Shown one piece after another: positions 1 to 64,000 of a stretch of DNA of 64,000 nt. Every line of letters starts with the position of its first letter. Within the stretch, counting starts at the first letter, position 1. The DNA comes from an uncultured Candidatus Saccharibacteria bacterium (lineage in GTDB: Bacteria; Patescibacteriota; Minisyncoccia; Phycocordibacterales; UBA2100). The stretch spans positions 79,400 to 143,399 of the forward strand of contig CAZUVH010000003.1 of the NCBI GenBank assembly GCA_964623775.1. The letters are read 5' to 3'. The position numbers and the translations under genes are program-made. The notes under the pieces were generated by a model. The model worked only from the letters and a program-made list of their open reading frames with translations. It had not been told where the DNA came from and did no database searches.

Positions 1-631
1 GAAAGCCGCGCTTTCGTTCAGGAACTATCAGCTCTCATGCGAGGCGTTCTCGCGCGGCGAGATCCAGATGGTCGAGTCCAACGGCGGCCTCATGCGTTGC
101 GGCTGGGTCCCGCTCCGGTATCACCGGCGCACGCCGCTTCTGGTGAAATACGCCAGATGGCAGTCGTGCATCACGCACATGCACCCGCTCTCGCAGGCGG
201 CATGTATTGCGTACTCAGTGCTCGTATCGCAGGTTCTCGACGGACTCCCGGTACCGGTGGCATGGGAAGCGACGAAGGAAGTCCTTCGTAAACCCGTCTA
301 TGCCAAGATCCCCGGGCTCGAGACGATCCTGAGTGTGAAGACCGAGAGACCGACGGACGCTGAGATCTGGCCGAACACCGGCGCCGCCGTACTTTCCTTC
401 CGAGTCGCGCTTTGGGCATCGCTCACAGCTACGGATTTTCGGGATGGAATTACAAAGTGCACCGTCGTCGGCGGCGACACTGATACCTACGCGGCCATCG
501 CGGGGGGAATTCTCGGAGCGCGTTTTGGCGTGCAGGGAATCCCTGAAGACTGGCTGAACGGGCTGCAGGGTCGCCAGGTTGTCGAGAGACTCGTTCGAAA
601 GGTCTACAAGATCACTCATCCTCTCTCCTAA
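1..631 (+). CDS. ADP-ribosylglycohydrolase family protein (C-terminal part; 5' end lies outside window)
   Basis: Frame continues open from the window edge. C-terminal motif TVVGGDTDTYAAIAGGILGARFGVQGIPEDW is typical of the DraG/ADP-ribosylglycohydrolase family. Confidence 0.7.
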   Translation, partial: KAALSFRNYQLSCEAFSRGEIQMVESNGGLMRCGWVPLRYHRRTPLLVKYARWQSCITHMHPLSQAACIAYSVLVSQVLDGLPVPVAWEATKEVLRKPVYAKIPGLETILSVKTERPTDAEIWPNTGAAVLSFRVALWASLTATDFRDGITKCTVVGGDTDTYAAIAGGILGARFGVQGIPEDWLNGLQGRQVVERLVRKVYKITHPLS

Positions 632-717
632 AAGTTGAGCTGCGGCCGCGTATCGCGCGCCGCAGCCAACATCTTTTCCATAAAGCGCCCAAAGGTTGGA
701 CGCTTTTAGAAAAGTCC

Positions 718-733
718 TGCCTGCCGGCAGGCA
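718..733. promoter_or_regulatory. perfect 16-bp palindrome TGCCTGCCGGCAGGCA about 38 bp upstream of nadE start
   Basis: Read directly. Exact reverse-complement symmetry. Function unknown; could be an operator or a hairpin. Confidence 0.3.
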
Positions 734-770
734 TGGTCTTTGATATATGAAGAGAATACAGGAGAAACAC

Positions 771-2648
771 ATGCCCAAGTCCAAACTCGACTTCAAAATG
801 GCTGTCGGACAGATCGACACGACCGATGAAATAGAAGCTCGTCTCTCGAAGATGGTCGCATGCATTGACCGGGCTCGTAAGGGCGGAGCCAAGATGATCG
901 TTTTTCCGGAGATGGCAACTGCAAAAAAGTATCTGTGGGGCGACGATTGGGAATACGACTCGTTTATTCGCGAGATTACCGATGCGAACGAAAAAATTCG
1001 CGAAGCGTCAAAAGGGATTATTTGTATTTGGGGCTCGGTCCGTGCGGACTGGGATCGCATTGGCGAGGATGGCAGAGTGCGTAAGTACAATGCCGTACTC
1101 ATCGCGCAGGATGGCCATTGGGTCACCAACGGCCGTTTGAACGGTTGGATGCCCAAGACGAATCTGCCCGAGTACCGATTCTTCGACGATAAACGGCACT
1201 TCTATCCGGCGGCGAAGCTTGCTGCTGAATTGGAAGAGACACTCTTCTCGTTCCTCCGTCCGTTCCCCGTCACGATCGATGGTGAAAAGCTCTCGATCGG
1301 TCTCACGGTCTGTGAAGACATCTGGGAAGACGAATACGACGTCAAGCCGGCTCAGTGGTACGGGAAGAAAGGCGTCGACCTGCTCATCTGCGTATCTCAG
1401 TCGCCGTGGACCGTCGACAAATGGAAGGCTCGCGACAAGATGCTCCAGAGGCGCGCGAAAGACGTGATGTGCCCGATCCTTTATGTGAATTCGGTCGGCT
1501 TGCAGAACAATGCTAAGAATCTCGTCTGGTTCGACGGCGGCTCATGCTTCATGGGCGCAGATGGAAAAATGAAGTGGACGGCACCAAGCAATCGTGAAGA
1601 TCTCTCGATCTTCTTCCCATCAGCCGTCATCCAGAAGCCCAATGTGCTCCGGCACGTGGAAGGTATCAAGGAAAAATACGACGCGACGATTGCAGCGATG
1701 ATCGAATTCTACAAAGGCTACAAGCGGGTGATCATCGGCCTCTCCGGCGGCATCGACTCGGCGGTAGCGCTCGCAATGCACGTGAAGGCGCTCGGCGCTG
1801 AGCGCGTGCTCGCGGTCAATATGCCCACGAAGTTCAACTCATGGACGACGAGGTCGCTCGCTGAAAAGTGCGCGAAAAATTTCGGCGTCGAGTACAGAGT
1901 CGTCTCGGTACAAGAGAAGTTCGAAGCTTCGCTGCGACAAGTGGCAGAAGCGGGCTATTCGAATCCGAGCGATTTCGATTGTCAAAACGAACAGGCACGG
2001 CTTCGGGGCAGTACGCTCGCATTTATTGCGGCCAACGAGGCCACAAAGCTCGGCGGTCGCACGGGATTTACCTGCAACGGCAATAAGACTGAGGTCGCGC
2101 TCAACTACTTCACACTCTACGGCGACGGCGCGGGATGCTCAGCATTCCTCGCTGGCTATTGGAAAGGTGAAGTGTACGAGCTTGCTCATCACATCAACGG
2201 ACTCGCTGGACGAGATATGATTCCGCGAGGAATTATCGACATCGTGCCGTCGGCTGAACTCTCCGCGACGCAGAACGTGGACGAAGGCAAAGGTGACCCG
2301 ATCTTCTATCCGTTTCACGACAAGCTTCTCAAAGCGTTTCTTGTGCCACGATGGGATCCGGAAGTCATTATCCGACTCGCGATCCAGGGTACGCTTGAGG
2401 AAAAGCTCGGATGTGCGTCGGGTACTATCAAGAAGTATTTCCCGTCGCGTCAGCATCTCATTGTGAGTATTGAGTGGGCATGGCGCGAGTTCGCATACGC
2501 TGGTAAGCGGCATATGCTGCCGCCTGCATTCGTTACGGATCGTCGAGAGTTCGGATTTGATTACCGTCAGACGATCGACAGCGCGCACTTTACAAAACGG
2601 TACCAAGATCTTCTCTTCCAGTATTTGTTCCAACAAGTACTGGCGTAG
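771..2648 (+). CDS. nadE: glutamine-dependent NAD+ synthetase (N-terminal nitrilase/CN-hydrolase domain fused to NAD synthetase domain)
   Basis: SGGIDS P-loop (GLSGGIDSAVALAMH) in the C-terminal half. N-terminal CN-hydrolase-like region. AGGAG sits 7 nt before the ATG at 771; the in-frame ATG at 747 is an alternative start. Confidence 0.9.
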   Translation: MPKSKLDFKMAVGQIDTTDEIEARLSKMVACIDRARKGGAKMIVFPEMATAKKYLWGDDWEYDSFIREITDANEKIREASKGIICIWGSVRADWDRIGEDGRVRKYNAVLIAQDGHWVTNGRLNGWMPKTNLPEYRFFDDKRHFYPAAKLAAELEETLFSFLRPFPVTIDGEKLSIGLTVCEDIWEDEYDVKPAQWYGKKGVDLLICVSQSPWTVDKWKARDKMLQRRAKDVMCPILYVNSVGLQNNAKNLVWFDGGSCFMGADGKMKWTAPSNREDLSIFFPSAVIQKPNVLRHVEGIKEKYDATIAAMIEFYKGYKRVIIGLSGGIDSAVALAMHVKALGAERVLAVNMPTKFNSWTTRSLAEKCAKNFGVEYRVVSVQEKFEASLRQVAEAGYSNPSDFDCQNEQARLRGSTLAFIAANEATKLGGRTGFTCNGNKTEVALNYFTLYGDGAGCSAFLAGYWKGEVYELAHHINGLAGRDMIPRGIIDIVPSAELSATQNVDEGKGDPIFYPFHDKLLKAFLVPRWDPEVIIRLAIQGTLEEKLGCASGTIKKYFPSRQHLIVSIEWAWREFAYAGKRHMLPPAFVTDRREFGFDYRQTIDSAHFTKRYQDLLFQYLFQQVLA

Positions 2649-2665
2649 TTCTCTTCAATCTTTGC

Positions 2666-2691
2666 GGAGTGGTGTATTCTCACACCACTCC
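2666..2691. promoter_or_regulatory. inverted repeat GGAGTGGTGT-ATTCTC-ACACCACTCC between nadE and pncB
   Basis: 10-bp arms with no following T-run. The core GTGTAT..ACAC loosely resembles the TAGTGTA..TACACTA sites. Could be an operator variant or an RNA hairpin. Confidence 0.3.
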
Positions 2692-2759
2692 GCATCTACA
2701 TAAGGCATCTAATACATTGGGTGTCTTTAAAGAATTGTTCTTTGAGAGGAGAAGAAAAA

Positions 2760-4126
2760 TGACCGACTTCGTAGGACGCGTATTGCGACCCGAGCGACCG
2801 GATTGGATCGTCAGATCCCTGCTCGACGTCGACTTCTATAAATTCACGATGGGATATTTTATCTGGAAATTCCATCGTGGCGTTAATGTGAAATTCCGGC
2901 TCATCAATCGCAACACCGCGCTTCCGCTCGCAAAACTGGTCGATGAGAACGAGTTGCGTCATCAGCTCGATCATGTACGGACGCTCAAGTTCGGACTGAC
3001 CAATCTTTCATACTTGAGAGGTATGAGAGTCTATGGCGACGTGATGTTCTCTGAAGATTACTATGCATTTCTTGAGAATATGCGCATGACGCCGTACGTG
3101 CTCGAGAGGGTTGGCGATCAATACGAGCTCACATTCGAGGGCCCATGGGAAGTCGTCACATTTTGGGAGACGATAGCGCTTGCGATCGTTTGCGAGCTCT
3201 TGTACCGCAAGCTCATGAGCACGATGACCAAGGCGGAGCTCTCCGCGCTCTATGGTGCAGCGTTTGATCACCTTTATGAGAAACTCGCGACGCTCAAGCT
3301 CCGGTCCGGCATCAGATTTGCCGATTTCAGCCAAAGGCGACGTCACAGCTTCCTTTGGCAGCAGTCCGCGATCGAAATGGCGCAGGAAGTCATGGAGTCT
3401 CAATTCACGGGTACAAGCAATACGTGGATGGCATTCAACCGGGACTTGGTGCCTATCGGTACTAACGCACACGAGCTGCCGATGGTCATGACTGCACTCG
3501 CACCGACGGATCGCGCAAAGAAAACGGCTCAATATCAAGTATTGCGAGAGTGGGGGAAGCTCTTCCCGCACAACGCATTGCGTATCGTGCTCCCCGATAC
3601 ATACGGCAGTGCGCAGTTCTGGCGCGATATGCCGGTAGATCTAGCACACGAGGTCGCGCATACATGGCGCGGTGAGCGTGAGGATTCGGGCGATCCCGTG
3701 AAAGGCGCTCGGGCGTACGTACATTGGCTTATGTCAAAAGGTGTGAGTCATAAAGACATCAAAGCCAACAAGATCGTGATTCCATCCGATGGCCTCGACG
3801 TTGATTCAATGTATCGAATCGATCATGAACTTGACGGTCTTATTGGGCATCCGTTCGGTTGGGGTACCAACTTCGCCAACGGATTCGCAGGATGTCATCC
3901 GCGCGGAGCCGACAGGGCGATTGTGGACGGAGTGGGACTCGACCTGACGTACGATCAGCTCTTCCGCGGCCACTCGATCGTGGTGAAGGTGGAGAGCGCC
4001 AACGGCTACGGAGCTGTGAAGCTTTCTAACAACATCAAGAAAGCGACTGGTCGGCCGGAAGACATCGCTCGCTACATCAAGATCTTCGGCAGCGAAGGTC
4101 AGGTGTCGCAAGACGTATCGGTCTGA
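2760..4126 (+). CDS. pncB: nicotinate phosphoribosyltransferase
   Basis: N-terminal LLDVDFYKFTM matches the PncB LLDTD.YK.TM signature. GAGGAG RBS before the ATG at 2760. About 455 aa. Confidence 0.85.
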
Positions 4127-4140
4127 TCTTTCTTCAAAAC

Positions 4141-4181
4141 AAAAGCCCCTGGCGAATTTTCGCCAGGGGCATTCTCTTTTT
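4141..4181. terminator. bidirectional rho-independent terminator between pncB and nadM
   Basis: GCCCCTGGCG-AATTTT-CGCCAGGGGC stem flanked by an A-run on one side and a T-run on the other. Confidence 0.7.
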
Positions 4182-4183
4182 CA

Positions 4184-5107
4184 TTACTTACGCTGATTGT
4201 CCCATCGCTCGATCAGGCGCTTGACGAGCGGCTGATGCCACGGGACGAACATCGATTCCAATTCGTCTCGCTCGAACCACCGTGCTCCTTTGGCGTCGTC
4301 GCCGGGAGTGAGGGCACCATCACGATGTTTTGTCACGAAAAGGGAAGAGTAGATCTTGTCCTTTGACTTGCGGTAACGCGGATCGTCGATACGGATTCTC
4401 TTGCCGAGCTGCGTGTAGTCGTCGCTCGTGACGATATCCGGCAATTCTTCACTGCGTTCGCGCCGCGCCGCGTCTTCGTCGTTCTCGTCCTTTTCCGCGT
4501 CGACGAAACCGCCCGGTAGCGAATAAAGACCATCAAACCAACGCTTGCTTATGCCCACGACGCGCTGGCTGAGATCATTCACAATCGCGATGTCTGCCGC
4601 AGAATATGCGACCGCCGGCCGTGTCTGCTCGTGATGAATGATAGCTTCACGTGCTGTCATGTTGGCGGAATGCATGATCGATTTACGCAGATCGGTGCCG
4701 CTAACGTCCGAGACTGGTTCGATGTACTGGACAGCGTATTTCCCAGACTCTTTGTAGGCATCTAGAAAGCTCTCGCGAGAGCCGATCATCGTGACCTGCC
4801 GACTCTCGCCGTATTTTGAGCCCACGAGCTCATCGAGCCAATTGCTCCAGCGGTTGTGTGAGAACGGATGATCGCGAAGTCGCTCGATCTCGATATTCAT
4901 ATCCGGAAATCTCTCTTCCACCATCAGTCTCCGCTCTTGGAAGGTGAGGGGATCGCGGTCGGTCCGTAGTCCTCCATGATCGCCAAGCACGATCATGAGT
5001 TCGTCGCACTGCTCTTGCGCACTGCGCACGAGATGTAGGTGGCCTGGATGGAGGTCCGGGACTTGGAATCTGGCGACGATTACGCCGAGCTTTGGACGGA
5101 CAGTCAT
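4184..5107 (-). CDS. nadM: bifunctional NMN adenylyltransferase / Nudix ADP-ribose pyrophosphatase
   Basis: N-terminal cytidylyltransferase H-x-G-H motif (HPGH). C-terminal Nudix box with GG, E and REExEE-like residues. GAGGAGAAG RBS before the ATG at 5107. Start trimmed from the ORF-track start at 5185. Confidence 0.85.
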   Translation of the reverse strand: MTVRPKLGVIVARFQVPDLHPGHLHLVRSAQEQCDELMIVLGDHGGLRTDRDPLTFQERRLMVEERFPDMNIEIERLRDHPFSHNRWSNWLDELVGSKYGESRQVTMIGSRESFLDAYKESGKYAVQYIEPVSDVSGTDLRKSIMHSANMTAREAIIHHEQTRPAVAYSAADIAIVNDLSQRVVGISKRWFDGLYSLPGGFVDAEKDENDEDAARRERSEELPDIVTSDDYTQLGKRIRIDDPRYRKSKDKIYSSLFVTKHRDGALTPGDDAKGARWFERDELESMFVPWHQPLVKRLIERWDNQRK

Positions 5108-5194
5108 GACACTTCTCCTCTGTATTCGTAAAGATCTTTCTGCGGGCTGCATAATGTCACATTTCGTTTTTTTCTCAACGCACACTGCTTCTAA

Positions 5195-5213
5195 TAGTGT
5201 AGTATATACACTA
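5195..5213. promoter_or_regulatory. 19-bp palindrome TAGTGTA-GTATA-TACACTA, candidate NrtR operator upstream of nadM
   Basis: Perfect 7-bp inverted arms. Shares the TAGTGTA/TACACTA arms with the site at 7041. Lies about 88 bp upstream of the nadM start in the nadM/membrane-protein divergent region. Confidence 0.55.
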
Positions 5214-5441
5214 AGTATAGCAAGTCAACCCCGTCAGAAATAGCCCGCCCCGCAGACCCTTCAGGCGCGCCAGCGCGGGCGCGATTTCTAACGCGGTCAA
5301 ACAAAAAGACCAGGGAGTTGCTATTCGTCGGGCTTGATCACGTAACAATTTTATAGGGTGTCAATATCGACAATTTCTTTTTTTCTCATTATAGTCTCGC
5401 CTGGACTAAAGAGTTGAAACTGATCGAAAGGAGATCAAATC

Positions 5442-6236
5442 GTGGAAACATTGTTTGCTGGCGGAATTCTCGGCTTTTTTGCCGGCCTTGTCCTCTTCCT
5501 CGGGTGGTGGGCGTGGCCGCTACTGCTCCTGATGTGCGCTTTCGGAGTCTGCTTTAGCGTGGGCTTTGGCGTGTTCCCGCAGCGCAAGATTATGGCGACC
5601 ATCTTCCTCGTGCCATCAATGCTGCTTTTCTACCATCTCGTCGGCTGGGGATTGGTCGAGTTCTTCCTCAATCACTGGCGGACTTTGCTCTGGGTTATCG
5701 GCGGCCATCTCTTGATCGGCGGCGCATGGTGCATATTCGGGCGCTGGAATTTGAAGCATATGCGATTCAGCGGCAAAGCGAAGAAGGCCTTCGAGGATTT
5801 CGTAAAATCGTGGAAGAGCAAGATTTGCGAAGCGGACGATCCGAATCACTGGACGTCTGAACTTTCGCGCCTCGGGTACGCACCACCCGCCGGCGAGGGC
5901 TCGGGAAAAGAGCGATATTCCCGTGTCTCGGAAGCTGCAAAAACCAATGCAAACGATAAGCGGACAGCAGCGATTGCATTGCTCGCCAACAATGAGCTCC
6001 CGAAGGAGCTGGAAGCTCAGTGGGATGAGAATGAGTACTCTCACATGCCTCGCGCTTCTGAGCACAAGCTGGAGATTGCGTACTGGATCTTCGCTTGGCC
6101 TATCGACATTCCCGTCTGGATCGTCACTGATCTGGCCTGGGACTTTATCGAGGGTGTGATCAGATGGTTTGGCGGTGTGTTCTCGTGGGTTGCCAGCTGG
6201 CACTACAGGGATATGGATCCTCGCTACATCAAGTAA
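5442..6236 (+). CDS. hypothetical integral membrane protein
   Basis: GTG start preceded by AAGGAG. Several hydrophobic helices. No recognisable family. Confidence 0.5.
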   Translation: METLFAGGILGFFAGLVLFLGWWAWPLLLLMCAFGVCFSVGFGVFPQRKIMATIFLVPSMLLFYHLVGWGLVEFFLNHWRTLLWVIGGHLLIGGAWCIFGRWNLKHMRFSGKAKKAFEDFVKSWKSKICEADDPNHWTSELSRLGYAPPAGEGSGKERYSRVSEAAKTNANDKRTAAIALLANNELPKELEAQWDENEYSHMPRASEHKLEIAYWIFAWPIDIPVWIVTDLAWDFIEGVIRWFGGVFSWVASWHYRDMDPRYIK

Positions 6237-6245
6237 GTTCTACAA

Positions 6246-6279
6246 AGACCTCCGCTTTCGCGGAGGTCTTTTCTTTTTA
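6246..6279. terminator. bidirectional terminator
   Basis: AGACCTCCGC-TTTC-GCGGAGGTCT followed by TTTTCTTTTT. Confidence 0.65.
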
Positions 6280-6282
6280 TAT

Positions 6283-6969
6283 TTAGAGCACCTCTATTTC
6301 AGAAACTTTGTTTGAGGCGAAGCTGTAGAGCTGCGCCGGGCGGAAGCGGCCGCCACTTTTCTTGTGGGGGAGCTTTTTCAAAATCTTGAGCTTGAGAATT
6401 TTCTTGCGGAAATTGCGTTTATCGAGGTCGGTAGAGGTAAGGCACTCATACGCTTTTTCGAGATCAGTGAGCGTGAATTCGTGTGGCATGAGCTTATTGA
6501 TGAGTGTCGTGTAGTGCACGCGCGATCGCAGACGCTGAAGTGCCAAGGCGAGGATCTCGTCGTGATCGTACGCGAGGTTCTTTGCAGATTTTACCGGTAC
6601 CCACTTTGCACCATGCGAATCGCTCTGCTCTTTTTCGTCGAGCTTTTCCCACGGCACGAGCGCGAGGTAGGCGACAGCAACGACGCGTCCGCGGGGATCG
6701 CGTTCGATATGACTAAACGTATAGAGTTGTTCGATATAGATTTTCTTCGCGTCGATCCCGCTTTTTTCCTCGAGATGTCGCACGGCTGCCTGCTCGGCAG
6801 TCTCGTGGGGGAGGAGGAGCCCGCCCGGCAATCCAGGGACATTTTTAAAATGGGGTGGGCGATCGACGTTGATGAGGCGGACGTGCAGTACGCCTTCCTT
6901 GATCGTAAAGAGGGCCGTGTCTGCGGCCAATACTGCAAAGCGCAGATGCGGACTCGGGTCTTTTGCCAT
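6283..6969 (-). CDS. nrtR: NrtR-type regulator (Nudix-related transcriptional regulator of NAD metabolism)
   Basis: N-terminal Nudix-like domain plus a basic C-terminal region with winged-helix character. It sits among its classical targets: nadM, pncB, nadE, pnuC and nadR. Confidence 0.8.
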   Translation of the reverse strand: MAKDPSPHLRFAVLAADTALFTIKEGVLHVRLINVDRPPHFKNVPGLPGGLLLPHETAEQAAVRHLEEKSGIDAKKIYIEQLYTFSHIERDPRGRVVAVAYLALVPWEKLDEKEQSDSHGAKWVPVKSAKNLAYDHDEILALALQRLRSRVHYTTLINKLMPHEFTLTDLEKAYECLTSTDLDKRNFRKKILKLKILKKLPHKKSGGRFRPAQLYSFASNKVSEIEVL

Positions 6970-7040
6970 AGATGATTAATGGTAGCACTTTTGCAGTAAT
7001 TGTCAATAGTACACTTATTCACACAGTACTTGCATTTATT

Positions 7041-7066
7041 TAGTGTATGAAATACACTAAGTGTAT
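7041..7066. promoter_or_regulatory. two overlapping palindromes sharing AGTGTAT/ATACACT half-sites; candidate NrtR operator at pnuC
   Basis: TAGTGTAT-GAA-ATACACTA (7041-7059) and ATACACT-A-AGTGTAT (7052-7066) were read directly. The array overlaps the annotated pnuC ATG and the nrtR/pnuC divergent promoter region. Confidence 0.55.
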
Positions 7067-7772
7067 GAAACACATTATCTCGCGGCTCGCAGGTAGCTGG
7101 GAAGCCCACAAAGAAGGGCTCCTCGTAGCTGGTGCGATGTTCGCGGTGACCGTCGTGTATGAGACGATAACCGCACATTTTGTAGCGGATTACTCGCTTA
7201 ATATGTATGAATTCGTCGGGACGTGGTCGGGGCTCGTATGTGTATGGCTTTCACGCACACGCAATATATTGTGCTGGCCCTGGGGGATCGTGAGCTGTAT
7301 TTCGCTTGGATTCTTTTTCGCACAGATCGGTCTGCCAGGGCAACAGTGGCTCAACTGGGTGTACTTTACGGCGGTGCAATTGTGGGCGTGGCCGTACTGG
7401 GCATTTGGAGGCGAGCACTACGATGAGCTGCCGGTCACGAGGCTCTCATGGCTCGAAAGATTTCTCACTCTCGCGATGATTGCCGCCGGCACGGCTGTCG
7501 TATTCGCGCTCATCGGATACTTCTCGCCGGGATCGTTCTATCCGGTCCTCGATTCGCTCGTGGTCGCCTCGAGTGTCGTTGCACAATTCCTGCTCGGCCG
7601 CAAAAAAATCGAAAGCTGGATTCTGTGGCTCGGGCCCGTCAACATGCTCTCCATTTTCCTCTTTTTCTCGGCCGGTGCGTACACCCTGACGGCGCTTTAC
7701 ATCGCATTCTTTATACACGCGGCATTTGCGATCCGATCATGGCAGGCGGTTGAGGTAAAAACCGCATCATAG
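7047..7772 (+). CDS. pnuC: nicotinamide riboside transporter PnuC
   Basis: About 7 TM helices with a Trp-rich pattern (WPWG, WAWPYW) typical of PnuC. NAD-regulon context. Alternative start at 7065 (MKHII). Confidence 0.75.
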   Translation: MKYTKCMKHIISRLAGSWEAHKEGLLVAGAMFAVTVVYETITAHFVADYSLNMYEFVGTWSGLVCVWLSRTRNILCWPWGIVSCISLGFFFAQIGLPGQQWLNWVYFTAVQLWAWPYWAFGGEHYDELPVTRLSWLERFLTLAMIAAGTAVVFALIGYFSPGSFYPVLDSLVVASSVVAQFLLGRKKIESWILWLGPVNMLSIFLFFSAGAYTLTALYIAFFIHAAFAIRSWQAVEVKTAS

Positions 7773-7774
7773 GT

Positions 7775-8758
7775 ATGTACGGGCGCGGACTCGTCGTCGG
7801 CAAATTCTACCCACCGCATCGCGGGCACAAATATTTGATCGATGCTGCGCTCTCGCAATGCGAAAGTGTCACCGTCCTCGTTCTTTCGGAAAGTAATCAG
7901 TCGATTTCAGGAGACCTGCGATCTGCGTGGCTCAAGACGATCCACCCGACGGCTGACATACGACATATCGCGGACACTCCGATCGGCGAAGATGATTCTG
8001 CGGGGTGGGCAAAATTTACGATCGATTACCTCGGGTATGTTCCCGACGCGGTCTTCACATCTGAAGAGTATGGGCATGCATATGCACTCTTCATGGGCAC
8101 GAAGCATGTACTCGTAGACAAGGATCGTCTCGTCGTGCCGATTTCCGGTACGAAAGTGCGCTCGAATCCTCTACGACATTTTGAATTTCTCGAGCCATGT
8201 GTACGGAAGTATTTTGTGAAGCGCATTGCCATCGTGGGTGCCGAATCCACAGGCACGACGACGCTCGCAAAAGATCTGGCAGCTCACTACAAGACTGTCT
8301 GGGCCCCTGAATTCGGTCGGATGTATTCCGAAGGGAAACTATTTGCCGACAAAAATGCCGCATGGCGCAGTGAAGAGTTTGAGATCATCGCCCGTGCGCA
8401 AAATGATCTTGAAGACGCGCTCGCCGAGTCGTGCAACGGGCTCCTCATCTGTGATACCGACGCCTTTGCGACCGGTATTTGGCATGAGCGCTACATGGGG
8501 CGACGTTCTCCACGGGTGGAGCAGATCGCTGAGGCACATGTGCACGATCTCTACATCGTGACCGGTGATGAGATTCCGTTTGAGCAAGATGGCACACGCG
8601 ATGGCGAGCATATCCGGCATTGGATGCACGAAAGATTTCTCGAACGGCTAAAAGAAGATCATAAACCCCACATTATTGTTCGCGGCAATCGCGAGGTGCG
8701 CCTACAAAAGGCGATCGAGGCGATTGCGACCCGCTCTATGCACGCGACCGCTTCATGA
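7775..8758 (+). CDS. nadR: NadR-like bifunctional NMN adenylyltransferase / ribosylnicotinamide kinase (no N-terminal HTH)
   Basis: GKFYPPHRGH nucleotidyltransferase motif at the N-terminus. Walker A (GAESTGTTT) in the C-terminal kinase domain. Confidence 0.8.
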   Translation: MYGRGLVVGKFYPPHRGHKYLIDAALSQCESVTVLVLSESNQSISGDLRSAWLKTIHPTADIRHIADTPIGEDDSAGWAKFTIDYLGYVPDAVFTSEEYGHAYALFMGTKHVLVDKDRLVVPISGTKVRSNPLRHFEFLEPCVRKYFVKRIAIVGAESTGTTTLAKDLAAHYKTVWAPEFGRMYSEGKLFADKNAAWRSEEFEIIARAQNDLEDALAESCNGLLICDTDAFATGIWHERYMGRRSPRVEQIAEAHVHDLYIVTGDEIPFEQDGTRDGEHIRHWMHERFLERLKEDHKPHIIVRGNREVRLQKAIEAIATRSMHATAS

Positions 8759-8969
8759 GAAGTACACTTGACTTATGTACAATACTCATGTTGTATTGAG
8801 AGGTTGTATTGAACTCTCCGTGACTTTCAACCAACGTGCCTAGTCGCCCCCTTACTCGAAGAGCCCTGTTTCATGATCTAGCTATCGAAATAGCTATGTC
8901 AGCACACAAAACTGCATCACACAAACGACACGCAAGAGCGAGAGCATTTTCTACTTACCGAGGCAGGTA

Positions 8970-9929
8970 ATGTTGACGTTATTTGATGTGGGGGCCCGTG
9001 CCCGTGCCCGTGCCCGTGCCCGTGCCCGTGATCCCATTTTCTTGGTCAAGTGGGTGGGCACAGCTCTGCGCGCGGCGAGCATGATGACACTCCTCATTGT
9101 CGTCTATGTAGTAGGCGCACCATTTTTTGCTGTCGCAGTACTCGCGCTCTTTCTGCTCGTTCTCACGCATATGACAGTAAGGCCTATATACGAAAGTATT
9201 AACCAGACCCTCGAATCTCATAAACTTTTTGTATCAAACGTGGCTCATGAGCTTCGCGGTCCGATGTCTGTGATGCAGCTCGACGCGGAAGCTGCGCTCC
9301 ACAATATCTCGCTTGCGCAACTCTCCGATGTTAAATCTAAAGAATTAATCGGAGCAATCAATTCTGACCTGAAAGGTCTCCATCAGATGGCCAACATCAT
9401 CAAGAATCTCTCAATCCTGACCTCCCAACAGTACGGAAGTGAACAACTTGAATTCACAGAAGTAAATCTCAGTGTGCTCCTCTCACGCCTGTGCGCATTC
9501 GTTGAGAAGGAATATGCATACGACAAATCCATTCATATCAAAGCAGAGAGCAAAACTCCGGTGTACATACTGGGTAATGAATCAGCGCTCGAGCAAATGA
9601 TCATGAATCTTTTGAAGAATGCCGTGCACTACAGCGCGGATGGCACAGGCATTGTCGCAACCACTCACCAGCATGAGAGAGGGGTGTCGCTCTCGATCAG
9701 GGATCACGGATTTGGAATATCTGAATACGATTTACCGCATATACTCGATCCCTTCTATAGAGCGCGGCATTCGCGTGCCGCGACAAATACGGAGAGCGGT
9801 AGCGGGCTTGGACTAGCGATCGTCGCTGCGCTTGCCAAGCAGCACAAGGCGACCGTGACCATCGCGAGCGTGCTCAAGAAGGGTACGACAGTAACGCTTA
9901 ATTTCCCCCTAATGGCGCAAACCGCATGA
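8970..9929 (+). CDS. membrane-anchored sensor histidine kinase
   Basis: H-box HELRGPM, N-box NLLKNAVHYS and G-box GSGLGLAIV are present. Hydrophobic N-terminal segment. True start is uncertain: 8970 or the MM codons near 9076. Confidence 0.8.
   Translation: MLTLFDVGARARARARARARDPIFLVKWVGTALRAASMMTLLIVVYVVGAPFFAVAVLALFLLVLTHMTVRPIYESINQTLESHKLFVSNVAHELRGPMSVMQLDAEAALHNISLAQLSDVKSKELIGAINSDLKGLHQMANIIKNLSILTSQQYGSEQLEFTEVNLSVLLSRLCAFVEKEYAYDKSIHIKAESKTPVYILGNESALEQMIMNLLKNAVHYSADGTGIVATTHQHERGVSLSIRDHGFGISEYDLPHILDPFYRARHSRAATNTESGSGLGLAIVAALAKQHKATVTIASVLKKGTTVTLNFPLMAQTA
8994..9030 (+). repeat. hexanucleotide tandem repeat (CCCGTG)x6 encoding (Ala-Arg)6
   Basis: Read directly. Six perfect units are in frame with the HK ORF if the 8970 start is used; otherwise they fall in its 5' leader. 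Confidence 0.9.
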
Positions 9930-9933
9930 TACT

Positions 9934-10560
9934 ATGATGATACAAATGAAAAACGAAAAGGGTGTTGAGGTAAACGTCGCGGACGAGATGTGGGCGACGG
10001 CGTGGACGTACATTCGTACCGTCGTAGATACGGCGCGTGAGCCTTTTTTAATACTCAACCGCGATCTTCGAGTGGTCGCAGCCAACAGCTGCTTCTTCCG
10101 GACATTCGAGGTCAGTGAAAAAGAGACAGAAGGAAAGCTCATCTACCAGCTCGGAGATGGTCAATGGGATATTCCAAAACTGAAGAAGTTACTCGAAGAG
10201 ATCATCCCCAAAGACTCTTTTTTCAAGGATTACGAGGTGGATCATGAATTTCCCTCGATCGGGCGCAAGATCATGGTCCTCAATGCACGACAACTCTTCT
10301 ACAAGTCCGAAGCGACCAATATCGAGCCCTTGCCTCCGCTCGTACTCCTTGCGATGGAAGACGTGACCGATCGTCGGATGATCGCCGAGAAACTCGCCGA
10401 ATACGCCCAAAGGATTGAATCAAGTATCGGTCTAAAGATGCAAAATTTGGACGCTCGGGTGGCTGAGCTGACACGATTACACCAAGTCATTATCGACAGG
10501 GATGCGCAGGTGACGGCACTGACCGCTGAAATCGTGGATCTAAAAAAGAAGCTCGCGTAA
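9934..10560 (+). CDS. PAS-domain protein with C-terminal coiled coil
   Basis: PAS-like core (LILNRDLRVVAANSCFFRTF...GK). Heptad-like C-terminus. Immediately downstream of the HK. Confidence 0.6.
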   Translation: MMIQMKNEKGVEVNVADEMWATAWTYIRTVVDTAREPFLILNRDLRVVAANSCFFRTFEVSEKETEGKLIYQLGDGQWDIPKLKKLLEEIIPKDSFFKDYEVDHEFPSIGRKIMVLNARQLFYKSEATNIEPLPPLVLLAMEDVTDRRMIAEKLAEYAQRIESSIGLKMQNLDARVAELTRLHQVIIDRDAQVTALTAEIVDLKKKLA

Positions 10561-10666
10561 CATTTTACGAGAGAGTGTGCTTCAGCGCGCGCGAAGATCG
10601 CGCCGGCGAACGACTCCGTATTGAATGCGGAATGAAAAAGCCGCCCTCATCATGAAGGCGGCGAGT

Positions 10667-11239
10667 CTATTTGCAGTCAACGTCTTGCACGACGAGCGGA
10701 CGCGACCGTGCCGCCGCGATCTGCCAGTTGTCGAAATACCGCTTTGCAAAGCGCGGATCATTCTTGACGAGGTTTACGTTCTCCGCGTTTTTCTCAGCAG
10801 ATTTCGTAAAGTTGAGACTCCCAAGGACTACGTGTTTGCGGTCAATGATGAACACTTTGTTGTGAGCGATCTTCACTTTGTAATCCACAAGGACCGGAAT
10901 TCCTTCTTTCACATTGCACGATCCGGCCGGATATCGCTCCGATTCGTTGGTCTTGTCGAGGATCACGCGCACAACTATTCCGTGCTTGTTGGCGTACGAC
11001 ACAGCGTCGATGAACTCTTCGCGTGTATATCCGTAGGCCTGTACCAAGAGCTCGGATTTTGCAAGCTTGATCGCGTCGACCACGAATTTCGTGCAGTCCT
11101 CTTGCGGCTCAAAACACTCGGATAATTCGCCCGTGATGGGCGACGCCGAATGCGTGTTTTTGCCGATATGAGGTATCCAGAGACCGACTGCTATGCCGAC
11201 TACAAAAGCGGCAATAACGGACAGTACTTTCGCTCTCAT
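10667..11239 (-). CDS. phospholipase D-family (Nuc-like) nuclease/phosphodiesterase, secreted or membrane-anchored
   Basis: Single HKD motif (HNKVFIIDRKHVVLGSLNFT). N-terminal signal/anchor helix. Confidence 0.7.
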   Translation of the reverse strand: MRAKVLSVIAAFVVGIAVGLWIPHIGKNTHSASPITGELSECFEPQEDCTKFVVDAIKLAKSELLVQAYGYTREEFIDAVSYANKHGIVVRVILDKTNESERYPAGSCNVKEGIPVLVDYKVKIAHNKVFIIDRKHVVLGSLNFTKSAEKNAENVNLVKNDPRFAKRYFDNWQIAAARSRPLVVQDVDCK

Positions 11240-11407
11240 GGGCGCGATTCCTGTGTTGATTTCCGATCGATACTATACAATCTTTTGTCAAAAAAAGCAA
11301 AGAAGAATATTGACCAGTTCACTTTATTATGTTATACAAATTGTCGGATTAAACAGGTCTTTGACTCAAAGATCACACCCAATACTGAGGAAATCAGGAG
11401 AGGTACG

Positions 11408-12739
11408 ATGCGCATATCGCAGCAACAAGGGGACTTGATGGCAAAAGCCATCCTCATCCTTATCGGTGCTGTTGTCCTCGCGGACATCGGCTCTCTCGCA
11501 TACGTTGTTGCTCACGGCCTGGTAGGAAAGCTTTGGAAGGTGGTTTGGAGCAATTTCGAGTTTCCTATCGTTCTCGGGATCCTTGCACTCATCGGTTTTT
11601 ACTGGAAGTTCAAGTATCCGGAAGACTTCACGTTTGGCGAGCTGGCGGTCTATATCGTCGCCTTGCCGATCGTTGCGTTTCCGTTTGCTGCCATATTCTA
11701 CTTCTTCGCGACAGATCTACACGACAGGGAGATTTGGAATGGCCGCGTACAAGTGGCCACGTACGAGGAGAAGTGGACAGAATTAGTCACGTATACCGAG
11801 CAGGAGTGCACAGGAAGCGGGAAAGACCAGGTGTGCACGACTGTCACCAAGACACGGCATGATTATCATCCACCAAAATGGTACATCACGACCAGCAACG
11901 ATGAGACCATCAGCGTCTCGTCGCACGAGTATAGGGCGAGTGCCGAACGTTTTGGTAGCGAGGTGTTTAAGCGTCTCTATCGCGCAAATCAGGTAAGCTT
12001 TGGCGACGGTAATATGTACTATGCGGAATGGAAAGGGCAATCGACAACGATTATCCCGACCGCAGTGGAGCATCCGTTCGTCAACTACCTGCGTGCCTCC
12101 AATTCCATCACCAAGATCAACGGTGTTGCCGCTTCGTACAAAGAGCTGCTGTTGCCATATCCTCGCGTGCATGGAGGACGTTATGGCTATATCGAGATCG
12201 ATCGCGTCCTTTCCTCTGGAGTGAGTATTCCGGAAGACTGGAGGCGGAAGGTGAGTGACGGCCTCAGTGTCGCGCTTACGACACTCGGCTCTCAAAAGCA
12301 GGTCAATATCCTTGTATATGTGACGAGCGCAGACATCAACTTCTTCTACGCGCTCAAGGAACACTGGACCGACGGTAAGAAAAACGACGTCATCGTCGTT
12401 GTTGGTTCGCGTGACGGCAGTTCGATCGATTGGGTACAGGTGCAAGCCTGGACCAAGATCGAATTGTTCAAGATGCAGCTCTCGGATTCCATCCGTGAGC
12501 TGAAGACTCTCAGCGGCAACGCAGAGAGGTTTGTGGAGACGATCGTCACGCATGTGGCACGGGCTCCCGACACGGGCGGTTTCCAGCGAATGCCGATGGC
12601 AGAGCTGGAATATCTGCTCGTGGAAATCAAGCTGCCGTGGTGGGCCTCGATCCTTGTGGTCGTGCTCAACATGGTGGTTGTCACTCCCATCATCTTTCTA
12701 CTCTTGAACAACTCGCTGCGCCGCCAAAGGAGGGCGTAA
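11408..12739 (+). CDS. hypothetical membrane protein (N-terminal 4 TM, soluble middle, C-terminal TM)
   Basis: GGAGAGG RBS before the ATG at 11408. The upstream part of the long ORF-track frame is probably not translated. No family recognised. Confidence 0.5.
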   Translation: MRISQQQGDLMAKAILILIGAVVLADIGSLAYVVAHGLVGKLWKVVWSNFEFPIVLGILALIGFYWKFKYPEDFTFGELAVYIVALPIVAFPFAAIFYFFATDLHDREIWNGRVQVATYEEKWTELVTYTEQECTGSGKDQVCTTVTKTRHDYHPPKWYITTSNDETISVSSHEYRASAERFGSEVFKRLYRANQVSFGDGNMYYAEWKGQSTTIIPTAVEHPFVNYLRASNSITKINGVAASYKELLLPYPRVHGGRYGYIEIDRVLSSGVSIPEDWRRKVSDGLSVALTTLGSQKQVNILVYVTSADINFFYALKEHWTDGKKNDVIVVVGSRDGSSIDWVQVQAWTKIELFKMQLSDSIRELKTLSGNAERFVETIVTHVARAPDTGGFQRMPMAELEYLLVEIKLPWWASILVVVLNMVVVTPIIFLLLNNSLRRQRRA

Positions 12740-12742
12740 GAC

Positions 12743-13312
12743 ATGACCTGGAAGACTGGAATTATCGCTGCTGTCGTCGCTGTGATTGTGGGCGTCGGCC
12801 TGTACTGTCTCTCGACGACCAACTCGTTCAAGACGCAGGAGCGCGCAATTGCTGCTGCCTACGATGCCAACAAGGCGACCCTCGACAAGGTCTCTCAGAC
12901 CATCGAAGGAAGCGGGCTCGCCGCCGACAAGTACGGCGACCTCGTGAAGGATGCGCTTAAGGTCGCGATGAGCGGCCGTTACGGGCCCGACGGCTCAAGG
13001 GCCGCAATGCAGTGGATCAAGGAGACGATGCCGAACATCGATCCGAGCATCTTCAACAAGCTGCAGCAGGTGATCGAGGCCAACTATGCTCAGTGGAGTG
13101 CCGCTCAGATCTCGCTTCGTGATCGCGTACGGGTGTATGAGACCGACGTTGACGTCGCTCCGAGTGGTTGGGTGGCCGGCGTCTTCGGCTATCCGCGTGC
13201 TGGCTTCGACATCGAGACCTACAAGACCATGATCGTGACGTCGGAAACGTCCGATGCGTTCCGGACGAAGACGATGAAGGGCGTTAAGGGCCTCATCGGT
13301 AAGCCGCAGTAA
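12743..13312 (+). CDS. hypothetical membrane-anchored protein (LemA-like topology, not confirmed)
   Basis: Start 4 nt after the upstream stop, so translationally coupled. N-terminal TM. Lacks the LemA QRRxDLIPNLV motif. Confidence 0.5.
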   Translation: MTWKTGIIAAVVAVIVGVGLYCLSTTNSFKTQERAIAAAYDANKATLDKVSQTIEGSGLAADKYGDLVKDALKVAMSGRYGPDGSRAAMQWIKETMPNIDPSIFNKLQQVIEANYAQWSAAQISLRDRVRVYETDVDVAPSGWVAGVFGYPRAGFDIETYKTMIVTSETSDAFRTKTMKGVKGLIGKPQ

Positions 13313-13338
13313 ATAGAGCGGCTTATCTACAAAAAAAA

Positions 13339-13376
13339 GCGCCTCGCGACAGTTGTCGCGAGGCGTTCTCTTTTTT
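13339..13376. terminator. bidirectional terminator
   Basis: GCGCCTCGCGAC-AGTT-GTCGCGAGGCG with an A-run upstream and a T-run downstream. Confidence 0.7.
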
Positions 13377-13389
13377 GGTGGTAGAGATT

Positions 13390-14841
13390 TCAGCTGACGC
13401 GGAAATTTTTGAACTGCCAGGGATCTGACTGATCGGTGTCTTCGGGGAAAAGGCCGTCGCGACCTTTGAGCGGATTCCAGTCGGTGTACTCACCATACAT
13501 GCGGCCCATGTAGGGCGTGATGAGTTCCATCATGCGTTCGTGATCGAGATCCTCGGCCTCGACGATACCTGCGCGCGGATTTTCGATCGCCCATACCATT
13601 GCACCCATGATTCCAGCGGTCACTTGGAGGCCCGTGGCATTTTGATACGGCGCAAGCTTGCGCGCCTCTTCGATCGTGAGCTGCGATCCATACCAATACG
13701 CATTTTTCTCGTGACCCATGAGGAGGACACCGAGCTCATCCATACCTGAGACGATCTCATCGAGCAGGATCTTCTGCTCACCCTGCAACTGTCGGTCTTT
13801 GCCAAAGGCCTCGTCGAGTGAGAGCACGGCCGCATCGCATGGTCGGTATGCGTAGTGCACGGTCGGACGATAGAGAAGGTGATCGTTTTCTTTGTATGTC
13901 AGATATTCCGAGATCGAGATAGATTCGTTGTGCGTGACGAGGCGGCCATGGAAATTTTTCTGAGCAGGAGTCCAGGTGCGTACTTTGATGTCGGCGCCCG
14001 GCTTCTCAATATATATAGGTGAGTCGCGATGCTCGAAGTGACGTTTTGCATCTGTGGGGAAGTGACGCTCATGCGTGCCCCAGCCAAGCTCCGAAGGCTG
14101 TGTCACGCCCTCGGAGTGAAATCCATAAACAGACCACGTGTTTTCAAATCGGCCGATTTTCTTCGGCGTGCCGGCGACCTGTGTATCGTATTCGGCGATG
14201 TGGATGGTCTTGATACTGAGGTCACGTGCAAGCCTGGCCCACTCCCATTGATTGGAGGGCTTGCCGCGATCCCAACCCATGTCGCGCACGAGGTTCATGA
14301 TCGCGGCCTTGAGGAAATGAGAAACGATCCCCGGATTTGCGCCGTGCGCGACCACTGCGGTTGGTCCTTGATTCCCGTTTTTTAGCTGAAGAGCGCTCTC
14401 GCGTAATCCGAAATTTGAGCGCTGGGTGAAGGTGAGGGTGGGGTCTTCGTAGCCGCCCATCCAGGGCTCGATGCATGTATCGAGGTAGAGCGTGCCACGA
14501 TCCTGGCAGAATTTGATGAGTGCGATCGAGGAGACATCGACGGAGACATTGAGGAGAAATCCGCCTTCTCCCAAGAGTGGCTCCAATACAGTGCGGAAAT
14601 TCTGCGGGCCGAGCGGCTCCACCACATAATTCACACCCTCATTTCGCGCGATCGCTTCACCGCGATTGTCGCCGGTGACGATCGTGATATCGCGCGGAGA
14701 GATATCGAGATGACGTAAGATGAGCGGCAAGACACCCTGACCGATAGAGCCGAAGCCCACGATGACGAGTTTGCCGGGGACCTTTGCGTGGACCTTGCCC
14801 TTTGAGGTCACATGATGCACGTGAATTTTTATTTCCGCCAT
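13390..14841 (-). CDS. hss: homospermidine synthase
   Basis: About 480 aa. N-terminal Rossmann GFGSIGQG. Overall resemblance to bacterial HSS, e.g. the IVGFGSIG..LPLI start. Confidence 0.8.
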   Translation of the reverse strand: MAEIKIHVHHVTSKGKVHAKVPGKLVIVGFGSIGQGVLPLILRHLDISPRDITIVTGDNRGEAIARNEGVNYVVEPLGPQNFRTVLEPLLGEGGFLLNVSVDVSSIALIKFCQDRGTLYLDTCIEPWMGGYEDPTLTFTQRSNFGLRESALQLKNGNQGPTAVVAHGANPGIVSHFLKAAIMNLVRDMGWDRGKPSNQWEWARLARDLSIKTIHIAEYDTQVAGTPKKIGRFENTWSVYGFHSEGVTQPSELGWGTHERHFPTDAKRHFEHRDSPIYIEKPGADIKVRTWTPAQKNFHGRLVTHNESISISEYLTYKENDHLLYRPTVHYAYRPCDAAVLSLDEAFGKDRQLQGEQKILLDEIVSGMDELGVLLMGHEKNAYWYGSQLTIEEARKLAPYQNATGLQVTAGIMGAMVWAIENPRAGIVEAEDLDHERMMELITPYMGRMYGEYTDWNPLKGRDGLFPEDTDQSDPWQFKNFRVS

Positions 14842-14946
14842 TTATATATAAGAGTAGCAGATGATCTATATTTTTTTTTAAAAAAGCGTCATAGAGTGGA
14901 TATCCGCGATTGACATTACGGTGCGCGGATTCGATGATTAATAGAA

Positions 14947-16188
14947 ATGGCATATACGAAACCGAATGTTCTTATCGCGGGTGCTTCCGGCGGCGTAGCC
15001 AACGCGCTTCTCCATCACTTCACTGTCGATCGTGATCTTTACGGTACGGTTGTCCTTTTGGATCGCAATAAGAAAGTTCTCGAGGACATGTACATCGATC
15101 ACGGGCGTTTATCGTACGAATTTGTAGAGATGGATCTCAAATTCCCTGAGGGCGAGGCAGAGTACATCAGTCTTCTCAAAGAAAAGAACATTCAGATCGT
15201 GGTAGACATCACCGACATGGACACCATGGGCTTCCTTGAGGCGACCGACAAGGCGGGTGTTACGTATTTCAATACGGGAATGAACGACGACAATGTCTAC
15301 TGCGCCGAGCTTGTGATCGGTCTTTCCGAGAAGCGGGAGCAGTACACCCATGCGCCGCATATCGTGTCGTGCGGCATGAATCCGGGTGTTGTAAACAACT
15401 GGGTAGAGCACGGCATCAAAAAATTCGGTCTTCCGGAGGAGATTGTCCATTTCGAATACGACACTTCGAAAATCTCAAAAGAGTGGCATCCGATGATGAC
15501 GTGGTCTATCCACGAATTCCTCGTCGAGAGTGTCTGGGATTCATCGGGCTACATGCTCGGGCGTGGCCGAGATAAAGTGCGCGAGCTCTTGCCCAACGCG
15601 CTCATGAATCGCGAGAATATGCGAGACATCCTCGAGCCGATCATGCACCTACAATCGTATCCGGAGGGCATGATCGTCATCCACGACGAGAACGTCAGCC
15701 TCTCCCAAAAATACGACATCCCCTCGAAATTCTTGTACGCGATCCACCCGAAGACGACGGAGAGACTCATTCGGCTTTACACGGAGAAAGGAACCGTCGC
15801 TGTCGAAGATCTTGAATTGGGGGACAATACCAATGAAGTCTTGGACGGCGCCGACAGCATCGGTGTCATGCTCCGGTATAAGGACAGGCGAGTGTACTAT
15901 TTCAACACGATCTCAAGCGTCGCGGTCATCGGGACGAATGCCACGTATACACAGGTGGTGATCGGTATCATGTCGGGGCTCCACGCGCTTCTCAATGATC
16001 CGCTGAAGCCGGGAGTGCATTTCCCGGAGGAGCTTTACCACACGAGTTATCGTCACTTTATGTTCGACAACATGCGCGTGCAGGAATTCGTATTCGACAA
16101 GCAAGAGAGTGGCCACCTCAAGCTCACGTCATTCGATCCCATGATAAAGACAAGTCGAAAGGGATATGTACACGATTACATCATCTAA
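14947..16188 (+). CDS. saccharopine dehydrogenase-family NAD(P)-binding protein (HSS/carboxyspermidine-dehydrogenase-like paralog)
   Basis: N-terminal VLIAGASGGVANAL Rossmann. Size and architecture fit the Sacchrp_dh family. Divergent from hss. Confidence 0.7.
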   Translation: MAYTKPNVLIAGASGGVANALLHHFTVDRDLYGTVVLLDRNKKVLEDMYIDHGRLSYEFVEMDLKFPEGEAEYISLLKEKNIQIVVDITDMDTMGFLEATDKAGVTYFNTGMNDDNVYCAELVIGLSEKREQYTHAPHIVSCGMNPGVVNNWVEHGIKKFGLPEEIVHFEYDTSKISKEWHPMMTWSIHEFLVESVWDSSGYMLGRGRDKVRELLPNALMNRENMRDILEPIMHLQSYPEGMIVIHDENVSLSQKYDIPSKFLYAIHPKTTERLIRLYTEKGTVAVEDLELGDNTNEVLDGADSIGVMLRYKDRRVYYFNTISSVAVIGTNATYTQVVIGIMSGLHALLNDPLKPGVHFPEELYHTSYRHFMFDNMRVQEFVFDKQESGHLKLTSFDPMIKTSRKGYVHDYII

Positions 16189-16225
16189 TGTCCGCTTGAT
16201 CATTTAAAATAAAACCATCATTACT

Positions 16226-16426
16226 ATGCAAACGGGAACAGTTATTCGGCTTACCGACAAAGGCTTTGGCTTTATCAAAGTCGAAGGTATGGAAAAAGAT
16301 CTCTTTTTCCATGCGAGCGAACTTTTGGAAATTCCGTTCAACACGCTCCGCGAAGGAGACGTGCTCTCATTTGAAGTCGCCGACACCCCAAAAGGTAAGA
16401 GCGCGGTCAAAATCAGTCGCGCCTAA
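16226..16426 (+). CDS. cold-shock protein (CspA family)
   Basis: 66 aa. RNP1-like motif KGFGFI and RNP2-like FFHAS. Confidence 0.9.
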   Translation: MQTGTVIRLTDKGFGFIKVEGMEKDLFFHASELLEIPFNTLREGDVLSFEVADTPKGKSAVKISRA

Positions 16427-16434
16427 AGAAAAAA

Positions 16435-16457
16435 GACGCCCTACACGGGCGTCTTTT
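16435..16457. terminator. terminator after csp
   Basis: GACGCCC-loop-GGGCGTC followed by TTTTAATCTCTTTTT. Confidence 0.6.
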
Positions 16458-16785
16458 AATCTCTTTTTGACAAACAGAACTCCGTTACGTCCAGGAGCAT
16501 GAGATCGTTGAGATTGCCAGCATCTTCAACAATCTCTTTAATGTGTTTCTTTTTTCGCGACGCTTCGTCCAAATCTGTAAACAAAAGCGGGACGAAGTGT
16601 TCCGTGCCGCAGCACACCGAAGGTACGTCATTAATGACCAGGTGGACGCGACGTCCGCGCGTGATACTGATTGCAAACTCACCTTGGCCGTGAATCGTTT
16701 TGCACTTTTCGCAAATGGCCTCGTACCTATCAGGTAGTGGTACTACAGCAATGATGCCGATTGGTTTGGCTCTACGTTTACTCAT
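16456..16785 (-). CDS. small Cys-containing protein, paralog 1 (C-x2-C ... CC pattern)
   Basis: AGGAGAG RBS before the start. Alignable to the adjacent ORF. Confidence 0.5.
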   Translation of the reverse strand: MSKRRAKPIGIIAVVPLPDRYEAICEKCKTIHGQGEFAISITRGRRVHLVINDVPSVCCGTEHFVPLLFTDLDEASRKKKHIKEIVEDAGNLNDLMLLDVTEFCLSKRD

Positions 16786-16794
16786 AAGGCTCTC

Positions 16795-17121
16795 CTAGTG
16801 TCTGGTCTGGATATGTGGGAGTAGCTGCAGCTCATAACTACCTGTGTGCCCGTCTCGCGACATCGTGTCCATGATTTCGCGCCGCGCCTTCTCCGCGCTC
16901 TTTTCGTCGTCAAAACCGAGTGGCACCGTGATCTCTCCGACGCAGCACCATGCGCTTACGTCGCTGAGAAAAATGTACTTTTCCGTATCGTCGATAAGTA
17001 TGATCGAATATGAGGTCCGATGCACTATTTTCTGACAATGTGGGCAGTGCGTTGTGATTTCTTCCTGGTCGGAATGTATGAGGCGGATTTTAACCGCGCG
17101 CTTCCTAAGGCCATCTCCCAT
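16795..17121 (-). CDS. small Cys-containing protein, paralog 2
   Basis: AAGGAGG lies 6 nt before the internal ATG at 17121, which is preferred over the ORF-track start at 17142. CPHC...CC arrangement like paralog 1. Confidence 0.5.
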   Translation of the reverse strand: MGDGLRKRAVKIRLIHSDQEEITTHCPHCQKIVHRTSYSIILIDDTEKYIFLSDVSAWCCVGEITVPLGFDDEKSAEKARREIMDTMSRDGHTGSYELQLLPHIQTRH

Positions 17122-17229
17122 TAGCGCCTCCTTGGAATCCATTTGTTCTTACATCTTTGTAGCACCGTTTCGCAACTTCGCAATAAATCCCAAGACACCT
17201 GGCCTCAGTATCGCTTCATTAAGAGTGGT

Positions 17230-17326
17230 GGTATAGTATTCGCCGGGATGGGATGTGCCCGGATGTACGGCACGTCACAATCTCCAGGCCGGATTCGCTC
17301 ACGCGAATCCGGCCAACTTTTTTAAA
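17230..17326 (+). ncRNA. candidate small RNA or attenuator leader ending in an intrinsic terminator, upstream of sbmA
   Basis: Extended -10-like TGGTATAGT near 17232. Structured region. Strong terminator GGCCGGATTCGC-TCAC-GCGAATCCGGCC plus TTTTTT at 17287-17325 with no + strand CDS upstream. Confidence 0.2.
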
Positions 17327-17400
17327 TGATTGCATAGAGCGCGCAGAGCATCTACACTCGGTGGCAGTTCATACTCCCACAACAAAAGAAGGGCAGTACG

Positions 17401-18393
17401 ATGTTCAAGGCATTCTTTGCTTCGCCTAAATGGGCCATATGGGCATACGGCGGAGGAGTCTTTCTTCTCGCCTCGCTCTACACGCAGGTGCAGATAACAG
17501 TGATGATCAATGAGTGGTATAAGGATTTCTACAACATCCTCCAAAAACCACTTGATCATTCGATCGATGAATTCTGGGCGAGCATCTGGTATTTCTTTGT
17601 GCTGGCGATGCCATATGTGGCACTTGCCACGCTAACCGGATACTTCACGCGTCTGTATGCATTTCGTTGGCGGCAGGCGATCACATTCGATTACCTCCCG
17701 CGTTGGCGGAATGTAAAACATGAGATAGAGGGCGCGAGCCAACGTATCCAAGAAGATGCAGCGCGCTTCGGGAAGATCGTCGAATCGCTCGGACTACAGG
17801 TCGTGCGTGCGATCATGACACTCATCGCGTTTGTCCCAGTTCTCAGTACGCTCTCGCGGAACATACGCATCGAGTGGGTCGAGAACAACATCGGACACAT
17901 CGATTCGTCACTTGTATGGGTCGCTCTTGCCGTCTCGCTCGGCAGTATGGGTGTATCGTGGATCGTCGGCGGGAAGTTGCCCGGTCTGGAATACAACAAT
18001 CAGCGTGTCGAGGCGGCATTCCGTAAAGAGCTTGTATATGGTGAGGACGACAAGGAAAATCGTGCCTCAATGGCAGTACTTGTGGAGCTCTTTACCGGTA
18101 TCAAGATCAATTATCATCGACTGTTCCTTCATTACGGCTATTTCGACATGTGGGTCAATCTGTACGACCAATGCATGACGATCGTTCCGTATGTTATTGC
18201 GGCGCCAAATCTCTTTACTGGTGCGATCTCCCTCGGCGTCCTGATGCAGGTGTCCAACGCGTTTTCCCGGGTGCACAATAGCTTTACGATCTTCACTCAC
18301 AATTGGACTACGATCACTGAGCTGCGCAGCATCTTCAAGCGGCTAAACGAGTTCGAAAGAAATCTCGACCGGCATACGGCGCGAGCAAACTGA
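17401..18393 (+). CDS. sbmA: SbmA/BacA-family peptide transporter
   Basis: Multiple blocks match E. coli SbmA: WY..FYN.LQ, FRWR, HEIEGASQRIQEDAARF, AIMTLIAFVPVL, KLPGLEYNNQRVEAAFRKELVYGEDD. Confidence 0.85.
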   Translation: MFKAFFASPKWAIWAYGGGVFLLASLYTQVQITVMINEWYKDFYNILQKPLDHSIDEFWASIWYFFVLAMPYVALATLTGYFTRLYAFRWRQAITFDYLPRWRNVKHEIEGASQRIQEDAARFGKIVESLGLQVVRAIMTLIAFVPVLSTLSRNIRIEWVENNIGHIDSSLVWVALAVSLGSMGVSWIVGGKLPGLEYNNQRVEAAFRKELVYGEDDKENRASMAVLVELFTGIKINYHRLFLHYGYFDMWVNLYDQCMTIVPYVIAAPNLFTGAISLGVLMQVSNAFSRVHNSFTIFTHNWTTITELRSIFKRLNEFERNLDRHTARAN

Positions 18394-18408
18394 TTCGTGC
18401 CAGTAACA

Positions 18409-18436
18409 CACCCCGACACGCGTCGGGGTGTTTTTT
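18409..18436 (+). terminator. rho-independent terminator after sbmA
   Basis: CACCCCGAC-ACGC-GTCGGGGTG followed by TTTTTTG. Confidence 0.7.
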
Positions 18437-18499
18437 GACATTCTGGAAAAATGTTGTAGTATGTCCCTAGAACAGGGTTGTCTTGAAAAGGAGAAAGTA

Positions 18500-19336
18500 A
18501 TGCTCAAATTGAGCCAGCCGACTGCAGATCTCTTCGTGCCCAGCGGGATACCGCTTGGTGCGGCACTGAGTCGCACGACGTGCCTCGGGGTCGGGGCACA
18601 TCCGGATGATCTTGAATTCTGGATGTACTATCCGATCCTGAAGTCTTACGGCGATGCGAGTCGGTGGTTTACCGGCGTCACGGTGACGAATGGAGCGGGC
18701 TCTGTGCGCAGTGGCGCGTTCAAAGACTTCACTGACGATCAAATGATCGCAGAGAGGCGAAAAGAGCAATGTGCGGCTGCGCGGATCGGGAAATACAAAG
18801 CGATGCTGCAGCTCGATCACCCATCCAGCGCCGTGAAGGATCGTACCGACATGAGTGTCGTGGATGATCTCGAAGCAATACTGCGTGCAACCACGCCGCG
18901 CGACCTTTATACGCACGACATTTTCGACAGGCATGACACGCATCGCGGCGTCCTCTTCAAAGTTATCGAAGCGTGTCGTCGCCTTCCCATGGAGGCGCGG
19001 CCAAAGAGATTGATAGGCTGCGAAGGGTGGGGTTCTCTCGACTGGCTCGTCAAAGGCGACAAGCTCATCATGGACATCAGTGGCAGTGAGGATCTTGCTC
19101 ACGACCTGATCAGTCAATTTCCAAGCCAGGCTGGCAAGGATTATGTGACCGCGGTGGAAGGGCGGCGGCGCGCAAATGCGACGCTTCTCGACGGCCACGT
19201 GCTCGATACGGCGACCAGTGTGATCTTTGGACTAGACATGACTGATCTCATCAATGAGAAGGATCTCCATCCGTATAAGCTCGGGGAGCGATACATGCGA
19301 GCATTCTACGAAGAGAAAATGAATCAGTTAGCGTAG
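18500..19336 (+). CDS. PIG-L/LmbE-family N-acetylglucosaminyl deacetylase
   Basis: GAHPDDLEF (AHPDDE-like metal-binding motif) near the N-terminus. AAGGAG RBS before the ATG at 18500. Confidence 0.65.
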   Translation: MLKLSQPTADLFVPSGIPLGAALSRTTCLGVGAHPDDLEFWMYYPILKSYGDASRWFTGVTVTNGAGSVRSGAFKDFTDDQMIAERRKEQCAAARIGKYKAMLQLDHPSSAVKDRTDMSVVDDLEAILRATTPRDLYTHDIFDRHDTHRGVLFKVIEACRRLPMEARPKRLIGCEGWGSLDWLVKGDKLIMDISGSEDLAHDLISQFPSQAGKDYVTAVEGRRRANATLLDGHVLDTATSVIFGLDMTDLINEKDLHPYKLGERYMRAFYEEKMNQLA

Positions 19337-19375
19337 TAAAAAAAGCGCGTGCAGCTCACTGCACGCGCATTTCAT
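19337..19375. terminator. bidirectional terminator between the PIG-L gene and nagB
   Basis: GCGCGTGCAG-CTCA-CTGCACGCGC flanked by an A-run and a T-run. Confidence 0.65.
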
Positions 19376-20100
19376 TTGCCTACCGCGGCCTTATCGGCGA
19401 TCACGAGAGTATCGGGATGCTGGCGCAGATAGGAGGCGGGGAATTGGGCGCTGATCTCACCGCTTATGAGCCGCTCGAGCTGCGGCGCTTTGTGAGCGCC
19501 GTTGACCAGCATGATGATCTTCTTCGCTCCCAAGATGTCTTCCATACCGAGCGTCATGCCGTACGAGACCGCGGGCGAGTCTTTGAGCATCGGATGATGA
19601 CGCGTACTTTCCGCTAGATTGGCGACGTGCGGCCTCGGCTCCAGTTTTCCTGCAGGTTCGTTCATACCAATGTGACCATTGGCACCAAGCCCCAGTACAC
19701 AGATATCGATCACACCGAGATTATCAAGCGTATTTTTTATGCGCGTACACTCCGATATCGGATTGGCAGGATTACTTTCAAAACTTAGATAGTGCTTGTC
19801 GGGGATATCGAGCGGCCATATCACGTGTTTGTTGAGATACGTCTCGCACGTACCCGGATCGTCAATCGGGATTCCGCCCCATTCGTCGAGCTTCACGGCG
19901 ATCATTTTGTTGGTCCTGAATTCTCCCGCGCGATATTTTTCGGCAAGCATTTCATACATACGTGTCGGCGTCCCTCCTGTTGCAAATGCGATGACAATAT
20001 GTGGTTTCTCGGCGATGGCGTCCGCGATTATGCGACACGCCTCTGCACTCATTGCTTCGTAGTCATCAGTTATGGTCATCCGAAAGCCAGGTGTACTCAT
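19372..20100 (-). CDS. nagB: glucosamine-6-phosphate deaminase
   Basis: NagB/6-phosphogluconolactonase fold motifs (FATGGTP, GLGANGHIGMNEP). Confidence 0.85.
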   Translation of the reverse strand: MSTPGFRMTITDDYEAMSAEACRIIADAIAEKPHIVIAFATGGTPTRMYEMLAEKYRAGEFRTNKMIAVKLDEWGGIPIDDPGTCETYLNKHVIWPLDIPDKHYLSFESNPANPISECTRIKNTLDNLGVIDICVLGLGANGHIGMNEPAGKLEPRPHVANLAESTRHHPMLKDSPAVSYGMTLGMEDILGAKKIIMLVNGAHKAPQLERLISGEISAQFPASYLRQHPDTLVIADKAAVGK

Positions 20101-20135
20101 GGTGTAATGATACCCCCTGCGTTACAATTTAAAAG

Positions 20136-20672
20136 ATGACACAACTGCCCATAACCATAGGAATCGTCATTGCGCTCCTCGCCCTTTTTCTCATTTTCAT
20201 TACCGCACTCAAATACGCGATCCACAACAATTTCATGCGCACGCGCGTGATCATGACCGCCTTCTTTCTTTTTATTGTATGCACGCTTAGTTTCTCTTTC
20301 TGGCCATACGCCGCCGCCACGTTTCCATACAGTATTCCCGCATTTATCGTCGGTCTGACACTTGGGTATCTAATAGGCGTGCGGACTGCGCAGCAGAAGC
20401 TCCGTGCACATGGAGTCGAGCACTATATGGAGCACTTCGCGCACATTCACTCGCATGATTTTAAGAATTTGACGTGGTGGAGTGTAGTCAACTTCTACTC
20501 GGTCATGGGTGGACTCATTCTCATCAATTTCGTCGGCTTCAGCACCGTATTTCACAGCGGCTCAGAAACATGGGCGATCACGACGAGCGTCGTAGGGGCG
20601 CTTCTCTTGGGAAGTATTGTTCCGTATCTCGCGCACTTGTGGTCCGTCAAAGCAACGAACCGCGCCAATTGA
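20136..20672 (+). CDS. hypothetical membrane protein
   Basis: Hydrophobic helices. 3' end overlaps convergent cyoE by about 26 nt. Confidence 0.45.
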   Translation: MTQLPITIGIVIALLALFLIFITALKYAIHNNFMRTRVIMTAFFLFIVCTLSFSFWPYAAATFPYSIPAFIVGLTLGYLIGVRTAQQKLRAHGVEHYMEHFAHIHSHDFKNLTWWSVVNFYSVMGGLILINFVGFSTVFHSGSETWAITTSVVGALLLGSIVPYLAHLWSVKATNRAN

Positions 20673-21507
20673 TGATGAGGAGGATCGCGACTGAGAAGAT
20701 AACGAAGAGCGAGTAGAAGAACATCCTGCGAGCCCACTTTTTTTCATCCGAAGCCCAAAAGCCCCAAAGCGCATAGACGAGCCAGAGAAGCGACATGATC
20801 GTCATGACGATGCCGTAGAGATATCCGGTCAATCCTATTTGCGTCGGCACCGGCGAGAGTACCGCGAACGCGCATGCAAACATCACGATCTGCAGCTTCG
20901 TCTGATAGGTGCCTATTCTCGCCGGCATTATAGGAATTTTGGCAGCGCGATACTCATCCAGTCGGTAGATAGCGATTGCGAAAAAATGCACCATTTGCCA
21001 GAAAAAAAGTATCGCAAAAAGCGCGAGCGCCCCTTTGTCGAGTACGCCGGTCACTGCCGCGTATCCAGCGACTGGTGGCATCGCTCCGGCCACTGCGCCG
21101 ATATGGGTCGAGAATACCGTAACTCTCTTCGAGTAGCTGTACGCATAGACGTATGTAAAGAATCCAAGGAATGCGACAGCGATCGTGAGCACATTCGTGT
21201 GTGCATAGAGCGCGAGTACGCCAAGGATGAGGAGTGAGGATGCGAATTTGAGTGCGCTCGTCGGAGGGATCACTGCCTTAACAAGTTCACGATCTTTCGT
21301 ACGTGCCATAAGGCCGTCGATATCGCGGTCGATGTAATTGTTGTAGACACACGCCGAAGCGACGACGAGTGACATGCCGATCGTGACCGAGAGAAATGTG
21401 GCGATATCTATGGAGCCGCGAGACGCGACGAAAAATCCTGCGACCACCAGCAAGACATTGCCGTAAATCATGCCCGGCTTCGTGAGGTTGTAGTAGAGCT
21501 TGATCAT
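20647..21507 (-). CDS. cyoE: protoheme IX farnesyltransferase (heme O synthase)
   Basis: UbiA-family motif NNYIDRDIDGLMARTKDR. GGAGG RBS. Last gene of the cyo operon. Confidence 0.9.
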   Translation of the reverse strand: MIKLYYNLTKPGMIYGNVLLVVAGFFVASRGSIDIATFLSVTIGMSLVVASACVYNNYIDRDIDGLMARTKDRELVKAVIPPTSALKFASSLLILGVLALYAHTNVLTIAVAFLGFFTYVYAYSYSKRVTVFSTHIGAVAGAMPPVAGYAAVTGVLDKGALALFAILFFWQMVHFFAIAIYRLDEYRAAKIPIMPARIGTYQTKLQIVMFACAFAVLSPVPTQIGLTGYLYGIVMTIMSLLWLVYALWGFWASDEKKWARRMFFYSLFVIFSVAILLIINWRGSLL

Positions 21508-21508
21508 G

Positions 21509-21895
21509 CTAGGCCTCCGTCTGCGGCGTAACTATGCCGTCCTCAAAAGGTTCTGGCATATTACCATGCTGCAGATTTTGCATGATCCAGAGAGTTCCCG
21601 CGACAAGGATGGTGACGACAACGAGCGCAAAGGCGAGCGCCGTCTGATTCCAGTGCCCCTTTGATTTACCTCCATGGAGGAAAAAGAATATCTGCACGAA
21701 GAGCTGGACGAGCGCGCATACAAGAAGTGAGCTGTAGAGGACCGTCTGCGAGAAAAGCGTATGTGACCAGACGGTATGCGCGTACACGAGCGCAAATGCG
21801 GCAAGAGTCAGCAAGATCGAAAGCGCAAAACCGACCACATAGGACGAAACGGTTGCTTCTCGTGCGGTTTGTTCGTGTGGGTTATGAGTACTCAT
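21509..21895 (-). CDS. cyoD: cytochrome o ubiquinol oxidase subunit IV
   Basis: About 128 aa with 3 TM. The ATG overlaps the cyoC stop (ATGA). The longer ORF-track frame to 22120 is rejected because it overlaps cyoC. Confidence 0.8.
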   Translation of the reverse strand: MSTHNPHEQTAREATVSSYVVGFALSILLTLAAFALVYAHTVWSHTLFSQTVLYSSLLVCALVQLFVQIFFFLHGGKSKGHWNQTALAFALVVVTILVAGTLWIMQNLQHGNMPEPFEDGIVTPQTEA

Positions 21896-22461
21896 ATCGT
21901 GGGCCACAAAAAGACGAAGGTGAAGATGAATATCCAGATGATGTCGAGGAAGTGCCAAAAGAGGCTCATACACATGAGTTTTGTCAGTGTGCTTTCCGTA
22001 AATCCGCGCAGGTATACGTGGGCGGTGCACACGAGCATCCAGATCGAACCCAGGAATACATGGAAGCCGTGCGTGCCGACGAGCGCGAAGAACGACGAGA
22101 GAAATGCGCTCTCTCGCCAACTATGGCCCTCTGTTAGAAAGGTGTTGAATTCGTTGAGCTCCATTCCCAAAAATGCGAGGCCCAGTAAGAGCGTGATTGC
22201 GAGGCCAGCGATCGTAAGATTTCGCTTTTTCGCGTATGCCGCGAGCACGGCAAGTCCTACGGTGAAGCTCGAGGTGAGGAGAAGCAGTGTTTCGACAAAG
22301 ACATAGGGGAGCGAAAAAAGTTCTTGGGGTAAGGGAGAACCGAACGTAGCCGTATGCAAGACGGCATACGCGGCAAAAAGTCCTGCAAAGAGGACACAGT
22401 CGCTCATGAGGTAGATCCAAAAGCCGAATACGACGCGGTCAGTGTTTTGCTGATGGATCAT
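21892..22461 (-). CDS. cyoC: cytochrome o ubiquinol oxidase subunit III
   Basis: Heme-copper oxidase subunit III family by sequence pattern and operon position. Confidence 0.9.
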
Positions 22462-24401
22462 AGATATTTTTTCTCGAGAGCGGCAACCTCGTGCGCCGGT
22501 ATAGTGTATTCGACCTCCTCTTCAAATGAGCGGACGATCAGTGTGATCGGGATCAGGATAAAGCCGAGTATTGCGAGCCACCAGATGTGCCATACGATCC
22601 CAAAACCCAAGGCAAAACTGCATGCTCCGATAATGAGACCGATTGATGTATTTTTCGGCATATGGATATCCTCGAACACCTCCGGTGTTTTGAGGGAGCC
22701 TTCTTTAATCATGAGGTACGCATCTCGTCCATGCACGTGCGGGATCGTTGCGAAGTTGTACGTGGGGACAGGCGTGTGCGTAGACCATTCGAGCGTGCGG
22801 CCGTTCCACGGATCGTGTGTCATGTTGTGCTTACGTTGGATCACGCTCACTATTACCTGTATTACCTGCAGTAAGAGCGCAACCGCGATGACACATGCAC
22901 CGATTCCAGCGAGCACCAGGAGGGAGTACCACTCGCTCGATTGCTCAATATTGTAGAGGCGGCGCGTCATACCCATGATGCCGAGTGCGTAGAGCGGTAT
23001 AAACGCGAGTATGAAGCCGACGATCCAAGTCCAGAATGCCCATGTGCCGAGAGTCTCGTTGAGCGTGAATCCCATCACCTTGGGGAACCAGTACGTAAAT
23101 CCCGCAAAAAAGCCAAAGAGCACCCCGCCGATGATCACGTTGTGGAAGTGCGCCACGAGGAAGAGGCTGTTGTGCACCTGGAAGTCGATCCCCGGTATCG
23201 CGAGCAAGACGCCCGTCATCCCGCCGAGCGTGAAAGTAAATACGAATCCCATAAACCACAGCATCGGCGTTGTGAAGATGATTCGGCCGCGGAACATTGT
23301 GAAGAGCCAGTTGAAAATTTTGACACCGGTCGGGATCGCGATCGCCATCGTCGCGATACCAAAAAAGGCATTTACATTAGCGCCGGCGCCCATTGTAAAG
23401 AAGTGGTGCGCCCATACGATGTACGACAAAAAGGTGATGACGACCGTCGCCGCGACCATCGATGTGTAGCCAAACAATTTTTTTTGCGAGAAGACGGGCA
23501 CGATCTCCGAGAAAATGCCGAATGCGGGCAAAATGAGGATGTATACCTCGGGGTGTCCCCAGGCCCAAATGAGATTCACATACATCATCGCGTTGCCGCC
23601 CAGATCGGTGGTGAAAAAATGCATGCCAAGCGTGCGATCGAGCGAGAGCATGGCGAGCGTGACGGTGAGAATAGGGAAGGTAAAGAGGACGAGAATCATA
23701 CTCGCGAGCGACGTCCAGCAGAAAATCGGCATGCGCATCATCGTCATGCCGGGAGCGCGCATCTTGATGATCGTCACGATGAAATTTACGGCCGATATAA
23801 GCGAGCCCGCGCCCGCGATCTGTATCGCCCATATATAATAATCGACGCCGACACCTGGCGAGAATTCCAGTTCGGAAAGCGGCGGATACGCGAGCCACCC
23901 CGTGGCGGCAAATTCACCAGCAACGAGGGAGAAATTGAGCAACATTGCCCCGGCGACAGTAAGCCAGAGGCTCATCGCGTTGAGGAGGGGGAACGCCACA
24001 TCGCGCGCGCCGATTTGGAGCGGCACGATGAAATTGATAAAGCCAAACACGAACGGCATCGCGACGAAAAGGATCATAATGACGCCGTGCGCGGTGAATA
24101 TCTGTGCGAAGTGATCGGGCGAGAGGAATCCCACACTGTCGCCGACCGAGAGGGCTTGCTGGGCGCGCATCATAAGTGCGTCGATCGCGCCGCGCGTGAT
24201 CATGACGATCGCGAGTACGATATACATGACACCGATTTTCTTTGGATCAAGCGACGTCAGCCACTCCCGCCAGAGCCATGTCCATCGCCTGAAATATGTG
24301 AGGAGCAAGACGACGGCGAGCATGCCTAAGACGACGGAAAGTTGCCCGAATGTCTCGATGGGGCCGTGAATGAAATCCTCGATGGTAAGTATTCCCAGCA
24401 T
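22458..24401 (-). CDS. cyoB: cytochrome o ubiquinol oxidase subunit I
   Basis: Heme-copper oxidase subunit I signatures ([14 protein letters not shown] and the His ligands). 647 aa. Confidence 0.95.
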
Positions 24402-24403
24402 GG

Positions 24404-25291
24404 TTACATTTTATGCATGTCAGCCCCGGGCTGATCGGCCTCGGGCTGAAATTTCGCTATGATCGTATTAAACATTTCGCGGTCCACTGCTCCATAATAG
24501 ATGACCTTGGCGACCGATGGTGCCGCAAGCGCGGGATACGTATCTGTATTCAATAGATAGGGAGATTGTCGCACTTCCTCTGTCCAGCGATCGAAATCTT
24601 CCTGCGAGAGGGCGTGAGCCTTGAACCGCATTCGAGAAAAACCGTCGCCGCTGTAATTGGCCCCCGTGCCGTCGAAGATGCCGATTTCATCGGCGACGAG
24701 ATGGAGTTTCGTCTGCATGCCTGTCATAGCGTAGATTTGTCCGCCGAGCTGAGGGATCCAAAATGAATTCATCGGAGCATCGGCAGTGATCGAAAAGGCG
24801 AGTTGCCGGTCGACCGGAAACCTGGCCTCGTTTACCGAAGCGATGCCGTACTCGGGATAGATAAAAAGCCATTTCCAATCCAATGCCACAGCCTGAATTT
24901 TCACGGGCTGACCTTCCATCGAGAGGGGTTTATGCGGATCAAGCTCGTGCGTGCTGATCCATGTAAGCGCGCCGAGCACGAGTATGATCTCAAAGGGAAT
25001 TGCCCACCAGATGAGCTCGTCCACTTTTGCGTGCTCCCAATTGGGCATGTAGACGGCTTTGGTATTACTCGCTCGGTAGCGCCATGCGAAAAAAGCGGCG
25101 AGGATGAATACCGGTATTGCGACGACGAGCATGAGAAGTGTCGCGTATATAAGAAGGCTGCCTTCTTGTGCCGCAATCAGTCCTTTGGTCTCAAGGAGCG
25201 CAAGCGTCTTGCCGGAAAGCAGGTACCAAAAGATTCCCGCGATACCGAAGGAGACGAAAAGCGAAAGAGTTATTTTGTAATATGTCTTCAT
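24404..25291 (-). CDS. cyoA: cytochrome o ubiquinol oxidase subunit II
   Basis: Subunit II fold without a CuA site. Lipoprotein-like N-terminus. Start uncertain between 25291 and 25306. Confidence 0.85.
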
Positions 25292-25359
25292 GGTTGAAGT
25301 ACACAATCACTATAGCAGTATTAAAAAGAGAGAGCCGACCAAAATGGTCGGCTCTGTGT

Positions 25360-25887
25360 TTATTCCACAACGTCATCGGTGGGCTTATCGCTGCGTCGTA
25401 AATGAAAGCGCTCAATCAGATTTCCTCCGGCATCGCGCGCTTTTCCGGCTGCAGCACCCGCTCGCTCTTTCACGTCTTGAATGGCTGCGGGAGCTCGCTC
25501 TTTGGCCGCGTTGATATTTTCACCGATCTTTTCTTTCGCCGCGTCATACTTCTGACCGGCCTTCTCCTTGGCGGCTGTCGCCCGATCAGCGAGGTCGTCC
25601 TTGATGTCGCCAGCCTTTTCGCGCACGCTGCCCGCGGCATCCTTCATGACTGCCTTCGTCTCTGCACCGATCTCCTTCGCTTTTTCGACGCCGCCCCTGA
25701 AAGGAGCGGCGATCATGTGAGTTGCGGTTCGCATGATCGTGCCGCCGTAAAAATAGGTGAGACCGCCGAACACGAGCGCGGCGATTGTGGTGAGTGCAAT
25801 GTACCGAAGCCACCTGACGCCTTCATTCGCGAATGCCCGCGCACTCTCTTGCTTCACTTGCTGCCAGAAACTCTTTTCCTCGTTCAT
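25360..25887 (-). CDS. membrane-anchored protein with repeated KEKAG/AAKE amphipathic repeats (YtxH/LEA-like)
   Basis: GGGAGAA RBS before the ATG at 25887. One TM, then a low-complexity repeat region. Confidence 0.5.
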   Translation of the reverse strand: MNEEKSFWQQVKQESARAFANEGVRWLRYIALTTIAALVFGGLTYFYGGTIMRTATHMIAAPFRGGVEKAKEIGAETKAVMKDAAGSVREKAGDIKDDLADRATAAKEKAGQKYDAAKEKIGENINAAKERAPAAIQDVKERAGAAAGKARDAGGNLIERFHLRRSDKPTDDVVE

Positions 25888-25986
25888 TGCGATTCTCCCG
25901 TTGTGAAATCTGGTCGAGATAATGACAGAAATCCATTCGTAAGTCAAATCTACGGGTCTGAAATTTAGCATGTATACTGGACTCGC

Positions 25987-26373
25987 ATGAACCCAGCGAA
26001 GAAAGTAATCATTATCGAAGATGACGAGAGGCTCGTAACGGTGCTCAAAGATCTTCTCGAAAAGGCGGGTCTGACCGTCCTCCAAGCGCTCGATGGAAAA
26101 AGCGGCCTCGATATGACACTCAAGGAGCGACCGGATCTAATTCTTCTCGATCTGCAATTACCTGTCTTGAGCGGAATGGATTATCTGAAAGCATTGCGAG
26201 AAGACGCGTGGGGTAAGAATGCGGTCGTTGTCGCATTTACAAACGTGCAGACAGAAGAATCGCTCACTGCGGCGCGAGCGCTCGGCGTGAAGGAATACAT
26301 AATGAAATCAAATTGGAGTGTCAAAGAGGCGCTCGATCGCGCACTCACGTTTATTGATACCAAACTCGCTTAG
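25987..26373 (+). CDS. stand-alone response-regulator receiver domain (CheY-like)
   Basis: Acidic pocket (IEDDE), phospho-acceptor in LILLDLQLP, and T/K positions. No output domain. Confidence 0.8.
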   Translation: MNPAKKVIIIEDDERLVTVLKDLLEKAGLTVLQALDGKSGLDMTLKERPDLILLDLQLPVLSGMDYLKALREDAWGKNAVVVAFTNVQTEESLTAARALGVKEYIMKSNWSVKEALDRALTFIDTKLA

Positions 26374-26444
26374 CCCCGCTTCTTCATAGACAAAAACGGG
26401 TAGGCTTGGTAAGGTGCTTCGCGGAAAATGCATGAAAAAAGGAG

Positions 26445-27008
26445 ATGGTGGTGAAAGCGACTGAACAAGAGTTCCAACAAGCGAGAAAAACCTGGGCGCT
26501 TGCTACGATCACGTATGAGGATTTCGTGGTGGCGGCGACAGTGGCCACCAGGCAAGTGGTCAACAAAAAAGTAGCAATGGAATGTCGTAGGCTGCTGAAA
26601 GGGCTTGTGCCAGCTGGGCTCTACGAACACTGGAAGAGTAAGGAAGGTGCTGCGAAGTTTTATGTAGTTGATCACGTGAACTTCGAGGTTAATGTTCACT
26701 ATCCAACGGTCTCGTATGCCTCATTGTACGGTGAACTGGCTGGTGAGTTCGATTCGAGGCACCTTCATCATAAGGAGCATCCGGAAGTCCAAGCCTTCGA
26801 AAAGGAAGACTATGGATTTTTGACGCCGATTGACCGTTTAGATGATCCGGAATATCCATATCGCGGTCCGCGCTTTCGTCTTGTGGAAAAACTTTCGCCC
26901 AAAGAAATAGCTGTTCTGCTCGATTACGTCGGTGAGCTGTCTGCTATAAAGCGCACTGACAAATTCCTACTGCGCGTGGGTAAAGCGATCAAAAGACCGT
27001 TGGTCTAA
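26445..27008 (+). CDS. hypothetical protein
   Basis: AAGGAG RBS. No family recognised. Confidence 0.4.
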   Translation: MVVKATEQEFQQARKTWALATITYEDFVVAATVATRQVVNKKVAMECRRLLKGLVPAGLYEHWKSKEGAAKFYVVDHVNFEVNVHYPTVSYASLYGELAGEFDSRHLHHKEHPEVQAFEKEDYGFLTPIDRLDDPEYPYRGPRFRLVEKLSPKEIAVLLDYVGELSAIKRTDKFLLRVGKAIKRPLV

Positions 27009-27018
27009 AAAGAACTCT

Positions 27019-27047
27019 AAACCCCGGACTTCCGGGGTTATTTTTTA
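27019..27047 (+). terminator. rho-independent terminator
   Basis: AACCCCGGA-CTT-CCGGGGTT followed by ATTTTTT. Confidence 0.7.
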
Positions 27048-27068
27048 AAAAAGTGGTAGCATAAGCGG

Positions 27069-27320
27069 ATGGAACAAAGAAAAGAATTTGGACTACGTAG
27101 ACCTCTAGAAGCTCAGATGCCAAAAAATGAGGCGCGTACTTTCGAGGAGAATCTCCCGAGGTATCAGAAGTTGGCCGAGACTGACGTCACAATGGAATCG
27201 CTACTGTTGCGTCGCAAAGAAATGTTGCTTTTTCAAGAGAGGGGGGAGGATCGTAAAGAACTGGAGCGCAACGAAGCGGAGATTGTCGAGTACTACAATT
27301 CGTCGCGCAATAACGGCTAA
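27069..27320 (+). CDS. hypothetical small charged/coiled-coil protein
   Basis: ORF only. Confidence 0.35.
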   Translation: MEQRKEFGLRRPLEAQMPKNEARTFEENLPRYQKLAETDVTMESLLLRRKEMLLFQERGEDRKELERNEAEIVEYYNSSRNNG

Positions 27321-27707
27321 CTATTTTTCTTTTGGCGCCTTTTCGCCAAAGAAGCACGCTTCGATGTTGTTGCCATCGAAGTCGTGGACGAATGCTGCGT
27401 AATAGTCGTCACTGTAGTCGGTGCGGAATCCGGGTCCGCCGTTATCGCTCGCGTCCTCGCTGAGTGCTGTCGCGTGGAATTCCTCGACCGCTTTTTTGCT
27501 TTTGCCCAAGATCGCTACGTGGATCGGAGACATCTCGCTCTTTTGCACGATCCAAATGCTCGTATGTCCGCCCTCCATAAAGCCAGTTGAATCTTCTAAC
27601 TCGTACTTTGCCTTATACCCAAGTGGCGTCAGGATCGCTGCATACAATCTCTTCGCTTTTGCATGATCCTTCACTGGAATACTTACGTGTTCGATCATAT
27701 GTATCAA
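27321..27707 (-). CDS. VOC/glyoxalase-family protein
   Basis: βαβββ module pattern with a conserved His/Glu arrangement. Confidence 0.65.
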   Translation of the reverse strand: MIHMIEHVSIPVKDHAKAKRLYAAILTPLGYKAKYELEDSTGFMEGGHTSIWIVQKSEMSPIHVAILGKSKKAVEEFHATALSEDASDNGGPGFRTDYSDDYYAAFVHDFDGNNIEACFFGEKAPKEK

Positions 27708-27754
27708 TATACTGTATCGCCCATTATGAAATAATGAAGATAGATTTGCAGTTA

Positions 27755-27771
27755 ATACCCCCAGGGGGTAT
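27755..27771. promoter_or_regulatory. CsoR-type operator: perfect palindrome ATACCCCCAGGGGGTAT overlapping a TATAAT -10
   Basis: Read directly. A GC-rich palindrome of the TACCC..GGGTA type is characteristic of CsoR-family operators. It sits 10 bp upstream of the csoR-like ATG. Confidence 0.65.
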
Positions 27772-27780
27772 AATGCAAAA

Positions 27781-28053
27781 ATGAAATCGGAAATTAAAAA
27801 GAAGGTGATACGCCGTCTGCAGATCGCTCAAGGCCAAATGAGGGGTCTCATGCAAATGGTAGAAGAAGAAAAATATTGCGTCGACATCATTACGCAATCA
27901 AGCGCAATAAAGGAGGCGCTTTCTGGTGTGGAGCACCTCATGCTTGAAAACCACCTCGCTACCCACGTGCTTCAGCAAATGAAAGGAGGAAATGAAAAAA
28001 AGGCCGTCGGCGAGATTCTCAAGGTGTATAAACTTTCACGAAGAAAAAAATAG
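27781..28053 (+). CDS. csoR: CsoR/RcnR-family metal-sensing transcriptional repressor
   Basis: 90 aa, all α-helical. RLxIAQGQMRGLMQMVEEEKYCVDIITQ motif with Cys, then H..H. Heads the copper-gene cluster. Confidence 0.75.
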   Translation: MKSEIKKKVIRRLQIAQGQMRGLMQMVEEEKYCVDIITQSSAIKEALSGVEHLMLENHLATHVLQQMKGGNEKKAVGEILKVYKLSRRKK

Positions 28054-28054
28054 T

Positions 28055-28807
28055 ATGAATTGGAAAATTGCAACTTCCGTGTTGGGGGTCCTCGCGGTGA
28101 TCGGGACTTTTGGCTATGCGAACATAAGAACTCAGGATACGAACGTGTCCGCCAAATTCGCGGATCCGGGCGAGGAACAGCTCACCGTATCGCCGCAAGA
28201 GGCGCGGAGTTCTGTTTTGATTGATCGTGCGGTCTTCGCGACAGGTGGATTTGTTGTCGTGCGCGGGAGCGATGGCAAACGGCTCGGCCAGATCATCGAA
28301 ATAAGTACGTACCTTGAGGCGGGCATATATGAAAACATCACTATCAGCCTCGGCGAGTTTTACACCTATAAACAAGGTGACCAGTTGATCGCGATGATCT
28401 ATCAGGACGATGGTGACACTCTGTTTTCCGAACTTGACCAGCTCTCAAGCAGCGATACGGCCGTTTTCGTGAAAACTGGAGAAACGGTGCCCGCTGCCAC
28501 ATTCGATGAACAGGTCGCCTCACATAGTGGTACAGGAATGGAAACGGTCCGTTATACGAAGGGCGGATTTCAACCGACAAGACTCATCGTGCCGGTGGGC
28601 ACAATGGTGGAGTTCATAAATCAAAGCGACAAGCAAATGTGGGTCGCGTCCAGCAAACACCCTTCACATGAGCTTCTGCCGACGTTTGATCAATTTAAGG
28701 GAGTTGGCGCGGGCGAAAACTACATGTATACGTTCGACAAAAAAGGTACATGGTCGTATCACGACCACATCAATCCTGCACTCGAAGGAGCAATTATCGT
28801 CGAGTGA
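28055..28807 (+). CDS. secreted cupredoxin-like domain protein
   Basis: Signal anchor. C-terminal about 100 aa has a cupredoxin-like pattern (VGTMVEF.NQSD..H....H......GxxYxYTFxxxGTWxYHDHxNP) without Cys. Confidence 0.55.
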   Translation: MNWKIATSVLGVLAVIGTFGYANIRTQDTNVSAKFADPGEEQLTVSPQEARSSVLIDRAVFATGGFVVVRGSDGKRLGQIIEISTYLEAGIYENITISLGEFYTYKQGDQLIAMIYQDDGDTLFSELDQLSSSDTAVFVKTGETVPAATFDEQVASHSGTGMETVRYTKGGFQPTRLIVPVGTMVEFINQSDKQMWVASSKHPSHELLPTFDQFKGVGAGENYMYTFDKKGTWSYHDHINPALEGAIIVE

Positions 28808-28830
28808 TTACCAAGTATTTAGAAAAATCT

Positions 28831-29046
28831 ATGCATAATGCAGAAAAAAGAATCAGTCTCTTTTCAAGGCCCGTGTGGATCATTATCTCTGCAATCGGTA
28901 TTGTCGGACTCGTGTTCTTGCTCACCGAACACACATCACATGTCTTGATCGCGCTGCCGTATTTGGTCCTTCTCGCGTGCCCTCTGCTGCACATCTTTAT
29001 GCACAAAGGGCATAGTGGACATAGTCACGACAAATCAAAATCTTAA
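28831..29046 (+). CDS. DUF2933-family small membrane protein (His-rich C-terminus)
   Basis: LLACPLLHIFMHKGHSGHSH matches the DUF2933 pattern common in metal-resistance loci. Confidence 0.6.
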   Translation: MHNAEKRISLFSRPVWIIISAIGIVGLVFLLTEHTSHVLIALPYLVLLACPLLHIFMHKGHSGHSHDKSKS

Positions 29047-29278
29047 CGTATGAACGTACGTATCACACGTAAACACGATGCGACCAGGTTTCTATTAGGG
29101 GCAACTGTCTCCATCTGCTCCTTTTTTGGTGGGGTTTTCGTTGATGGGCATGCGGAAGCCGGTCATGTTCAGACTCCTTTTATAATGCATTTGTCCGGAG
29201 AGCACGATGAGTTATTGGATAATCGGCCGACTCAGCGAAAAAAGGAATTGCCAGCGGTTGCCTCAAATATGTAATGCT

Positions 29279-31561
29279 ATGAACAACAGTCATCACAATC
29301 ATCATCATAACCATCGCGGTATGCACGACAGATGCACCAGCGGGTGCTGTGACGCTCACAGGCGTCATCGCGACCACAAAACAAATCAAGGCATGGGCGG
29401 TGATACCGTTTACACCTGTCCGATGCATCCGGAGGTTATCGGGCAGAAAGAGGGCAAGTGCCCTGGCTGTGGTATGGATCTGATACCGGTCTTCGCAAAT
29501 ACTGTCGCGAGCGAACATACAGGACATGATTTTGAAAAAATGAGCCATATGGATCACGAAGCTGCGATGACAAATCCACAGATGGCAAAGAAGATGGAGG
29601 CCGATATGCGCAGAAGATTTTGGATCTCTTTTGTCCTCTCAATCCCGATATTTCTCTATTCTCCCGTGGGGATCAACTTCTTCGGTCTCAATCTCCCGGC
29701 GCCTATCCCTGTGAGCTGGATTCTTTTCATCCTCACGACCCCAATCGTATTTTGGACAGGTTCCATCTTCATTACGGGCACATACTACTCACTTAAAGCT
29801 CGCACACTCAACATGGCAGTCTTGATCGCCACCGGTGTGCTTGCGGCGTATTTATTCAGCGTGTTACTTACACTGATACAGCCGGAAAGCGAAACATTCT
29901 ATGAGGCTGCCGCGCTCCTCGTCACCTTCGTACTCTTCGGTCACTGGATGGAGATGAAGTCGCGTCGTGGCACGTCGGACGCGCTGCGAGCGCTTTTTGA
30001 TCTTGTCCCCCCGAAGGCTATTGTAATTCGGAATGGCAAAGAAATGAGTATTCCGAGCGCGGAAGTAATTCAGGGCGACACCGTTGTGCTTCGTCCCGGC
30101 GACAAGGTACCTGTCGACGGCGAAGTCATTGAGGGCGAGACATCGATCGACGAATCGCTCGTGACGGGCGAATCCATCCCTATTGTTAAAAAGTCTGGTG
30201 ACAAAATAACGGGCGGTTCAGTCAATCTGACAGGCTCGGTAAAATTTAAAGCGATGCAGGTTGGCTCGGAAACAGTACTCGCACAGATCATCAAGATGGT
30301 GGAGACCGCGCAAAACTCCAAAGCGCCAGGCCAACGCATCGCCGATCTATGGGCAGGGCGACTCGTCCTCGTTGCGCTTGGTTCAGGCACAGCGGCGTTC
30401 ATCGGCTGGTACTTCTTCGGTGATGCCGGTCTTTTGACTGCACTCACCTTTGCCGTTTCGACCGTTGTCATTGCCTGTCCGGATGCCTTGGGACTTGCCA
30501 CGCCGACCGCCGTCGCCGTTGGTACCGGCCTTGGTGCGAAGCACAACATTCTCATCAAGGATGCAGCGACACTCGAGAACACTTCAAGGCTCACAGCCAT
30601 CGTGCTCGATAAGACGGGTACCTTGACCGAGGGGAAGCCGAAAGTCACCGAAGTTGTTTCCACCAATTCCTACACTAAAGAGGATGTACTTGCGTACGCT
30701 GCCGCCGTAGAGCGAAGTTCAAATCACCCCATCAGTCTTGCCATTATCGAAGAGGCACAAAAGCGAAATGTGTCGATTGAGAAGAAAGTGGAAAAGTTTG
30801 AATCAATTGGCGGCCATGGTGTGCGCGCCGTTGCGGACGGTAAAGTAATTATTGCCGGAACCGAACGTCTGATGAATCAAAATAATATTGACCTTGCGCC
30901 ACTCAAAAAAGAGATCAATCGGCTACTCGACACGGGAAACACCATAAGCATCGTGGCTATAGAGGGCAAGATCGCGGGCGCTATCGGCGTAGCCGACACT
31001 GTGCGCGAGAGTACGAAGAAAACGATCCAGAAGCTCAAGGAAATGGGACTCGAGGTCGCCATGATTACCGGTGATCACGAGCAGGTAGCCAAAGCCATAT
31101 CCGCCGATCTTGGTATCGACCGCTATTTCGCCCAGGTGCTTCCCGAAGAGAAAGCAAAGTATGTCAAAAAACTTCAAGACGAAGGCAAGTTTGTAGCAAT
31201 GGTCGGCGATGGCATCAACGATGCGCCCGCACTCGCGCAATCGGACATCGGCATCGCTATAGGCGCGGGCACCGATGTCGCTATTGAAACCGGCAATATC
31301 GTCCTGATGAAATCAGACCCATATGACATCGTAGCGGCGCTACGACTCTCAAAAGCAACGGTCACGAAAATGAAGCAAAATCTCTTTTGGGCTGCAATTT
31401 ACAACGTGCTTGCGATTCCCGTCGCGGCTGGTGTCTTTTACACCTCGCTCGGCTGGTCCTTGCGACCCGAGATCGCTGCACTCCTCATGTCCGCGTCATC
31501 AATCATCGTCGCCACGAACGCCGTATTATTAAAACGAGTTGAGCCAAGGCTAAAAGAATAA
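29279..31561 (+). CDS. copA: copper-translocating P1B-type ATPase with His-rich N-terminus and CPxCGM metal-binding motif; TM6 motif is CPD rather than CPC
   Basis: DKTGTLT, TGES-like and GDGINDAP motifs. N-terminal HHNHHHNH plus YTCPMHPE..CPGCGM. TM6 reads IACPDALGLATP. Confidence 0.9.
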   Translation: MNNSHHNHHHNHRGMHDRCTSGCCDAHRRHRDHKTNQGMGGDTVYTCPMHPEVIGQKEGKCPGCGMDLIPVFANTVASEHTGHDFEKMSHMDHEAAMTNPQMAKKMEADMRRRFWISFVLSIPIFLYSPVGINFFGLNLPAPIPVSWILFILTTPIVFWTGSIFITGTYYSLKARTLNMAVLIATGVLAAYLFSVLLTLIQPESETFYEAAALLVTFVLFGHWMEMKSRRGTSDALRALFDLVPPKAIVIRNGKEMSIPSAEVIQGDTVVLRPGDKVPVDGEVIEGETSIDESLVTGESIPIVKKSGDKITGGSVNLTGSVKFKAMQVGSETVLAQIIKMVETAQNSKAPGQRIADLWAGRLVLVALGSGTAAFIGWYFFGDAGLLTALTFAVSTVVIACPDALGLATPTAVAVGTGLGAKHNILIKDAATLENTSRLTAIVLDKTGTLTEGKPKVTEVVSTNSYTKEDVLAYAAAVERSSNHPISLAIIEEAQKRNVSIEKKVEKFESIGGHGVRAVADGKVIIAGTERLMNQNNIDLAPLKKEINRLLDTGNTISIVAIEGKIAGAIGVADTVRESTKKTIQKLKEMGLEVAMITGDHEQVAKAISADLGIDRYFAQVLPEEKAKYVKKLQDEGKFVAMVGDGINDAPALAQSDIGIAIGAGTDVAIETGNIVLMKSDPYDIVAALRLSKATVTKMKQNLFWAAIYNVLAIPVAAGVFYTSLGWSLRPEIAALLMSASSIIVATNAVLLKRVEPRLKE

Positions 31562-31564
31562 ACT

Positions 31565-32212
31565 ATGTGTTTTTCAGCAGCAGCAAGTTTCGCAGCAGGA
31601 GGAGCGCTCAGCGTGGCGGGAGGCTTGACAATTGCACAGGTGAAAAAGAAGACCGAGCTACCATTTGCCAGTATTCCGCTCTTGTTCGGCATCCAGCAGG
31701 TCATTGAAGGAGCAGTGTGGGTTTCTTTTGGTTCCCCAATAGTGAATACCGTGGCCACATACGCATACTCGATGTTTTCTCATGTGCTGTGGCCGGTCTT
31801 AGTCCCAGTCTCTGTTTTTCTGATGGAGACAGAACCAATTCGGAAAAAGATTCTCTCCTTGTTCTCATTTCTTGGTCTGGCAGTTGGTGGTTACCTGCTT
31901 TATTTCATCATTGCAGATCCTGTTACTGCTCATATCGTCAACAACAGTATTGCCTACCATTCTCCGCATTTGTACGCGTATCTCATCATGGCACTTTATC
32001 TCGTGGCGACATGCGGCAGTTGTTTTGTATCAAGTCACAGAATCATAAATCTGTTCGGTGTCGTTCTTCTCGTATCTTTCGCCGTCGCAGCGTGGTTCTA
32101 TACTGAAACATTTTTCTCGGTTTGGTGCTTCTTTGCTGCTATTCTCAGCATCATTGTGTACTGGTACTTCAAAAGAAAACCTGCTGCAGAAAAGCTGGTC
32201 GAAGCAGGCTGA
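31565..32212 (+). CDS. hypothetical membrane protein
   Basis: 6 or so TM helices. Directly follows copA. Confidence 0.45.
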   Translation: MCFSAAASFAAGGALSVAGGLTIAQVKKKTELPFASIPLLFGIQQVIEGAVWVSFGSPIVNTVATYAYSMFSHVLWPVLVPVSVFLMETEPIRKKILSLFSFLGLAVGGYLLYFIIADPVTAHIVNNSIAYHSPHLYAYLIMALYLVATCGSCFVSSHRIINLFGVVLLVSFAVAAWFYTETFFSVWCFFAAILSIIVYWYFKRKPAAEKLVEAG

Positions 32213-32244
32213 TTATTAACTTAGGTGTATTAACTCAAAAAACC

Positions 32245-32496
32245 ATGAACACATTTCGCGCAATTAAAATCGGATTGGCGTGGATAACGAGTACGTATGT
32301 CTTGTGCTACATCATTCTGGGCTTAATACCGGCTTCGCGACCATCGCTCTTGCCGTACATTCTGCATCTCAACGTCGGGCCGGTTGAGAATATCTTCACG
32401 CTTGGGAACTTTGTCGTCGGTCTCGTTCTCTGGAATGTTATCGTAGGAGCTGGTATTTGGTGGGTTGGGTTTCTTGGTAAATATATTAAAAACTAA
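32245..32496 (+). CDS. small hypothetical membrane protein
   Basis: Internal ATG of the ORF-track frame. 2 TM. Confidence 0.35.
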   Translation: MNTFRAIKIGLAWITSTYVLCYIILGLIPASRPSLLPYILHLNVGPVENIFTLGNFVVGLVLWNVIVGAGIWWVGFLGKYIKN

Positions 32497-32506
32497 TCAC
32501 AGAAAT

Positions 32507-32725
32507 ATGAAATTCTCAAAAGTAATGCACGTTAGTAGTGTTGTTGCCGGATTCGCCGGAGTCATCTCGTTCCTTATTGCAGTCTTCGGGAACGCTGAGA
32601 GCGTATTCGGTATTACGAAGGCCGACACTCTTGCATGTGCAGCCATTCTTATACTCATCGCCATTTGGACGCAGATAGCGACCATCCATCACATGATGCT
32701 TGAGAAAAGAAGCGAGCTTATGTAG
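32507..32725 (+). CDS. small hypothetical membrane protein
   Basis: Internal ATG. 2 TM. Confidence 0.35.
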   Translation: MKFSKVMHVSSVVAGFAGVISFLIAVFGNAESVFGITKADTLACAAILILIAIWTQIATIHHMMLEKRSELM

Positions 32726-32763
32726 CTTTTTTTCGCTACAGCACGTTTGTGCACAGATAAACC

Positions 32764-32794
32764 AAAGCCCGCCGCGCGAGACGCGACGGGCTTT
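32764..32794. terminator. hairpin AAAGCCCG-(15 nt)-CGGGCTTT between convergent genes
   Basis: 8-bp GC-rich stem. T-rich flank on the minus-strand side. Confidence 0.5.
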
Positions 32795-32813
32795 GCAGGC
32801 GAGGTCTCACGCT

Positions 32814-32942
32814 TTATTTCTTTGAAATGTGCTGCCAGAGCCAGACACCGAGTAGGCAGAGGTCGATGAAGATGACCACCGCAAAGAGTAAGTGCCAAAT
32901 GCTCCCGCCGCCCATCATTCCATATCCATATTGTCCCATCAT
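32814..32942 (-). CDS. candidate 42-aa membrane micro-protein (MMGQYGYGMMGGGSIWHLLFAVVIFIDLCLLGVWLWQHISKK)
   Basis: Translated by hand. Below the ORF-track size cutoff. Followed on its strand by the 32764-32794 hairpin plus TTTGGTTTAT. Confidence 0.3.
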   Translation of the reverse strand: MMGQYGYGMMGGGSIWHLLFAVVIFIDLCLLGVWLWQHISKK

Positions 32943-33076
32943 AGAAATAGTGTGTTTGATTTGTAATTGACCGCACTTCCAGTATACGACTCTTTTGGGG
33001 TTAAAGAAGCGTCGGATGTTTTTCTGTGTAGTTTTTTGATTCTTGCGTTTGAGGAAGAGAGGAGTAGAGTGAGTGT

Positions 33077-33445
33077 ATGTTTAGTTCTAGAGTGCTCACC
33101 TCATTTCTTCTAGCAATCATGGTGATCATGGCGGTTTTCGGTGTGCCCTTTGCTCTCAGCAATATGCATCATGATGTCGGGTGTCCGTATATGCCAGGCA
33201 CGGATGCGATGTGTCCCGTAGGTTTTCTAGCGCATCTCGGTCATTGGCAGACAGCATTTCTCGGAGTGATCATTAATACCTTTGCGTTCTACATTCTCGC
33301 ACTTGCATTTTTCGGTATTACAGCGTTTGCGCGCCCGCCCGATAGACACTACATACGACTTAGGTCATACGATCGTAGAACGCCACGATCTACTTTGCTC
33401 CAGATACTTTTTGCACGAGGACTCATTCACTCCAAGGCTTTTTAA
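33077..33445 (+). CDS. hypothetical membrane protein with Cys/His/Met cluster (HHDVGCPYMPG..MCPVGFLAHLGHW)
   Basis: ORF and hydrophobicity. Potential metal ligands. Copper-island context. Confidence 0.4.
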   Translation: MFSSRVLTSFLLAIMVIMAVFGVPFALSNMHHDVGCPYMPGTDAMCPVGFLAHLGHWQTAFLGVIINTFAFYILALAFFGITAFARPPDRHYIRLRSYDRRTPRSTLLQILFARGLIHSKAF

Positions 33446-33492
33446 TGCATAGTTTTTGTGCGCGCATTTTTCATGCGCGCCTTTAATCATGT

Positions 33493-34233
33493 TTGTTTCT
33501 CTTAACTATGGAATCAACATCTCAGCAGAAAAATAACTTCTTAACAGTACCTGTCGCGATCGTGATTGCGGGGGTGATCATTGCGATTAGCCTCTTTGTA
33601 GGTATTCGTAGCCGGACGCCAGTAGCTGCAAACCCGCAAGTACCGCAGGCTCCCGCTGGCAATCTCGAAGCGATGGCCCCGATCACTAAAGGAGATCACA
33701 TCCGAGGCAACGCGAATGCACCCATCACGATCGTCGAGTATTCGGATTTCGAGTGCCCTTTTTGTAAGCGCTTCCACGACACGATGAAGCAGGTCATGAG
33801 CGAATTTGGCGCAAGTGACAAGGTCGCATGGGTATACCGCCAGTTTCCGCTCGACGCGCTTCACTCGAAGGCGCGCAAGGAGGCCGTCGCTTCGGAGTGC
33901 GCGGCAGAGCTCGGCGGCAACGACGCATTCTGGAAATTCACCGACCGCTTCTTCGAGCTGACACCATCGAACAATCAAACCGACATTGATACGGTGCTTC
34001 CGCAAATCGCACGTGAAATCGGACTCAATGAGCAGAAATTCTCATCGTGTCTCGGCAGCGGAAAATATGATGCGCATGTGGAAGCCGACGTACAAAATGC
34101 TGGCGCAACGGGCGGCAACGGCACGCCGTGGAGCATTATTGTCGGGAAGAGCGGTAAGAAATATCCAATCAACGGTGCTCAGCCATACGATGCGATAAAA
34201 CAGCTTATCGAAGTTGCTCTGAAGGATAGATAG
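33493..34233 (+). CDS. DsbA-family thiol:disulfide oxidoreductase (membrane-anchored)
   Basis: CPFC active site in a thioredoxin-fold context (EYSDFECPFCKRFH). Confidence 0.75.
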   Translation: MFLLTMESTSQQKNNFLTVPVAIVIAGVIIAISLFVGIRSRTPVAANPQVPQAPAGNLEAMAPITKGDHIRGNANAPITIVEYSDFECPFCKRFHDTMKQVMSEFGASDKVAWVYRQFPLDALHSKARKEAVASECAAELGGNDAFWKFTDRFFELTPSNNQTDIDTVLPQIAREIGLNEQKFSSCLGSGKYDAHVEADVQNAGATGGNGTPWSIIVGKSGKKYPINGAQPYDAIKQLIEVALKDR

Positions 34234-34239
34234 TCGCCC

Positions 34240-34782
34240 ATGAATGCCGCGCGTATCGTCTTCCGAAATTGGAGCCATGCTCTGCTCGCAGGAGCGACCA
34301 GTCTTGCCGTGTTCATGGTCGCCACGTGGTTTCCAAATCTCCGACTAATTATGTCCATCTGGTCGGATTCCTCGGCGACACTTGCGGACAAGATCACGCT
34401 ACCGATCCGACTACTTGAGTCCATTACCACGAATTTCACTGTCCTTTCCGCTTCGTACACAATCGCGATTGCCATTTTGGCCGGCGTCAATGTTGCTTTC
34501 ATCGCTTACATCGTGAGGCGGCAAAAGGAGCGGCTCTCGGCGGCCGGGATGACAGTTGGAATCCTCGGGATTTTTTCTGGCGCGACGGGACTGGGGTGCG
34601 CCGCGTGCGGCTCTCTCATCATATCCTCGCTTCTTGCGACTACGGGCGGCGCGAGCGCCCTCGTACTCTTGCCTTTGCGCGGTGGAGAATTCGGCATTCT
34701 TGGCGTAGGGCTCCTCTTCGCTGCGACATACTCACTCGCAAAACACATTACCAAGCCCGCTTCATGTGAAGTCACCGTGTAG
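34240..34782 (+). CDS. hypothetical membrane protein with intramembrane GCAACGS motif
   Basis: 4 TM. A C-x2-C lies inside a predicted helix. Possible redox partner of the DsbA-like protein; speculative. Confidence 0.45.
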   Translation: MNAARIVFRNWSHALLAGATSLAVFMVATWFPNLRLIMSIWSDSSATLADKITLPIRLLESITTNFTVLSASYTIAIAILAGVNVAFIAYIVRRQKERLSAAGMTVGILGIFSGATGLGCAACGSLIISSLLATTGGASALVLLPLRGGEFGILGVGLLFAATYSLAKHITKPASCEVTV

Positions 34783-34867
34783 TCGTATGAACGACACATC
34801 ACTGCGTGTCTCTCGGACGGCTGCAGCGACGCCGCTGATCACGTAAGCCATTAATTACTCATCACCT

Positions 34868-35290
34868 ATGAAAAAAATCAAAACATCACACATTCTTATG
34901 GGATTCGCAACTATAATATTTGCTGGTCTTGTCCTCAATACATACGTCCAGTCAGGACGTACCGACATTATCGCGAAAAATGGGATGCATTGGCATCCGC
35001 AACTGTCAATGTATGTAAAAGGGGAAAAGATCGAAATTCCACAAAACATCGGCATCGGCCCAGTACATAATCCTATTCATACACATGACGACCTCCCGGC
35101 ATTGCATCTCGAATTTGGGGGTGTTGTACAGCAGAAGGACGTCATGCTCGGAAAGTTCTTCGACGCATGGGGCAAAGACATGCGCTCGTTTGGTTCCAGT
35201 ATGCGTATGACGGTCAATGGCAAGGAAAGTACTGAGTACGAAAATTACATGATGCGCGATGGTGATAAAATCGAGCTACGGTATGACTAA
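34868..35290 (+). CDS. hypothetical exported protein
   Basis: N-terminal anchor. HTHDD motif. No family recognised. Confidence 0.4.
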   Translation: MKKIKTSHILMGFATIIFAGLVLNTYVQSGRTDIIAKNGMHWHPQLSMYVKGEKIEIPQNIGIGPVHNPIHTHDDLPALHLEFGGVVQQKDVMLGKFFDAWGKDMRSFGSSMRMTVNGKESTEYENYMMRDGDKIELRYD

Positions 35291-36821
35291 GAAACAAATT
35301 GCCATCGTCGGCGGGGTGCTCGTGCTCGCGACTATCGCCGCGGCGGTACTGCTCGGATCGACCTCGGCGCAGCGAGCGCCGCAGGTAAAGGCGAATGAAA
35401 TCGTCGAACTAAAAAACGGCGACACGTACATGCTCACTGCGAGCTATATAACGAAAGAGATCGGCGGACGAGAGCAAAAGATGCTTGCATACAACGGCAT
35501 GATTCCTGGCCCAACGATCCGTGTGCAGCAGGGCGCGGAAATCACGGTCGACTTCAAGAACGAGACCGATATGCCCGCACTCCTCCACTCTCATGGTGTG
35601 CGCATGGACTATCGTTTCGACGGTGCGCAGACCTCGCAAGAGGAAATCGAGCCAGGCCAGTCGTTCAGTTACACGCTGAAATTCCCCGATGCCGGTGTGT
35701 ACTGGTATCATCCGCACGCCAATGAAGTGTACGGACAGCCGCTCGGGCTCTATGGCGCGTACGTCGTCATGCCGACCGATGAGGATTACTTCCCACCTGT
35801 AAACCGCGAAGAAGTCGTTTTTCTCTCCGATCTCCTGATGGATGGCGGAAGGATCGCGATAGACAAGAGGGGGGACGACTTCTCTCTCATGGGCCACTTC
35901 GGCAATCTCATGCTCGTGAATGGGCAAGAGAATTATGTGCTTCGTGCAAAAAAAGGTGAGGTTGTACGTCTGTATGTCATCAATGCGGCAAATGTGCGAC
36001 CGTTCAACTTTGCGATCAAGGGAATGAAGATGAAATTGATCGGCGGCGACAGTGGCGCGTACGAGAAAGCGACATGGCAAGAGAGCGTACTCCTCTCTCC
36101 GTCGGAGCGTGCAATCGTCGATGTCATGTTTACGATACCAACGACGATAATCAACGACACTCCGGCAGGTCTCACCGCGCTCGGGTCTGTCGTAATCGAT
36201 CCTGGCCAGGCGGGGACTTCGTACGCCTCACAGTTTGGTCAGCTGCAGGACAGTCGTGTCGTGAAAGACAGCATTGATACGTTTCGCCCGTATTTCAATA
36301 GGGCGCCCGACAGACGCATCGCGCTTACGCTCGATATGGGAATGGGCGGCGGACCTGGCACGCACATGATGCCAAATGGTACCGCGATGAGTAATACCGG
36401 AATGGCTATGGGTGTGCCTACGGGTGGCATTGAGTGGGAGGATGATATGGCGATGATGAATTCGATGTCGAACACCCAGATGGTGCAATGGCACATTGTC
36501 GATCAGGACACCGGCAAGAAAGACATGGATATAGATTGGACTTTCAGCAAAGGCGCGCCCGTTAAAATCCGCATCTTTAATGATCCACAATCGATGCATC
36601 CGATGCAGCACCCGATCCACTTCCACGGGCAGCGCTTCTTGGTGGTCGCGCGGGACGGAGTAGCGCAGACGAATCTCGGATGGAAGGACACGGTGCTCGT
36701 AAAAGCGGGGGAGACTGTCGATATTGTGCTCGATACGACCAATCCAGGAATCTGGATGGCGCACTGCCATATCGCCGAGCACCTCGCGGCGGGCATGATG
36801 TTTGCGTTCAAGGTGCAGTAA
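35283..36821 (+). CDS. multicopper oxidase (CueO/laccase-like) with Met-rich insert
   Basis: Four Cu-ligand motifs: HSHGV, WYHPHA, HPIHFHG, HCHIAEHLAAGM. Met-rich segment MGMGGGPGTHMMPNGTAMSNTGMAMG. Tat/Sec-type N-terminus. Confidence 0.9.
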   Translation: MTKKQIAIVGGVLVLATIAAAVLLGSTSAQRAPQVKANEIVELKNGDTYMLTASYITKEIGGREQKMLAYNGMIPGPTIRVQQGAEITVDFKNETDMPALLHSHGVRMDYRFDGAQTSQEEIEPGQSFSYTLKFPDAGVYWYHPHANEVYGQPLGLYGAYVVMPTDEDYFPPVNREEVVFLSDLLMDGGRIAIDKRGDDFSLMGHFGNLMLVNGQENYVLRAKKGEVVRLYVINAANVRPFNFAIKGMKMKLIGGDSGAYEKATWQESVLLSPSERAIVDVMFTIPTTIINDTPAGLTALGSVVIDPGQAGTSYASQFGQLQDSRVVKDSIDTFRPYFNRAPDRRIALTLDMGMGGGPGTHMMPNGTAMSNTGMAMGVPTGGIEWEDDMAMMNSMSNTQMVQWHIVDQDTGKKDMDIDWTFSKGAPVKIRIFNDPQSMHPMQHPIHFHGQRFLVVARDGVAQTNLGWKDTVLVKAGETVDIVLDTTNPGIWMAHCHIAEHLAAGMMFAFKVQ

Positions 36822-36823
36822 TT

Positions 36824-37628
36824 TCAAATAGGAAAGGGTCCGTCGATTCTCACTTCGTTACCTTCCTTATCGAAATAGTGGATGCGAATGCCTTTTTCTC
36901 CGATCGTTATGAACGAGCACGGCTCTGATGTCCACGAGCCGGAGTTGAAATAGTGCACGCCGTTTTGAGAGCGATGCTCGGCATGATGCGTGTGACCGCA
37001 AAATATATACTGCATTTTGATTTCGGCGGCATACTCCATTGCGCCACTCGCCACAAAGTCGAGTGCGCGGATGTAGCGTTTGGAGCGACTCTTGAGAACT
37101 GCGCACAGGCTGCGACCAAACGTCCCGGATTTTTGAATCAGGTGGTACATGCGCGCGGCAAAGGCACTGAGTTTGCGGTATTTGTGAAAGAAAATATCAA
37201 ATTGATCGCCGTGGATCGCGTGGAATCGCTTGCCGGCGTATTCCCATGAATATTCCTCGGCTACCTGCGCCCCGAGGAAATAGGCGAATACTCTGCCCAG
37301 ATCGTCGTCATGGTTGCCGGTGATCCATATATTATTACAGCCATCTTTTGCGCGATCATTTACATCCTCAAGGAGCGTGAGATGTTCGCGTGGGATGCGG
37401 TGTGGGCGCACGTGCGTCTCGCCCAAGCGTCGGCCTGCCTTGGAATCACGTCCCCGTTGCAGATTTGAATCGTCAAAAAAGTCGCCATTGGCGATGATTT
37501 GCTGAGCCTCAAACCGGCCCAGTGCCACGCGCAATGCGTGCGCATGGAAGAGGGGGGACCCCACGTGCGTATCACTAAAAATGATCGTATGGACGCGCTC
37601 TCGCGGGCTTTCGTGTGACATATACATC
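36824..37628 (-). CDS. calcineurin-like metallophosphoesterase (LpxH-like motif set)
   Basis: DTHVG, GDFFD, GNHD, HGD and GHTH motifs. AGGAGG RBS before ATGTATATG at 37628. Confidence 0.75.
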
Positions 37629-37823
37629 CTCCTGATTTCGGCGTTGGTACCACGGTACCATGAGTCACCTCCCCAGGGAACGGCCGAATGAGGAACTTCA
37701 TTGACACCCCCCACGGGGAGTTGTAAGGTTCGAGCAGAGTGTTTCTTTGACACCCAATTTCACTGAAATCCCTGATCGGAGGGGCAGCCCTTCTTTCGGA
37801 CACTTCCCACACAGGAGCCAGAC

Positions 37824-38480
37824 ATGAGCACAGAGACAACCCCGGTTGTCCGGCTCGGGCAAGTCCGAGCCACGCGGGATCACGACTACCTGCAATTCTT
37901 CTACGCCCTTCTTGCCGTCCTCGCAGTCATGTGCGGACTCGGATGGGGGTGGCAGTCCACCACGTACCTGCAGTACGCGCACAATGCAATCGGCCTTCCG
38001 TTCAGCGTGACATTCGTCGCGCTGCTCACGTACGGCCTTCTCAGTGGTCTTGTGCAGTGCTGGAAGGTCTCGCGTGCTATCAACAAGGTCAAGCATTGCG
38101 CAAGTATCGAGGAACTTCATACGTTCTTCGGTTTCGAGCCCAACTCAAAGGTATCGACCGATTATCTGACCGACGTCGTCGCTGATGATCTTGAGCGCCG
38201 TGTAGACGGTGTTGAATACGTCAAGCGGCTTTCAGTCATGGTCGGATTTTTTGGTACCGTCGTCGGGATCATGATCGTCGTCGGCTCCCTCGAAGGTGTT
38301 CGCTCGGCAGACGATGTCTTTAAGGCACTTCCAGGAATCGCACATGGTCTCAAGATCGCTTTCGGTACGACACTCGTCGGCATTATCGTCGGCGTGATCG
38401 TCGGACAGATGGCGCGCCTTGTGCGTAACGCTGCGATGATGCTGAAGGCTCGCTTGCTTCGCGTGTTGCAGCAGACATGA
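37824..38480 (+). CDS. MotA/TolQ/ExbB-family proton-channel protein
   Basis: 3 TM. Family signature across TM2-TM3: FFGTVVGIM, then 16 aa, then ALPGIAHGLKIAFGTTLVGIIVGVIV. Compare ExbB LFGTVWGIM...VAPGIAEALLATAIGL. AGGAG RBS. Confidence 0.7.
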   Translation: MSTETTPVVRLGQVRATRDHDYLQFFYALLAVLAVMCGLGWGWQSTTYLQYAHNAIGLPFSVTFVALLTYGLLSGLVQCWKVSRAINKVKHCASIEELHTFFGFEPNSKVSTDYLTDVVADDLERRVDGVEYVKRLSVMVGFFGTVVGIMIVVGSLEGVRSADDVFKALPGIAHGLKIAFGTTLVGIIVGVIVGQMARLVRNAAMMLKARLLRVLQQT

Positions 38481-38490
38481 GGGGAAACCG

Positions 38491-39138
38491 ATGAAACGTC
38501 GTAGCTTATTCGGTAGCCAAGCCGACGAGTCAGAGCAGATCGTAGCCAACGATTCGCTCATGAATGCGTTCGGCGCGATCCTCGTGCTCATGATCATTAC
38601 TCTGAGCCTGGTCAACACATCGGGCAAACATGCGGTCAGGGCCTCGGATCCCAGCGGCAACGTGAAATTCGAGATCTACTGGCCCAATGAGCACAACACC
38701 GACGTCGATCTGTGGGCACAAGGTCCGCAGGGCGACCCTGTCGGGTATTCCAACAAAGGCGGAGTGATTCTCAACTTGCTTCGCGACGACCTCGGCAAGA
38801 CGGATCCAAACGATCCGATCAACTACGAGGTGACGATGTCGCGCGGCATCTACTCCGGCAAGCACTGCGCCACCGCGCATCTCTATTCGAATCGCTCCGG
38901 CGTACTACCGATGCATGTGACGGCGACCGTCAAGGTCTCCAAAAGCATCGGCAAATCGGAAAAGGGGGATGAGAAAACCATCCTCTCCACGCAGCTCGAC
39001 CTCACGGAGATCGGTCAGGAACGAAATCTCTTTTGCTTCTGGCTCGACGATAGGGGAGAATTGGTGACAGAGGGAGAGAACAAGCCGTTCACTTCCGATT
39101 TCATCAAGCTTCGTCCGATGACGAGCTCGGCATATTAG
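38491..39138 (+). CDS. ExbD/TolR-like anchored protein with a novel about 170-aa periplasmic domain
   Basis: Short cytoplasmic N-terminus, then a single TM carrying an Asp/Asn (NDSLMNAFGAILVLMIITLSLV) like the ExbD/TolR/MotB plug helix. No OmpA-like or ExbD C-domain motifs were seen. Confidence 0.45.
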   Translation: MKRRSLFGSQADESEQIVANDSLMNAFGAILVLMIITLSLVNTSGKHAVRASDPSGNVKFEIYWPNEHNTDVDLWAQGPQGDPVGYSNKGGVILNLLRDDLGKTDPNDPINYEVTMSRGIYSGKHCATAHLYSNRSGVLPMHVTATVKVSKSIGKSEKGDEKTILSTQLDLTEIGQERNLFCFWLDDRGELVTEGENKPFTSDFIKLRPMTSSAY

Positions 39139-39147
39139 GAGGACCGC

Positions 39148-39783
39148 ATGAACATCTTCCAAAAGATGTGGGCGACATCTGTTGATTTCGTCGGCTCTAT
39201 GCCGTCGAAATTCAATGACCTGCTCGCCATACTGAAGGTCCCCACGATCTTTCTCGGGGGATTTACGGTCAGTGCGCTGATCATTGCGCTCTGTGCAGCG
39301 CTCTTCCTGCTCGCGTTCTATGCGATACAGCGAAAAGGGCTCACGGCGAAATTCATCACCGTCTTCGTACTCCTCTTTGCTGTCCCTGGATTTTTTGTGG
39401 CCATGGTCGAACAGCTCTCTCGTCCGAAAGAGCTTTCGATGCAGTGGCTGCAGCAGCAGGGTGAAAAAGGGATTTCGGTAGATTCGGTGAAAGTCTCTCC
39501 GCCGAGGCGAATCTATATCATGATGGAGCAAGGAGGCGAATCGCGCCTCTACTACATTCCATGGTCTAAGAAAGCTGAGGAGTCGCTCAAAAAGGCGATT
39601 GAGAAACGCAAAGGCCGCGAAGGTAAGGGCGGCGGCGATCTGCGCTTACGCTTCGAGCGATCGCTCGAGGATGAGCCGCAGTTCTACGAAACTCCGTGGC
39701 CCGCCCCGCCTCCCAAGGACGGAGACGGCGACAGGGAGCAGTCACCTCCGCATCGTCCGCTCATTATCGAACGCGACGCGTGA
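39148..39783 (+). CDS. hypothetical membrane protein with Pro-rich acidic C-terminal tail
   Basis: 2-3 TM. C-terminus reads ETPWPAPPPKDGDGDREQSPPHRP. Confidence 0.45.
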   Translation: MNIFQKMWATSVDFVGSMPSKFNDLLAILKVPTIFLGGFTVSALIIALCAALFLLAFYAIQRKGLTAKFITVFVLLFAVPGFFVAMVEQLSRPKELSMQWLQQQGEKGISVDSVKVSPPRRIYIMMEQGGESRLYYIPWSKKAEESLKKAIEKRKGREGKGGGDLRLRFERSLEDEPQFYETPWPAPPPKDGDGDREQSPPHRPLIIERDA

Positions 39784-39896
39784 CTACAAGAGCCATCAGG
39801 AACTTCCTGGTGGCTCTTTTTCTTTGATGTACAGAAGCTTGACGCTATAAAGTATCTAACGTACGGTAATTCCAGGAAAAAGTGAAAGGACATCTC

Positions 39897-40910
39897 ATGT
39901 TTGCGCGATTCGTACTATCCATTGTCTGTACGTTCGCTCTCGCCGCTCCCGCCTTTTCGCAGGTCGCTGAAATGGCTCGCATCGATGCCGGGAGCAAGCA
40001 ATACCTCTTACGGGTGCTCGTAGAATCTCGGGGAAGCATGGGATCAGCTGAGCTTATCAAGACGCCCGAAGGTAAGATTCGCATCCTGACCAATCATCAT
40101 GTCGTTGGTGATGCCAAGGAAGTTTTGGTCCAGTTCCCGAACGAGTTTTGGCAAAAAGTCCCCGTGCTTGGGACCGACTCGCGCGCTGACCTCGCTCTTT
40201 TGGGGACGCCGACGAACCTGCCGCCGTACGCCAAGCCGATCGCGTTTGCCAAGACGCCTGCAAAGGTCGGTGATCAGATATTCGCCATCGGCTATCCGCT
40301 TGGCTCATACAACATCGCGTACGGATTAGTGACGTCTCTGACGACACCTGCCATTCCTGGTCTTCGTGGTATGAGGACTCATCAAGCACCATTGACACAG
40401 GGCAACTCGGGCGGCGCACTCGTGCGCCTCGATGATCGAAGTGATCCGGAGCTCGTGGGTATCAATACCGCCATTAGTGGAGGAGACGGCAACATGAGCT
40501 ACTTTATACCTGCCGCGGTGGCGCAGAACCTTCTGCGTAAGTTGGAGAATGGCGCAGTCGTCCACGCAGTTATGGGCGTCGGTCTTGCCGATGCCACAAA
40601 CGTGAGCCCGACTGCATACACACAGATCACCAACCGACCCTACCCGCCTCCACGCAAGGGAATTATTATCTCCGCGGTCGGAAATGGCTCAAGTGCCGAT
40701 CGCGCCGGCGTAAAGGTCGGGGACATGATTGTTAAGTGTGAGGCAATGAACAGCGGCGTATGGAAGCAGTTGCCCACCGGCAACTCTGCGGAGTTCTCCG
40801 ACGAAGTGTTCTTCAACATCGAGCCCGGCACGCGCGGTCGCCTCACCGTGCTGCGCGGGGACAGAGAGCTCACGCTCGATATCGAATTTGCTGCCGCATC
40901 GCCTTCATAA
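39897..40910 (+). CDS. HtrA/DegP-family periplasmic serine protease with PDZ domain
   Basis: Catalytic triad context: TNHHVV (His), DLALL (Asp), GNSGGAL (Ser). Signal peptide. The ATG at 39897 is preferred over the GTG at 39882. Confidence 0.8.
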   Translation: MFARFVLSIVCTFALAAPAFSQVAEMARIDAGSKQYLLRVLVESRGSMGSAELIKTPEGKIRILTNHHVVGDAKEVLVQFPNEFWQKVPVLGTDSRADLALLGTPTNLPPYAKPIAFAKTPAKVGDQIFAIGYPLGSYNIAYGLVTSLTTPAIPGLRGMRTHQAPLTQGNSGGALVRLDDRSDPELVGINTAISGGDGNMSYFIPAAVAQNLLRKLENGAVVHAVMGVGLADATNVSPTAYTQITNRPYPPPRKGIIISAVGNGSSADRAGVKVGDMIVKCEAMNSGVWKQLPTGNSAEFSDEVFFNIEPGTRGRLTVLRGDRELTLDIEFAAASPS

Positions 40911-40926
40911 CGGCACAGAAAAATTC

Positions 40927-40961
40927 ACCCCGACCTGATCAGGTCGGGGTGATCTTTTTTG
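40927..40961 (+). terminator. strong rho-independent terminator after the protease gene
   Basis: CACCCCGACCTGATCAGGTCGGGGTG followed by ATCTTTTTTG. Confidence 0.8.
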
Positions 40962-41292
40962 AAAGAGCTGTTATGTCCAAAGTGCAGCGTATGCCTGGAG
41001 TCCTCCGAGATAGCCAATGCTGAATGCAATGAGTGCTATCACTGTGAGTAAGAACGCGTCAAAAAATCTAAAACCATATAATTCTGTTACGAGTTCATTT
41101 TTTTGACTGCCAGCATCTCGGTATTTGTACGTCTGCATTCGCTTTCTCCGACAGTTGCCGCATCTCTGCCGCCATTGTGCCGGTGAAGTATGTGGAGAGT
41201 ATGAACCTAAATCGGAGATTACATCGCGAGTTGCATCTCGATGCTAGGCACTTGTCCACATGGTATAAAGACGGGAGCAAAAGGAGTCAGCG

Positions 41293-41601
41293 ATGAAGTA
41301 TTCAAAATGCACCGGCAAAGAACCGGAGTGCCCCGTCGTGAAAGTGGAGAATCCGGATGGAAGCAGTAGCCGTTCTTGTGCTCGCTGCGGACTCTCGTAC
41401 AAAAGAATACGGTGCACCGCGTGTGCCGGAGTTTCAGGTCGTTTCAAGCCTCTCTGTCATGAATGTCACGGTGTCGGCTATATCGAGATAAAGATCTTGC
41501 CGACAAACTGCAACGCCGAGCAGCCGAATTGCCCGGTCTTCTTCGATCCAAGTGTCGGCGGTTGGGAATGCAAGCGCTGCGGTGCGAGCGGTCCCTGTTG
41601 A
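41293..41601 (+). CDS. small Cys-rich protein with DnaJ-type CxxCxGxG zinc-finger repeats
   Basis: CTACAGVSG and CHECHGVG repeats plus further CxxC pairs. Confidence 0.5.
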   Translation: MKYSKCTGKEPECPVVKVENPDGSSSRSCARCGLSYKRIRCTACAGVSGRFKPLCHECHGVGYIEIKILPTNCNAEQPNCPVFFDPSVGGWECKRCGASGPC

Positions 41602-41619
41602 ATACAGATCGACCATGTA

Positions 41620-41650
41620 AAAATCCCGCCATCCAAGAGCGGGATTTTAT
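41620..41650. terminator. bidirectional terminator
   Basis: AAAATCCCGC-(loop)-GCGGGATTTT. Confidence 0.6.
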
Positions 41651-41663
41651 CATTGCATGGTTG

Positions 41664-41912
41664 TCAGTGGAGCTTGGGACCGCTGTCTTTGCGAAAGACG
41701 GCCAGTTTGAGCTTTTCTACATCGCCGCGCGCGTCTTTGACGGCAACAATCGCAACGGTAAAACCGAGCGCCTCAATCTCTTTGATCAACGATCCAATCT
41801 CTTTCTGGAGAGCATCCGACGGCTTTTCCAAATTCACCTCAAATTTCTTCGTGAGTCTTCGCGCGAGCTCGTGCACACGCTCGGGAACATTTCCAAACAA
41901 TTGTTCACTCAT
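41664..41912 (-). CDS. small hypothetical protein (82 aa)
   Basis: GGAG RBS 6 nt upstream. Terminator downstream. Confidence 0.45.
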   Translation of the reverse strand: MSEQLFGNVPERVHELARRLTKKFEVNLEKPSDALQKEIGSLIKEIEALGFTVAIVAVKDARGDVEKLKLAVFRKDSGPKLH

Positions 41913-42024
41913 TACGATCTCCGTTGTGCTGTTTCAACGATAGCATAAAACAGGTAGTTGAATACAGAGGAGTTCCGATGTATGGTTTTGCCAGAAGAGA
42001 TACACTCAAGAAAGCGAGGAAACG

Positions 42025-42657
42025 ATGGCTCGAGTGTGGACTTTCATCCTCATTGTCAGTGCGTTTATGCTCCAATCCTCCCATGCGCAGCAGGGAGTAC
42101 AGCCTTCCGGGCTGGCACAGCAGTATGCGCAGCAAAAGCAGGCTCCAAGGCCGGCACGAAAGACGCCGCAGTCGCTCGATGACTGGTTTACGGTGCTCGA
42201 AATCGCACCTGATCAAGAGAGCGCCAAGCTCGCCGAGCAGAATATCTTGCGGATGTGGCTCGACACGAATAGTCCGACAACCGGCATCCTGATGTCTCGC
42301 GTGCAAGAAATGCTCAACCCCAAGCACGGCGGAGCGTATAGCGATGAAGTATTCAAGGTATTGGACGCTATCGTCAATACGAATCCCGAATATTTTCAGG
42401 CACGAGCACTTCGAGCACAACTGTATTTCCAGAAGGGCGATATCGGCGAAGCGCTGATCGATATGCGATTCGTGCTGACCCGCGAGCCGAGGCACTTCCC
42501 GGTGCTTACCGGGCTCGGCGTGATCCTGCAGCAAGTGGGTGAAGATAGAAAGGCGCTCGAAATATACCGCCGTGTCATGAAGATCAATCCGCACATGGAA
42601 AAAGTCCCCGATCTCATCAAACAATTGGAGATCCCGGTCGAAGGGCGCGATATCTGA
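42025..42657 (+). CDS. secreted TPR-repeat protein
   Basis: Signal peptide, then TPR-like helical repeats. Confidence 0.6.
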   Translation: MARVWTFILIVSAFMLQSSHAQQGVQPSGLAQQYAQQKQAPRPARKTPQSLDDWFTVLEIAPDQESAKLAEQNILRMWLDTNSPTTGILMSRVQEMLNPKHGGAYSDEVFKVLDAIVNTNPEYFQARALRAQLYFQKGDIGEALIDMRFVLTREPRHFPVLTGLGVILQQVGEDRKALEIYRRVMKINPHMEKVPDLIKQLEIPVEGRDI

Positions 42658-42669
42658 TACTTTTGTTCA

Positions 42670-42708
42670 AAAACCCCTCACACGATCGCGTGTGAGGGGT
42701 TATTTTTG
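42670..42708. terminator. bidirectional terminator between the TPR gene and ctpA
   Basis: ACCCCTCACACG-ATCG-CGTGTGAGGGGT followed by TATTTTTG. Confidence 0.7.
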
Positions 42709-42718
42709 TGCAATAAAA

Positions 42719-44032
42719 TCATTGAGTGCGAAGAAGTCGAAGGGCTTCTTGCAGTGCCTTGTCGTCGGCAGCGTTCGGCGGGACGTACGCCTGCGAGCCG
42801 CTCTGTTCTTCGTCGCCAGTTTTGAGATGGCCTTTCAAGGACGCTTCGCCCTTGCTGCTCGTTTTGCCCTTTAGCTCCTCGGGCTCGTCTTGCAGTACTT
42901 CGACGTCGGGCACGATGCCTTTTGCCTGAATCGTCTTTCCCGACGGGGTGTAGTACCGCGCGGTCGTCAGACGCAAGGCGCCATTTTCACCGCGAAGTCC
43001 GAGCGGTATGATCGTTTGTACCGATCCTTTACCAAATGAACGCGAGCCGACAATGGTCGCGCGCCTATGATCCTGCAGCGCTCCGGCGACGATCTCTGAT
43101 GCGGAGGCTGAGCCGCCGTTGATGAGGACCATGATCGGCTTTCCTTTGGTGAGGTCGCCTATGACGGGCGAATGTCGCATGGAGCCGCGATCGGCTTGCG
43201 CGCGGCCGACATCGTTGGGATTCCGACCACGGGTCGAAACGATCTCGCCGCGCTCGAGGAACGCATCGGACACGGTGACCGCCTCGTCGAGGAGTCCACC
43301 GGGATTGTTGCGCAGATCGATGATGTAGCCCTTGAGCTTTTTCCCGATCAGTGCCGACTGCTTACTGATCTCTTTCTTGAGACCTTCCGTCGTCTGTTCG
43401 TTGAACACCGTGATACGGATATACGCGACATCATCTTCGACACGTCCTCTTACCGAGCGGACTGTCACGACGGCTCGCGTGAGCGACATGTCGACCGGAT
43501 CTCCCTGTCCCTTGCGCACGACCTTCAATTTGATAGCCGTATTCGGTGGACCGCGCATCTTTTCGACAGCCTGATTGAGGCTCATGCCTTTCACATCGAC
43601 GTCGTCGATCTGAATGATGAGATCATTGGCCATAATGCCGGCTTTCGAGGCGGGCGTATCGTCGATAGGGGTGATCACCTTGATCACGCCATCCTCCATC
43701 GTGACTTCGATGCCGAGGCCGCCGAATTCGCCGCGAGTCGATTGCTGCATGTCGGAGAAATCTCGCGCGCTCATATAGCTTGAGTGCGGATCGAGACCAC
43801 TGAGCATGCCCCTGATCGCATCTTCGATCAGCTTGGTGTCATCGGGCTTCTCGACGTAGCTGTTGCGGATCTGCTCGAATACGTCGCCGAGCAGATTGAG
43901 CTTCCGGTAGACTTCGGAACTTTCCGGACTGGCAATTGCTTGTGGGAAACCCCACCTGTGTTCGATTGAAATGCCGAAAAGTGCGATCGAACAGGTAGCG
44001 CCGAAAAGTAGACCAGCGACTGTCTTACGCAT
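42719..44032 (-). CDS. ctpA: carboxyl-terminal processing protease (S41 family, PDZ domain)
   Basis: S41 Ser/Lys dyad context (GGSASASE...K). PDZ segment. N-terminal signal anchor. Confidence 0.85.
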   Translation of the reverse strand: MRKTVAGLLFGATCSIALFGISIEHRWGFPQAIASPESSEVYRKLNLLGDVFEQIRNSYVEKPDDTKLIEDAIRGMLSGLDPHSSYMSARDFSDMQQSTRGEFGGLGIEVTMEDGVIKVITPIDDTPASKAGIMANDLIIQIDDVDVKGMSLNQAVEKMRGPPNTAIKLKVVRKGQGDPVDMSLTRAVVTVRSVRGRVEDDVAYIRITVFNEQTTEGLKKEISKQSALIGKKLKGYIIDLRNNPGGLLDEAVTVSDAFLERGEIVSTRGRNPNDVGRAQADRGSMRHSPVIGDLTKGKPIMVLINGGSASASEIVAGALQDHRRATIVGSRSFGKGSVQTIIPLGLRGENGALRLTTARYYTPSGKTIQAKGIVPDVEVLQDEPEELKGKTSSKGEASLKGHLKTGDEEQSGSQAYVPPNAADDKALQEALRLLRTQ

Positions 44033-44151
44033 GCGACCCTCCTTGGGCCTCGTGTGTTGCCACTATTGGCTGAGTAGACAATATCAGAGGCGCTTGTACT
44101 CGTAAACCTGCCGTGTCACAGGCTGTTGTCGGTTCAAGAGCGTCCTATTTT

Positions 44152-45195
44152 TTAAAAAACCGGCTCGGTCTTTTTCTTTTTGAATACGTACTTCTCAAGT
44201 GACAATGCATCGTACCCGTGGAAGAGGAGAGAGATCGCAACACCAAAGAGGATGCCGTGCGGCCAGATCAACTCTTTGAAATAGATGAGTGACAATGTGA
44301 GCCAGAACGCGAGGAAAATGAGAGTCCAGCGGATTGCAATGCCGAGGACGAGTAGAACACCGCACAAGAATTCAATAATGAGCGCTCCCAAGACCACAAA
44401 GAGCGGGTCGAAAGGAAAGTATCGTGTGAGATCGTACTGCGTGACGACATCGAGTGCGAGCTGGCTGTGTAGGTATTTTGCGTACACCGAAGCGTAGAGG
44501 ACGCCCCACCCGAGGCTGATGCGGAGGATCGGAAAGGCATACGGGCGCAGTCGCATCGTCAGCTTACTGATCGCCCTGCCTACCTCGATACCCTTGTGTG
44601 AATCCACTGACCAGAGGCCACCGCCGAGAATTGTGATGAGCGCTGCCGCGCCGAAAAAATCTGTATATGTCAGGATGTAGGTGCCGAAAGTCGCGAGCGC
44701 AAGCGCGTAGAGCGCGAGCATACCGAGTCCGACGACACGAGTCGCAATGCCGAGCACCGCCAGGATGCCCAGCAGCCCGATCACAATCTGCACGAGAGAC
44801 GCAGCCTCACCAAAAGCCTTTGAGAGGAAAAGCTCAGATCCGTACAAATTACCGCTGATTGCAAATGCAATGAAGCACAAGCCGACGGTGATACGCACAA
44901 TCGGGAGAGCATATTTTTTGAGCTTAAAAAGGAACGGATCGAGCTGTCGCTCAAAAAGGTGAAAAGCGGAAGCCGCGAGTGCCGTACTGAATATGACGAA
45001 CGTAAGAATCCCCCAAAACATAAAAGTGAATTCGTTGCCATGGTATGCGCTAAACGGATTCGGAGATGGCATGGCCATTGCTACCTCGACGGTGGCAGGG
45101 TCGAGCACATAGACTTCGTGCGCCGAGGTAATTACGGGTATCAGCGCAGCGAAAAACGTTGCGATGGAGATGGGAGCATGACGAAAGATCCGCAT
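44152..45195 (-). CDS. hypothetical polytopic membrane protein (DoxX-like?)
   Basis: About 10 TM. Weak DoxX-like character. Confidence 0.5.
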   Translation of the reverse strand: MRIFRHAPISIATFFAALIPVITSAHEVYVLDPATVEVAMAMPSPNPFSAYHGNEFTFMFWGILTFVIFSTALAASAFHLFERQLDPFLFKLKKYALPIVRITVGLCFIAFAISGNLYGSELFLSKAFGEAASLVQIVIGLLGILAVLGIATRVVGLGMLALYALALATFGTYILTYTDFFGAAALITILGGGLWSVDSHKGIEVGRAISKLTMRLRPYAFPILRISLGWGVLYASVYAKYLHSQLALDVVTQYDLTRYFPFDPLFVVLGALIIEFLCGVLLVLGIAIRWTLIFLAFWLTLSLIYFKELIWPHGILFGVAISLLFHGYDALSLEKYVFKKKKTEPVF

Positions 45196-45263
45196 ACCAT
45201 GAATGTATCACTGCAATAAAAAAAATATACGGCAGTCGGTGGACATTTCTGTCCGACCGACGT

Positions 45264-45665
45264 TCACCCCATTGGTACAGGCTGCAGCATGCCGACACGA
45301 TTTCCTTCAGTATCTTTGATCATAACGAATGTACCGATACCGGGGATGTCCATGGGCTCGCCGTCCACCATGCCGCCACCCGCCTTCACCTTCTCCATGT
45401 GTTCTTTGATGTTGTCGACCGAGATGACGACGTGCGTAGATGTCCCGCCACCCTGACCTTTTTCATACAAGCCCCCGTTGATCCTGCCGGCCTCTTTAAT
45501 CATCCCTTTATCGTCGGTCACATCAGTCTGCACAAGCATGTAATTGCCCATCTCGGCACCAAATTTTTGCGCATTCCATCCAAAAGTCTTTGAATAAAAA
45601 TCAGCCGCACGATCTCTGTCTTCGTATGGCATTTCGAAATGCACGACCGGATTCATGTTGCTCAT
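45264..45665 (-). CDS. VOC/glyoxalase/bleomycin-resistance family protein
   Basis: Paired βαβββ modules. Conserved H/E metal-site positions. Confidence 0.7.
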   Translation of the reverse strand: MSNMNPVVHFEMPYEDRDRAADFYSKTFGWNAQKFGAEMGNYMLVQTDVTDDKGMIKEAGRINGGLYEKGQGGGTSTHVVISVDNIKEHMEKVKAGGGMVDGEPMDIPGIGTFVMIKDTEGNRVGMLQPVPMG

Positions 45666-45794
45666 ATCAATAAAATGTACACTTTTTGAATTGGGTAATG
45701 ATGAAGATTATATCGCGCCATCTTCAAAAAATATTTGCAATACATACCAAATATGGTATAATGTAATAAGTATCCACAACGAGGAATTCTCCTA

Positions 45795-46211
45795 ATGATC
45801 ATCAAGCCCGTGAAGCCCGCTTCGGGTCTCGCCATTCGCAACGCATTTCAATATGCGACACTCGGCATGCTGGGGGACAAGCGTTATACCAAGAGCCACG
45901 AAGAGCCGCGCGGACAAATGATTTACGACTTCTCGAGCAAGAGAAAGGCAAAGGAAAAAAAGCCGCTCATAACACCTGACACAGGAGATTCGGTACGCAT
46001 CAGTAATGCAGCCGGTAAGACCGTCCGCATTTCACTCGTACCGCTTCGCGACAACAAGCTGTACAAGCAATTCCAAATTCTTGCCGTGGGTGTCTCGCGG
46101 GAATTCGAGTACACAAAGCTCGAAGCGTTCGGGAGCGAGCTCGATGAACTGATCGCGCTCATGAACAAACGTTTGTCGATGTGGGGAAAAGACTCAAGCG
46201 AAGCCGCCTAG
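45795..46211 (+). CDS. hypothetical protein
   Basis: Extended -10 TGGTATAAT upstream. No family recognised. Confidence 0.4.
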   Translation: MIIKPVKPASGLAIRNAFQYATLGMLGDKRYTKSHEEPRGQMIYDFSSKRKAKEKKPLITPDTGDSVRISNAAGKTVRISLVPLRDNKLYKQFQILAVGVSREFEYTKLEAFGSELDELIALMNKRLSMWGKDSSEAA

Positions 46212-46220
46212 TTCTTTCAA

Positions 46221-46251
46221 GACCGCTCAGCAATGGGCGGTCTTTTCTTTT
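46221..46251 (+). terminator. terminator GACCGC-loop-GCGGTC plus TTTTCTTTT; a second hairpin at about 46263-46285 serves the convergent gene
   Basis: Read directly. Confidence 0.55.
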
Positions 46252-46300
46252 GCAAAGAAAAAGTCCCGCATCGCAGATGCGGGACGTGATTGAGGCTGGT

Positions 46301-46783
46301 TCAGAGAAAGGAGTATGCCTTTGTCTGCCGCCGTTCACCAGTGGGGATTTCTTTCTGATGTTTCCGAATGAACTCGCACTTGATGTTTTCGTGTGCCAGA
46401 CGTAACTCGGCCTCGGAGCGTTTTGGTCCAGTAAGCGCGCTGGCGATGACTGCAAACGCCTGCGCTTCCAGAGCTGCACCGTGTCCGGTCAGGCGAGTAT
46501 CGTCTCCCTTCTGCTGCGCTATTTCGACCACCTTGCAGTCATTTGCTGCAAAACGTTCGAATGCGACGATAAAAGCTGATGCCGACAGGTCGCTGAGATT
46601 GTTTACGAATCGCACGAAATTGACCGCGGCTTCAGTGCCGATATCCTTCTTGATGCCGCTGTAGAACATCTCGAGCAGTGGTGAGTTGAGGTCGCTTTGC
46701 GTCGGACCGCGGCCAGCGTAGTAGCCGCTGTCCATGACGAAGCGTCCCTTGGTCCAATCATGCACTTTGCGAAGATTAAGCAT
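46301..46783 (-). CDS. hypothetical protein
   Basis: ORF with a downstream hairpin. No family recognised. Confidence 0.4.
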   Translation of the reverse strand: MLNLRKVHDWTKGRFVMDSGYYAGRGPTQSDLNSPLLEMFYSGIKKDIGTEAAVNFVRFVNNLSDLSASAFIVAFERFAANDCKVVEIAQQKGDDTRLTGHGAALEAQAFAVIASALTGPKRSEAELRLAHENIKCEFIRKHQKEIPTGERRQTKAYSFL

Positions 46784-47024
46784 TTCTTGATCCTTTCTGT
46801 CGGAGGCCGAGATTACTTAGTGAACGAGGAAATATATGCCAGATGCGATCACGATTGCGACCGCCGCGACGAAGTAGGGGAAGTTGATCGCTCGTTGCGT
46901 ATCATTTGCCCCGAAGAGTTGGTAGAACCGTTTGAACCGGTCCATCACTGATCTCCCTGGTTGTCTAAAATTATTTAATCATAAAACAAGGGAAAGTCAA
47001 ACGCCCCTCGTAAGGGGCGTTTTC

Positions 47025-47843
47025 CTAATCACCGTAGGCCTTTTTAAGGAGATCGGTGATCGGATTCTCTGTCCAGGCGGATGTCACGAAATTGTGGTGG
47101 AGGAATGTGCCCTCGACTTTTATAACCACGATCATGCCCGGGAGGAGGCGCTGAGGGGGCTCTCGCTCGATCGGCACCTTTTCTTCTCGAAGAGCATTCT
47201 CAAATTCTCGTACACGTCGCTGCGTCGTCTCGGTGTGCGCAGTCACAAAATATCCTTGTCGACGCTTTGCGACACGAATCGCATATTCGAAAAAGATTTC
47301 CTGCGATCCGTAATGCGCATCGAGTAGCACGACACCGTCCAATACCGCATGGCTGTGCGAAATCACCATCTTTGTCGGCCAGTGACCGGCGCTGTACCCG
47401 ATGAGCACGATTCGCGCATCCGCAAATTTTTTTGGCGACGTGTTGAGCGTCTTTGCAAATACAACGGAGGCATCGTTCAAGAATTTCTTGAATGCGCCCT
47501 TGTCTGCAAACGGCACGCCGTGTTTCTTTTTGATCGGATACGGCATAAGGGGTGCGACCACGACCGCGTTCACCTGAGCGTCGGCGATCTGCTGCGCTAT
47601 GCGCTGTCTCTCGAGCATCGCCTCGAATGATTCGAATGGACGAAGACCGTGGAAATAGACGACAACAGTGATTCTTTTTTCCAAATCGAGATCGCGCGAA
47701 ATACCGAAAAAGACATCCGCACCCTTTGGCGCACTCTGCAGGGGTTGTATCAATGTGATCGGTGGGTCGGTCTCTTCCGCTCTTGCATTGGTCATCGCGA
47801 TCACGAATGCGAACGCGAATACAATCGATCGCACTATTCGCAT
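47025..47843 (-). CDS. secreted alpha/beta-hydrolase-like protein (GYSAG nucleophile-elbow-like)
   Basis: Signal peptide. GYSAGH motif. Last gene of the HK operon. Hairpin GCCCCTCGTAAGGGGC after the stop. Confidence 0.5.
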   Translation of the reverse strand: MRIVRSIVFAFAFVIAMTNARAEETDPPITLIQPLQSAPKGADVFFGISRDLDLEKRITVVVYFHGLRPFESFEAMLERQRIAQQIADAQVNAVVVAPLMPYPIKKKHGVPFADKGAFKKFLNDASVVFAKTLNTSPKKFADARIVLIGYSAGHWPTKMVISHSHAVLDGVVLLDAHYGSQEIFFEYAIRVAKRRQGYFVTAHTETTQRRVREFENALREEKVPIEREPPQRLLPGMIVVIKVEGTFLHHNFVTSAWTENPITDLLKKAYGD

Positions 47844-47918
47844 GAGAGATCTCCTTTCTCTCTCTACACTATTGCAACGATCACAGAGAGTGCAAGTCCA
47901 CGTAGCACCCTAATGTGA

Positions 47919-49940
47919 TCACTCTTCTCTCTTGAGTGGGAGGTGAATAGTAATAGTGGTGCCCGTGTGGGCGGTACTCTTGGCGCTGACGGTTCCGCCA
48001 TGCGATTCGATGATGCGCTTGGTGATCGCGAGGCCGAGCCCGCTGCCGCGGACATCCTCGCGCGGCTTTTGTGCGCGGTAGAAACGCTCAAAGATGTGAT
48101 CGATATCGCTCTCAGGTATCCCAATGCCGGTATCACTGATCGAAAGCGTCGCGCGCGTGCCATCTTTCTCAAGTGAGAACGTAATCGCCTTCTCGCCCTG
48201 CGGGCGCATGTATTTTACGGCGTTACTCGCGATATTCATGATCGCTTCGCGGATCTGCTGAGCATCTCCGCTGATGACAACGTGTGGGGTGATCGAGCTG
48301 TGTACACGTATGTCGCGCGAGGTCGCTATGACGGAGATCTCTTCCGCAATTTCTTCGAAAACATGGCTCAGATCGAATGGAGTGTGCGAGGTAGGGGCCC
48401 CGTGCTCAAGCTTGGCAAGTTTGAGGAGATCGTACGTAAATGCGGAGAGACTCGCGAGCGATTTTTCAAACGTGCGGATTTCTACATCGTCTGGCATTGC
48501 CCGTTTGAGTCGCTCAATCTTTGTCTGGAAAATGGCGAGCGGCGTCTGCAGATTGTGCGAGATATCAACCATCATTTGCTTCTGATTTTCTTGGGCGAGG
48601 CGTAGCTCTTGTGTCCGCATCGTGACTTTGTCTTCCAAATCGGCGGCGTGCCTCCTCACCTCGTCGTAGAGTCGTGCTCGCTCGAATGCGATCGCAGCCT
48701 GGTTGGAAAATGTATCGATGAGGCGCCGGTCGACTGCCGTGTACGGATCACCGGAGCGCTTGTCTCCGAGTACCACTTCACCCGACTGGCGTATTGAAAT
48801 TGATTGAGGGTGGAAGACCTCTTCGAGGATTTCCCTGGTCCTGTATTCCATGGCACCGAATTCGACATTGCGATGAAGCGCTTCGCTGAGCGCATGGAGC
48901 GTCTTGCCGTAATCGTACTCATCTTTAAAAAAGATCTTACTCGTCACTTTTCTGAAATACCGCTCAATGAAGGGGACACCGAAAATGCCAAGCACGGTCG
49001 TCACCCCGGCGCTGAAGAAAATGGAGCGTGGGCTCGTGCCGAAAATAAATCCGACGACCATGACGAGGCTGATATAGACACTGATAATGAGCGCGAGGAG
49101 CGCCGTATATATCAACCCGCGCTGAATGATGACGCGTATATCCATCAATTCGTGCCGAATGATCGCGTAGGCAGCTGCCGCGAAAAATACAATCGAGCTC
49201 ATTGGACCTACCAGGTTGAATGTTGAATTGCCTGCGAGTGCGGGAAGTAAGACGTCACTCATAAGTGTGCATGCGATAAAAATCCCCAAGCCAAGCATCA
49301 GATACTTTAACTGTAAGCGCGTTTTCTTATCGGCGTGTATATAGCTGAGAATTAAGAGCGCTGAGCTCCAAATGATGTAGATTCCAAGACCGAGACCGTA
49401 CCATATCAAAAGCGGGCCAATCACGGGACTGATGTTTCCATCCGGTTCGATAACCATATTTTGAACCAGTAGACCGGAGGGAATGATGAAAAGTGCAGCC
49501 ACGACAAAAGGAATATATATGTACCACTGCATCATGCGCGTTTTTTCTTTACGTGCGGGGAAGGTTTGCGCAAACAAAAATAATCCGAGCACAAGAATGA
49601 GCCCTCCGTAATGGATGCATTTATCGAAGAGAAAATTCCCTGTGATGCTGAGGAGTGCGATCCCTGCAACAAAGAGTGTCGCCCCGCTTGTTAGGACAAA
49701 GAAGGATCGATTGATCGAATTGCGCGGACTTTTATAGAGGACATACCCCCCAACAGCAGCGATGCCGAGAGCCAGCAAAAGTAGGCCGTAATTATTGGCG
49801 GCAGTAGAGACGGTAAGCATGAATGCACTGATAATAACAAATGACCCGATCGAAATCTCGATCGGGTCACTTTCATGCGAGTGACAGGATTTTACGCGCT
49901 TTTTTCGCAAGCACGTTTTCAATTTGCTCAAGCTGTACAA
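47919..49940 (-). CDS. sensor histidine kinase with large polytopic N-terminal membrane domain
   Basis: H-box HNLQTPLAIF. HATPase N/G boxes (NAVKYM, GLGLAI). More than 6 TM helices at the N-terminus. The start may lie downstream of 49940. Confidence 0.85.
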   Translation of the reverse strand: MYSLSKLKTCLRKKRVKSCHSHESDPIEISIGSFVIISAFMLTVSTAANNYGLLLLALGIAAVGGYVLYKSPRNSINRSFFVLTSGATLFVAGIALLSITGNFLFDKCIHYGGLILVLGLFLFAQTFPARKEKTRMMQWYIYIPFVVAALFIIPSGLLVQNMVIEPDGNISPVIGPLLIWYGLGLGIYIIWSSALLILSYIHADKKTRLQLKYLMLGLGIFIACTLMSDVLLPALAGNSTFNLVGPMSSIVFFAAAAYAIIRHELMDIRVIIQRGLIYTALLALIISVYISLVMVVGFIFGTSPRSIFFSAGVTTVLGIFGVPFIERYFRKVTSKIFFKDEYDYGKTLHALSEALHRNVEFGAMEYRTREILEEVFHPQSISIRQSGEVVLGDKRSGDPYTAVDRRLIDTFSNQAAIAFERARLYDEVRRHAADLEDKVTMRTQELRLAQENQKQMMVDISHNLQTPLAIFQTKIERLKRAMPDDVEIRTFEKSLASLSAFTYDLLKLAKLEHGAPTSHTPFDLSHVFEEIAEEISVIATSRDIRVHSSITPHVVISGDAQQIREAIMNIASNAVKYMRPQGEKAITFSLEKDGTRATLSISDTGIGIPESDIDHIFERFYRAQKPREDVRGSGLGLAITKRIIESHGGTVSAKSTAHTGTTITIHLPLKREE

Positions 49941-50445
49941 GATACGGTCTCATGTCGCCGCGAGCATAATACTCCCTACAGGATTCATCGACCGCGATGA
50001 TATCGAGAGCGTAATCGATGTCCCAAAAAGCGATACCTAGGCGCATTACGTGACGATGGACATCGTTATTATGCTCCACCAATCCGTACAACTTCCCTTT
50101 AGAAAGTGCATACACGGTAGCGGCGTATATCGCCAGCGCCCCAGCTTGCGGTGAGATTGATGCCCATCGACCGTACTGCATCCCATTATCGGTCGTGAGT
50201 CCCAAAGGAAACGATTGTTTTTCCAATCGGTATATTCGCTCCAATGCGAGCTTTCCGTCGGCGCCAGGCCACTCGACACCTATGCACGCGACGACAGTGC
50301 AATCTTTCTCGACGACAGCGTATACGTCGGCAATTGGCGGCACTGTGTTGTATGTCGACATATACACTTTATCGACGAACGACCTCACGGCCGCCTTGTC
50401 AGGAGGGGATTCCGCGTAACGTGCAGTAAAACGTTTACTACTCAT
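49873..50445 (-). CDS. hypothetical protein co-transcribed with the ThiF-like enzyme (possible acyltransferase fold; unassigned)
   Basis: ORF. Overlaps the thiF-like stop by 8 nt with the 50445 start. Alternative start at 50517. Confidence 0.45.
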   Translation of the reverse strand: MSSKRFTARYAESPPDKAAVRSFVDKVYMSTYNTVPPIADVYAVVEKDCTVVACIGVEWPGADGKLALERIYRLEKQSFPLGLTTDNGMQYGRWASISPQAGALAIYAATVYALSKGKLYGLVEHNNDVHRHVMRLGIAFWDIDYALDIIAVDESCREYYARGDMRPYLVQLEQIENVLAKKARKILSLA

Positions 50446-51433
50446 GAGCGCACTCTTTTCTCTCCACCGCCTTCGCACAATGGAAGCCTGCATCAAAATA
50501 AAGATACCCGGGTGCACGAACGGGCCTCACTAGATTACGAACGATGGGGGACGCCCGCAAAAGATGAAAAAGCACATGATCGGCCAGAAAGCCGCTCGCC
50601 ATCGGTGGATTCGTACTCACGATCGTTGCACGGTTTTCCTCGAACAATCTCTTTTTTGCCACCTCGACATTGCTGTATGCAGCCGTGTCGGTCGTGTATT
50701 CGGGTAATTCAGGCACAAGACCTGTCAGCACCTTGCGCATGACCAGGTGCACCTCCTGGGGCGATGCCGTTCGCGACTGAATTCGTTCCTGAAGATTTCT
50801 TGCTTCCGGGTATGTGAGGTTTAAAAGTTGTTCCATCGTGTATCCGTCCGGCTCGAAGCAGAAGAGCCGCGTGCCAAATCCCACGGTGTTGCAATTAAGG
50901 ACGGTTATACCGAATGCGCGTGCTTTTTGATGTAGCAGAATCCGTGCACCGACCGCCCAGAATTCGATCTCATCGCAGACGATATCGCATCCTTGCAGAA
51001 AGGACGCGGCCGTGCGTTCGTTAATACCTTGTGGATATACAACGAGCGTCGTGTCATCGCTAACGGCGCGCACCATTTTTGCTGTCTCGAATGCTTTCGA
51101 TTTTCCAACAGTGTTGCGACCGGCGGCATATTGTCGATTGATATTCGACACGTCGAATTCTTCGCAGTCGGCGATACGCACTTCACCAACACCGAGGCGC
51201 ACGAATATAGAGGCGAGGAGTCCGCCCATGCCGCCGCAGCCAGCAATGCCGACGACAGCACCGCGCAACATCTCTTGTTCCTCTCGTGTGATCCACCCAA
51301 TATTGCGATCAGTGCGCTCCGCGTAGTAATCTCGGTCAGCCCTCCGTGGCAGCAGACGATAGACCGTATCGCGGTCGACTTTCCTGGGAAGAATTTTGCA
51401 TTCAACGACTGGAAGCCCATGACCTTGCATCAT
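50438..51433 (-). CDS. ThiF/MoeB/HesA-family E1-like adenylyltransferase
   Basis: Rossmann GIAGCGGMGG about 60 aa from the N-terminus. E1-like nucleotide-binding core. AGGAG RBS. Confidence 0.8.
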   Translation of the reverse strand: MMQGHGLPVVECKILPRKVDRDTVYRLLPRRADRDYYAERTDRNIGWITREEQEMLRGAVVGIAGCGGMGGLLASIFVRLGVGEVRIADCEEFDVSNINRQYAAGRNTVGKSKAFETAKMVRAVSDDTTLVVYPQGINERTAASFLQGCDIVCDEIEFWAVGARILLHQKARAFGITVLNCNTVGFGTRLFCFEPDGYTMEQLLNLTYPEARNLQERIQSRTASPQEVHLVMRKVLTGLVPELPEYTTDTAAYSNVEVAKKRLFEENRATIVSTNPPMASGFLADHVLFHLLRASPIVRNLVRPVRAPGYLYFDAGFHCAKAVERKECAHE

Positions 51434-51554
51434 TTGATTTCTCCTGTATAGGTTATGTAAAGAACGACTACTCTCACAATCGTAAATGCACGTCGATTGT
51501 CGATAGGTGAAATAAAAATAAATATCTGCTGAAAATCGGATAAATTATTTATGA

Positions 51555-51590
51555 GATAAAAATAAAGCGCCCCGCAAAACGGGGCGCTTT
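51555..51590 (-). terminator. terminator after the methyltransferase gene, followed by about 130 bp of AT-rich promoter region
   Basis: GCGCCCCG-CAAAA-CGGGGCGC with TTTATTTTTATC on the minus strand. Confidence 0.7.
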
Positions 51591-51592
51591 GA

Positions 51593-52300
51593 TCACATTT
51601 TTTTGGCAACTACTGTCAGTGCATACGGCTCGTGCACAAATTTCTCCATAAAGGCACGCAGTGCGGGATTATTGGTTGCTTTGATTATGGCATCGATCTC
51701 TTCTCTCGTGCACTTTGATGCTGATAGGCTCGCCACGCAAAATCCGCTTTTTGTCATGAGTTCGCAAACAGTCTCCTGCTGCTCGGGGTAAAGAATGAAT
51801 TCTTCTCCCAAGAGCGAGAGAGAAAGCCGCTCAGGAGTCTCCGGCTTCGCATACCAACACGTAAATACGACGGTGCCGCCGATGCGAAGGATGCGATATT
51901 TCTCGGCGAGTACCTGCAGCTTCTCCTTTCGAGGCACATAATCGATCGAAAAATACGAGACGACTGCATCGAAGGATTGCCCCAGGAAGGGGAGATGGAG
52001 CATTGATGCGTTGCGTACATCGAGTCCGCGGCTACAGGCACGTGCGACATACGCGCGCGAGATATCCACACCCACCGTATCCGCACCCCGAGAATTCATT
52101 ATGGTCATGAGCCTTCCTGAGCCGCATCCGACATCAAGTATGCGCTTTCCCTGTATCGACCCCATCGAGTCCTCGAGTGACTCGACCATATGTGGGTACG
52201 CGATCCGCGTGTTGAACAAATCTGTCTCCGTATCGTACCGTTCGCCCGCGCGATTGTACGAACGCCGCACTCTTTTGAGAATCGTTCCAATGGTCTCCAC
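51593..52300 (-). CDS. class I SAM-dependent methyltransferase
   Basis: Motif I ILDVGCGSGRL. A GTG start at 52300 preceded by GGAGGAGG is preferred over the TTG at 52324. Confidence 0.8.
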   Translation of the reverse strand: METIGTILKRVRRSYNRAGERYDTETDLFNTRIAYPHMVESLEDSMGSIQGKRILDVGCGSGRLMTIMNSRGADTVGVDISRAYVARACSRGLDVRNASMLHLPFLGQSFDAVVSYFSIDYVPRKEKLQVLAEKYRILRIGGTVVFTCWYAKPETPERLSLSLLGEEFILYPEQQETVCELMTKSGFCVASLSASKCTREEIDAIIKATNNPALRAFMEKFVHEPYALTVVAKKM

Positions 52301-52404
52301 GAGACACCTCCTCCGTTTTTGCAATGATCAACTACTTATAAAAGAATCGCACGAAAAAGATCAAATATTGCTCAATTAAAAATAATATCGGGATAGACAA
52401 ACGT

Positions 52405-53073
52405 TCAAACCCCGATCTTGTAGCCTCTTCCGGGTACAGTCTGTATCAGCCTGTTTTTGCCGATATCCCCGATTTTTTTGCGTAAGCTCAAAATATGAGA
52501 CTCGATGGTGTTGGAGAAAATATCGACACTCATATCCCACACATGCTCAAGTATCATTCCTCGCGAAAGTACGGTGCCTTCGTTTTTCATGAGGTAACGA
52601 AGCAGCATAAATTCTTTTCGTGTCAGGTTTAGTTCCTGATTTTTCCGAGTGACAATGCATCGCTTCGTATCGAGCGTCAGGTCACCGGATTGCAATACCT
52701 CTTCCTCGATCCCCTGGGGTCTGCGCAAAAGTGCCCGCACTCGGGCAAATAATTCGACGAGTGCAAACGGTTTCGTCAGGTAGTCATCGGCCCCGGCATT
52801 GAGCAGATCGGCTTTCTGCACCGTGTCCGCTTTTACGGAGAGTATGAGAATGGGAGTTGTTTTACCACTCGATCGGATCTCGCGGCATACCTCAAGACCA
52901 CCCTTTTTGGGGAGGACATTGTCCAGAATAATGAGGTCATAGTCGTTGATCTGGGCTTGGTAGAGCCCTTTTTCACCATCTTCGACGACATCCACGGCAA
53001 AATACTCCGCCTCGAGGGAATCCCTCAGGAAGTCGGAAATGTGCTTTTCATCCTCTACGATCAGTATACGCAT
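52405..53073 (-). CDS. OmpR-family two-component response regulator
   Basis: Receiver domain (LIVEDE...DLIILD) plus a C-terminal winged-helix DNA-binding domain. Confidence 0.9.
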   Translation of the reverse strand: MRILIVEDEKHISDFLRDSLEAEYFAVDVVEDGEKGLYQAQINDYDLIILDNVLPKKGGLEVCREIRSSGKTTPILILSVKADTVQKADLLNAGADDYLTKPFALVELFARVRALLRRPQGIEEEVLQSGDLTLDTKRCIVTRKNQELNLTRKEFMLLRYLMKNEGTVLSRGMILEHVWDMSVDIFSNTIESHILSLRKKIGDIGKNRLIQTVPGRGYKIGV

Positions 53074-53144
53074 ACCCCTTTATATATCCTTTATCTTCAC
53101 TTTATCAAAATTTGAATGCAAATAAGGTATTTTCCTAGAACGAC

Positions 53145-53522
53145 ATGAACAATACCAAAAAGGTCCTGATCGTCGAGCACGACATTGCGTTTCGGAATAT
53201 TCTGAAAGGTAATTTGAGTCAATTGGGATTTATGGTGCACGATGAAGAAAATTGCGACACAGGTCTCACCACTGCATTGCGCGAACATCCGGATCTTATC
53301 ACGCTCGATGTGGATATGCCTGGAAAAAGCGGGATCACATTGCTCAAAAATCTGCGGAGCGACGAGTGGGGAAAAGGGGTCCACGTAATTCTTCTCGCAG
53401 GAGCGGACGAGATCAAATTTCTCGCCGAGTCACTTGGGAATGCGACATATGAGTATGTCACGAAAAACGAGCAGGCAATTCAAGCAATCGTAGATACCGT
53501 AAAAAGGAAACTCCTCAACTAA
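53145..53522 (+). CDS. stand-alone response-regulator receiver domain (paralog of the 25987 gene)
   Basis: LIVEHD, DLITLDVDMPGKSG. Shares an SDEWGKG / EDAWGKN segment with the 25987 protein. Confidence 0.8.
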   Translation: MNNTKKVLIVEHDIAFRNILKGNLSQLGFMVHDEENCDTGLTTALREHPDLITLDVDMPGKSGITLLKNLRSDEWGKGVHVILLAGADEIKFLAESLGNATYEYVTKNEQAIQAIVDTVKRKLLN

Positions 53523-53589
53523 AAATTGCTGAGACTAATTTAAAAAAGCCGCCTCTCAAGGGCGGCTTTTGAAGTTTGAAAATGCAACG

Positions 53590-53808
53590 CTATTCGGCGT
53601 AAATGCGGGATTCACCCTCGTCGCCGTAACTGAAATCGAAATAAATCATGTCGATACCACCGACCATCTCGACACCTGTGCCGACCAGGATGGCGTACTT
53701 TGCACAAACTGAAGAGTTGAGCAGGGTCTTGCGGGCGAGCTTGAGACTCTCTGGTGGGAGGTCGACCCTTGACTCGATCACGAGGTCAAACTCATCTGCG
53801 TCACTCAT
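53590..53808 (-). CDS. small hypothetical protein (72 aa)
   Basis: GGAGGAA RBS before the ATG at 53808. Confidence 0.35.
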   Translation of the reverse strand: MSDADEFDLVIESRVDLPPESLKLARKTLLNSSVCAKYAILVGTGVEMVGGIDMIYFDFSYGDEGESRIYAE

Positions 53809-53944
53809 TGGATTCCTCCGTACATTGCTATTGTTTTGTACCAGTAAACATAATACAACTTTAAAAACTAAAGTCAAGTTGTCAGTATATTCTTTTTACT
53901 GTTTAGTAGCGAACAGATAAGTCCTTTGAAAAGAAAGGTACGAC

Positions 53945-55156
53945 ATGCTCGACCTCAAAAAATCGTATGCCCGCTCGCTGCAGCCGGGCGTGCTGCATTT
54001 TGCGGCGCACAGCCATCATCTGCGCCCCGATATTACCCGGGACGCGACGATGCAATGCTGGGACGACGCAGCGCGAATGCTCGACAGGAAGTGGGGGTAC
54101 ATTTTTGGTACGGTAATCCCCGAGGCGCAGAAGAATGTAGCAGAGCTTCTTGGTGTCGGTAGGCCGGAAAACATCGCGTTTGCCGGCAATACGCACGAAT
54201 TCGTGGCGCGCATCTTGAGCGCGTTTAATCCGACGAGAGAGAAGCCGCTGCGTGTCCTTACGACCGACAGCGAATTCAACAGCTTCACCCGCCAAATGGC
54301 GCGGACAGCTGAAAATCCTCATGTGCATGTGACAAAGGTTCCTGTGAGTCCGCGCCACACGTTTGCACAACGCCTCATGACGCTCACGAATACCGTGAAT
54401 TTCGATCTCATCTTCTTCAGTCAGGTGTTTTACAACTCCGGCTTTCGAATACCGGATGATGAGATGGAGATTATCGTCGACGGGATCTCACAGTCGATAT
54501 TGTCTTCCAATGCGGTGATCGTGATCGACGGCTACCATGGCTTTTGCGCGGTGCCGACATCGCTGAAGGCGATCGAGGATCGTGTCTTCTATCTCGCGGG
54601 CGGATACAAATACGCTCAGTGGGGTGAAGGTGCATGCTTTCTGTATGTGCCTCCGGCCTGTACGCTCAGGCCGGAAAATACCGGATGGTTTGCGAGTTTC
54701 GGCACTCTCGAGAAGGGGTCGCAGTCGTCGAATCTCGTATCCTACAGCGACGATGCGTTCCGATTCTGGGGCGCGACATTCGATCCGGCAGGCTTGTACC
54801 GTCTGAATGCGGTCTGCGACTGGATGCGCGAGAAAAAGATTACCGCGCAAGAGCGTTGGTATCACGTGCTCACCCTGCAATCGCACTTTCTCCAGTCTGG
54901 AGTGAAATCTAGATATTTTGAGCTATCAAAACTCGTCACGCCACTACCGCGGGCGCAGCGCGGGAATTTTCTGAGCTTCGACCAAGGGGATGAGGGGAGC
55001 GCTTCTACACTCGTCGAGAAGCTCGCAGTGCGCGGAGTGATCGTGGATTCTCGCGGGCCTCTGATTCGCATTGGCTTCGGCATCTATCACGACCTCAGTG
55101 ATGTTGATCAGCTCATCAAAACCATCGAATCGTTGGAGGCAGAGTATGTACGCTAA
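53945..55156 (+). CDS. kynU: kynureninase (PLP-dependent, aminotransferase class V fold)
   Basis: GGYKYAQWGEGA matches the kynureninase PLP-lysine block (C)TYKYLNGGPG. WFASFG resembles WFGH. C-terminal RGVIVDSRGPLIRIGF resembles RGVIGDYREPRIMRFGF. Confidence 0.75.
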   Translation: MLDLKKSYARSLQPGVLHFAAHSHHLRPDITRDATMQCWDDAARMLDRKWGYIFGTVIPEAQKNVAELLGVGRPENIAFAGNTHEFVARILSAFNPTREKPLRVLTTDSEFNSFTRQMARTAENPHVHVTKVPVSPRHTFAQRLMTLTNTVNFDLIFFSQVFYNSGFRIPDDEMEIIVDGISQSILSSNAVIVIDGYHGFCAVPTSLKAIEDRVFYLAGGYKYAQWGEGACFLYVPPACTLRPENTGWFASFGTLEKGSQSSNLVSYSDDAFRFWGATFDPAGLYRLNAVCDWMREKKITAQERWYHVLTLQSHFLQSGVKSRYFELSKLVTPLPRAQRGNFLSFDQGDEGSASTLVEKLAVRGVIVDSRGPLIRIGFGIYHDLSDVDQLIKTIESLEAEYVR

Positions 55157-56234
55157 TGCGGTGACACCGCTCGGGTTTCTCTCGATCAATCCGCGGCTAA
55201 AAGTGGAGGGAGTCGGGCGAGTTTCCAGACTCGCGCGACAATTGCCGAGTCTTATCGCTGCGGGAAGCGATGTATTGCGCAAGGAGCTTATTGCGCTGCC
55301 GTTTCTTGCGAACGTACCTGCAGTAGATGCGGGGCGGCTGCGTGCGCTCATGCGAGATTATCATTATCTCCAGAGCGCATACGTGCACGCCGAGCCAGGA
55401 GTCACGAAGATTCCAGCCACACTTGCTGTGCCATCGTTCTTGGTCGCGCAAGTGCTCGGGCAAAAACCGATACTCTCGTATGCTTCGGTTGTCTTGGAAA
55501 ACTGGGAGTTTGAGTGCGAAGGCATCACAAACCTCGGTATCCGACCGATCGTCACTTTTACGGGGACTGAAGACGAAAAAGGCTTCATCCTCGCGCATGT
55601 GCGCATCGAAGAGAAGGCGGGCGACGCGCTCCATACGCTTCCGTTGTTGTTCGACGATGTGCGACAGCGACGTGAAGACGAGGTGCGTGAAAGGCTCATG
55701 CACATGGCGCAGACGATAGCTGCTGCTCGCGTGCTCTTTAGGGCTATTACCAAGCTCTGCGATCCGCGCGTGTACTTCGATCGTATACGGCCGTGGATGT
55801 ACGGATTCAAGGGTGTCGTCTACGAAGGCGTGCCCGAGTATCAGAATCTTCCGCAATCGTTTATCGGAGCGAGTGGAGCGCAGAGCTCCGTCTTGCCGGC
55901 ACTCGACGCGGCACTCGGTATTTGCCACGACAGTAGTTATTGCTCGGCCTATGTCGAGAAATTGCGACTGTACATGCCGCCTGGTCACAGACGTTTTATC
56001 GAAGGGTCGGAGAATGCACCTTCCTTGCGGAAATTTGTGCTCGAATCAGGTAGTGCTGATTTGAGACATGCGTACAATGCCGCAGTCGAAAGTCTGCGCG
56101 CATTTCGTGTCGCTCACACTGGGTTTGCGACTCGCTATATCGGAATGTATGGCAAGGTACGTGGCACGGGAGATACGCATTACCAGGAACTTTTCGAGCA
56201 GTACGAAAAGGACACTGAAGCAGCATTGCTCTAG
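55146..56234 (+). CDS. indoleamine 2,3-dioxygenase (IDO) homolog
   Basis: Blocks align to eukaryotic IDO: VYEGV....GASGAQSS (GGSAGQSS), LRLYMPPGHRRFI (MRRYMPPAHRNFL), SLRKFVLESGSADLRHAYNAAVESL ([25 protein letters not shown]). GGAGG RBS. Confidence 0.8.
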   Translation: MYANAVTPLGFLSINPRLKVEGVGRVSRLARQLPSLIAAGSDVLRKELIALPFLANVPAVDAGRLRALMRDYHYLQSAYVHAEPGVTKIPATLAVPSFLVAQVLGQKPILSYASVVLENWEFECEGITNLGIRPIVTFTGTEDEKGFILAHVRIEEKAGDALHTLPLLFDDVRQRREDEVRERLMHMAQTIAAARVLFRAITKLCDPRVYFDRIRPWMYGFKGVVYEGVPEYQNLPQSFIGASGAQSSVLPALDAALGICHDSSYCSAYVEKLRLYMPPGHRRFIEGSENAPSLRKFVLESGSADLRHAYNAAVESLRAFRVAHTGFATRYIGMYGKVRGTGDTHYQELFEQYEKDTEAALL

Positions 56235-56239
56235 ATCAA

Positions 56240-56278
56240 AAAATAAACCACCCTGGTGTCAGGGTGGTTTTCTTTTTT
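56240..56278. terminator. bidirectional terminator
   Basis: AAACCACCCT-GGTGTC-AGGGTGGTTT followed by TCTTTTTT. Confidence 0.7.
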
Positions 56279-56292
56279 ACCTTCTCGATTGC

Positions 56293-56790
56293 TCAAGACT
56301 TGTCGTTATTTTCGGGAGTGATGTGCTCCGATGAGTCGAGATTGGGGCCCACATGAAAGGCGCGACCAAATCCTTCGACATACCTTCCATGCATCGGCGT
56401 AAGGCGGAAAAGTGTGAAGTCCGCAAGCGATCTGATCTCGGGGAATCTACTACCAAATTTCTTCTCAAAGAGTCCCATTACCTTGATCCACACCGCGCAC
56501 TCTCGCGGTACATCTGTGACATCACAACGACATGTGTAGCGCCTGCGCGCAAAAACGTTGGGCGAATTACTTTCGTCGTCGATAAACATAATGCTCGCTT
56601 TTTGGGTCGCGAGTAGATCGCGTGTGTGAGCCGAGAGGGAGCTCGTGTAGATATAATACGAACCCTCATGCTTCACGAATGGAGCGTAGCTTGATGTCGG
56701 CCATTCGTCTTCGCCAACAGTCGCGAGCTCAAGAGTCTTTCTTGTCGCGACGAATGCCGCTGCGCGTTGCTCTGGTGTCTTCTTCATCAC
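56293..56790 (-). CDS. pyridoxamine 5'-phosphate oxidase-like FMN-binding split-barrel protein
   Basis: PNPOx-like N-terminal pattern and size. Family-level call only. Confidence 0.6.
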   Translation of the reverse strand: MMKKTPEQRAAAFVATRKTLELATVGEDEWPTSSYAPFVKHEGSYYIYTSSLSAHTRDLLATQKASIMFIDDESNSPNVFARRRYTCRCDVTDVPRECAVWIKVMGLFEKKFGSRFPEIRSLADFTLFRLTPMHGRYVEGFGRAFHVGPNLDSSEHITPENNDKS

Positions 56791-56880
56791 ATACTCCTGT
56801 TTTTGCTGATGAAACTATAGCGCAATTCGTTGTCCGCACAATACAAAAAGCAGCTCCGAAAATTCGGAGCTGCTGTGAGG

Positions 56881-57078
56881 TCAATGTGCCTCGATGGTTT
56901 TGTCCAAGTGCTCGACGGTCTTGTCGCCACAAAGGGTCGCCTCGAAGGTCTTGATCTGGTCGAACCAGAGCGTAATCGACACCTGTCGGCATCCGTTGGG
57001 TGTCTCCTTCACCTTTGTCTGCGCGGTGAAGGGAGTGACAATTATAACTAGAGCTAGAATTGCGACGATGGCCGTCAT
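56881..57078 (-). CDS. small secreted hypothetical protein
   Basis: Internal ATG with a signal-peptide-like N-terminus (MTAIVAILALVIIVTPFTAQ). Confidence 0.35.
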   Translation of the reverse strand: MTAIVAILALVIIVTPFTAQTKVKETPNGCRQVSITLWFDQIKTFEATLCGDKTVEHLDKTIEAH

Positions 57079-57202
57079 CGATCTCTCCTTGAGTCTGCCT
57101 TTGAAGCTTGTATCACGCAGTGCATGTATTGTCGAGAAAGGAGTTTTCCACAAAACGATAATTATTTATTGACAAACGATAAATCGTTGCTAAGATGGAA
57201 AA

Positions 57203-57664
57203 ATGAAACAAGGATCAACAGTGTTCTTGAAGGCGGTAATTTATTTAATAGGCCTCGTCGTTGCGGGCATCTGCGTAATCATTGGAGGGGTAAGTATTTC
57301 GGGAAATGCTGGGGTATACCTTCCTGTTTTGATGGTTCTTCTTTTGACCGCGATTCCTTTTTCCTTCGGACTCTACCAGGGGCTGCTTCTCCTCACGTAT
57401 ATAGAAAAAGGGAAGTCATTCTCGGATTCCTCTGTAAGGGCGATACAGAATATTAAATACTCCGCCTTCGCAGTGAGCGCGCTCTACGCTGCTGCAATGC
57501 CATTCATTATTTACGCTGCGGAAAAAGATGACGCGCCGGGCGCTGTGGCGATCGGATTGGTCATCTGCTTCGCATTTCTCGTGACGGGAGTATTTGCGGC
57601 AGTTCTTCAGAAACTCCTCGAAAATGGTATGGAGATAAAATCGGAAAACGAGCTCACGATCTAA
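57203..57664 (+). CDS. DUF2975-family membrane protein
   Basis: 4 TM. Immediately precedes a YozG-type XRE regulator, the classic pairing. Confidence 0.6.
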   Translation: MKQGSTVFLKAVIYLIGLVVAGICVIIGGVSISGNAGVYLPVLMVLLLTAIPFSFGLYQGLLLLTYIEKGKSFSDSSVRAIQNIKYSAFAVSALYAAAMPFIIYAAEKDDAPGAVAIGLVICFAFLVTGVFAAVLQKLLENGMEIKSENELTI

Positions 57665-57668
57665 ATGT

Positions 57669-57872
57669 ATGGCAATCAATATCAACATAGACGTGATGCT
57701 TGCCAAGCGGAAGATGAGCGTGACCGAGCTCACGGAGAAAGTGGGCATCACAATGGCGAACATCTCTATCCTCAAGAACGGAAAAGCGCGAGCGATCCGA
57801 TTCTCCACCCTTGAGGCGATCTGCAAGGCCCTGGATTGTCAGCCCGGCGACTTAATAGAATTTAAAAAGTGA
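57669..57872 (+). CDS. XRE-family HTH transcriptional regulator (YozG-like)
   Basis: 67 aa. HTH core MSVTELTEKVGITMANISILKNGK. Confidence 0.8.
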   Translation: MAININIDVMLAKRKMSVTELTEKVGITMANISILKNGKARAIRFSTLEAICKALDCQPGDLIEFKK

Positions 57873-57873
57873 C

Positions 57874-58461
57874 GTGTACAAATCCAAGAGGCGACACCTC
57901 TTGGACAAAACATACAAAATGCATATGAATCGCAATCTAAAAAACGTCGCACTTGTCATTATCATCACTGGCGTTTTTATCGTGGTCCGCTTTGTCGCCA
58001 CCACGATCCATTATGGCTGCCATCGCGAAATGCTCGTCAATGTAGACGGGGGGGACGATTGCCCGCCACCGTTTTGGGCAGTGGGTCAGCTCGGCTTCTA
58101 CGCAACCGGTGGCTCATTCAATCCGCTCTGGAACCGCGATACGAGTACGGTACGTAAAGTAAGCTGGATTATCGAGAATTCGGATTTCAAAATTTCCGAG
58201 CAGAAGATCGCGGCCGACGTCACGACCTACGACGGTAAGACCACGCGCTACGATCTCGGCACTGCGCGCGGATGTACCAGTGACACTAAGAGCAGACTGG
58301 AGAGCGGCGCGATCGTGATCGGTCGCGTGACATGCACCTTTGCAGAATCCGATACCACATTCGTCGCCTCCGGCCCACACGGAAACTTCCGTATCGAGCG
58401 TTACGACGTGTCAGCCAAAGATGGCAGTATCGCGACGACTACGTTAGTACAAATTAAATAA
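57874..58461 (+). CDS. hypothetical membrane-anchored protein
   Basis: ORF only. Confidence 0.4.
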   Translation: MYKSKRRHLLDKTYKMHMNRNLKNVALVIIITGVFIVVRFVATTIHYGCHREMLVNVDGGDDCPPPFWAVGQLGFYATGGSFNPLWNRDTSTVRKVSWIIENSDFKISEQKIAADVTTYDGKTTRYDLGTARGCTSDTKSRLESGAIVIGRVTCTFAESDTTFVASGPHGNFRIERYDVSAKDGSIATTTLVQIK

Positions 58462-58466
58462 CCACT

Positions 58467-58790
58467 ATGACAACAAATCCTTTCTACAACGCAATTCTCG
58501 CGATCGCATACATCGTCGTCTTGGTGACGGGCATCAATTTCTTCGCGACGAGCATGGAAGGTGTCGTGCAAGAAACGATCTTGCTACCGATGGGTGCCCT
58601 TGGGATCCTCGTACTCTCCGTGGCACTCATGGGCTACCTCTTCTTCTACCAGCCGCTTCTCCTGATCCTCGACGGCAAGCGTGAAGAGGGGACCAAGCTC
58701 TTCCTCAAGACCGTTGGCGCATTCGCCATAGCCACAGCCCTCGTTATCCTCACCGCCCTCTTCGTTGGTGGACTGATCTCGGGTCTCTGA
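58467..58790 (+). CDS. hypothetical membrane protein
   Basis: 3 TM helices. Confidence 0.4.
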   Translation: MTTNPFYNAILAIAYIVVLVTGINFFATSMEGVVQETILLPMGALGILVLSVALMGYLFFYQPLLLILDGKREEGTKLFLKTVGAFAIATALVILTALFVGGLISGL

Positions 58791-58838
58791 CGTTGTATTA
58801 CAAAAATTGAGGCCGGCGCTCTAGGTGAGCGTCGGCCT

Positions 58839-59339
58839 TTATCGTTTGTTGGGTACAAGATCTGCAAGAACCTCGTCCCATGATTGCACTCGTCGCACAT
58901 GCGGCAAATGCTTTGAGTACCGCTGCACCTCTCGCTCCTGGGGATTGAAGAGGTAGCGATGCGGCACGATCCCGTCGAGATGGCCAAGCACCTCAAGCTT
59001 GTCGTCGATGAAGTGCGTGATCTGCAATTCCTTGCAAATCCCCGCCTTTTCGTGACGTTCCAGGCAGAAGTGGATGCTGCCCCGAGAGACACGTGTCAGA
59101 TCGTAGAATTGATGATGATCGAGCCAGCGCAGACTTTTGGCCTGCACCTTCGGTCCGCATTTCGACACCACGTACACTCGACTTTGGAAGCGATTCTCCA
59201 CCAGTGCACGAATGACCGTAAAGGCATTCGGCGACTGGGTTGTGCGGAGGTAGTTGTCGCTAAAGAACGATGTGTCCGTATTGTCGTTGGCCCGATCGAT
59301 GATGACACCACCGATGTCGATACCAAGTACTTCCGTCAA
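58839..59339 (-). CDS. HAD-superfamily phosphatase/5'-nucleotidase-like protein
   Basis: N-terminal DIGGV (DxDx[TV]) motif. C-terminal FIDD. TTG start preceded by AAGGAG. Confidence 0.5.
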   Translation of the reverse strand: MTEVLGIDIGGVIIDRANDNTDTSFFSDNYLRTTQSPNAFTVIRALVENRFQSRVYVVSKCGPKVQAKSLRWLDHHQFYDLTRVSRGSIHFCLERHEKAGICKELQITHFIDDKLEVLGHLDGIVPHRYLFNPQEREVQRYSKHLPHVRRVQSWDEVLADLVPNKR

Positions 59340-59531
59340 TGAATTTCTCCTTTTGTTTGCGGTTGCACTGCCGATTTTTTATCACGTTTTTATATATTCG
59401 TCAATGACCCGCGATCTTGCACGGCACGGCCGCTTTGAGTCCAAAAGAAAACCGCCCTTTAAAGAGGACGGTTCGGAACTGGCGAAATCGGGAAATCTGT
59501 AGATAATGTGCGGCAGCAATAGGAGGATCCT

Positions 59532-59693
59532 ATGCGTGAGAAGGCGCTCCCCAAGAGTATTACCGATCTTCTGGCTACGAAGCCGTGGGATCATGAGATC
59601 AAGGAGTCGCAAGAGGAGATGGATCTCAATATCAAGCGTGCGAAGAAGAGGCTCTCCGAGCCGCGCTTTCGCAGCGATCCCTCCGAGCTCTAA
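59532..59693 (+). CDS. candidate 53-aa charged protein (MREKALPKSITDLL...)
   Basis: Below the ORF-track cutoff. Perfect AGGAGG sits 5 nt before the ATG. Confidence 0.35.
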   Translation: MREKALPKSITDLLATKPWDHEIKESQEEMDLNIKRAKKRLSEPRFRSDPSEL

Positions 59694-59763
59694 AGTTTTT
59701 TACCAAAATCGCCTGCTCATGCAGGCGATTTTCTTACGATGCAATAAAATTCGCTCCTCGATA

Positions 59764-60135
59764 CTACATCCCGACCAGCACTTTGAAGCCGCCGTAAGAG
59801 AAACGCTTCATATCGAAGGGCATTTTCATCTGATCTTCGGTGTATTTCTTTGCAAAGTACGCCATAACCTTTTTATTCACGCTGTCGCGGTGTGCACGCG
59901 ATTTGAAAGTGATAAAAGAAAACCACACCGCCTCGCCCGGCTTCACTTTCGCCATTTTGGGGAAGGTAAAGGTGACCCACTCGGGCTTTGCGTCATCAAT
60001 GATGCACTCTTTATAATCGAGTGCGCCAAATTTCGTCCACACCTTGAGCGCCTCGCTGGCCATCTTTTTATACTCAGCTGTCTTCTTTTTTGGGATCGGA
60101 ATCACGAATCCGTCGACATATGCCCCTTTTTTCAT
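59764..60135 (-). CDS. DUF1428-family protein
   Basis: N-terminal AYVDGFVIPIPKKK is typical of DUF1428. Confidence 0.65.
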   Translation of the reverse strand: MKKGAYVDGFVIPIPKKKTAEYKKMASEALKVWTKFGALDYKECIIDDAKPEWVTFTFPKMAKVKPGEAVWFSFITFKSRAHRDSVNKKVMAYFAKKYTEDQMKMPFDMKRFSYGGFKVLVGM

Positions 60136-60204
60136 ATTTTGAATGAATTATTTTTATATCGCTATTCTAAAGCAACCATTATTGCATAAACTATGAAGAC
60201 GAAG

Positions 60205-60236
60205 TAAAAGCCGCAGCGATCGCTGCGGCTTTTGAT
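60205..60236. terminator. hairpin terminator
   Basis: AAAGCCGCAGCG-ATCG-CTGCGGCTTT. Confidence 0.6.
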
Positions 60237-60457
60237 TAGTGGGAAATGACAGGCTTCTCGGACCTATAGAGAGTCACCTCTGCACTCGCGGTGATCTCAC
60301 CTGTTTCCTTACTGATCTTCAGACCGAGTTCCCGAATGACGATAAATCCCAACTTTTCGATCTCGGCCTGAATCACATTCGCTTCGGCCATCCTGTCCTC
60401 CTGCGGAGGCTCAGCAATACATTTCTGAAGCTTTTCTTGGAGTTGGACCGCAAGCAT
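60236..60457 (-). CDS. candidate small protein (about 73 aa), the C-terminal part of the ORF-track frame
   Basis: The 5' half of the frame overlaps the upstream gene and is rejected. Terminator follows the stop. Confidence 0.3.
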   Translation of the reverse strand: MLAVQLQEKLQKCIAEPPQEDRMAEANVIQAEIEKLGFIVIRELGLKISKETGEITASAEVTLYRSEKPVISH

Positions 60458-60629
60458 TTTTGCGCGCTCGTCCGTACTCTTCTGAATACCCACGGAATCC
60501 TCCCGGGTGTTGGTGCCACTCTGAAGATACCACTTTGGATTCAAAAAGAAAACCCGCCATGGTCCAGAGGACGATGGCGGGAAGTTTTTTGCTCGTTCGC
60601 ACGGGAAAGATCTTTGTTGACGCTGCGAG

Positions 60630-62057
60630 CTACGGAGCCTTTTCAATGCGGAGATTCGGAAAGATTGCCTTGCCGAGCGCCACCATGCTCTCGTCTTCCT
60701 CAGACTTCGGCTGATACGTGCCGGAATTGCCGGAGAGCCTGATGATGCCGTCGGCATCTTTCCAGCACTCTCCCGCCCAAACCACGTACTGTTGCGTCTT
60801 GTCGACCTCGCAATCCCCGTAAGGCGACCACAGGTATCCGGACATGAGTACGTGTTTTGAAAGCACCCAGTCCACCAATTTTGATCCTACGGTGATACGC
60901 GCAATGATCACTCGCACGGTCGGATTATTGCCAGGCGAGAGAGGTGGGGAACGCACGACCACCATATTGTATTTGTTGCGCGATCCTGCTTGTGTGCGAA
61001 GCATGTCATAGATATCGCGCTCGCTCACCGTCGCTATTTCGTGGTACGTAGATGCGCCCAGGATCTTTCGTATGAGCCATATAACCGGTCGCGAGAAGAG
61101 CAGATTCTTCTTGAGTATTGTGGAAATGCTCGGATTTTTTTGCGGAAATGGCCGCAATGCCCGTGCAAAATATTCATCCACATTCACACGATCGACAAGT
61201 CCTTCGAAAAGCGCATGTGGCCCCCACAACTGCCGCAGTGCCTGACCAGCGGCAGGAGCCGCTGTGACCCGGATACGGATATCCTTGCAATAGGGCCGAT
61301 TATGCGGAAGGGCAGGAGCGATCTGTTCTCTCTTATACGGCACGCGGGATCTGAACTTCGGTATCGCATCGACGATCCGTGACACCACAGGCAGTTTTTT
61401 GAAATGTCGCCACGGTGCCGTGAATCCCGCGAATATGACGTGGCGCATGTAGTCTTCCATGCTGTAGCGCGTGGTGCGTATCACTTCAAATTGCACAGGC
61501 GTGCCCTTGTAGCAGAGGCCATGTGCGAGAAGCGTTGTCATCAGTTGGTGAGGGAATGTGATCGAGGCGAGCCGTTTTCCGCCGGAGGTGAAACCGGCAG
61601 CGCTCATGACACGCATGGTGCCATTGACGCACGTTCGGAATTTCCTGCCCTGGAATTTTTGCATTCCCTTGCGCAAGCCCACAATCGCTTCAGCTGGCGG
61701 GTCTACCAATCGGATCCAAATACCTGATTGCACGATCGATCCTGAATCGCGCGTGATGTCTGCTATCTCCGCAGCTTTTCGCCACACGGAATACGCCGCG
61801 AATTTCTGATATCCGTCGCAATCGGTTTTTGGGACGACGAGGGCCGTGTTGGGCTTTCCAAACACAAGGAATGTTTCTGCACAACCGCTGAACACATCTT
61901 CGACGCGAGCAGTTGTGTATTCGCCAATCTCGCGCTCGCGCACATCGGCATCGATCACCCGTCTGACTACGGATCCAAAAAGCAGCTCGGGGCGGTACTC
62001 GAACCGTCGCGCATAAGCACCCTCGGTCTGAGAGCTCTTCAGGCTCAGCATTTGCAT
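60630..62057 (-). CDS. hypothetical 475-aa protein downstream of the ECF sigma/anti-sigma pair
   Basis: Long ORF with coherent composition. No family recognised. Confidence 0.6.
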   Translation of the reverse strand: MQMLSLKSSQTEGAYARRFEYRPELLFGSVVRRVIDADVREREIGEYTTARVEDVFSGCAETFLVFGKPNTALVVPKTDCDGYQKFAAYSVWRKAAEIADITRDSGSIVQSGIWIRLVDPPAEAIVGLRKGMQKFQGRKFRTCVNGTMRVMSAAGFTSGGKRLASITFPHQLMTTLLAHGLCYKGTPVQFEVIRTTRYSMEDYMRHVIFAGFTAPWRHFKKLPVVSRIVDAIPKFRSRVPYKREQIAPALPHNRPYCKDIRIRVTAAPAAGQALRQLWGPHALFEGLVDRVNVDEYFARALRPFPQKNPSISTILKKNLLFSRPVIWLIRKILGASTYHEIATVSERDIYDMLRTQAGSRNKYNMVVVRSPPLSPGNNPTVRVIIARITVGSKLVDWVLSKHVLMSGYLWSPYGDCEVDKTQQYVVWAGECWKDADGIIRLSGNSGTYQPKSEEDESMVALGKAIFPNLRIEKAP

Positions 62058-62200
62058 CTTGTTCCTCTTCAGTTCTTACCTTATTTTGTCCTAGCCTATA
62101 ATGCAACAAATTAAACAAAAGTCAATTTTACGTATAGGTAGCACCTGGCAGCGAAAGAGCCCGGGAAGAACCCGGGCCCGTGCGGTTAGCGGACCAGTGT

Positions 62201-63631
62201 CTACATGACGGGCGGTGGGGGCGCGTCGAGGAGTTCGGATACGAGTGGGATGAGAATCATCTTGGGGTAGTACTGTTCGCCGGCCGGAGCTTTGGTCACC
62301 GGGAACATGAGCGCCGGGACGTAGAGCTCCTGCGACTCGTTGCCTTTGTAATTGTAGGTGTGCATGAGCACTTTTTGTGGAGTGCCGACCTCGATCTCCA
62401 CTTTGTTGATCGTGATGCCGTCACTCGGCTGTGGCTGCCACGCATGTATGCCGCCCTTCCCGAGTATCGCAAGAATCTTGTCGCTGCTCGCTTCCAATGT
62501 GTACGTGGAGCTCGTGAATGTCTGTGAATTGAGACCGTTGACCGACATCACACGCTTGTCGATGACGCTCACACCTACCTGGAGGCCATGCGGGTATCCG
62601 CCGTCTTCGTAGACCGCTGAGCCGGCGATCTTGAGCGGGAAGGTGACGGTGACCTGCTCAGGCGCGGGCATGCTTGCGGCGTCTTCGGCCGTGATGCCTA
62701 TGGGAGCGTCGTACTTTTGCACGATCGGGTCGCCGAAATTCGCGCGACTGATGTTGTGATCGGAGAGGAACGATTCTGCGATCTGGATAATTTCATCATC
62801 CGAAGGCATTTGGCTCATTGGGACCTGGCGCGGCGGACCGTCTTTGTAATTGAGGCTCGGCCACTCGGTGTAATTTGGATTGATGCTGATCGTGCCCTCG
62901 TCAAAACTTACGTTGATGGAATATCCGTATGGCTTGTCTTCCACAAGCTCGAAGCTGCGCACGCGTGCGCTTGAGTATGCGCCGAGGTCAACGAGGCCAA
63001 AGTTGAATTTGCGTAGCTGCGATGCGATCTGTCCGCTGCTCTTTTGATTCTTCACGCGGTTGTAGACGTCGCCTGCACCCGAGAGGTCGAGCGGCTCGCC
63101 CTTGTAGACGTAGCTGTATATCGTGATCGGTCCTGGCGGGAGCATCATTTTCATATCAGCCGTGCCGCCGCCCATGCCGGCAGGGGCTGTAGCGTAATTG
63201 CCGGTGGCGCTATCTTCAGCCACCATCGGCATCGAGCTCGAGCGCGTCTCAGGTGATCCGCCCAGGCCTGGCTGTTGCGCCGTGAGCGTGCCGTAGGCTC
63301 CGGAGCCAAGGCGTTGAATCTCCTGATTCATGGCAAATATCTGACCGCCGCTTTGGCCTTGCGAGGCTGTGTAGATGAAGGGGAGTGCGAGCAGCACCGC
63401 GAGCACCGGCACTACGTATCGCAGATCAAAGAGGTATCGCGAGAGCGGCGACGGGGTAGGAGCGCCGAGAAGCCGCGCTCGGAGACTCTGCACGAATGCT
63501 TCATCGATACGGGAGTCCGGCTTTTTGGCCACAAATTCCGCTATGAGCGTGCGTATCTCGCTCTCGTGCGCCGCGAATCCAGGGTCGAGCTGCAGGAGTT
63601 CTTGTACGATTTCTTCGATGTTGTTTTTCAT
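62201..63631 (-). CDS. anti-sigma factor (N-terminal cytoplasmic domain, single TM, large extracytoplasmic domain)
   Basis: Start 6 nt after the sigma-factor stop. Topology is about 60-aa N-domain, TM (VVPVLAVLLALPFIY), then a 380-aa external domain. Confidence 0.65.
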   Translation of the reverse strand: MKNNIEEIVQELLQLDPGFAAHESEIRTLIAEFVAKKPDSRIDEAFVQSLRARLLGAPTPSPLSRYLFDLRYVVPVLAVLLALPFIYTASQGQSGGQIFAMNQEIQRLGSGAYGTLTAQQPGLGGSPETRSSSMPMVAEDSATGNYATAPAGMGGGTADMKMMLPPGPITIYSYVYKGEPLDLSGAGDVYNRVKNQKSSGQIASQLRKFNFGLVDLGAYSSARVRSFELVEDKPYGYSINVSFDEGTISINPNYTEWPSLNYKDGPPRQVPMSQMPSDDEIIQIAESFLSDHNISRANFGDPIVQKYDAPIGITAEDAASMPAPEQVTVTFPLKIAGSAVYEDGGYPHGLQVGVSVIDKRVMSVNGLNSQTFTSSTYTLEASSDKILAILGKGGIHAWQPQPSDGITINKVEIEVGTPQKVLMHTYNYKGNESQELYVPALMFPVTKAPAGEQYYPKMILIPLVSELLDAPPPPVM

Positions 63632-63636
63632 AGTAA

Positions 63637-64000
63637 TTAATTGATCGTTATTAATAAGAGCGCAAAGACCCCTGCCGGCACCATCTCACGCAGTTGCGCG
63701 ATCGCGCGAGAGTAAATCATTTTGCTATTTCCTTCCGACTTTCCCACGATCTCTGCAATTTCTTTGTATGAAAGTCCTTGCCAGAGTCTCAGTATGAGAA
63801 TGTCGCGCTTTGTGGAATCAAGCTTGCTGAGATGTTTTTGCACTTCGAGGAGTGCACGCTTGACATCGGCATCGCGCACAAGATCGTCGTCGGTCGTGAG
63901 ATCCCATATGTCGTCAATATCTTGCGTGGGTCTTGACCTGCGATAGTGATCGATAACGGCGTTGTGCGCGATACCGTAGAGCCATGAGCGAAACGAGCGG
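63637..64000 (-). CDS. ECF (sigma-70 family) RNA polymerase sigma factor, 3' portion; 5' end outside window
   Basis: Hand translation runs off the window edge. Region 2 reads SFRSWLYGIAHNAVIDHYRR. Region 4 HTH reads LWQGLSYKEIAEIVGKSEGNSKMIYSRA. Confidence 0.85.
   Translation of the reverse strand, partial: RSFRSWLYGIAHNAVIDHYRRSRPTQDIDDIWDLTTDDDLVRDADVKRALLEVQKHLSKLDSTKRDILILRLWQGLSYKEIAEIVGKSEGNSKMIYSRAIAQLREMVPAGVFALLLITIN

Follow-up and report, generated by a model that had tools for sequence, protein, structure and literature searches.

The ATPase gene described here probably specifies a functional, ATP-powered exporter of copper that belongs to the CopB lineage and, within it, to a conserved subtype with CPD in the ion site of helix M4. 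The gene lies in a 64,000-nucleotide stretch of DNA from an uncultured Candidatus Saccharibacteria bacterium (hereafter the window, to which all coordinates refer). As judged by the comparisons below, CPD is a fixed signature of a large branch of pumps related to CopB and not a one-off mutation, and the window ATPase is a new member of an already named but biochemically uncharacterised CPD subtype. The transported ion is most likely Cu(I), and from sequence and context we are confident in annotating the window region as a CsoR-controlled copper-homeostasis island (Table 1).

Table 1. Coordinates of the ATPase gene, its motifs and the neighbouring genes in the window
Feature	Position	Strand	Remarks
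cyo-type heme-copper quinol oxidase operon	20647-25306	-	
Promoter-like site TTTGCA-18-TATAAT, holding CsoR-type operator palindrome	27745..27774	+	
CsoR/RcnR-family metal-sensing repressor, fingerprint x-C-H-H	27781..28053	+	Pfam PF02583, E 6e-22
Membrane-anchored protein, DUF7282 and C-terminal cupredoxin-like domain	28055..28807	+	PF23951, 3.6e-16
DUF2933 small membrane protein, His-rich tail	28828..29046	+	Pfam PF11666, E 5e-21
CPD-type P1B copper ATPase (putative)	29279..31561	+	760 aa; alternative starts 29207, 29321
HMBD zinc-ribbon metal-binding domain	29408..29491	+	aa 44-71; preceded by His-rich stretch, aa 1-40
E209 in M2	29903..29905	+	column of LpCopA exit residue E189
GHWMEM at cytoplasmic end of M2	29939..29956	+	flanks entry Glu (E225 = LpCopA E205)
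C400-P401-D402, M4 ion-site motif (TGT CCG GAT)	30476..30484	+	within IACPDALGLATP
DKTGT phosphorylation motif (D444)	30608..30622	+	aa 444-448
GDGINDAP hinge motif	31205..31228	+	aa 643-650
YNVLAIP (YNx4P) in M5	31400..31420	+	aa 708-714
E731	31469..31471	+	column of LpCopA exit-side residue M711
MSASS (MxxSS) in M6	31487..31501	+	aa 737-741
DUF6629 membrane protein	31565..32212	+	Pfam PF20334, E 3.9e-37
Three-domain multicopper oxidase, co-directional cluster	35259..36821	+	Pfam Cu-oxidase, Cu-oxidase_2, Cu-oxidase_3

The open reading frame of the ATPase (29207-31561, + strand) encloses the ATG at 29279 that had been chosen in the original prediction. The start codon is uncertain: 29207 has GGAG 6 nt upstream, and the competing starts are 29279 and 29321, the latter being the start of a 100% identical protein in the NCBI data (P0001). 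An exact-sequence look-up of the window's own ATPase protein returned no record. With TGES at residues 296-299 and the HP dipeptide of the N-domain (SN)HP motif at 483-484, the catalytic motif set of P-type and P1B ATPases (DKTGT, TGES, GDGxNDxP, HP) is complete, and every motif that the original prediction had cited as a P-type hallmark was found in the translation. The protein matched the Pfam families E1-E2_ATPase, Hydrolase and HMBD, each above its cutoff. It scored 562 bits with the NCBIfam copper-translocating ATPase model TIGR01511 (cutoff 397) and far under the cutoffs of the ZntA equivalog models; NCBIfam has no subgroup-specific CopB or CPD model, and only its generic copper and heavy-metal models matched above cutoff. 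A six-frame motif scan detected no second P-type ATPase in the window.

There are 10 His among the first 40 residues, and CPMHPE (residues 47-52) and CPGCGM (61-66) jointly match the Pfam HMBD family (PF19335, E 4e-12). In the AlphaFold2 model the HMBD is made of short strands with a pLDDT of about 70-78, and the His-rich tail is disordered. An HMA domain with CxxC was not matched in the ATPase, whose N-terminus consists instead of the His-rich tail and HMBD, as in CopA of Legionella pneumophila (LpCopA). The latter is a Cu(I) pump with CPC, and it aligns with the window ATPase from residue 6; the His-rich N-terminus, which had been taken to point to a different ion chemistry, is thus not diagnostic.

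The codon of D402 is GAT (30482-30484), which would need two base changes to encode Cys, and a HMMER alignment places D402 opposite C384 of LpCopA and the second Cys of Archaeoglobus fulgidus CopA (AfCopA). CPD was found in 80/80 species-level genome loci, almost all from Patescibacteria, in all 119 members of a sister family in Actinobacteria, and on plasmids of Xanthobacter, Rhodococcus and Thermus; at least 572 species-level genomes have confirmed matches to the CPD pattern. Since 120 out of 120 close homologs carry an identical IACPDALGLATP, CPD cannot be put down to a read artefact or a private mutation, and the two-base codon gap and the 100% identical database protein also rule these out. 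In this respect the original prediction was right, and the search that it proposed for other CPD-containing homologs yielded more than 300 across phyla, with the motif invariant. It was mistaken in describing an unusual substitution in a CopA, CPD being the invariant norm of a large clade. It had also stated that its reading would fall if CPD proved to be the norm of a known, well-characterised subfamily: CPD is the norm of a subfamily (P1B-3a, see below), but that subfamily is not well characterised.

Phylogenetic placement was assessed by neighbour-joining only, with CPC and CPH samples biased towards relatives of the query. CPD and CPH (CopB) pumps formed one clade in 99/100 bootstraps of a first tree and in 100/100 of a second, which was built with the diagnostic column removed and separated 124 CPC pumps from this clade in 100/100. 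The second of the two trees included a staphylococcal plasmid copB adjoining a YdhK/CopL-like gene and a multicopper oxidase. CPH was present in all 21 CopB-type tree sequences and in 119/119 relatives of P0238, and the positions that distinguish CPD from CPC pumps were common to CPH pumps. The earlier comparison with CopB was therefore apt, given the joint clade and the shared residues absent from CPC pumps. Assignment to CopA proper is ruled out by the tree and the clade-specific residues.

Signatures of the P1B subgroups are represented unevenly in the protein. The P1B-2 pumps (ZntA) have CPC with Lys in M5 and Asp in M6, and the P1B-4 pumps (CoaT, CzcP) SPC and HEGxT; neither signature is present in the window ATPase, which has YN in M5 and MSASS in M6. 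As for P1B-1, the YN(x)4P and M(x)2SS motifs, defined as in PMC5552934, are both there (YNVLAIP, MSASS), with CPD in M4 in place of CPC. P1B-3 pumps have CPH in M4, MSxST in M6 and GYN(x)4P in M5, all of which are lacking in the window ATPase (CPD, MSASS, AIYN), and a His-rich N-terminal metal-binding region, which it has. GYN does occur in actinobacterial CPD pumps and MSTST in the Thermus CPD pump. In a bioinformatic study of 2017 (PMC5552934) the CPD subtype was named P1B-3a and designated group VIc of the rhizobial Cu-ATPases, with members from Xanthobacter autotrophicus Py2, Nitrobacter hamburgensis and Bradyrhizobium sp. The window ATPase has the CPD motif and groups with CopB as described for P1B-3a, and it does not display the other P1B-3a traits (few His, MSGSS, about 80 residues longer than CopB), which were confined to the proteobacterial and actinobacterial branch. 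A full-text literature search found no biochemistry of CPD pumps, PMC5552934 being the only relevant paper; elsewhere the abbreviation stood for critical-point drying, phosphodegrons or pyrimidine dimers.

Of the six classical Cu(I)-site residues the protein retains five (C400, Y708, N709, M737 and S741), Y708 and N709 being invariant across the CPD, CPH and CPC clades; in place of the sixth, the second Cys of CPC, all members of the CPD clade have Asp. The site alignment showed conservation of the same residues (S740/741 for the Ser) and of M179, E225 and D356. At the column of E209, Glu was found in 54 of 56 CPD pumps, Trp in 21/21 CPH pumps and Glu or Asp in 122 of 124 CPC pumps, whereas at the column of E731 the CPD pumps have Glu (53/56), the CPH pumps Ala (19/21) and the CPC pumps Met, Ile or Glu. 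H222, W223 and M226 are found in both the CPD and the CPH clade but not in CPC pumps, and GHWMEM occurs in 78 of the 80 loci. On these alignments the CPD pumps form a mosaic. They resemble CopB on the cytoplasmic entry side (GHWxEM, M698) and CopA in the exit Glu (E209) and the ATPTA stretch of M4; E731 is a feature of their own. As counterpoints to Cu(I) export, carboxylates bind Cu(I) poorly, and the three conserved exit-side acids (D402, E209, E731) also fit a harder or divalent ion.

Hydropathy scanning and the secondary structure of the AlphaFold2 model (pLDDT 78.8, pTM 0.72) agree on eight transmembrane helices (MA, MB, M1-M6), and the modelled M4 helix breaks at residues 399-401, the behaviour expected of a P-type ion site. 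The model superposed on the E1 state of AfCopA with a TM-score of 0.84 (normalised to the target), its best Foldseek matches were Cu P1B structures, and the best PDB matches by sequence were AfCopA and LpCopA (about E 1e-166).

The genes around the pump are arranged co-directionally in the order csoR-like, cupredoxin-like, DUF2933, pump, DUF6629, followed by a DsbA-like gene and a multicopper oxidase gene 3.7 kb downstream of the pump. The csoR-like gene at the head of the operon has a perfect CsoR box, ATACCCCcagGGGGTAT, over its promoter, and this promoter is the sole + strand site between 27300 and 37000 that matches in 10/12 positions. The palindrome ATACCCCC-A-GGGGGTAT occupies 27755-27771, where the operator-like box ATACCCCCAGGGGGTAT overlaps the -10 element; by sequence, this is the GC-rich pseudo-palindromic operator at its own promoter that is characteristic of CsoR. 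It has no second copy in the window (expected number 0.06, allowing up to 2 mismatches), and is identical to the CsoR box of Corynebacterium glutamicum, ATACCCCnnnGGGGTAT, as quoted in PMC5057107. In 8 related loci the same box precedes a csoR-like gene or the ATPase gene. Aligned with 23 neighbours of CPD pumps, which are mostly C-H-H and in four cases C-H-C, the window CsoR-like protein shows C...H...H and not the Cu(I)-specific C-H-C fingerprint, which is a further counterpoint to Cu(I) export. The related H-C-H-H CsoR of Thermus thermophilus was reported to respond to several metals (PMC5057107).

The cupredoxin-like domain of the DUF7282 protein matched PF13473 at 6.4e-5, under the cutoff of that family; its identity as a type-1 copper protein was rejected, the PDB matches being weak and the Cys/His/Met ligands replaced by Asp/Asn/Leu. 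ORF 29050-29274, in the gap between the DUF2933 gene and the pump, was treated as a non-coding spacer because it had no Pfam match and no homolog in the 80 loci. The DUF6629 gene starts 4 nt after the ATPase stop codon and is probably co-transcribed with it; homologs were present in 6/80 loci.

Copper genes recur next to CPD pumps in other genomes. A CsoR-family gene was located within 5 kb of the pump in 23 of 80 loci, a multicopper oxidase within 3.5 kb in 11 of 81, and a homolog of the small DUF2933 protein adjoined the pump in 18 of 81. The same island, multicopper oxidase included, is present in a complete Kaiserbacteria genome. In Rhodococcus, Cellulomonas and Miltoncostaea the CPD pump adjoins CopZ-CopA, and in Miltoncostaea a canonical C-H-C CsoR gene ends 27 nt upstream of it. 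Plasmid-borne CPD relatives are located in resistance islands. A canonical CPC CopA was found within 3.5 kb of the CPD pump in 10 loci, and such frequent pairing suggests a non-redundant role beyond plain Cu(I) efflux.

Taken together, the copper context (CsoR box, repressor, multicopper oxidase, and CopZ-CopA in relatives) speaks for a system that senses cytoplasmic Cu(I) and exports it; we infer the substrate and stoichiometry of the CPD pump from homology and gene neighbourhood only. In the mechanism that we envisage, rising cytoplasmic Cu(I) would bind the CsoR-family repressor, which would leave its ATACCCCnnnGGGGTAT operator and allow transcription of the operon. The His-rich/HMBD N-terminus may capture metal or regulate the pump. 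Cu(I) would enter past M179, E225 and D356, beside the clade-specific H222, M226 and M698, would be held mainly by the sulfur ligands C400 and M737, and in the E2P state would leave along an acidic path formed by D402, E209 and E731. D402 would bind the ion weakly or transiently, or relay protons or charge, and would not stand in for a thiolate ligand; one Cu(I) per cycle is therefore predicted, as proposed for CopB.

The cyo-type quinol oxidase operon and the multicopper oxidase that flank the pump, together with the recurrence of multicopper oxidases as neighbours of CPD pumps, could also mean that this Cu(I) pump works at a low rate and high affinity to supply extracytoplasmic cuproenzymes, like CopA2, CcoI or CtpA, and does not serve detoxification. 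The presence of a canonical CopZ-CopA efflux pair alongside the actinobacterial CPD pump suggests a division of labour. We nevertheless find the supply function unlikely: CsoR-type repression and induction by excess metal are typical of detoxification, relatives reside on plasmid-borne resistance islands, and most Patescibacteria loci, apart from the 10 mentioned above, have no second copper pump nearby. To our knowledge, the known CopA2 pumps carry CPC.

The acidic trio D402/E209/E731 of the CPD pumps corresponds to H/W/A in CopB and C/E/M in CopA. It is conceivable, if doubtful, that this covarying trio changes what is moved or how, making the CPD pumps a mechanistically distinct P1B subclass. 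The difference might then lie in the ion or its oxidation state, in the stoichiometry, in an obligatory counter-transport of protons, or in delivery of the metal to a dedicated acceptor outside the cell, for example the cupredoxin-like protein encoded in the same cluster. If true, this would explain why the CPD pump is kept next to a canonical CopA, and the CPD clade would be an evolutionary intermediate between CopA and CopB.

Transport of a harder or divalent ion (for instance Cu(II), Zn(II), Cd(II) or Pb(II)), with D402, E209 and E731 replacing thiolate or thioether ligands, is an idea that goes back to the original prediction and seems distinctly unlikely. Such an ion would fit the exchange of a Cys ligand for Asp in every member, the two additional conserved Glu at exit columns, of which one is frequently Met in CPC pumps, and the resemblance of the x-C-H-H repressor to the unselective T. 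thermophilus CsoR and to RcnR; the label 'Cu2+-exporting ATPase' borne by relatives is merely automatic naming. The rest of the Cu(I) signature (Cys, YN, MxxSS) is intact, however, with the P1B-2 and P1B-4 signatures absent, and the neighbours are genes of Cu(I) systems (CopZ, CopA, C-H-C CsoR, multicopper oxidase). Copper in the cytoplasm is Cu(I). Moreover, according to the review PMC7558416, citing Purohit 2018, the CopB/P1B-3 pumps have been reclassified as Cu(I) transporters, and the historical P1B-3 lineage is now merged with the Cu(I) pumps; Cu(II) is no longer assigned as the substrate of CopB, the sister group, and the premise of 'Cu(II)-type chemistry as in CopB' in the original prediction is outdated. 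Finally, the reading as an ordinary CopA (P1B-1 proper) in which Cys has changed to Asp in this gene alone, perhaps with loss of activity, or appears as Asp through a sequencing error, can be dismissed, despite the YNx4P and MxxSS motifs and CopA proteins as best solved-structure matches, because CPD is invariant among the homologs (more than 300 across phyla) and the tree sets the clade apart from the CPC pumps, and with GAT two base changes from Cys and all catalytic motifs intact.

A putative Cu(I) exporter with CPD is of wider interest, as P1B subgroups are defined by the ligand motifs of M4, M5 and M6, from which genome annotation predicts metal specificity. The CPD pumps are a large group that extends across phyla, including a separate, widespread actinobacterial family and plasmid copies, and the CPD pump appears to be the usual copper pump of small-genome Patescibacteria. 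With Cys, His or Asp at the second CPx-site residue in otherwise similar scaffolds, these pumps offer a natural experiment, which bears on the number of Cu(I) ions carried and on ion release.

Among known systems, the CsoR-regulated cop operons of Mycobacterium tuberculosis, C. glutamicum and Bacillus subtilis resemble the window operon in that a CsoR-family gene stands at the head, and the exact consensus ATACCCCnnnGGGGTAT over the -10 element adds to the likeness. The window operon differs in having an x-C-H-H sensor instead of C-H-C, in the absence of CopZ, and in its extra genes for the DUF7282-cupredoxin, DUF2933 and DUF6629 proteins. The P1B-3a proteins of PMC5552934 share with the window ATPase the CPD motif and the placement with CopB, and Xaut_4847 of Xanthobacter, among the best plasmid matches (47% identity), likewise reads IACPDALGLATP. 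In contrast to their CxxC-less HMA-like N-terminal domain, few His and MSGSS, the window ATPase has a His-rich tail with HMBD, MSASS and a place on a separate Patescibacteria branch.

The P1B-1 pumps LpCopA (Lpg1024; PDB 3RFU, 4BBJ) and AfCopA (7R0G) have the same fold and about 43% identity. LpCopA residues M148, E189, E205, D337, C382, Y688, N689, M717 and S721 are all conserved in the window ATPase, whereas C384 is replaced by Asp, M100 by Pro and M711 by Glu; the window ATPase has H222 and M226 added on the entry side and falls outside the CPC clade. The CopB-type pumps (P1B-3, CPH; Enterococcus hirae, Staphylococcus, A. fulgidus CopB) are sister to the CPD pumps or nested with them in the tree. 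They differ in having MSxST in M6 where the window ATPase has MSASS, AIPLV in the M4 continuation where CPD pumps and CopA have ATPTA, Ala at the E731 column, and a Trp-Glu pair that shifts the exit Glu by one residue from the CopA register kept in CPD pumps. CopB pumps and the window ATPase share GHWxEM, M698, A712, P129, L362/A366/G370 and the His-rich N-terminus, and in both the second Cys of CPC has given way to a non-thiol residue, Asp in CPD pumps and His in CopB.

Translation of 29279-31561, a Pfam match and a HMMER alignment confirmed the original prediction of a P1B ATPase with a CPD motif. The 760-aa translation contains TGES, DKTGT and GDGINDAP, the Cu-type motifs YNVLAIP (M5) and MSASS (M6), ten histidines within residues 1-40 (numbered from 29279) and, in M4, IACPDALGLATP, which includes C400-P401-D402; the segment YTCPMHPE...CPGCGM is the Pfam HMBD domain (PF19335, E 4e-12). 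In the HMMER alignment D402 stood opposite C384 of Legionella pneumophila CopA (LpCopA) and the second Cys of Archaeoglobus fulgidus CopA (AfCopA). As had been claimed, the aspartate is not a read artefact: its codon, GAT (30482-30484), is two substitutions from Cys, and a protein in public data (P0001) is 100% identical to the query. In an AlphaFold2 model (pLDDT 78.8, pTM 0.72) M4 was unwound at residues 399-401, and the top structural matches were solved Cu pumps (AfCopA E1, TM 0.84, normalised to target). The data show an intact catalytic apparatus and a P1B fold; of the six classical Cu(I) site residues, five are conserved. The solved-structure matches suggest 'CopA', though with no full-length CopB for comparison, CopB being present among them only as nucleotide-binding-domain fragments.

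The CPD motif is the signature of a clade, not an oddity. IACPDALGLATP was found in 120/120 best database homologs (71-100% identity), whose named sources were Kaiserbacteria, Paceibacterota, Wildermuthbacteria and other Patescibacteria. In a scan with each GTDB species represented by one genome, at least 572 loci encoded relatives; CPD was present in all of the best 80, which came nearly all from Patescibacteria of many classes, with a Woesearchaeota bin and an Acidimicrobiia bin in addition. Among 50%-identity cluster representatives the closest (46-60% identity) had CPD, and those of lower identity comprised about 130 CPC, four CPH and one SPD protein. One representative, P0123, heads an actinobacterial family (Rhodococcus, Cellulomonas, Arthrobacter, Blastococcus, Geodermatophilus) with (I/V)TCPDALGLATP in 119/119 members, MSGSS or MSGST in 118/119 and, at the N-terminus, an HMA-like domain that lacks CxxC. 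The top plasmid matches, from Methylocystis, Xanthobacter autotrophicus Py2, Pseudomonas, Polaromonas, Rhodococcus, Mycolicibacterium and Thermus brockianus, were also CPD pumps. The invariance of CPD in the best homologs, the best loci and the P0123 family does not support the rare substitution originally assumed. A 'novel CPD motif' was described in 2017 in three rhizobial ATPases, Xanthobacter included, which were grouped with CopB and named subtype P1B-3a (PMC5552934); this was the single mention in a full-text literature search, which found no functional study of CPD pumps.

For phylogenetic placement 56 CPD/SPD, 21 CPH and 124 CPC pumps were aligned. The CPC set included LpCopA and Rhodococcus CopA. 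The CPH set included a Thermococcus pump, a Staphylococcus equorum plasmid copB, which adjoins a YdhK/CopL-like gene and a multicopper oxidase (MCO) gene, and CopB-like proteins of Bacteroidota, in which the His-rich N-terminus, GYNx4P and MSxST have the classical form. In a neighbour-joining tree of 618 columns, from which the third CPx column was left out, CPD and CPH pumps formed a single clade in 100/100 bootstraps, as did the CPH pumps by themselves, and the CPD lineages were paraphyletic around CPH (CopB). Independently of the tree, the positions best separating CPD from CPC pumps were common to CPH (H222, W223, M226, G231, L362, A366, G370, A663, P681, M698, A712). The CopB analogy of the original prediction is borne out by both results, and the CPD lineages look as if they were intermediate between CopA and CopB.

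Despite this affinity the CPD pumps are mosaic. In LpCopA we take M148/E205/D337 to form the entry, C382/C384/Y688/N689/M717/S721 the site and E189/M100/M711 the exit. M179, E225, D356, C400, Y708, N709, M737 and S740/741 of the query were conserved across all three groups. At the E189 column the CPD pumps keep Glu (E209, 54/56), whereas in CopB-type pumps Trp fills this column and Glu follows at the next residue; at the M711 column they have Glu (E731, 53/56) and CPH pumps Ala. M4 continues as ATPTA, like CopA, in contrast to AIPLV in CopB, and M6 reads MSxSS instead of MSxST. The third CPx residue and the E189 and M711 columns (402, 209 and 731 in the query) are thus D/E/E in CPD, H/W/A in CPH and C/E(D)/M-I-E in CPC pumps. 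These three positions covary across the clades, the last two of them lying on the exit side.

From the csoR-like gene onward the genes run in the same direction and are tightly spaced (see table). A perfect 8+8 palindrome, ATACCCCC-A-GGGGGTAT (27755-27771), lies nine bases ahead of the csoR-like start codon (ATG, 27781) and overlaps the TATAAT (-10) of the one strong promoter-like site that this region has on the + strand. The window has no second copy (0.06 expected with two mismatches allowed), and the palindrome is identical to the Corynebacterium glutamicum CsoR box consensus, ATACCCCnnnGGGGTAT, quoted in PMC5057107. The palindrome recurred in eight related loci; six of these have it ahead of csoR-like genes, and in another it directly precedes the pump. 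The repressor of the window and most Patescibacteria homologs have the fingerprint x-C-H-H, not C-H-C; the H-C-H-H CsoR of Thermus thermophilus reportedly controls a cop operon but responds to several metals (PMC5057107). Among the CsoR-like genes beside Patescibacteria CPD pumps (loci L002-L068), one subgroup encodes an additional conserved His in helix 1 (…HRAKIIRGQ…). The cupredoxin-like protein may be an extracellular copper acceptor. In its cupredoxin-like domain Asp/Asn/Leu align with the type-1 Cu ligands Cys/His/Met, and His residues are nearby (KHPSHE, YHDH). The DUF2933 gene is separated from the pump by 232 nt (29047-29278), in which an ORF of 74 aa (29050-29274) had neither a Pfam match nor, among 80 loci, a homolog. 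The genome is evidently that of a member of the Patescibacteria, and a short way upstream of the copper island it has a complete operon for a heme-copper quinol oxidase of the cyo type (20647-25306, -).

Features in the pump region of the window
Feature	Position	Strand	Remarks
Heme O synthase, UbiA-family	20647-21507	-	
COX4_pro	21509-22120	-	
COX3	21892-22461	-	
COX1	22458-24401	-	E 2e-149
COX2-like subunit II with COX_ARM	24404-25306	-	
csoR-like repressor	27781-28053	+	PF02583
DUF7282 + cupredoxin-like protein, membrane-anchored	28055-28807	+	domain matches
DUF2933 protein	between cupredoxin-like gene and pump	+	
Pump ORF	29207-31561	+	originally predicted start ATG 29279 (760 aa)
Candidate pump starts (n=3)	29207, 29279, 29321	+	GGAG upstream of 29207
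DUF6629 protein	starts 4 nt past pump stop	+	
Small membrane proteins, predicted	32122-33445	+	downstream of pump
DUF5676-like 2TM protein	32122-32496		downstream of pump
Small ORF	32465-32725		recurs in 8-11 related loci
Small predicted membrane protein	33077-33445		Cys/His/Met-rich stretch MHHDVGCPYMPGTDAMCPVGFLAHLGHW
DsbA-like protein	33493-34233	+	
Three-domain multicopper oxidase	35259-36821	+	

Neighbouring genes up to 3.5 kb from the pump were counted in 81 loci (80 related loci and the window). They included a CsoR-family gene in 22/81, DUF2933 in 18, an MCO in 11 and a canonical CPC/CxxC CopA in 10, besides DUF302, DsbD_TM and redoxin. The same copper island was found in a complete Kaiserbacteria genome. 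Families without a Pfam match (0, 2, 3, 6 and 7) recurred beside Patescibacteria CPD pumps in 14-23 of the 81 loci; among such neighbours were a protein of about 310 aa with a Cys-rich C-terminal motif, a secreted protein of about 155 aa and a membrane domain sometimes fused to HMBD. The CPD pump adjoins CopZ-CopA in Rhodococcus (locus L082, 3977-9106), Cellulomonas (L090, 6001-11770) and Miltoncostaea (L091, 2202-8472). Further neighbours were a two-component system, an MCO and DUF305 in Rhodococcus, and DsbA, DUF305 and redoxin in Cellulomonas; in Miltoncostaea marina a canonical C-H-C CsoR gene, divergent from copZ-copA, ends 27 nt upstream of the CPD pump. In Thermus brockianus an MCO is followed by the CPD pump. 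The Rhodococcus island occurs on several plasmids, with transposase genes at its flanks.

The query probably exports Cu(I) under CsoR control, as a member of the CopB lineage. Cytoplasmic Cu(I) would free the operator of repressor, and the His-rich/HMBD N-terminus would acquire metal or regulate the pump. The ion would enter past M179/E225/D356, with the clade-specific H222, M226 and M698 alongside, be held chiefly by sulfur (C400, M737) and leave along an acidic path (D402, E209, E731), D402 acting as a weak or transient ligand or as a proton or charge relay. This mechanism agrees with the findings of Purohit et al. (2018), according to whom a CopB is reportedly activated by Cu(I), not Cu(II), and its Cu(I) is sulfur-coordinated. 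That the pump serves cuproenzyme metallation, which concerns physiology and not necessarily the ion, is favoured by the flanking quinol oxidase and MCO and by the coexistence of CPD pumps with CopA; we consider it unlikely. A harder or divalent ion as substrate is quite improbable. The original prediction had suggested Cu(II) chemistry as in CopB, with the His-rich tail pointing the same way, but P1B-3 has been reclassified into the Cu(I) group (PMC7558416) and LpCopA has the same His-rich/HMBD N-terminus. Of its interpretation the CopB analogy stood, and the rarity, the Cu(II) chemistry and the tail argument were not supported. A private mutation or artefact as the source of CPD is refuted by the invariance of the motif among homologs and can be practically dismissed.

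The existence of a CPD variant will not surprise a specialist; CPD pumps are still a reasonable target for biochemistry, given how large their clade is, the covarying D/E/E residues and their repeated occurrence beside CopA. The Cu(I) exporter proposed here is predicted to work like a CopA or CopB copper pump. The query lacks the CPC, the HMA domain and the clade placement of P1B-1 as well as the CPH and MSxST of P1B-3, and it has CPD and groups with CopB, the sole defining features of P1B-3a. It therefore joins this already named subtype as a new member, on a Patescibacteria branch; the described members of the subtype differ from it in the N-terminus and the M6 motif.

Follow-up and report, generated by a model that had tools for sequence, protein, structure and literature searches.

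The locus and its non-coding elements

Four open reading frames on one strand, as claimed in a preliminary description of the locus, lie in this part of the window (the whole 64,000-nucleotide stretch of DNA that was analysed; Table 1). The first three, genes 1-3, span 37824-39783 and form a tight three-gene module. Only 10 nt separate gene 1 from gene 2, and 9 nt gene 2 from gene 3, with a GGAG-type ribosome binding site before both gene 2 and gene 3. The claim that all four genes are tightly spaced with good ribosome binding sites holds for these two junctions, but not for that between genes 3 and 4 where the gap is 113 nt, counting gene 4 from the ATG at 39897 (the start adopted here, and also chosen by other gene callers). 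Within this gap, beginning 4 nt past the gene 3 stop codon, is a terminator-like hairpin with a folding energy of -23.3 kcal/mol (z -4.66); none of 200 shuffled versions folds equally well. Hairpin and gap together make a single four-gene transcript doubtful. A strong terminator had also been claimed at the end of the cluster, and one is present there (-30 kcal/mol, z -8.7).

Table 1. Features of the locus, in window coordinates
Feature	Position	Strand	Description
Metallophosphoesterase gene	probable start near 37624	minus	on the opposite side of the intergenic region from gene 1
Divergent intergenic region	37625..37823		between the metallophosphoesterase gene and gene 1
TTGACACCC copies	37701-37709 and 37747-37755		intergenic region 5' of gene 1
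Gene 1 (A subunit)	37824..38480	+	218 aa; minimal 4-TM MotA/ExbB/TolQ-family protein
Gene 2 (B subunit)	38491..39138	+	215 aa; N-in single TM helix with Asp21, linker, periplasmic beta-sandwich
Gene 3 (C subunit)	39148..39783	+	211 aa; two-TM hairpin, LSRPK motif, small alpha/beta domain, Pro-rich tail
Terminator-like hairpin	39788..39818	+	14 bp stem, 3 nt loop, then UUUUUCUUU (U-run)
Gene 4 (HtrA-type serine protease)	39897..40910	+	337 aa from the ATG; 342 aa from a GTG at 39882
Strong intrinsic terminator	40925..40952		3' of gene 4; reads on both strands

In the intergenic region 5' of gene 1, two direct repeats had been described as 44 bp apart. Both are there, as copies of TTGACACCC, though their spacing is 46 bp from start to start. 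The window has three copies of this sequence (0.29 expected), and each intergenic copy includes a perfect -35 hexamer, TTGACA. A promoter scan of the intergenic region gave no full sigma-70 match; the copies are putative -35 boxes or a putative operator. Two related DNAs, L006 and L007, encode proteins identical to those of the window.

The three subunits

Gene 1 belongs to the MotA/ExbB/TolQ family. It matches Pfam MotA_ExbB (PF01618) over residues 120-202 with E=6.7e-10 and 39.2 bits (cut-off 22.9), and over 70 homologues the conservation of the TM3 motif LGLIGTVxGF and of the TM4 motif GMsvALyTTLvG is 60-90% or more, with GTV (TM3) and TT (TM4) as the motifs kept family-wide. In ExbB and TolQ the Thr-bearing motifs of these helices line the proton path around the Asp of the partner protein. 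The cytoplasmic loop of gene 1 is only about 58 aa, and in the A subunits of phages, which are reduced to the membrane core, it is about 10 residues.

Weak matches to TolQ and ZorA profiles are confined to TM3-TM4. ZorA models are the best matches of gene 1 in both PADLOC and NCBIfam (E=3e-7 and 5e-5), and the trypsin domain of gene 4 weakly matches defence-associated proteases in PADLOC, as might be expected of a Zorya-like or other anti-phage defence system. However, the ZorA matches involve residues 120-201, corresponding to 70-80 residues of profiles that are 420-780 positions long, and gene 1, at its modest size, lacks the long cytoplasmic tail of ZorA. There is no ZorB-type peptidoglycan-binding domain, no ZorC, ZorD or ZorE gene nearby, no PADLOC match for gene 2 or gene 3 and no defence island in the neighbourhoods of bacterial copies, while phages themselves carry the module. 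A defence function of this kind is therefore considered very unlikely.

The topology proposed for gene 2, a short N-terminus and one Asp-bearing TM helix, is borne out. The N-terminus is basic and inside. The Asp (D21) lies close to the cytoplasmic end of the helix and does not vary among 61 homologues, which range from Patescibacteria-labelled metagenome-assembled genomes (MAGs) to Proteobacteria; it is also kept in all phage copies. The periplasmic domain is an eight-strand beta-sandwich whose closest fold is TerD. It had been described as devoid of OmpA and ExbD motifs, and this is the case: no member of the family has a Pfam match to an OmpA-like domain, the fold of which is also different, and no ExbD/TolR-type alpha/beta periplasmic domain was found in gene 2. 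Profiles, fold and PDB comparison all failed to reveal a recognisable ExbD, TonB or TolA variant, and gene 2 has no matching family in Pfam, NCBIfam or PADLOC.

TerD is a soluble, cytoplasmic, Ca-binding protein of tellurite, phage and colicin resistance, and the DUF2135 domain is that of E. coli YfaP; we know of neither on a motor-type TM helix. The likeness to TerD is one of fold, unlike a family relationship: none of the 61 members matches TerD in Pfam, gene 2 has no sequence match to TerD in the PDB, and its ectodomain shows neither the TerD sequence profile nor the Ca-binding motifs. To DUF2135 there may be a faint sequence similarity, below significance. Two of the 61 members match its profile (PF09906), at only E=0.0025, and alignment of gene 2 with YfaP by hhalign gives E=0.031 and a probability of only 1.6%, with colinear motifs. 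Ca binding by the beta-sandwich is putative but probable.

B is the best-conserved component: it has 42% identity between the window and Proteobacteria, while A and C reach 27% and 30%, respectively. In marine alphaproteobacterial loci two B paralogues flank A, in the order B1-A-B2-C, an arrangement that is consistent with two copies of B per complex.

Gene 3 encodes, as was anticipated, a membrane protein with a Pro-rich acidic tail. It has two TM helices, and in the alignment its tail carries a conserved FY..P.P..PPK; L90, K94, R133, P138, Y180, P183 and K190 are invariant. None of 27 members has a Pfam match, and gene 3 has no sequence match in the PDB and no informative fold match. Its model is of moderate confidence (AF2 pLDDT 71), and the sole structural overlap found, a helix match to PorM, is not meaningful. 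Charge is absent from the short N-terminus and amounts to +2 to +5 net in the TM1-TM2 loop, from which the positive-inside rule by itself places the C-terminal domain outside. The small domain and the Pro-rich tail are thus predicted to face outward.

An A subunit, a B subunit and a Pro-rich third protein recall the ExbB-ExbD-TonB and TolQ-TolR-TolA layouts, and a divergent Ton or Tol system energising an outer-membrane process was considered. However, ExbD, TonB_C and TolA domains occur in no member, and gene 3, with its two TM helices, has no conserved His or SHLS-type motif in its alignment and is not a recognisable variant of TonB or TolA. TonB-dependent receptor, Pal and TolB genes were not found in the neighbourhoods of bacterial copies. 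The linker between the TM helix and the beta-sandwich of gene 2 is only about 15 residues. In addition, some copies of the module come from Patescibacteria-labelled MAGs, and Patescibacteria are thought to lack an outer membrane. We regard this alternative as highly improbable.

Distribution of the module and its association with proteases

Genes 1-3 are one copy of a widespread, unnamed membrane module, and conservation as a unit covers these three genes but not the fourth. The preliminary description left open whether the synteny is conserved elsewhere. For genes 1-3 it is, across phyla and in phages: about 330 species-representative genomes have the same order, most of them Alpha- and Gammaproteobacteria or Patescibacteria-labelled MAGs, and the family comprises about 1,900 clusters at 50% identity. 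Of 80 species-representative loci, 77-80 show this order, with the genes overlapping or no more than 10 nt apart. Directly upstream of the gene 2 homologue there is a gene 1 homologue in 77 of the 80 genome loci and in 49 of the 56 viral ones; gene 3 homologues were found in 87 of 87 loci and in 50 of the 56 viral loci. The full order recurs in 49-50 of the 56 viral contigs (IMG/VR). Azospirillum brasilense Sp7 has the same order, the isolate Benzoatithermus flavus also has the module, and so do at least six rhizobiophage lineages, including phage 16-3. The module is not a rarity of the genome from which the window comes, and it is phage-borne too. Pfam, NCBIfam, PADLOC and PHROGs give it no family assignment; wherever a copy has been named, the name is "hypothetical", and a literature search found no paper on the module.

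Its presence in many phage genomes of several types raises the issue of whether it is a phage-derived lysis or superinfection-exclusion module, in which A and B would form a gated proton leak and depolarise the membrane, or would remodel the envelope with the protease, and of which the bacterial copies would be domesticated morons. In 16-3-like phages the module follows the endolysin and small membrane proteins, and three endolysin types occupy the same position: Phage_lysozyme (L144, L137), Muramidase (L109) and GH19 (L136). The stripped-down phage A subunits also fit. However, this adjacency comes from a single related phage group; elsewhere among phages the module is not placed with lysis genes but between those for portal and capsid, or with the early genes. 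In bacteria, entire families (Geminicoccaceae and Granulosicoccaceae, for instance) have the module; there are no phage genes close to these copies, and the neighbours are otherwise housekeeping genes (ABC-F, HU, GlmS). A phage origin and role of this type is, on balance, unlikely.

Gene 4 was described as a secreted DegP-like protease with a PDZ domain, and its features agree with this. A signal peptide is visible, the match to Pfam Trypsin_2 has E=6e-18, and the catalytic-motif residues are His (TNHHV), Asp (DLALL) and Ser (GNSGG). There is one PDZ domain, for which the PDZ_2 match (E=1.3e-5) is sub-threshold at 25.8 bits against 27. The match to the NCBIfam Do-family (E=2e-35) scores 122 bits, far under the equivalog cut-off of 416, so gene 4 is a member of the HtrA family and not an equivalog of DegP, DegQ or DegS.

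That the stator and the protease form an obligate four-gene operon, with the former existing to drive or regulate the latter, would fit the adjacency seen in the window and its 78%-identical relative, and its recurrence in other lineages. In the window's clade a protease also adjoins the module in L155 and L158. It does so too in a Patescibacteria MAG locus (L004, where the protease has no obvious signal peptide), in the Granulosicoccaceae loci L056, L066 and L085, in locus L086, in four cultured phage lineages and in 11 of 56 viral contigs. However, 74 of the 80 species-representative loci, and 5 of the 10 window-clade loci examined (P0004, P0010 and P0013 are among those without), showed no protease beside the module, and in the window itself gene 4 stands behind the hairpin and the long gap. 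The trypsin-fold proteases beside the module are of at least three unrelated subtypes, and since type, order and strand all vary, the protease is not a fixed member of the operon. The obligate arrangement is accordingly judged improbable. Of the four-gene unit originally described, the conserved order of genes 1-3 stands while the inclusion of the HtrA gene does not, and the proposed coupling of a stator to an envelope protease survives in a weaker form, with independent support from the different proteases of these other lineages and phages. Absence from most loci, taken with the recurrence of unrelated subtypes, shows that the link is facultative but real.

Relationship to known envelope motors and a possible mechanism

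The earlier statement that the layout is not that of Ton, Tol, Mot or Zorya is upheld by the absence of ExbD, TonB, TolA and OmpA domains and of Zor effectors. With ExbB-ExbD-TonB and TolQ-TolR-TolA the module nevertheless shares an A subunit in PF01618 with Thr-bearing TM motifs, an N-in, single-pass B whose helix bears an essential-type Asp towards its cytoplasmic end, tight gene linkage, and a third membrane protein with a Pro-rich segment that is predicted to face the periplasm. It differs in that A is a 4-TM protein with hardly any cytoplasmic domain, in that the B ectodomain is a TerD/DUF2135-like beta-sandwich rather than the ExbD/TolR alpha/beta fold, and in that the third protein is a two-TM hairpin with its Pro-rich part at the very C-terminus. 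The neighbourhood has no outer-membrane partner, and the module extends to Patescibacteria-labelled MAGs and phages. MotAB/PomAB are alike in their 4-TM A subunit, TM Asp in B and adjacent genes; however, the module's A has no large cytoplasmic torque-generating loop, its B no OmpA-like peptidoglycan-binding domain, and the module has no flagellar context and an extra third subunit. In GldLM/PorLM a dimeric single-pass subunit with periplasmic beta-sandwich domains is similarly set in a membrane ring and performs periplasmic work, but GldL is outside PF01618, GldM is long and multi-domain, and the module has no T9SS context.

A further parallel is provided by TolQ-like proteins whose partners are TM-anchored vWA proteins with a 'transpore helix' (Williams-Jones et al. 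2025, PMC12204202). These too combine a MotA/ExbB/TolQ-type ring with an Asp-bearing partner that has a non-canonical periplasmic domain, and the partners are sometimes heterologous pairs, paralleling the B1-A-B2-C loci. There the periplasmic domain is vWA in contrast to the beta-sandwich of the module, and these systems have no gene 3-type hairpin protein; the section of the account that was consulted reports no association with phages or proteases.

The module probably works as a motor driven by protons, a relative of the flagellar stator and of Ton and Tol, and the best reading is that it represents a new subfamily of 5:2-type envelope motors driven by the proton motive force. That it is a self-contained motor of the MotAB/ExbBD/TolQR kind, with its output on the outer face and the protease as a facultative partner, is the explanation towards which we lean, with some reserve. 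By analogy with known members, the stoichiometry would be 5:2 and protons would drive movement or rotation. Gene 1 would form the proton-conducting outer ring, presumably a pentamer, and gene 2 the inner axle, presumably a dimer; alternate protonation of the gene 2 Asp would convert proton flow to relative rotation or ratcheting. As the A subunit has almost no cytoplasmic mass, most extremely in the phage copies, all of the work would have to be done at the outer face of the cytoplasmic membrane. The output would pass via the conserved beta-sandwich of gene 2, and also via gene 3 in the role of a transducer or adaptor like TonB or TolA, though not homologous to them. Potentially the motor positions, activates or feeds an extracytoplasmic trypsin-fold protease where such an optional partner is present, and a physical coupling of the two may exist; here the partner would be the one-PDZ HtrA, probably on its own transcript.

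A bolder proposal, which we think has a small chance of being correct, is that proton power, by way of the module, takes the place of ATP in extracytoplasmic proteolysis or envelope remodelling, with phages carrying stripped-down copies along with their own protease. If so, the motor would draw on the membrane potential to pull on envelope proteins, to unfold them or to present them to a trypsin-fold protease, and would correspond to the AAA+ proteases, but in the periplasm, where there is no ATP. The phage copies would then act on the host envelope during infection, remodelling it to bring about lysis, to remove receptors or to exclude competitors.

To our knowledge, ion-driven 5:2 motors (Mot, Ton, Tol, Gld and Zor) are the only bacterial means of delivering energy beyond the cytoplasmic membrane, and each such family recognised so far has led to a new piece of envelope biology. 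The presence of the module in Azospirillum brasilense, Benzoatithermus flavus and Sinorhizobium phage 16-3, all tractable systems, makes its function directly testable. It would add a motor family in which the B-subunit ectodomain and the third subunit are both new, with no cytoplasmic output and with a recurrent serine-protease partner, and this family would span diderm proteobacterial lineages, Patescibacteria-labelled MAGs and compact phage copies.

Anatomy and conservation of the locus

Genes 1–3 of the locus encode a MotA/ExbB-type A subunit, a single-pass B subunit with a membrane Asp and a C subunit with a hairpin of two transmembrane (TM) helices, and gene 4, for an HtrA-type protease, follows them. 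The four same-strand ORFs are as given in the preliminary description, which took them to be a tightly spaced operon. This is true of genes 1–3, where the gaps are 10 and 9 nt and each has a GGAG-type ribosome-binding site (good sites had been reported), but not of gene 4, since 113 nt separate gene 3 from its ATG and a hairpin followed by a U-run begins 4 nt past gene 3. The strong terminator earlier placed 3′ of gene 4 is present, and it is stronger than this hairpin. Real too are the two direct repeats, TTGACACCC, noted upstream of gene 1; each contains a perfect −35 hexamer, and three copies are observed across the window where 0.29 are expected. No rRNA or tRNA genes were found within the window.

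Coordinates of the module, its neighbours and features at related loci
Locus	Feature	Position	Strand	Remark
Window	HMBD P-type ATPase	29207-31561		
Window	DsbA-like protein	33493-34233		
Window	Multicopper oxidase	35259-36821		
Window	Calcineurin-like metallophosphoesterase	36824-37624	−	
Window	TTGACACCC copies	37701; 37747		
Window	Gene 1	37824-38480	+	218 aa
Window	Gene 2	38491-39138	+	215 aa
Window	Gene 3	39148-39783	+	211 aa
Window	Hairpin and U-run	39788-39818		14-bp stem; dG −23.3 kcal/mol, z −4.7
Window	Gene 4	39882/39897-40910	+	342/337 aa
Window	Cys-rich ORF	41293-41601	+	102 aa
Window	Secreted TPR protein	42025-42657	+	
Window	S41 C-terminal processing peptidase	42719-44032	−	PDZ domain, CtpB-like N-domain
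L054	B1-A-B2-C	1911-4311		Rickettsiales- or Pelagibacterales-labelled
L064	B1-A-B2-C	3301-5687		Rickettsiales- or Pelagibacterales-labelled
L088	Copper/redox genes	7886-12582		
L090	Copper/redox genes	194-1627		
L091 (phage)	Phosphatase	7373-8098		
L144 (phage)	Phosphatase	8652-9302		
L094 (RHph_I1_18)	Phosphatase	1611-2228		
L094 (RHph_I1_18)	von Willebrand factor A protein	6868-8301		
L092 (RHph_X2_25)	HNH gene	4541-5083		
L097 (TM3_3_14B)	Seg-like gene	3237-3995		
L115, L118, L145, L149, L152 (phage)	Head block with module	about 250-8200		

A prophage origin of the window locus was rejected, as phage genes are absent nearby and the surroundings are respiratory and copper-handling genes. The ATPase, DsbA-like protein and multicopper oxidase genes are just upstream of the module, and in two relatives (L088, L090) genes for a CsoR-type repressor, P-type ATPase, DUF305 and HMBD/MauE are near it. 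Such copper/redox neighbours may reflect shared genome ancestry instead of a functional link. The metallophosphoesterase gene is divergent from the module in the window, and in several phages (L091, L094 and L144 among them) metallophosphoesterase/NinI-like phosphatase genes are 1.5–3 kb from it. As NinI-type phosphatases are common in phages, this proximity is probably coincidence. Also near the module in the window are the genes for the TPR protein and S41 peptidase, further envelope-proteolysis genes. The Cys-rich ORF, downstream of the protease gene and surrounded by small unannotated ORFs, has repeated CxxC pairs that resemble a zinc ribbon, and gives weak DZR and Cas12f-TNB matches (E about 0.04).

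When each GTDB species is represented by one genome, a scan finds 330 loci, most of them in Alphaproteobacteria (Geminicoccaceae, Rhodospirillales and Rickettsiales- or Pelagibacterales-labelled MAGs) or Gammaproteobacteria (Granulosicoccaceae, Chromatiales). Further carriers are Patescibacteria-labelled MAGs and the isolate Benzoatithermus flavus, and in Azospirillum brasilense Sp7 the three genes are on the p1 chromid. Of the 80 loci retrieved, all have a gene 3 homologue directly downstream of gene 2 and 77 have a gene 1 homologue directly upstream of it; the start and stop codons of the module genes usually overlap. A further conserved bacterial neighbour was sought and rejected, the adjacent genes being variable between loci and of housekeeping type (ABC-F, HU, GlmS). 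The conserved unit is the three-gene module plus an optional fourth gene: the four-gene synteny proposed earlier is found elsewhere for genes 1–3, but gene 4 is not a constant part of it. Marine alphaproteobacterial loci have the order B1-A-B2-C (L054 and L064 have this arrangement), in which two gene 2 paralogues, both with the Asp, flank gene 1. This order is compatible with a two-copy B subunit.

The three subunits and known motor systems

Gene 1 scores above threshold against Pfam MotA_ExbB (E=6.7e-10); matches to ZorA, TolQ and ExbB models are weak and restricted to the core. The A subunit has four TM helices, and its family-wide conserved motifs, LGLIGTVxGF in TM3 and ALyTTLvG in TM4, have their counterparts in the Thr-bearing helices of ExbB and TolQ. 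In the gene 1 product the cytoplasmic loop has only ~58 residues, and in phage A subunits, which are 113–148 aa, it is essentially absent.

Genes 2 and 3 have no family match in Pfam, NCBIfam, PADLOC or PHROGs, and against PDB sequences their family profiles give one chance TPR match only. The B subunit has a basic N-terminus and then one TM helix, and its Asp21 is invariant (61 sequences). In an AF2 model (pLDDT 87) a long helix is joined by a ~15-residue linker to an eight-strand beta-sandwich; gene 2 itself has no PDB sequence match. A Pfam scan of the 61 members yields two weak DUF2135 matches and nothing else, matches to ExbD, OmpA and TonB being absent, and when the family is aligned by hhalign with E. 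coli YfaP (DUF2135) the motifs line up at an E-value, 0.031, that is not significant. The invariant polar residues of the ectodomain are N57, D71, D73, Y86, S87, N88, R98, D99, D100, N111, E113, R118, H130 and Y132. B is the best conserved subunit, with 42% identity between window and Proteobacteria (C 30%, A 27%). Among the 2,734 homologues from a gene 2 search, “hypothetical protein” is the only name given, and Pfam domains are absent. An exhaustive profile search gives 1,903 clusters at 50% identity (1,374 at E<=1e-10), and the best 150 of the 1,903 are 117–260 aa, mostly about 190–230, nearly all with a single matched stretch.

In the C subunit the two-TM hairpin is accompanied by an LSRPK(P) motif, a small domain of alpha/beta type and a tail with the conserved pattern FY..P.P..PPK. 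Its short N-terminus is uncharged and the loop between the helices has a net charge of +2 to +5, from which the positive-inside rule predicts an outward orientation of the C-terminal domain and tail. The structure model of gene 3 is moderate (pLDDT 71), was made with an alignment shallower than the diverse family alignment A3, and has no informative structural relatives. Because gene 3 evolves fast, a direct homologue search with it finds only 3 proteins; third-gene homology at other loci was established by local profile searches. In the family as collected from a large database, marine 182-aa versions dominate, Tara samples included.

The module would work as Ton and Tol do, yet it lacks the ExbD fold, the TonB_C/TolA domain and an SHLS-type helix, and with these defining domains absent Ton/Tol membership was rejected. 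It differs from MotAB in having neither torque loop nor OmpA domain, and from Zorya in having no ZorA tail, ZorB domain or effector; Zorya identity was rejected since the matches span the TM core only. Nor is it GldLM. The earlier view that the layout is unlike Ton, Tol, Mot and Zorya is thus borne out by the missing parts, and in Pfam, PDB and fold comparisons neither gene 2 nor gene 3 is recognisable as a TonB, TolA or ExbD variant. The nearest published concept is that of the TolQ-like/vWA “transpore helix” systems of 2025, whose ectodomain differs from that of B and which have no third protein (PMC12204202). The module is undescribed in the papers found, which come from part of the journals, and an earlier description is possible; the same literature held nothing relevant on TerD/DUF2135 linked to MotA/ExbB or on phage-encoded stators.

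The protease partner and the phage copies

The gene 4 product is a secreted protease of Trypsin_2 type that has a single PDZ domain and the catalytic triad of HtrA proteases. In the clade to which the window belongs, an adjacent protease gene occurs in the window itself, downstream at P0002 (78% identity to window gene 2; HtrA plus PDZ), downstream and convergent at P0006/L155 (428-aa TM-anchored Trypsin_2), directly upstream at P0014/L158 (372-aa TM-anchored Trypsin_2) and downstream at P0016/L004 (240-aa Trypsin_2). None was seen at P0004, P0010, P0013, P0008 or P0011, the loci of the last two ending early on the upstream side. With a broader protease profile, a convergent Trypsin_2-plus-PDZ gene was found right after gene 3 in Granulosicoccaceae (L056, L085) and a trypsin-fold protease gene 0.9 kb upstream at locus L086; at L066, also of Granulosicoccaceae, one is 1 kb downstream.

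By tblastn, gene 2 matches ten rhizobiophage records among cultured phage genomes. The p036–p042 run of phage 16-3 encodes a secreted trypsin-like protease (p036), a mini A subunit of 139 aa (p038), B (p040) and C (p042), the A, B and C family profiles matching at E=2e-8, 7e-40 and 6e-11 respectively (E-values for a database size set large on purpose). In RHph_X2_25 and TM3_3_14B the gene order is that of 16-3, with homing endonucleases inserted; the HNH gene splits B from C in the former and the Seg-like gene splits A from B in the latter. N3_19 has a three-gene run, the third gene matching the C profile at only E=0.36, and a trypsin-like peptidase 2.7 kb downstream of it. For N34 the match is significant for B only; its neighbours are taken as A and C from their position (A profile E=0.13, no C profile match). 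In the T4-like I1_18 all three genes are present and no protease is adjacent. Notably, in RHph_I1_18 a von Willebrand factor A protein is encoded 2.3 kb downstream of the module, past a tRNA cluster; a recent account proposes such proteins as TolQ-like motor partners (PMC12204202).

In IMG/VR, B is encoded on 56 contigs, with A directly upstream on 49 and C downstream on 50; on 11 the gene immediately before A encodes a trypsin-fold protease. Terminase, portal and capsid genes near these modules show that the contigs are real phage genomes. In the 16-3-like group the module is 3′ of the endolysin gene, the endolysin at this place being of three different types, and in another group it is between portal and capsid genes. 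The order in this head-block group is terminase, portal (DUF4055), a 239-aa protein, A-B-C and an HK97/SrpI-like capsid; a head-morphogenesis block is an unusual site for a membrane-protein cassette.

The linked proteases form at least three subgroups without mutual BLAST matches (HtrA with one PDZ, TM-anchored without PDZ, and short secreted proteases of phages). Since only a few of the thousands of genes in a bacterial genome encode such proteases, their recurring adjacency, in unrelated bacteria and in phages and with differing protease type, order and strand, is hard to attribute to chance. The pattern argues for a functional but facultative partnership and is no demonstration of an obligate operon of four genes. 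The intuition that the protease belongs with the motor genes survives as a recurrent trypsin-fold partner, but not as a fixed fourth member of the unit.

Proposed working and role

A proton-driven ring-and-axle complex like those of MotAB, ExbBD and TolQR is the most likely form of the core, judged from the homology of A and from B's topology and invariant Asp, with stoichiometry and movement presumed by analogy. The architecture-level explanation as a whole is somewhat favoured. With A having little or no cytoplasmic mass, all output would be on the outer side of the cytoplasmic membrane. It would be channelled via the constrained beta-sandwich of B, a probable metal-binding domain with calcium as the putative ligand, and also via C, through its predicted outward-facing domain and its Pro-rich tail; C would have a TonB/TolA-like role while being homologous to neither. 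The protease, where present, would be coupled as client or effector. In cells the module might serve envelope quality control or remodelling, and in phages envelope manipulation, lysis or exclusion. The module is a real, widespread and unannotated variant within the ion-driven envelope-motor family, common to bacteria and phages and with a recurrent serine-protease partner.

Follow-up and report, generated by a model that had tools for sequence, protein, structure and literature searches.

Does the set of genes lying between an OmpR-type response regulator (RR) and a sensor histidine kinase (HK) in this stretch constitute a functional unit, and, if so, is its product a signal read by that same two-component system? 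Within the 64-kb window, i.e. the whole stretch of DNA analyzed, we considered the region 47025-53073, in which all module genes are encoded on the minus strand, along with the divergent gene next to it:

52405..53073, minus strand: OmpR-family RR with receiver and winged-helix DNA-binding domains (Pfam Response_reg 5.8e-27, Trans_reg_C 1.5e-25)
51593..52324, minus strand: class I SAM methyltransferase, Methyltransf_11/25 (Pfam Methyltransf_11 2.8e-18)
51564..51590, minus strand: intrinsic-terminator-like hairpin ending the RR-methyltransferase unit (12-bp stem with 8 GC pairs, then the T-run ATTTTTAT)
51502..51545, minus strand: candidate RR boxes in the leader of ThiF, consisting of four degenerate TTTA/TTTC half-sites spaced 11 bp apart
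50438..51433, minus strand: ThiF/E1-like adenylating enzyme (331 aa, Pfam ThiF at residues 42-205), predicted ATP-dependent carboxylate activator or cyclase
49873..50445, minus strand: 190-aa protein of a T_hemolysin-like family, predicted GNAT-fold acyltransferase of the AHL-synthase / N-acyl-amino-acid-synthase type
49839..49872, minus strand: terminator-like hairpin between the 190-aa and kinase genes (15 pairs, 7 GC, weak T tail)
47919..49820, minus strand: polytopic sensor HK (HisKA and HATPase_c, 633 aa, about 9 transmembrane segments)
47025..47843, minus strand: 272-aa protein with a signal peptide and a GYSAG motif
53079..53105, plus strand: three perfect direct copies of (C)TTTAT, spaced 11 bp apart, in the gap separating the start codon of the RR from the divergent receiver gene
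53145..53522, plus strand: stand-alone receiver-domain protein (Response_reg 9.1e-16)

Gene content and conservation of the cassette

All genes were found in the minus-strand order and at the positions given in a preliminary description of the locus, as were the terminator (51590-51564), the AT-rich leader of ~130 nt that follows it, and the 8-nt overlap between the ATG of the 190-aa ORF and the stop codon of ThiF. The HK, which starts from an ATG at 49820 and was called at equal length on an independent contig, is polytopic as described, with nine predicted hydrophobic segments joined by short loops within residues 11-285, followed by HisKA and HATPase_c domains. No Pfam domain was recognized in its N-terminal part, which gives just a faint GAF signal, and there is no large extracytoplasmic domain, i.e. 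the sensor is all-membrane, an arrangement which we take to resemble that of LuxN, CqsS, and AgrC. The 272-aa protein does carry a signal peptide and a GYSAG motif, but the label “alpha/beta-hydrolase-like” stays unproven, with no match in Pfam, NCBIfam, or PDB sequence searches, and conservation of this protein with the module was not found in related loci.

Among 46 loci fetched from other genomes, 38 could be evaluated, i.e. had a readable downstream flank, and the order RR, ThiF, 190-aa homolog, HK recurs in about 34 of these. An RR ortholog (43-72% identity) lies directly upstream of the ThiF gene in ~28 loci, and an HK ortholog (35-43% identity, including the transmembrane region) directly downstream of the acyltransferase in ~34. 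The arrangement is therefore far beyond chance, and the neighborhood is a module rather than an accidental one, as had been supposed. Its hosts are nearly all Patescibacteria (Taylor-, Adler-, Nomura-, Azam-, and Doudnabacteria, Paceibacterota).

Enzymes of the module

The 190-aa protein, previously listed as unknown, is a LuxI/FeeM-fold acyltransferase as judged from its predicted structure (pLDDT 91), which is closest to AHL synthases and FeeM. Conserved positions across its family include P36, E69, Q90, G92, R93, W94, G137, Y159, and Y160, with no invariant catalytic residue in the alignment beyond G137. A Pfam-recognizable FeeM-type synthase replaces the protein in two cassettes; FeeM/Acetyltransf_5/Autoind_synth-type proteins fill its slot in loci L009 and L028 and, in fused form, in P0034, P0044, P0045, and P0051. 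In the ThiF-like family, the motifs for ATP binding are intact and the adenylation motifs invariant; the best model for the window's protein is PRK08223 (147.6 bits, below the cut-off of 266).

Some genomes carry the 190-aa family as a fusion with the ThiF-like enzyme, others as a fusion with the methyltransferase (P0143 and P0215; 31-32% identity along the entire length, E 1e-38 and 3e-41), which links all three enzymes. The P0143 fusion sits within a cassette of RR, ThiF, and fusion protein, and a methyltransferase of the window's family lies directly upstream of ThiF in three more loci (L034, L039, L017). The methyltransferase is present in five cassettes only, counting the fusion locus, and absent from most; it is an accessory tailoring enzyme of the module.

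Regulatory sequences and the proposed circuit

Two hairpins insulate the biosynthetic ThiF-acyltransferase operon. Equivalents of the terminator at 51564..51590 occur in 6 of 24 loci under a strict scan, and 14 of 32 loci show a hairpin and T-run corresponding in position to the one directly 3' of the 190-aa gene (49872-49839). The latter hairpin was missing from the preliminary description.

In the window, the boxes of the ThiF leader (ATTTATCCGAT TTTCAGCAGAT ATTTATTTTTA TTTCACC, ~112 nt before the ATG) are degenerate and represent a weak match. Over 33 ThiF leaders, however, TTTA[CGT] pairs spaced by 11, 22, and 33 nt were counted 16, 10, and 6 times, versus 0.66, 0.47, and 0.54 in shuffled sequences, and the density was 16 pairs per 4.2 kb, whereas the remaining intergenic DNA of these loci had 14 per 50.7 kb. 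These TTTA(Y) half-sites at 11 bp, of the kind bound by OmpR-family regulators and enriched upstream of the ThiF operon, are candidate RR boxes. The triple (C)TTTAT repeat was matched nowhere else in the 64-kb window (0.02 matches expected). Perfect triples of a comparable kind closely precede the RR gene in L009 and L014 and lie upstream of ThiF in L005 and L006. The stand-alone receiver gene lies 40-66 nt downstream of the triple repeat; it is not kept beside the cassette in other loci, and while possibly a regulon member, its membership in the module is uncertain.

Taken together, the syntenic cassette, fusions, and folds favor the idea with which the preliminary description closed, namely that the flanking HK and RR sense what the module makes. 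We give roughly an even chance to a self-contained, quorum-sensing-like module, found mainly in Patescibacteria, that synthesizes and senses a small molecule derived from an N-acyl amino acid. The 190-aa enzyme would N-acylate an amino acid or related carboxylate-bearing amine, and the ThiF-like enzyme, translationally coupled to the acyltransferase and in some genomes fused to it, would adenylate that carboxylate with ATP and then cyclize the product, as TyzB, OxzB, and TrzS do in forming 5(4H)-oxazolones. Since no nitroreductase/FDO gene or domain is present in the cassette, the product may be a saturated oxazolone, or else another ring or an activated ester, to which the SAM methyltransferase would add a methyl group in this genome and a few others. 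Given that the cassette includes no exporter, this product is presumably lipophilic and would partition into membranes, where the 9-TM kinase could detect it and phosphorylate the OmpR-type regulator. Binding of the regulator to the 11-bp-spaced repeats upstream of the terminator-insulated operon and beside its own gene would then result in autoinduction. As further precedent for this pairing of enzymes, more distant ThiF relatives (28-33% identity across nearly the entire length) also adjoin N-transferases and exporters, including FeeM-type GNAT, DMT, EctB-like, and fatty-acid-CoA ligase genes on a Rhizobium etli plasmid, a GNAT and a methyltransferase in Salmonella, and formyl- or carbamoyl-transferases with MFS genes in Bacillus, Corynebacterium, and Staphylococcus. 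Several considerations count against this self-signal reading. The nitroreductase/FDO common to all characterized oxazolone pathways is missing, and a saturated oxazolone is hydrolytically labile and would serve poorly as a diffusible signal. Two-component systems next to biosynthetic operons often respond to cues other than the product. The boxes in the window's own ThiF leader are degenerate, the 190-aa family shows no invariant catalytic residue beyond G137, the ThiF-like protein scores below the cut-offs of both the TrzS model and its best model, and Patescibacteria usually lack fatty-acid synthesis.

The same enzymes could instead yield an effector, such as a membrane-active lipoamino acid or a reactive azlactone acting as an antibiotic, a hemolysin-like surfactant, or a modifier of host membranes or of the cell's own envelope, with the kinase responding to an external cue (host contact or envelope stress, for instance) rather than to the product. 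We hold this to be possible though clearly less probable than a self-sensed signal. Patescibacteria are typically host-dependent, and the 190-aa family lies at the border of Pfam T_hemolysin, a family with members annotated as hemolysins. Relatives outside Patescibacteria likewise sit in ordinary biosynthetic clusters with exporters, PKS, or fatty-acid-CoA ligase and without HK/RR. In addition, N-acyl tyrosine derivatives are antimicrobial, and oxazolone production is stress-induced in proteobacteria (PMC12856293). However, the tight four-gene linkage to a single kinase family, whose transmembrane domain is conserved with the cassette, fits product sensing better, and no exporter or immunity gene is found in the cassette. 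The candidate RR boxes before the biosynthetic operon fit both models.

A reversed order of reactions appears improbable. Here the ThiF-like enzyme would adenylate a fatty or other carboxylic acid, or an amino acid, and its GNAT-fold partner would use the acyl-adenylate as donor, allowing N-acyl synthesis independent of CoA and ACP in hosts with minimal metabolism. ThiF does precede the acyltransferase in the fusion proteins, fatty-acid and CoA biosynthesis are generally lacking in Patescibacteria, and conversion of a carboxylate to an adenylate is common to all ThiF-family enzymes (bioRxiv 10.1101/2020.06.11.147165). On the other hand, the R. etli relative comes with its own fatty-acid-CoA ligase, which argues for an acyl-CoA donor there. 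We also know of no LuxI/FeeM-fold enzyme using acyl-AMP. In the three characterized systems, the acyltransferase acts first with an acyl-CoA donor, and the resulting N-acyl amino acid is the substrate of the ThiF-like enzyme (PMC10404671, PMC12856293).

The microcin C-like (peptidyl-nucleotide) pathway evoked initially, in which a ThiF/MccB-like enzyme adenylates the C-terminus of a small ribosomal peptide with the methyltransferase and an acetyltransferase as accessories, is largely refuted and very unlikely. Only ~40 residues precede the Rossmann core, which leaves no room for an MccB peptide clamp, and by sequence MccB aligns over residues 51-116 only. No Asn-terminated small ORF had been seen in the leader, and none exists there with any start codon on either strand; across this and 25 other leaders, most of which contain no ATG ORF of at least 5 aa, none is conserved or Asn-terminated. 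Moreover, the partner is LuxI/FeeM-like rather than an MccE-type acetyltransferase, and the methyltransferase is absent from most cassettes. Least credible of all, and rejected, is a housekeeping sulfur-carrier-activating enzyme (ThiF, MoeB, or TcdA type) lying in the locus by chance: although TcdA and E. coli ThiF head the list of PDB sequence matches (E ~1e-15), scores fall far below every equivalog cut-off (ThiF 64.7 bits vs 275, MoeB 50.4 vs 449, TcdA 39.3 vs 304), no ThiS or MoaD gene lies nearby, ~100 family-specific residues fall outside the E1 core, the neighbors are syntenic, and linkage and fusion to the acyltransferase are obligate.

Comparison with known systems

The closest characterized chemistry is that of the acyl-oxazolones, for which an N-acyl amino acid synthase acting with a ThiF-like ATP-dependent cyclase is an established pathway, as in OxzAB of Pseudoalteromonas rubra (bioRxiv 10.1101/2020.06.11.147165), TyzABC (PMC10404671), and TrzAS of Mycobacterium tuberculosis (PMC12856293). 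The cassette resembles these in placing an AHL-synthase/FeeM-fold N-acyltransferase beside, or fused to, a ThiF-family ATP-dependent enzyme predicted to act on a small molecule, and the Stieleria clusters with NAS-ThiF genes include a methyltransferase (PMC12479983), as does the window. Every characterized oxazolone pathway includes a nitroreductase/FDO, whereas the Patescibacteria cassette has none; the saturated cyclized intermediate is detectable once the oxidase is disabled (PMC12856293). The cassette acyltransferase also belongs mostly to a T_hemolysin-like branch rather than to the TyzA/OxzA type, the window's ThiF-like protein falls outside the NCBIfam Rv1355c (TrzS) family (62.9 bits, cut-off 476; TyzB, OxzB, and TrzS were compared by description), and a dedicated HK/RR pair encloses the genes, which reside in patescibacterial hosts.

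Relative to LuxI-type AHL synthases (TofI, LasI, EsaI, RpaI, MesI), the 190-aa protein shares only 9-13% identity and has no Pfam Autoind_synth match, its obligate ThiF partner suggests a product that keeps a free carboxylate, unlike theirs, and the receptor would be a kinase instead of LuxR. It likewise falls below every Pfam threshold of the FeeM-type N-acyl amino acid synthase families (FeeM, Acetyltransf_5). With the microcin C synthetase MccB and PaaA the cassette shares an E1-like adenylating core, but neither peptide clamp, precursor peptide, nor partner set. In terms of organization, LuxM/LuxN, CqsA/CqsS, Legionella lqsA-lqsR-lqsS, and staphylococcal agrBDCA are autoinducer cassettes combining a synthase, a membrane kinase, and a regulator. 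While the chemistry and enzyme families differ, with a ThiF-like and a LuxI/FeeM-fold enzyme here, the module shares with these cassettes a synthase encoded with an RR and a polytopic kinase devoid of a large periplasmic domain, and presumably autoinduction as well.

Gene content and conservation of the cassette

The minus strand of the window carries the following features around a ThiF-like gene, listed 5' to 3' along that strand:

52405-53073, minus: OmpR-type response regulator with receiver and Trans_reg_C domains (Pfam/NCBIfam)
51593-52324, minus: SAM methyltransferase, Methyltransf_11/25 (Pfam/NCBIfam)
51590-51564, minus: strong terminator, followed by an AT-rich leader of ~130 nt
50438-51433, minus: ThiF-family protein (Pfam/NCBIfam)
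49873-50445, minus: 190-aa ORF, overlapping the ThiF stop by 8 nt
49872-49839, minus: terminator-like hairpin directly 3' of the 190-aa gene, absent from the preliminary description
start most likely at 49820, minus: histidine kinase of 633 aa with HisKA and HATPase_c domains
47025-47843, minus: secreted 272-aa protein, assigned to no family in Pfam or NCBIfam

All six genes lie where the preliminary description had placed them, and Pfam and NCBIfam confirm its assignment of the OmpR-type regulator, SAM methyltransferase, ThiF-like protein and kinase; the overlap, the terminator and the AT-rich leader that it reported are likewise present. By their Pfam domains, regulator and kinase form a classical two-component system. 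The kinase length obtained from the start at 49820 equals that called on an independent contig, and the first 285 residues contain nine hydrophobic segments connected by short loops. Rfam and tRNA scans of the window returned no matches, and its presumed placement in Patescibacteria follows its nearest relatives, found in Taylorbacteria (67%) and, for the response regulator, in Adlerbacteria (72%).

At 50-70% identity, 391 homologues of the ThiF-like protein can be detected, and nearly all of those with a named source are from Patescibacteria. Synteny was sampled by scanning one genome per species, which yielded 46 loci, 38 of them with an evaluable downstream flank; the ORFs of these loci, taken as simple longest-ORF calls, were searched with the window proteins and with acyltransferase HMMs. 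The order response regulator, ThiF, 190-aa homologue and polytopic kinase was found in ~34 of the 38, with all genes on the same strand and joined by short or overlapping junctions, and the regulator lies immediately 5' of the ThiF gene in ~28 loci. Kinase orthologues share 35-43% identity, membrane region included, and the only extra gene found between regulator and kinase in any cassette is the methyltransferase. In two loci (L037 and L038), the kinase directly follows ThiF and the intervening acyltransferase gene is missing; either these loci lost it, or they encode the partner at another site. The ThiF-like protein does not group with housekeeping enzymes (see below) and its neighbours are syntenic, the opposite of both conditions named as refuting in the preliminary description, so that its finding stands; it is near certain that the gene module itself is real. 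Counterparts of orf160, orf138 and the 272-aa protein were sought in the other loci, and none was found; the 272-aa protein was therefore dropped from the module, to which orf160 and orf138 do not belong either. The 272-aa protein had no match in the PDB, Pfam or NCBIfam, and is dissimilar to the alpha/beta hydrolase encoded in a Legionella locus.

Beside the cassette lie genes for a kynureninase-like PLP enzyme (53945-55156, plus strand; Aminotran_5 and KYNU_C) and an indoleamine 2,3-dioxygenase (55071-56234, plus strand; IDO, 8.7e-65), with a PNPOx-like flavoprotein gene next to them (56293-56790, minus strand). From their domain annotations, these three genes suggest a route from tryptophan through kynurenine to anthranilate, which would be unusual for a presumed Patescibacterium; no counterparts of the kynureninase-like and dioxygenase genes were found in the other cassette loci. 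At 22458-25306 (minus strand), a haem-copper oxidase subunit I (COX1, 2e-149) adjoins a subunit-II-like protein (COX_ARM), a terminal oxidase in a genome with Patescibacteria as nearest relatives.

Identity of the biosynthetic enzymes

N-acyl amino acid synthases (NAS) of the AHL-synthase/FeeM fold form an established two-step pathway together with ThiF-family enzymes, as in OxzAB (bioRxiv 10.1101/2020.06.11.147165), TyzABC (PMC10404671) and TrzAS (PMC12856293). In all three, the synthase uses acyl-CoA to acylate an amino acid, the ThiF homologue converts the resulting N-acyl amino acid into a cyclic oxazolone in a step that requires ATP, and an oxidase of the nitroreductase superfamily then desaturates the oxazolone. 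For TrzS, the saturated cyclised intermediate becomes detectable once the oxidase is disabled (PMC12856293), and clusters from Stieleria include an additional methyltransferase (PMC12479983).

The gene adjoining ThiF in the window encodes a protein with the AHL-synthase/FeeM fold of N-acyl amino acid synthases. Sequence searches gave sub-threshold or marginal matches, namely 21.5 bits to Pfam T_hemolysin (PF12261; gathering threshold 27) and, in a PDB search with the family profile, GNAT proteins at E 0.01. Decisive for its identity was a fold search with the model of the protein, which recovered the N-acyl amino acid synthase FeeM (12.7) and EsaI (12.4), with ordinary GNAT acetyltransferases (best 12.5) interleaved between these and continuing below them. 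Pfam Autoind_synth (PF00765) did not match the window protein, although the fold is similar, and family members P0160 (27.3), P0242 (30.1) and P0128 pass the PF12261 threshold. Independent support comes from loci L009 and L028, where Pfam recognises the protein in the same slot as Acetyltransf_5, Autoind_synth or FeeM (Autoind_synth matches to slot-equivalent proteins being weak in some cases; 4.5e-4 in L009), and from the ThiF homologues P0034, P0044, P0045 and P0051, which carry a C-terminal fused domain of Acetyltransf_5/Autoind_synth/FeeM type. The 190-aa-type domain is itself fused to the ThiF C-terminus in P0031, P0048, P0069, P0070, P0088 and P0089 and in loci L012 and L020. Word-indexed searches with the 190-aa protein gave 3 and then 9 proteins, and family size was instead taken from an exhaustive HMMER profile search of 1.84 billion representatives, which identified 410 members, mostly of 180-210 aa.

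For the ThiF-like protein, the best NCBIfam models were PRK08223 (147.6 bits), PRK14851 (114.1) and PRK14852 (75.4), all three uncharacterised "hypothetical protein" models, which outranked ThiF (64.7 bits; cut-off 275.25), the Rv1355c/TrzS family (62.9; 476) and MoeB (50.4; 449); TcdA scored 39.3 (304). The protein falls under the cut-off of every NCBIfam model matched, and is therefore neither a housekeeping ThiF, MoeB or TcdA enzyme, all of which score far under their equivalog cut-offs, nor a TrzS orthologue; a sulfur-carrier context is also absent, with no ThiS or MoaD gene in the cassette. G65-x-G67-G68-x-G70, S96/N97/N99/R100/Q101, K113 and D154 are invariant across 34 homologues, leaving the ThiF adenylation motif intact, and D154 is the likely counterpart of TrzS D217, as judged from the ThiF motif rather than from alignment to TrzS. 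The structure model is confident (pLDDT 93.7) and includes a family-specific helical region at residues ~200-290 as well as a C-terminal hairpin. Its best structural match is AclA from Tenacibaculum discolor (PDB 9egb/9egc/9egd), a recently released structure of a ThiF-type protein "in complex with substrate"; our literature search found no paper on AclA function, and this protein may be informative on small-molecule ThiF enzymes.

The methyltransferase occupies the same slot as in the window only in loci L034, L039 and L017. Two further proteins (P0143 and P0215) are fusions of a 190-aa domain with a methyltransferase that aligns full-length with the window enzyme (31-32% identity, E 1e-38 and 3e-41), and the P0143 locus is a cassette of response regulator, ThiF and this fusion. 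Together, the ThiF-acyltransferase and acyltransferase-methyltransferase fusions tie all three enzymes to one another; the methyltransferase is thus part of the module, yet dispensable in most lineages.

Regulatory architecture and a possible signalling circuit

OmpR/PhoB-family regulators recognise direct repeats with 11-bp periodicity. In 33 ThiF leaders, pairs of TTTA[CGT] motifs spaced by 11, 22 and 33 bp numbered 16, 10 and 6, compared with 0.66, 0.47 and 0.54 in shuffles that kept mononucleotide content only, a limit for which an intergenic control compensates: the density of 11-bp pairs in ThiF leaders is ~14 times that of 197 other intergenic regions from the same loci. These motifs are typically located 65-95 nt 5' of the ThiF start codon. 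The corresponding features of the window are:

51502-51545: degenerate TTTA repeats in the window's own ThiF leader
53079-53105, plus: perfect triple repeat TTTAT-N6-TTTAT-N6-TTTAT, with (C)TTTAT units at 11-bp spacing
53145-53522, plus: stand-alone receiver-domain gene (125 aa), 40-66 nt 3' of the triple repeat

The perfect triple repeat is the sole match within 64 kb, where 0.02 would be expected, and lies between the start codon of the response regulator, 6 nt away, and the divergent receiver gene. The latter may be a target of the regulator; no conservation of this gene next to the cassette is seen elsewhere. A hairpin followed by a T-run lies between the acyltransferase and kinase genes in 14 of 32 loci and, as judged by a strict scan, between the response regulator (or methyltransferase) and ThiF genes in 6 of 24. 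The biosynthetic pair thus resembles an insulated, regulator-controlled unit placed between separately expressed sensor genes.

The most economical reading of this arrangement, by analogy with known systems, would be a quorum-sensing-like circuit, to which we give about an even chance. The LuxI/FeeM-like enzyme and the ThiF-type activating or cyclising enzyme would together produce a lipophilic molecule derived from an N-acyl amino acid, with methylation as an optional step; this product would be detected by the kinase, whose predicted sensor sits wholly in the membrane, and the OmpR-type regulator would feed back on the synthase operon. As the cassette encodes no exporter, the molecule probably needs none. 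The analogies make it probable that the enzyme chemistry is as proposed, and gene context gives sensing of the product by the kinase a chance that is even at best or falls slightly short of it. Indirect support for the product as putative kinase ligand and for autoinduction comes from the conserved linkage, the candidate regulator boxes upstream of the synthase operon and the all-membrane sensor. The leading alternative is a reading in which the enzyme chemistry is the same but the product is an effector and the kinase senses something else, which we consider unlikely. A reversed order of steps, with ThiF making an acyl-adenylate donor for the acyltransferase, would suit organisms poor in CoA and ACP, and appears improbable. 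The microcin C-like pathway raised in the preliminary description and a housekeeping role are both essentially excluded, the former because an MccB-type peptide clamp and a precursor ORF are both absent: the ThiF N-terminus comprises ~40 residues (two short strands) ahead of the Rossmann fold, the MccB sequence match is confined to residues 51-116, no Asn-terminated ORF emerged when the window leader was scanned exhaustively (all start codons, both strands), and 25 homologous leaders yielded no precursor ORF, only two unrelated chance ORFs ending in N.

Extending the quorum-sensing-like reading, we tentatively propose, again by analogy, that these cassettes might represent a kind of signalling not yet described, between cells or between symbiont and host, in Patescibacteria (CPR), an idea that we hold to be somewhat doubtful. 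Here the LuxI/FeeM-fold acyltransferase and a ThiF-type ATP-dependent cyclase would build a heterocycle from an N-acyl amino acid with no nitroreductase involved, and a dedicated 9-TM kinase would read it and drive autoinduction through the OmpR-type regulator. Candidates for the heterocycle would be a saturated acyl-oxazolone and, if made by a route independent of AHL synthases, an acyl-lactone or acyl-lactam.

Distant relatives and known N-acyl amino acid pathways

Distant ThiF relatives on plasmids, at 28-33% identity near full length, are found with an N-transferase and usually with an exporter:

Rhizobium etli pRetIE4771a (L053, 3974-10523): alpha/beta hydrolase, ThiF, FeeM-type GNAT, DMT, EctB-like diaminobutyrate transaminase, long-chain fatty-acid-CoA ligase
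Salmonella: GNAT, ThiF, LCM methyltransferase
Bacillus (B. toyonensis pBT001, L051): ThiF, formyltransferase, MFS
Corynebacterium (C. tuberculostearicum plasmid, L054): ThiF, formyltransferase, MFS
S. epidermidis pKUHPSE03-3 (L049): ThiF, carbamoyltransferase-like protein; the MFS gene is located apart from them on the same small plasmid

The R. etli gene content hints at a product derived from N-acyl-diaminobutyrate, which ThiF could cyclise to a lactam. The Salmonella methyltransferase is of the unrelated LCM type and not the same enzyme as that of the window, and hhalign comparison of the 190-aa family profile with the Salmonella and R. etli GNATs was not significant. The sets in L049, L051 and L054 come from small plasmids in human skin bacteria and from large Bacillus cereus-group plasmids; they include a local regulator and a ThiF relative of ~33% identity near full length, and by gene content look like uncharacterised small-molecule cassettes that likewise pair an N-transferase with ThiF. 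We infer a role for this ThiF clade in activating the carboxylate of amino acids that carry an N-acyl, N-formyl or N-carbamoyl group.

The pair of ThiF and 190-aa genes also occurs without kinase and regulator in a cultured species, Legionella norrlandica LEGN (NZ_JNCF01000003.1; L023, 9215-13737), where ThiF is 50% identical to that of the window and the genes around the pair encode a haem-oxygenase-like iron enzyme, an alpha/beta hydrolase and an MFS transporter. A gammaproteobacterial MAG (L024) contains this pair as well. This suggests horizontal transfer of the pair between Patescibacteria and Legionellales. In an alphaproteobacterial MAG (L016, 9977-19051), the gene for a 2650-aa polyketide synthase (KS-AT-DH...) comes after that for ThiF (55% identity), and in an Anaerolineales MAG (L044, 9755-12214), a Beta_elim_lyase (PLP) domain is fused to a ThiF domain that is more distantly related.

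Patescibacteria are abundant, mostly uncultured and host-dependent, with very few regulatory systems. A four-gene cassette kept across many of their lineages, in which a pair of enzymes resembling signal synthases is coupled to its own sensor, would offer a concrete handle on communication among themselves or with their hosts; the module is small enough for direct testing by heterologous expression, and L. norrlandica is an experimentally tractable carrier of the enzyme pair. Literature searches on quorum sensing and AHL synthases in Patescibacteria (CPR), and for thermostable hemolysin with ThiF or for PF12261, returned nothing relevant. The pairing of a NAS-type acyltransferase with ThiF is already known; we found no description in the searchable literature of an oxidase-free version of it, of an acyltransferase from the T_hemolysin-like branch in this role, of its obligate placement within a two-component system that also carries candidate autoregulatory boxes, or of its spread across Patescibacteria. 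The physiological role of acyl-oxazolones and N-acyl amino acid lipids is described as a major open question (PMC12856293). Gene context ties this chemistry to a candidate receptor, which, if the signalling reading is true, would provide the first receptor and physiological role for this family.

The cassettes would extend the recently discovered NAS and ThiF chemistry to a nitroreductase-less version. No flavin-dependent oxidase of the nitroreductase superfamily adjoins or is fused with ThiF in them, and the ThiF fusions found join acyltransferase domains only; the nearest flavoprotein in the window, the PNPOx-like protein at 56293-56790, is outside that superfamily, and the other loci showed none next to the cassette. 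Unlike OxzAB, TyzABC and TrzAS, the present cassettes are too tightly packed to accommodate an oxidase gene and carry none as a fusion, so that their product, if cyclisation occurs, would differ from the known oxazolones.
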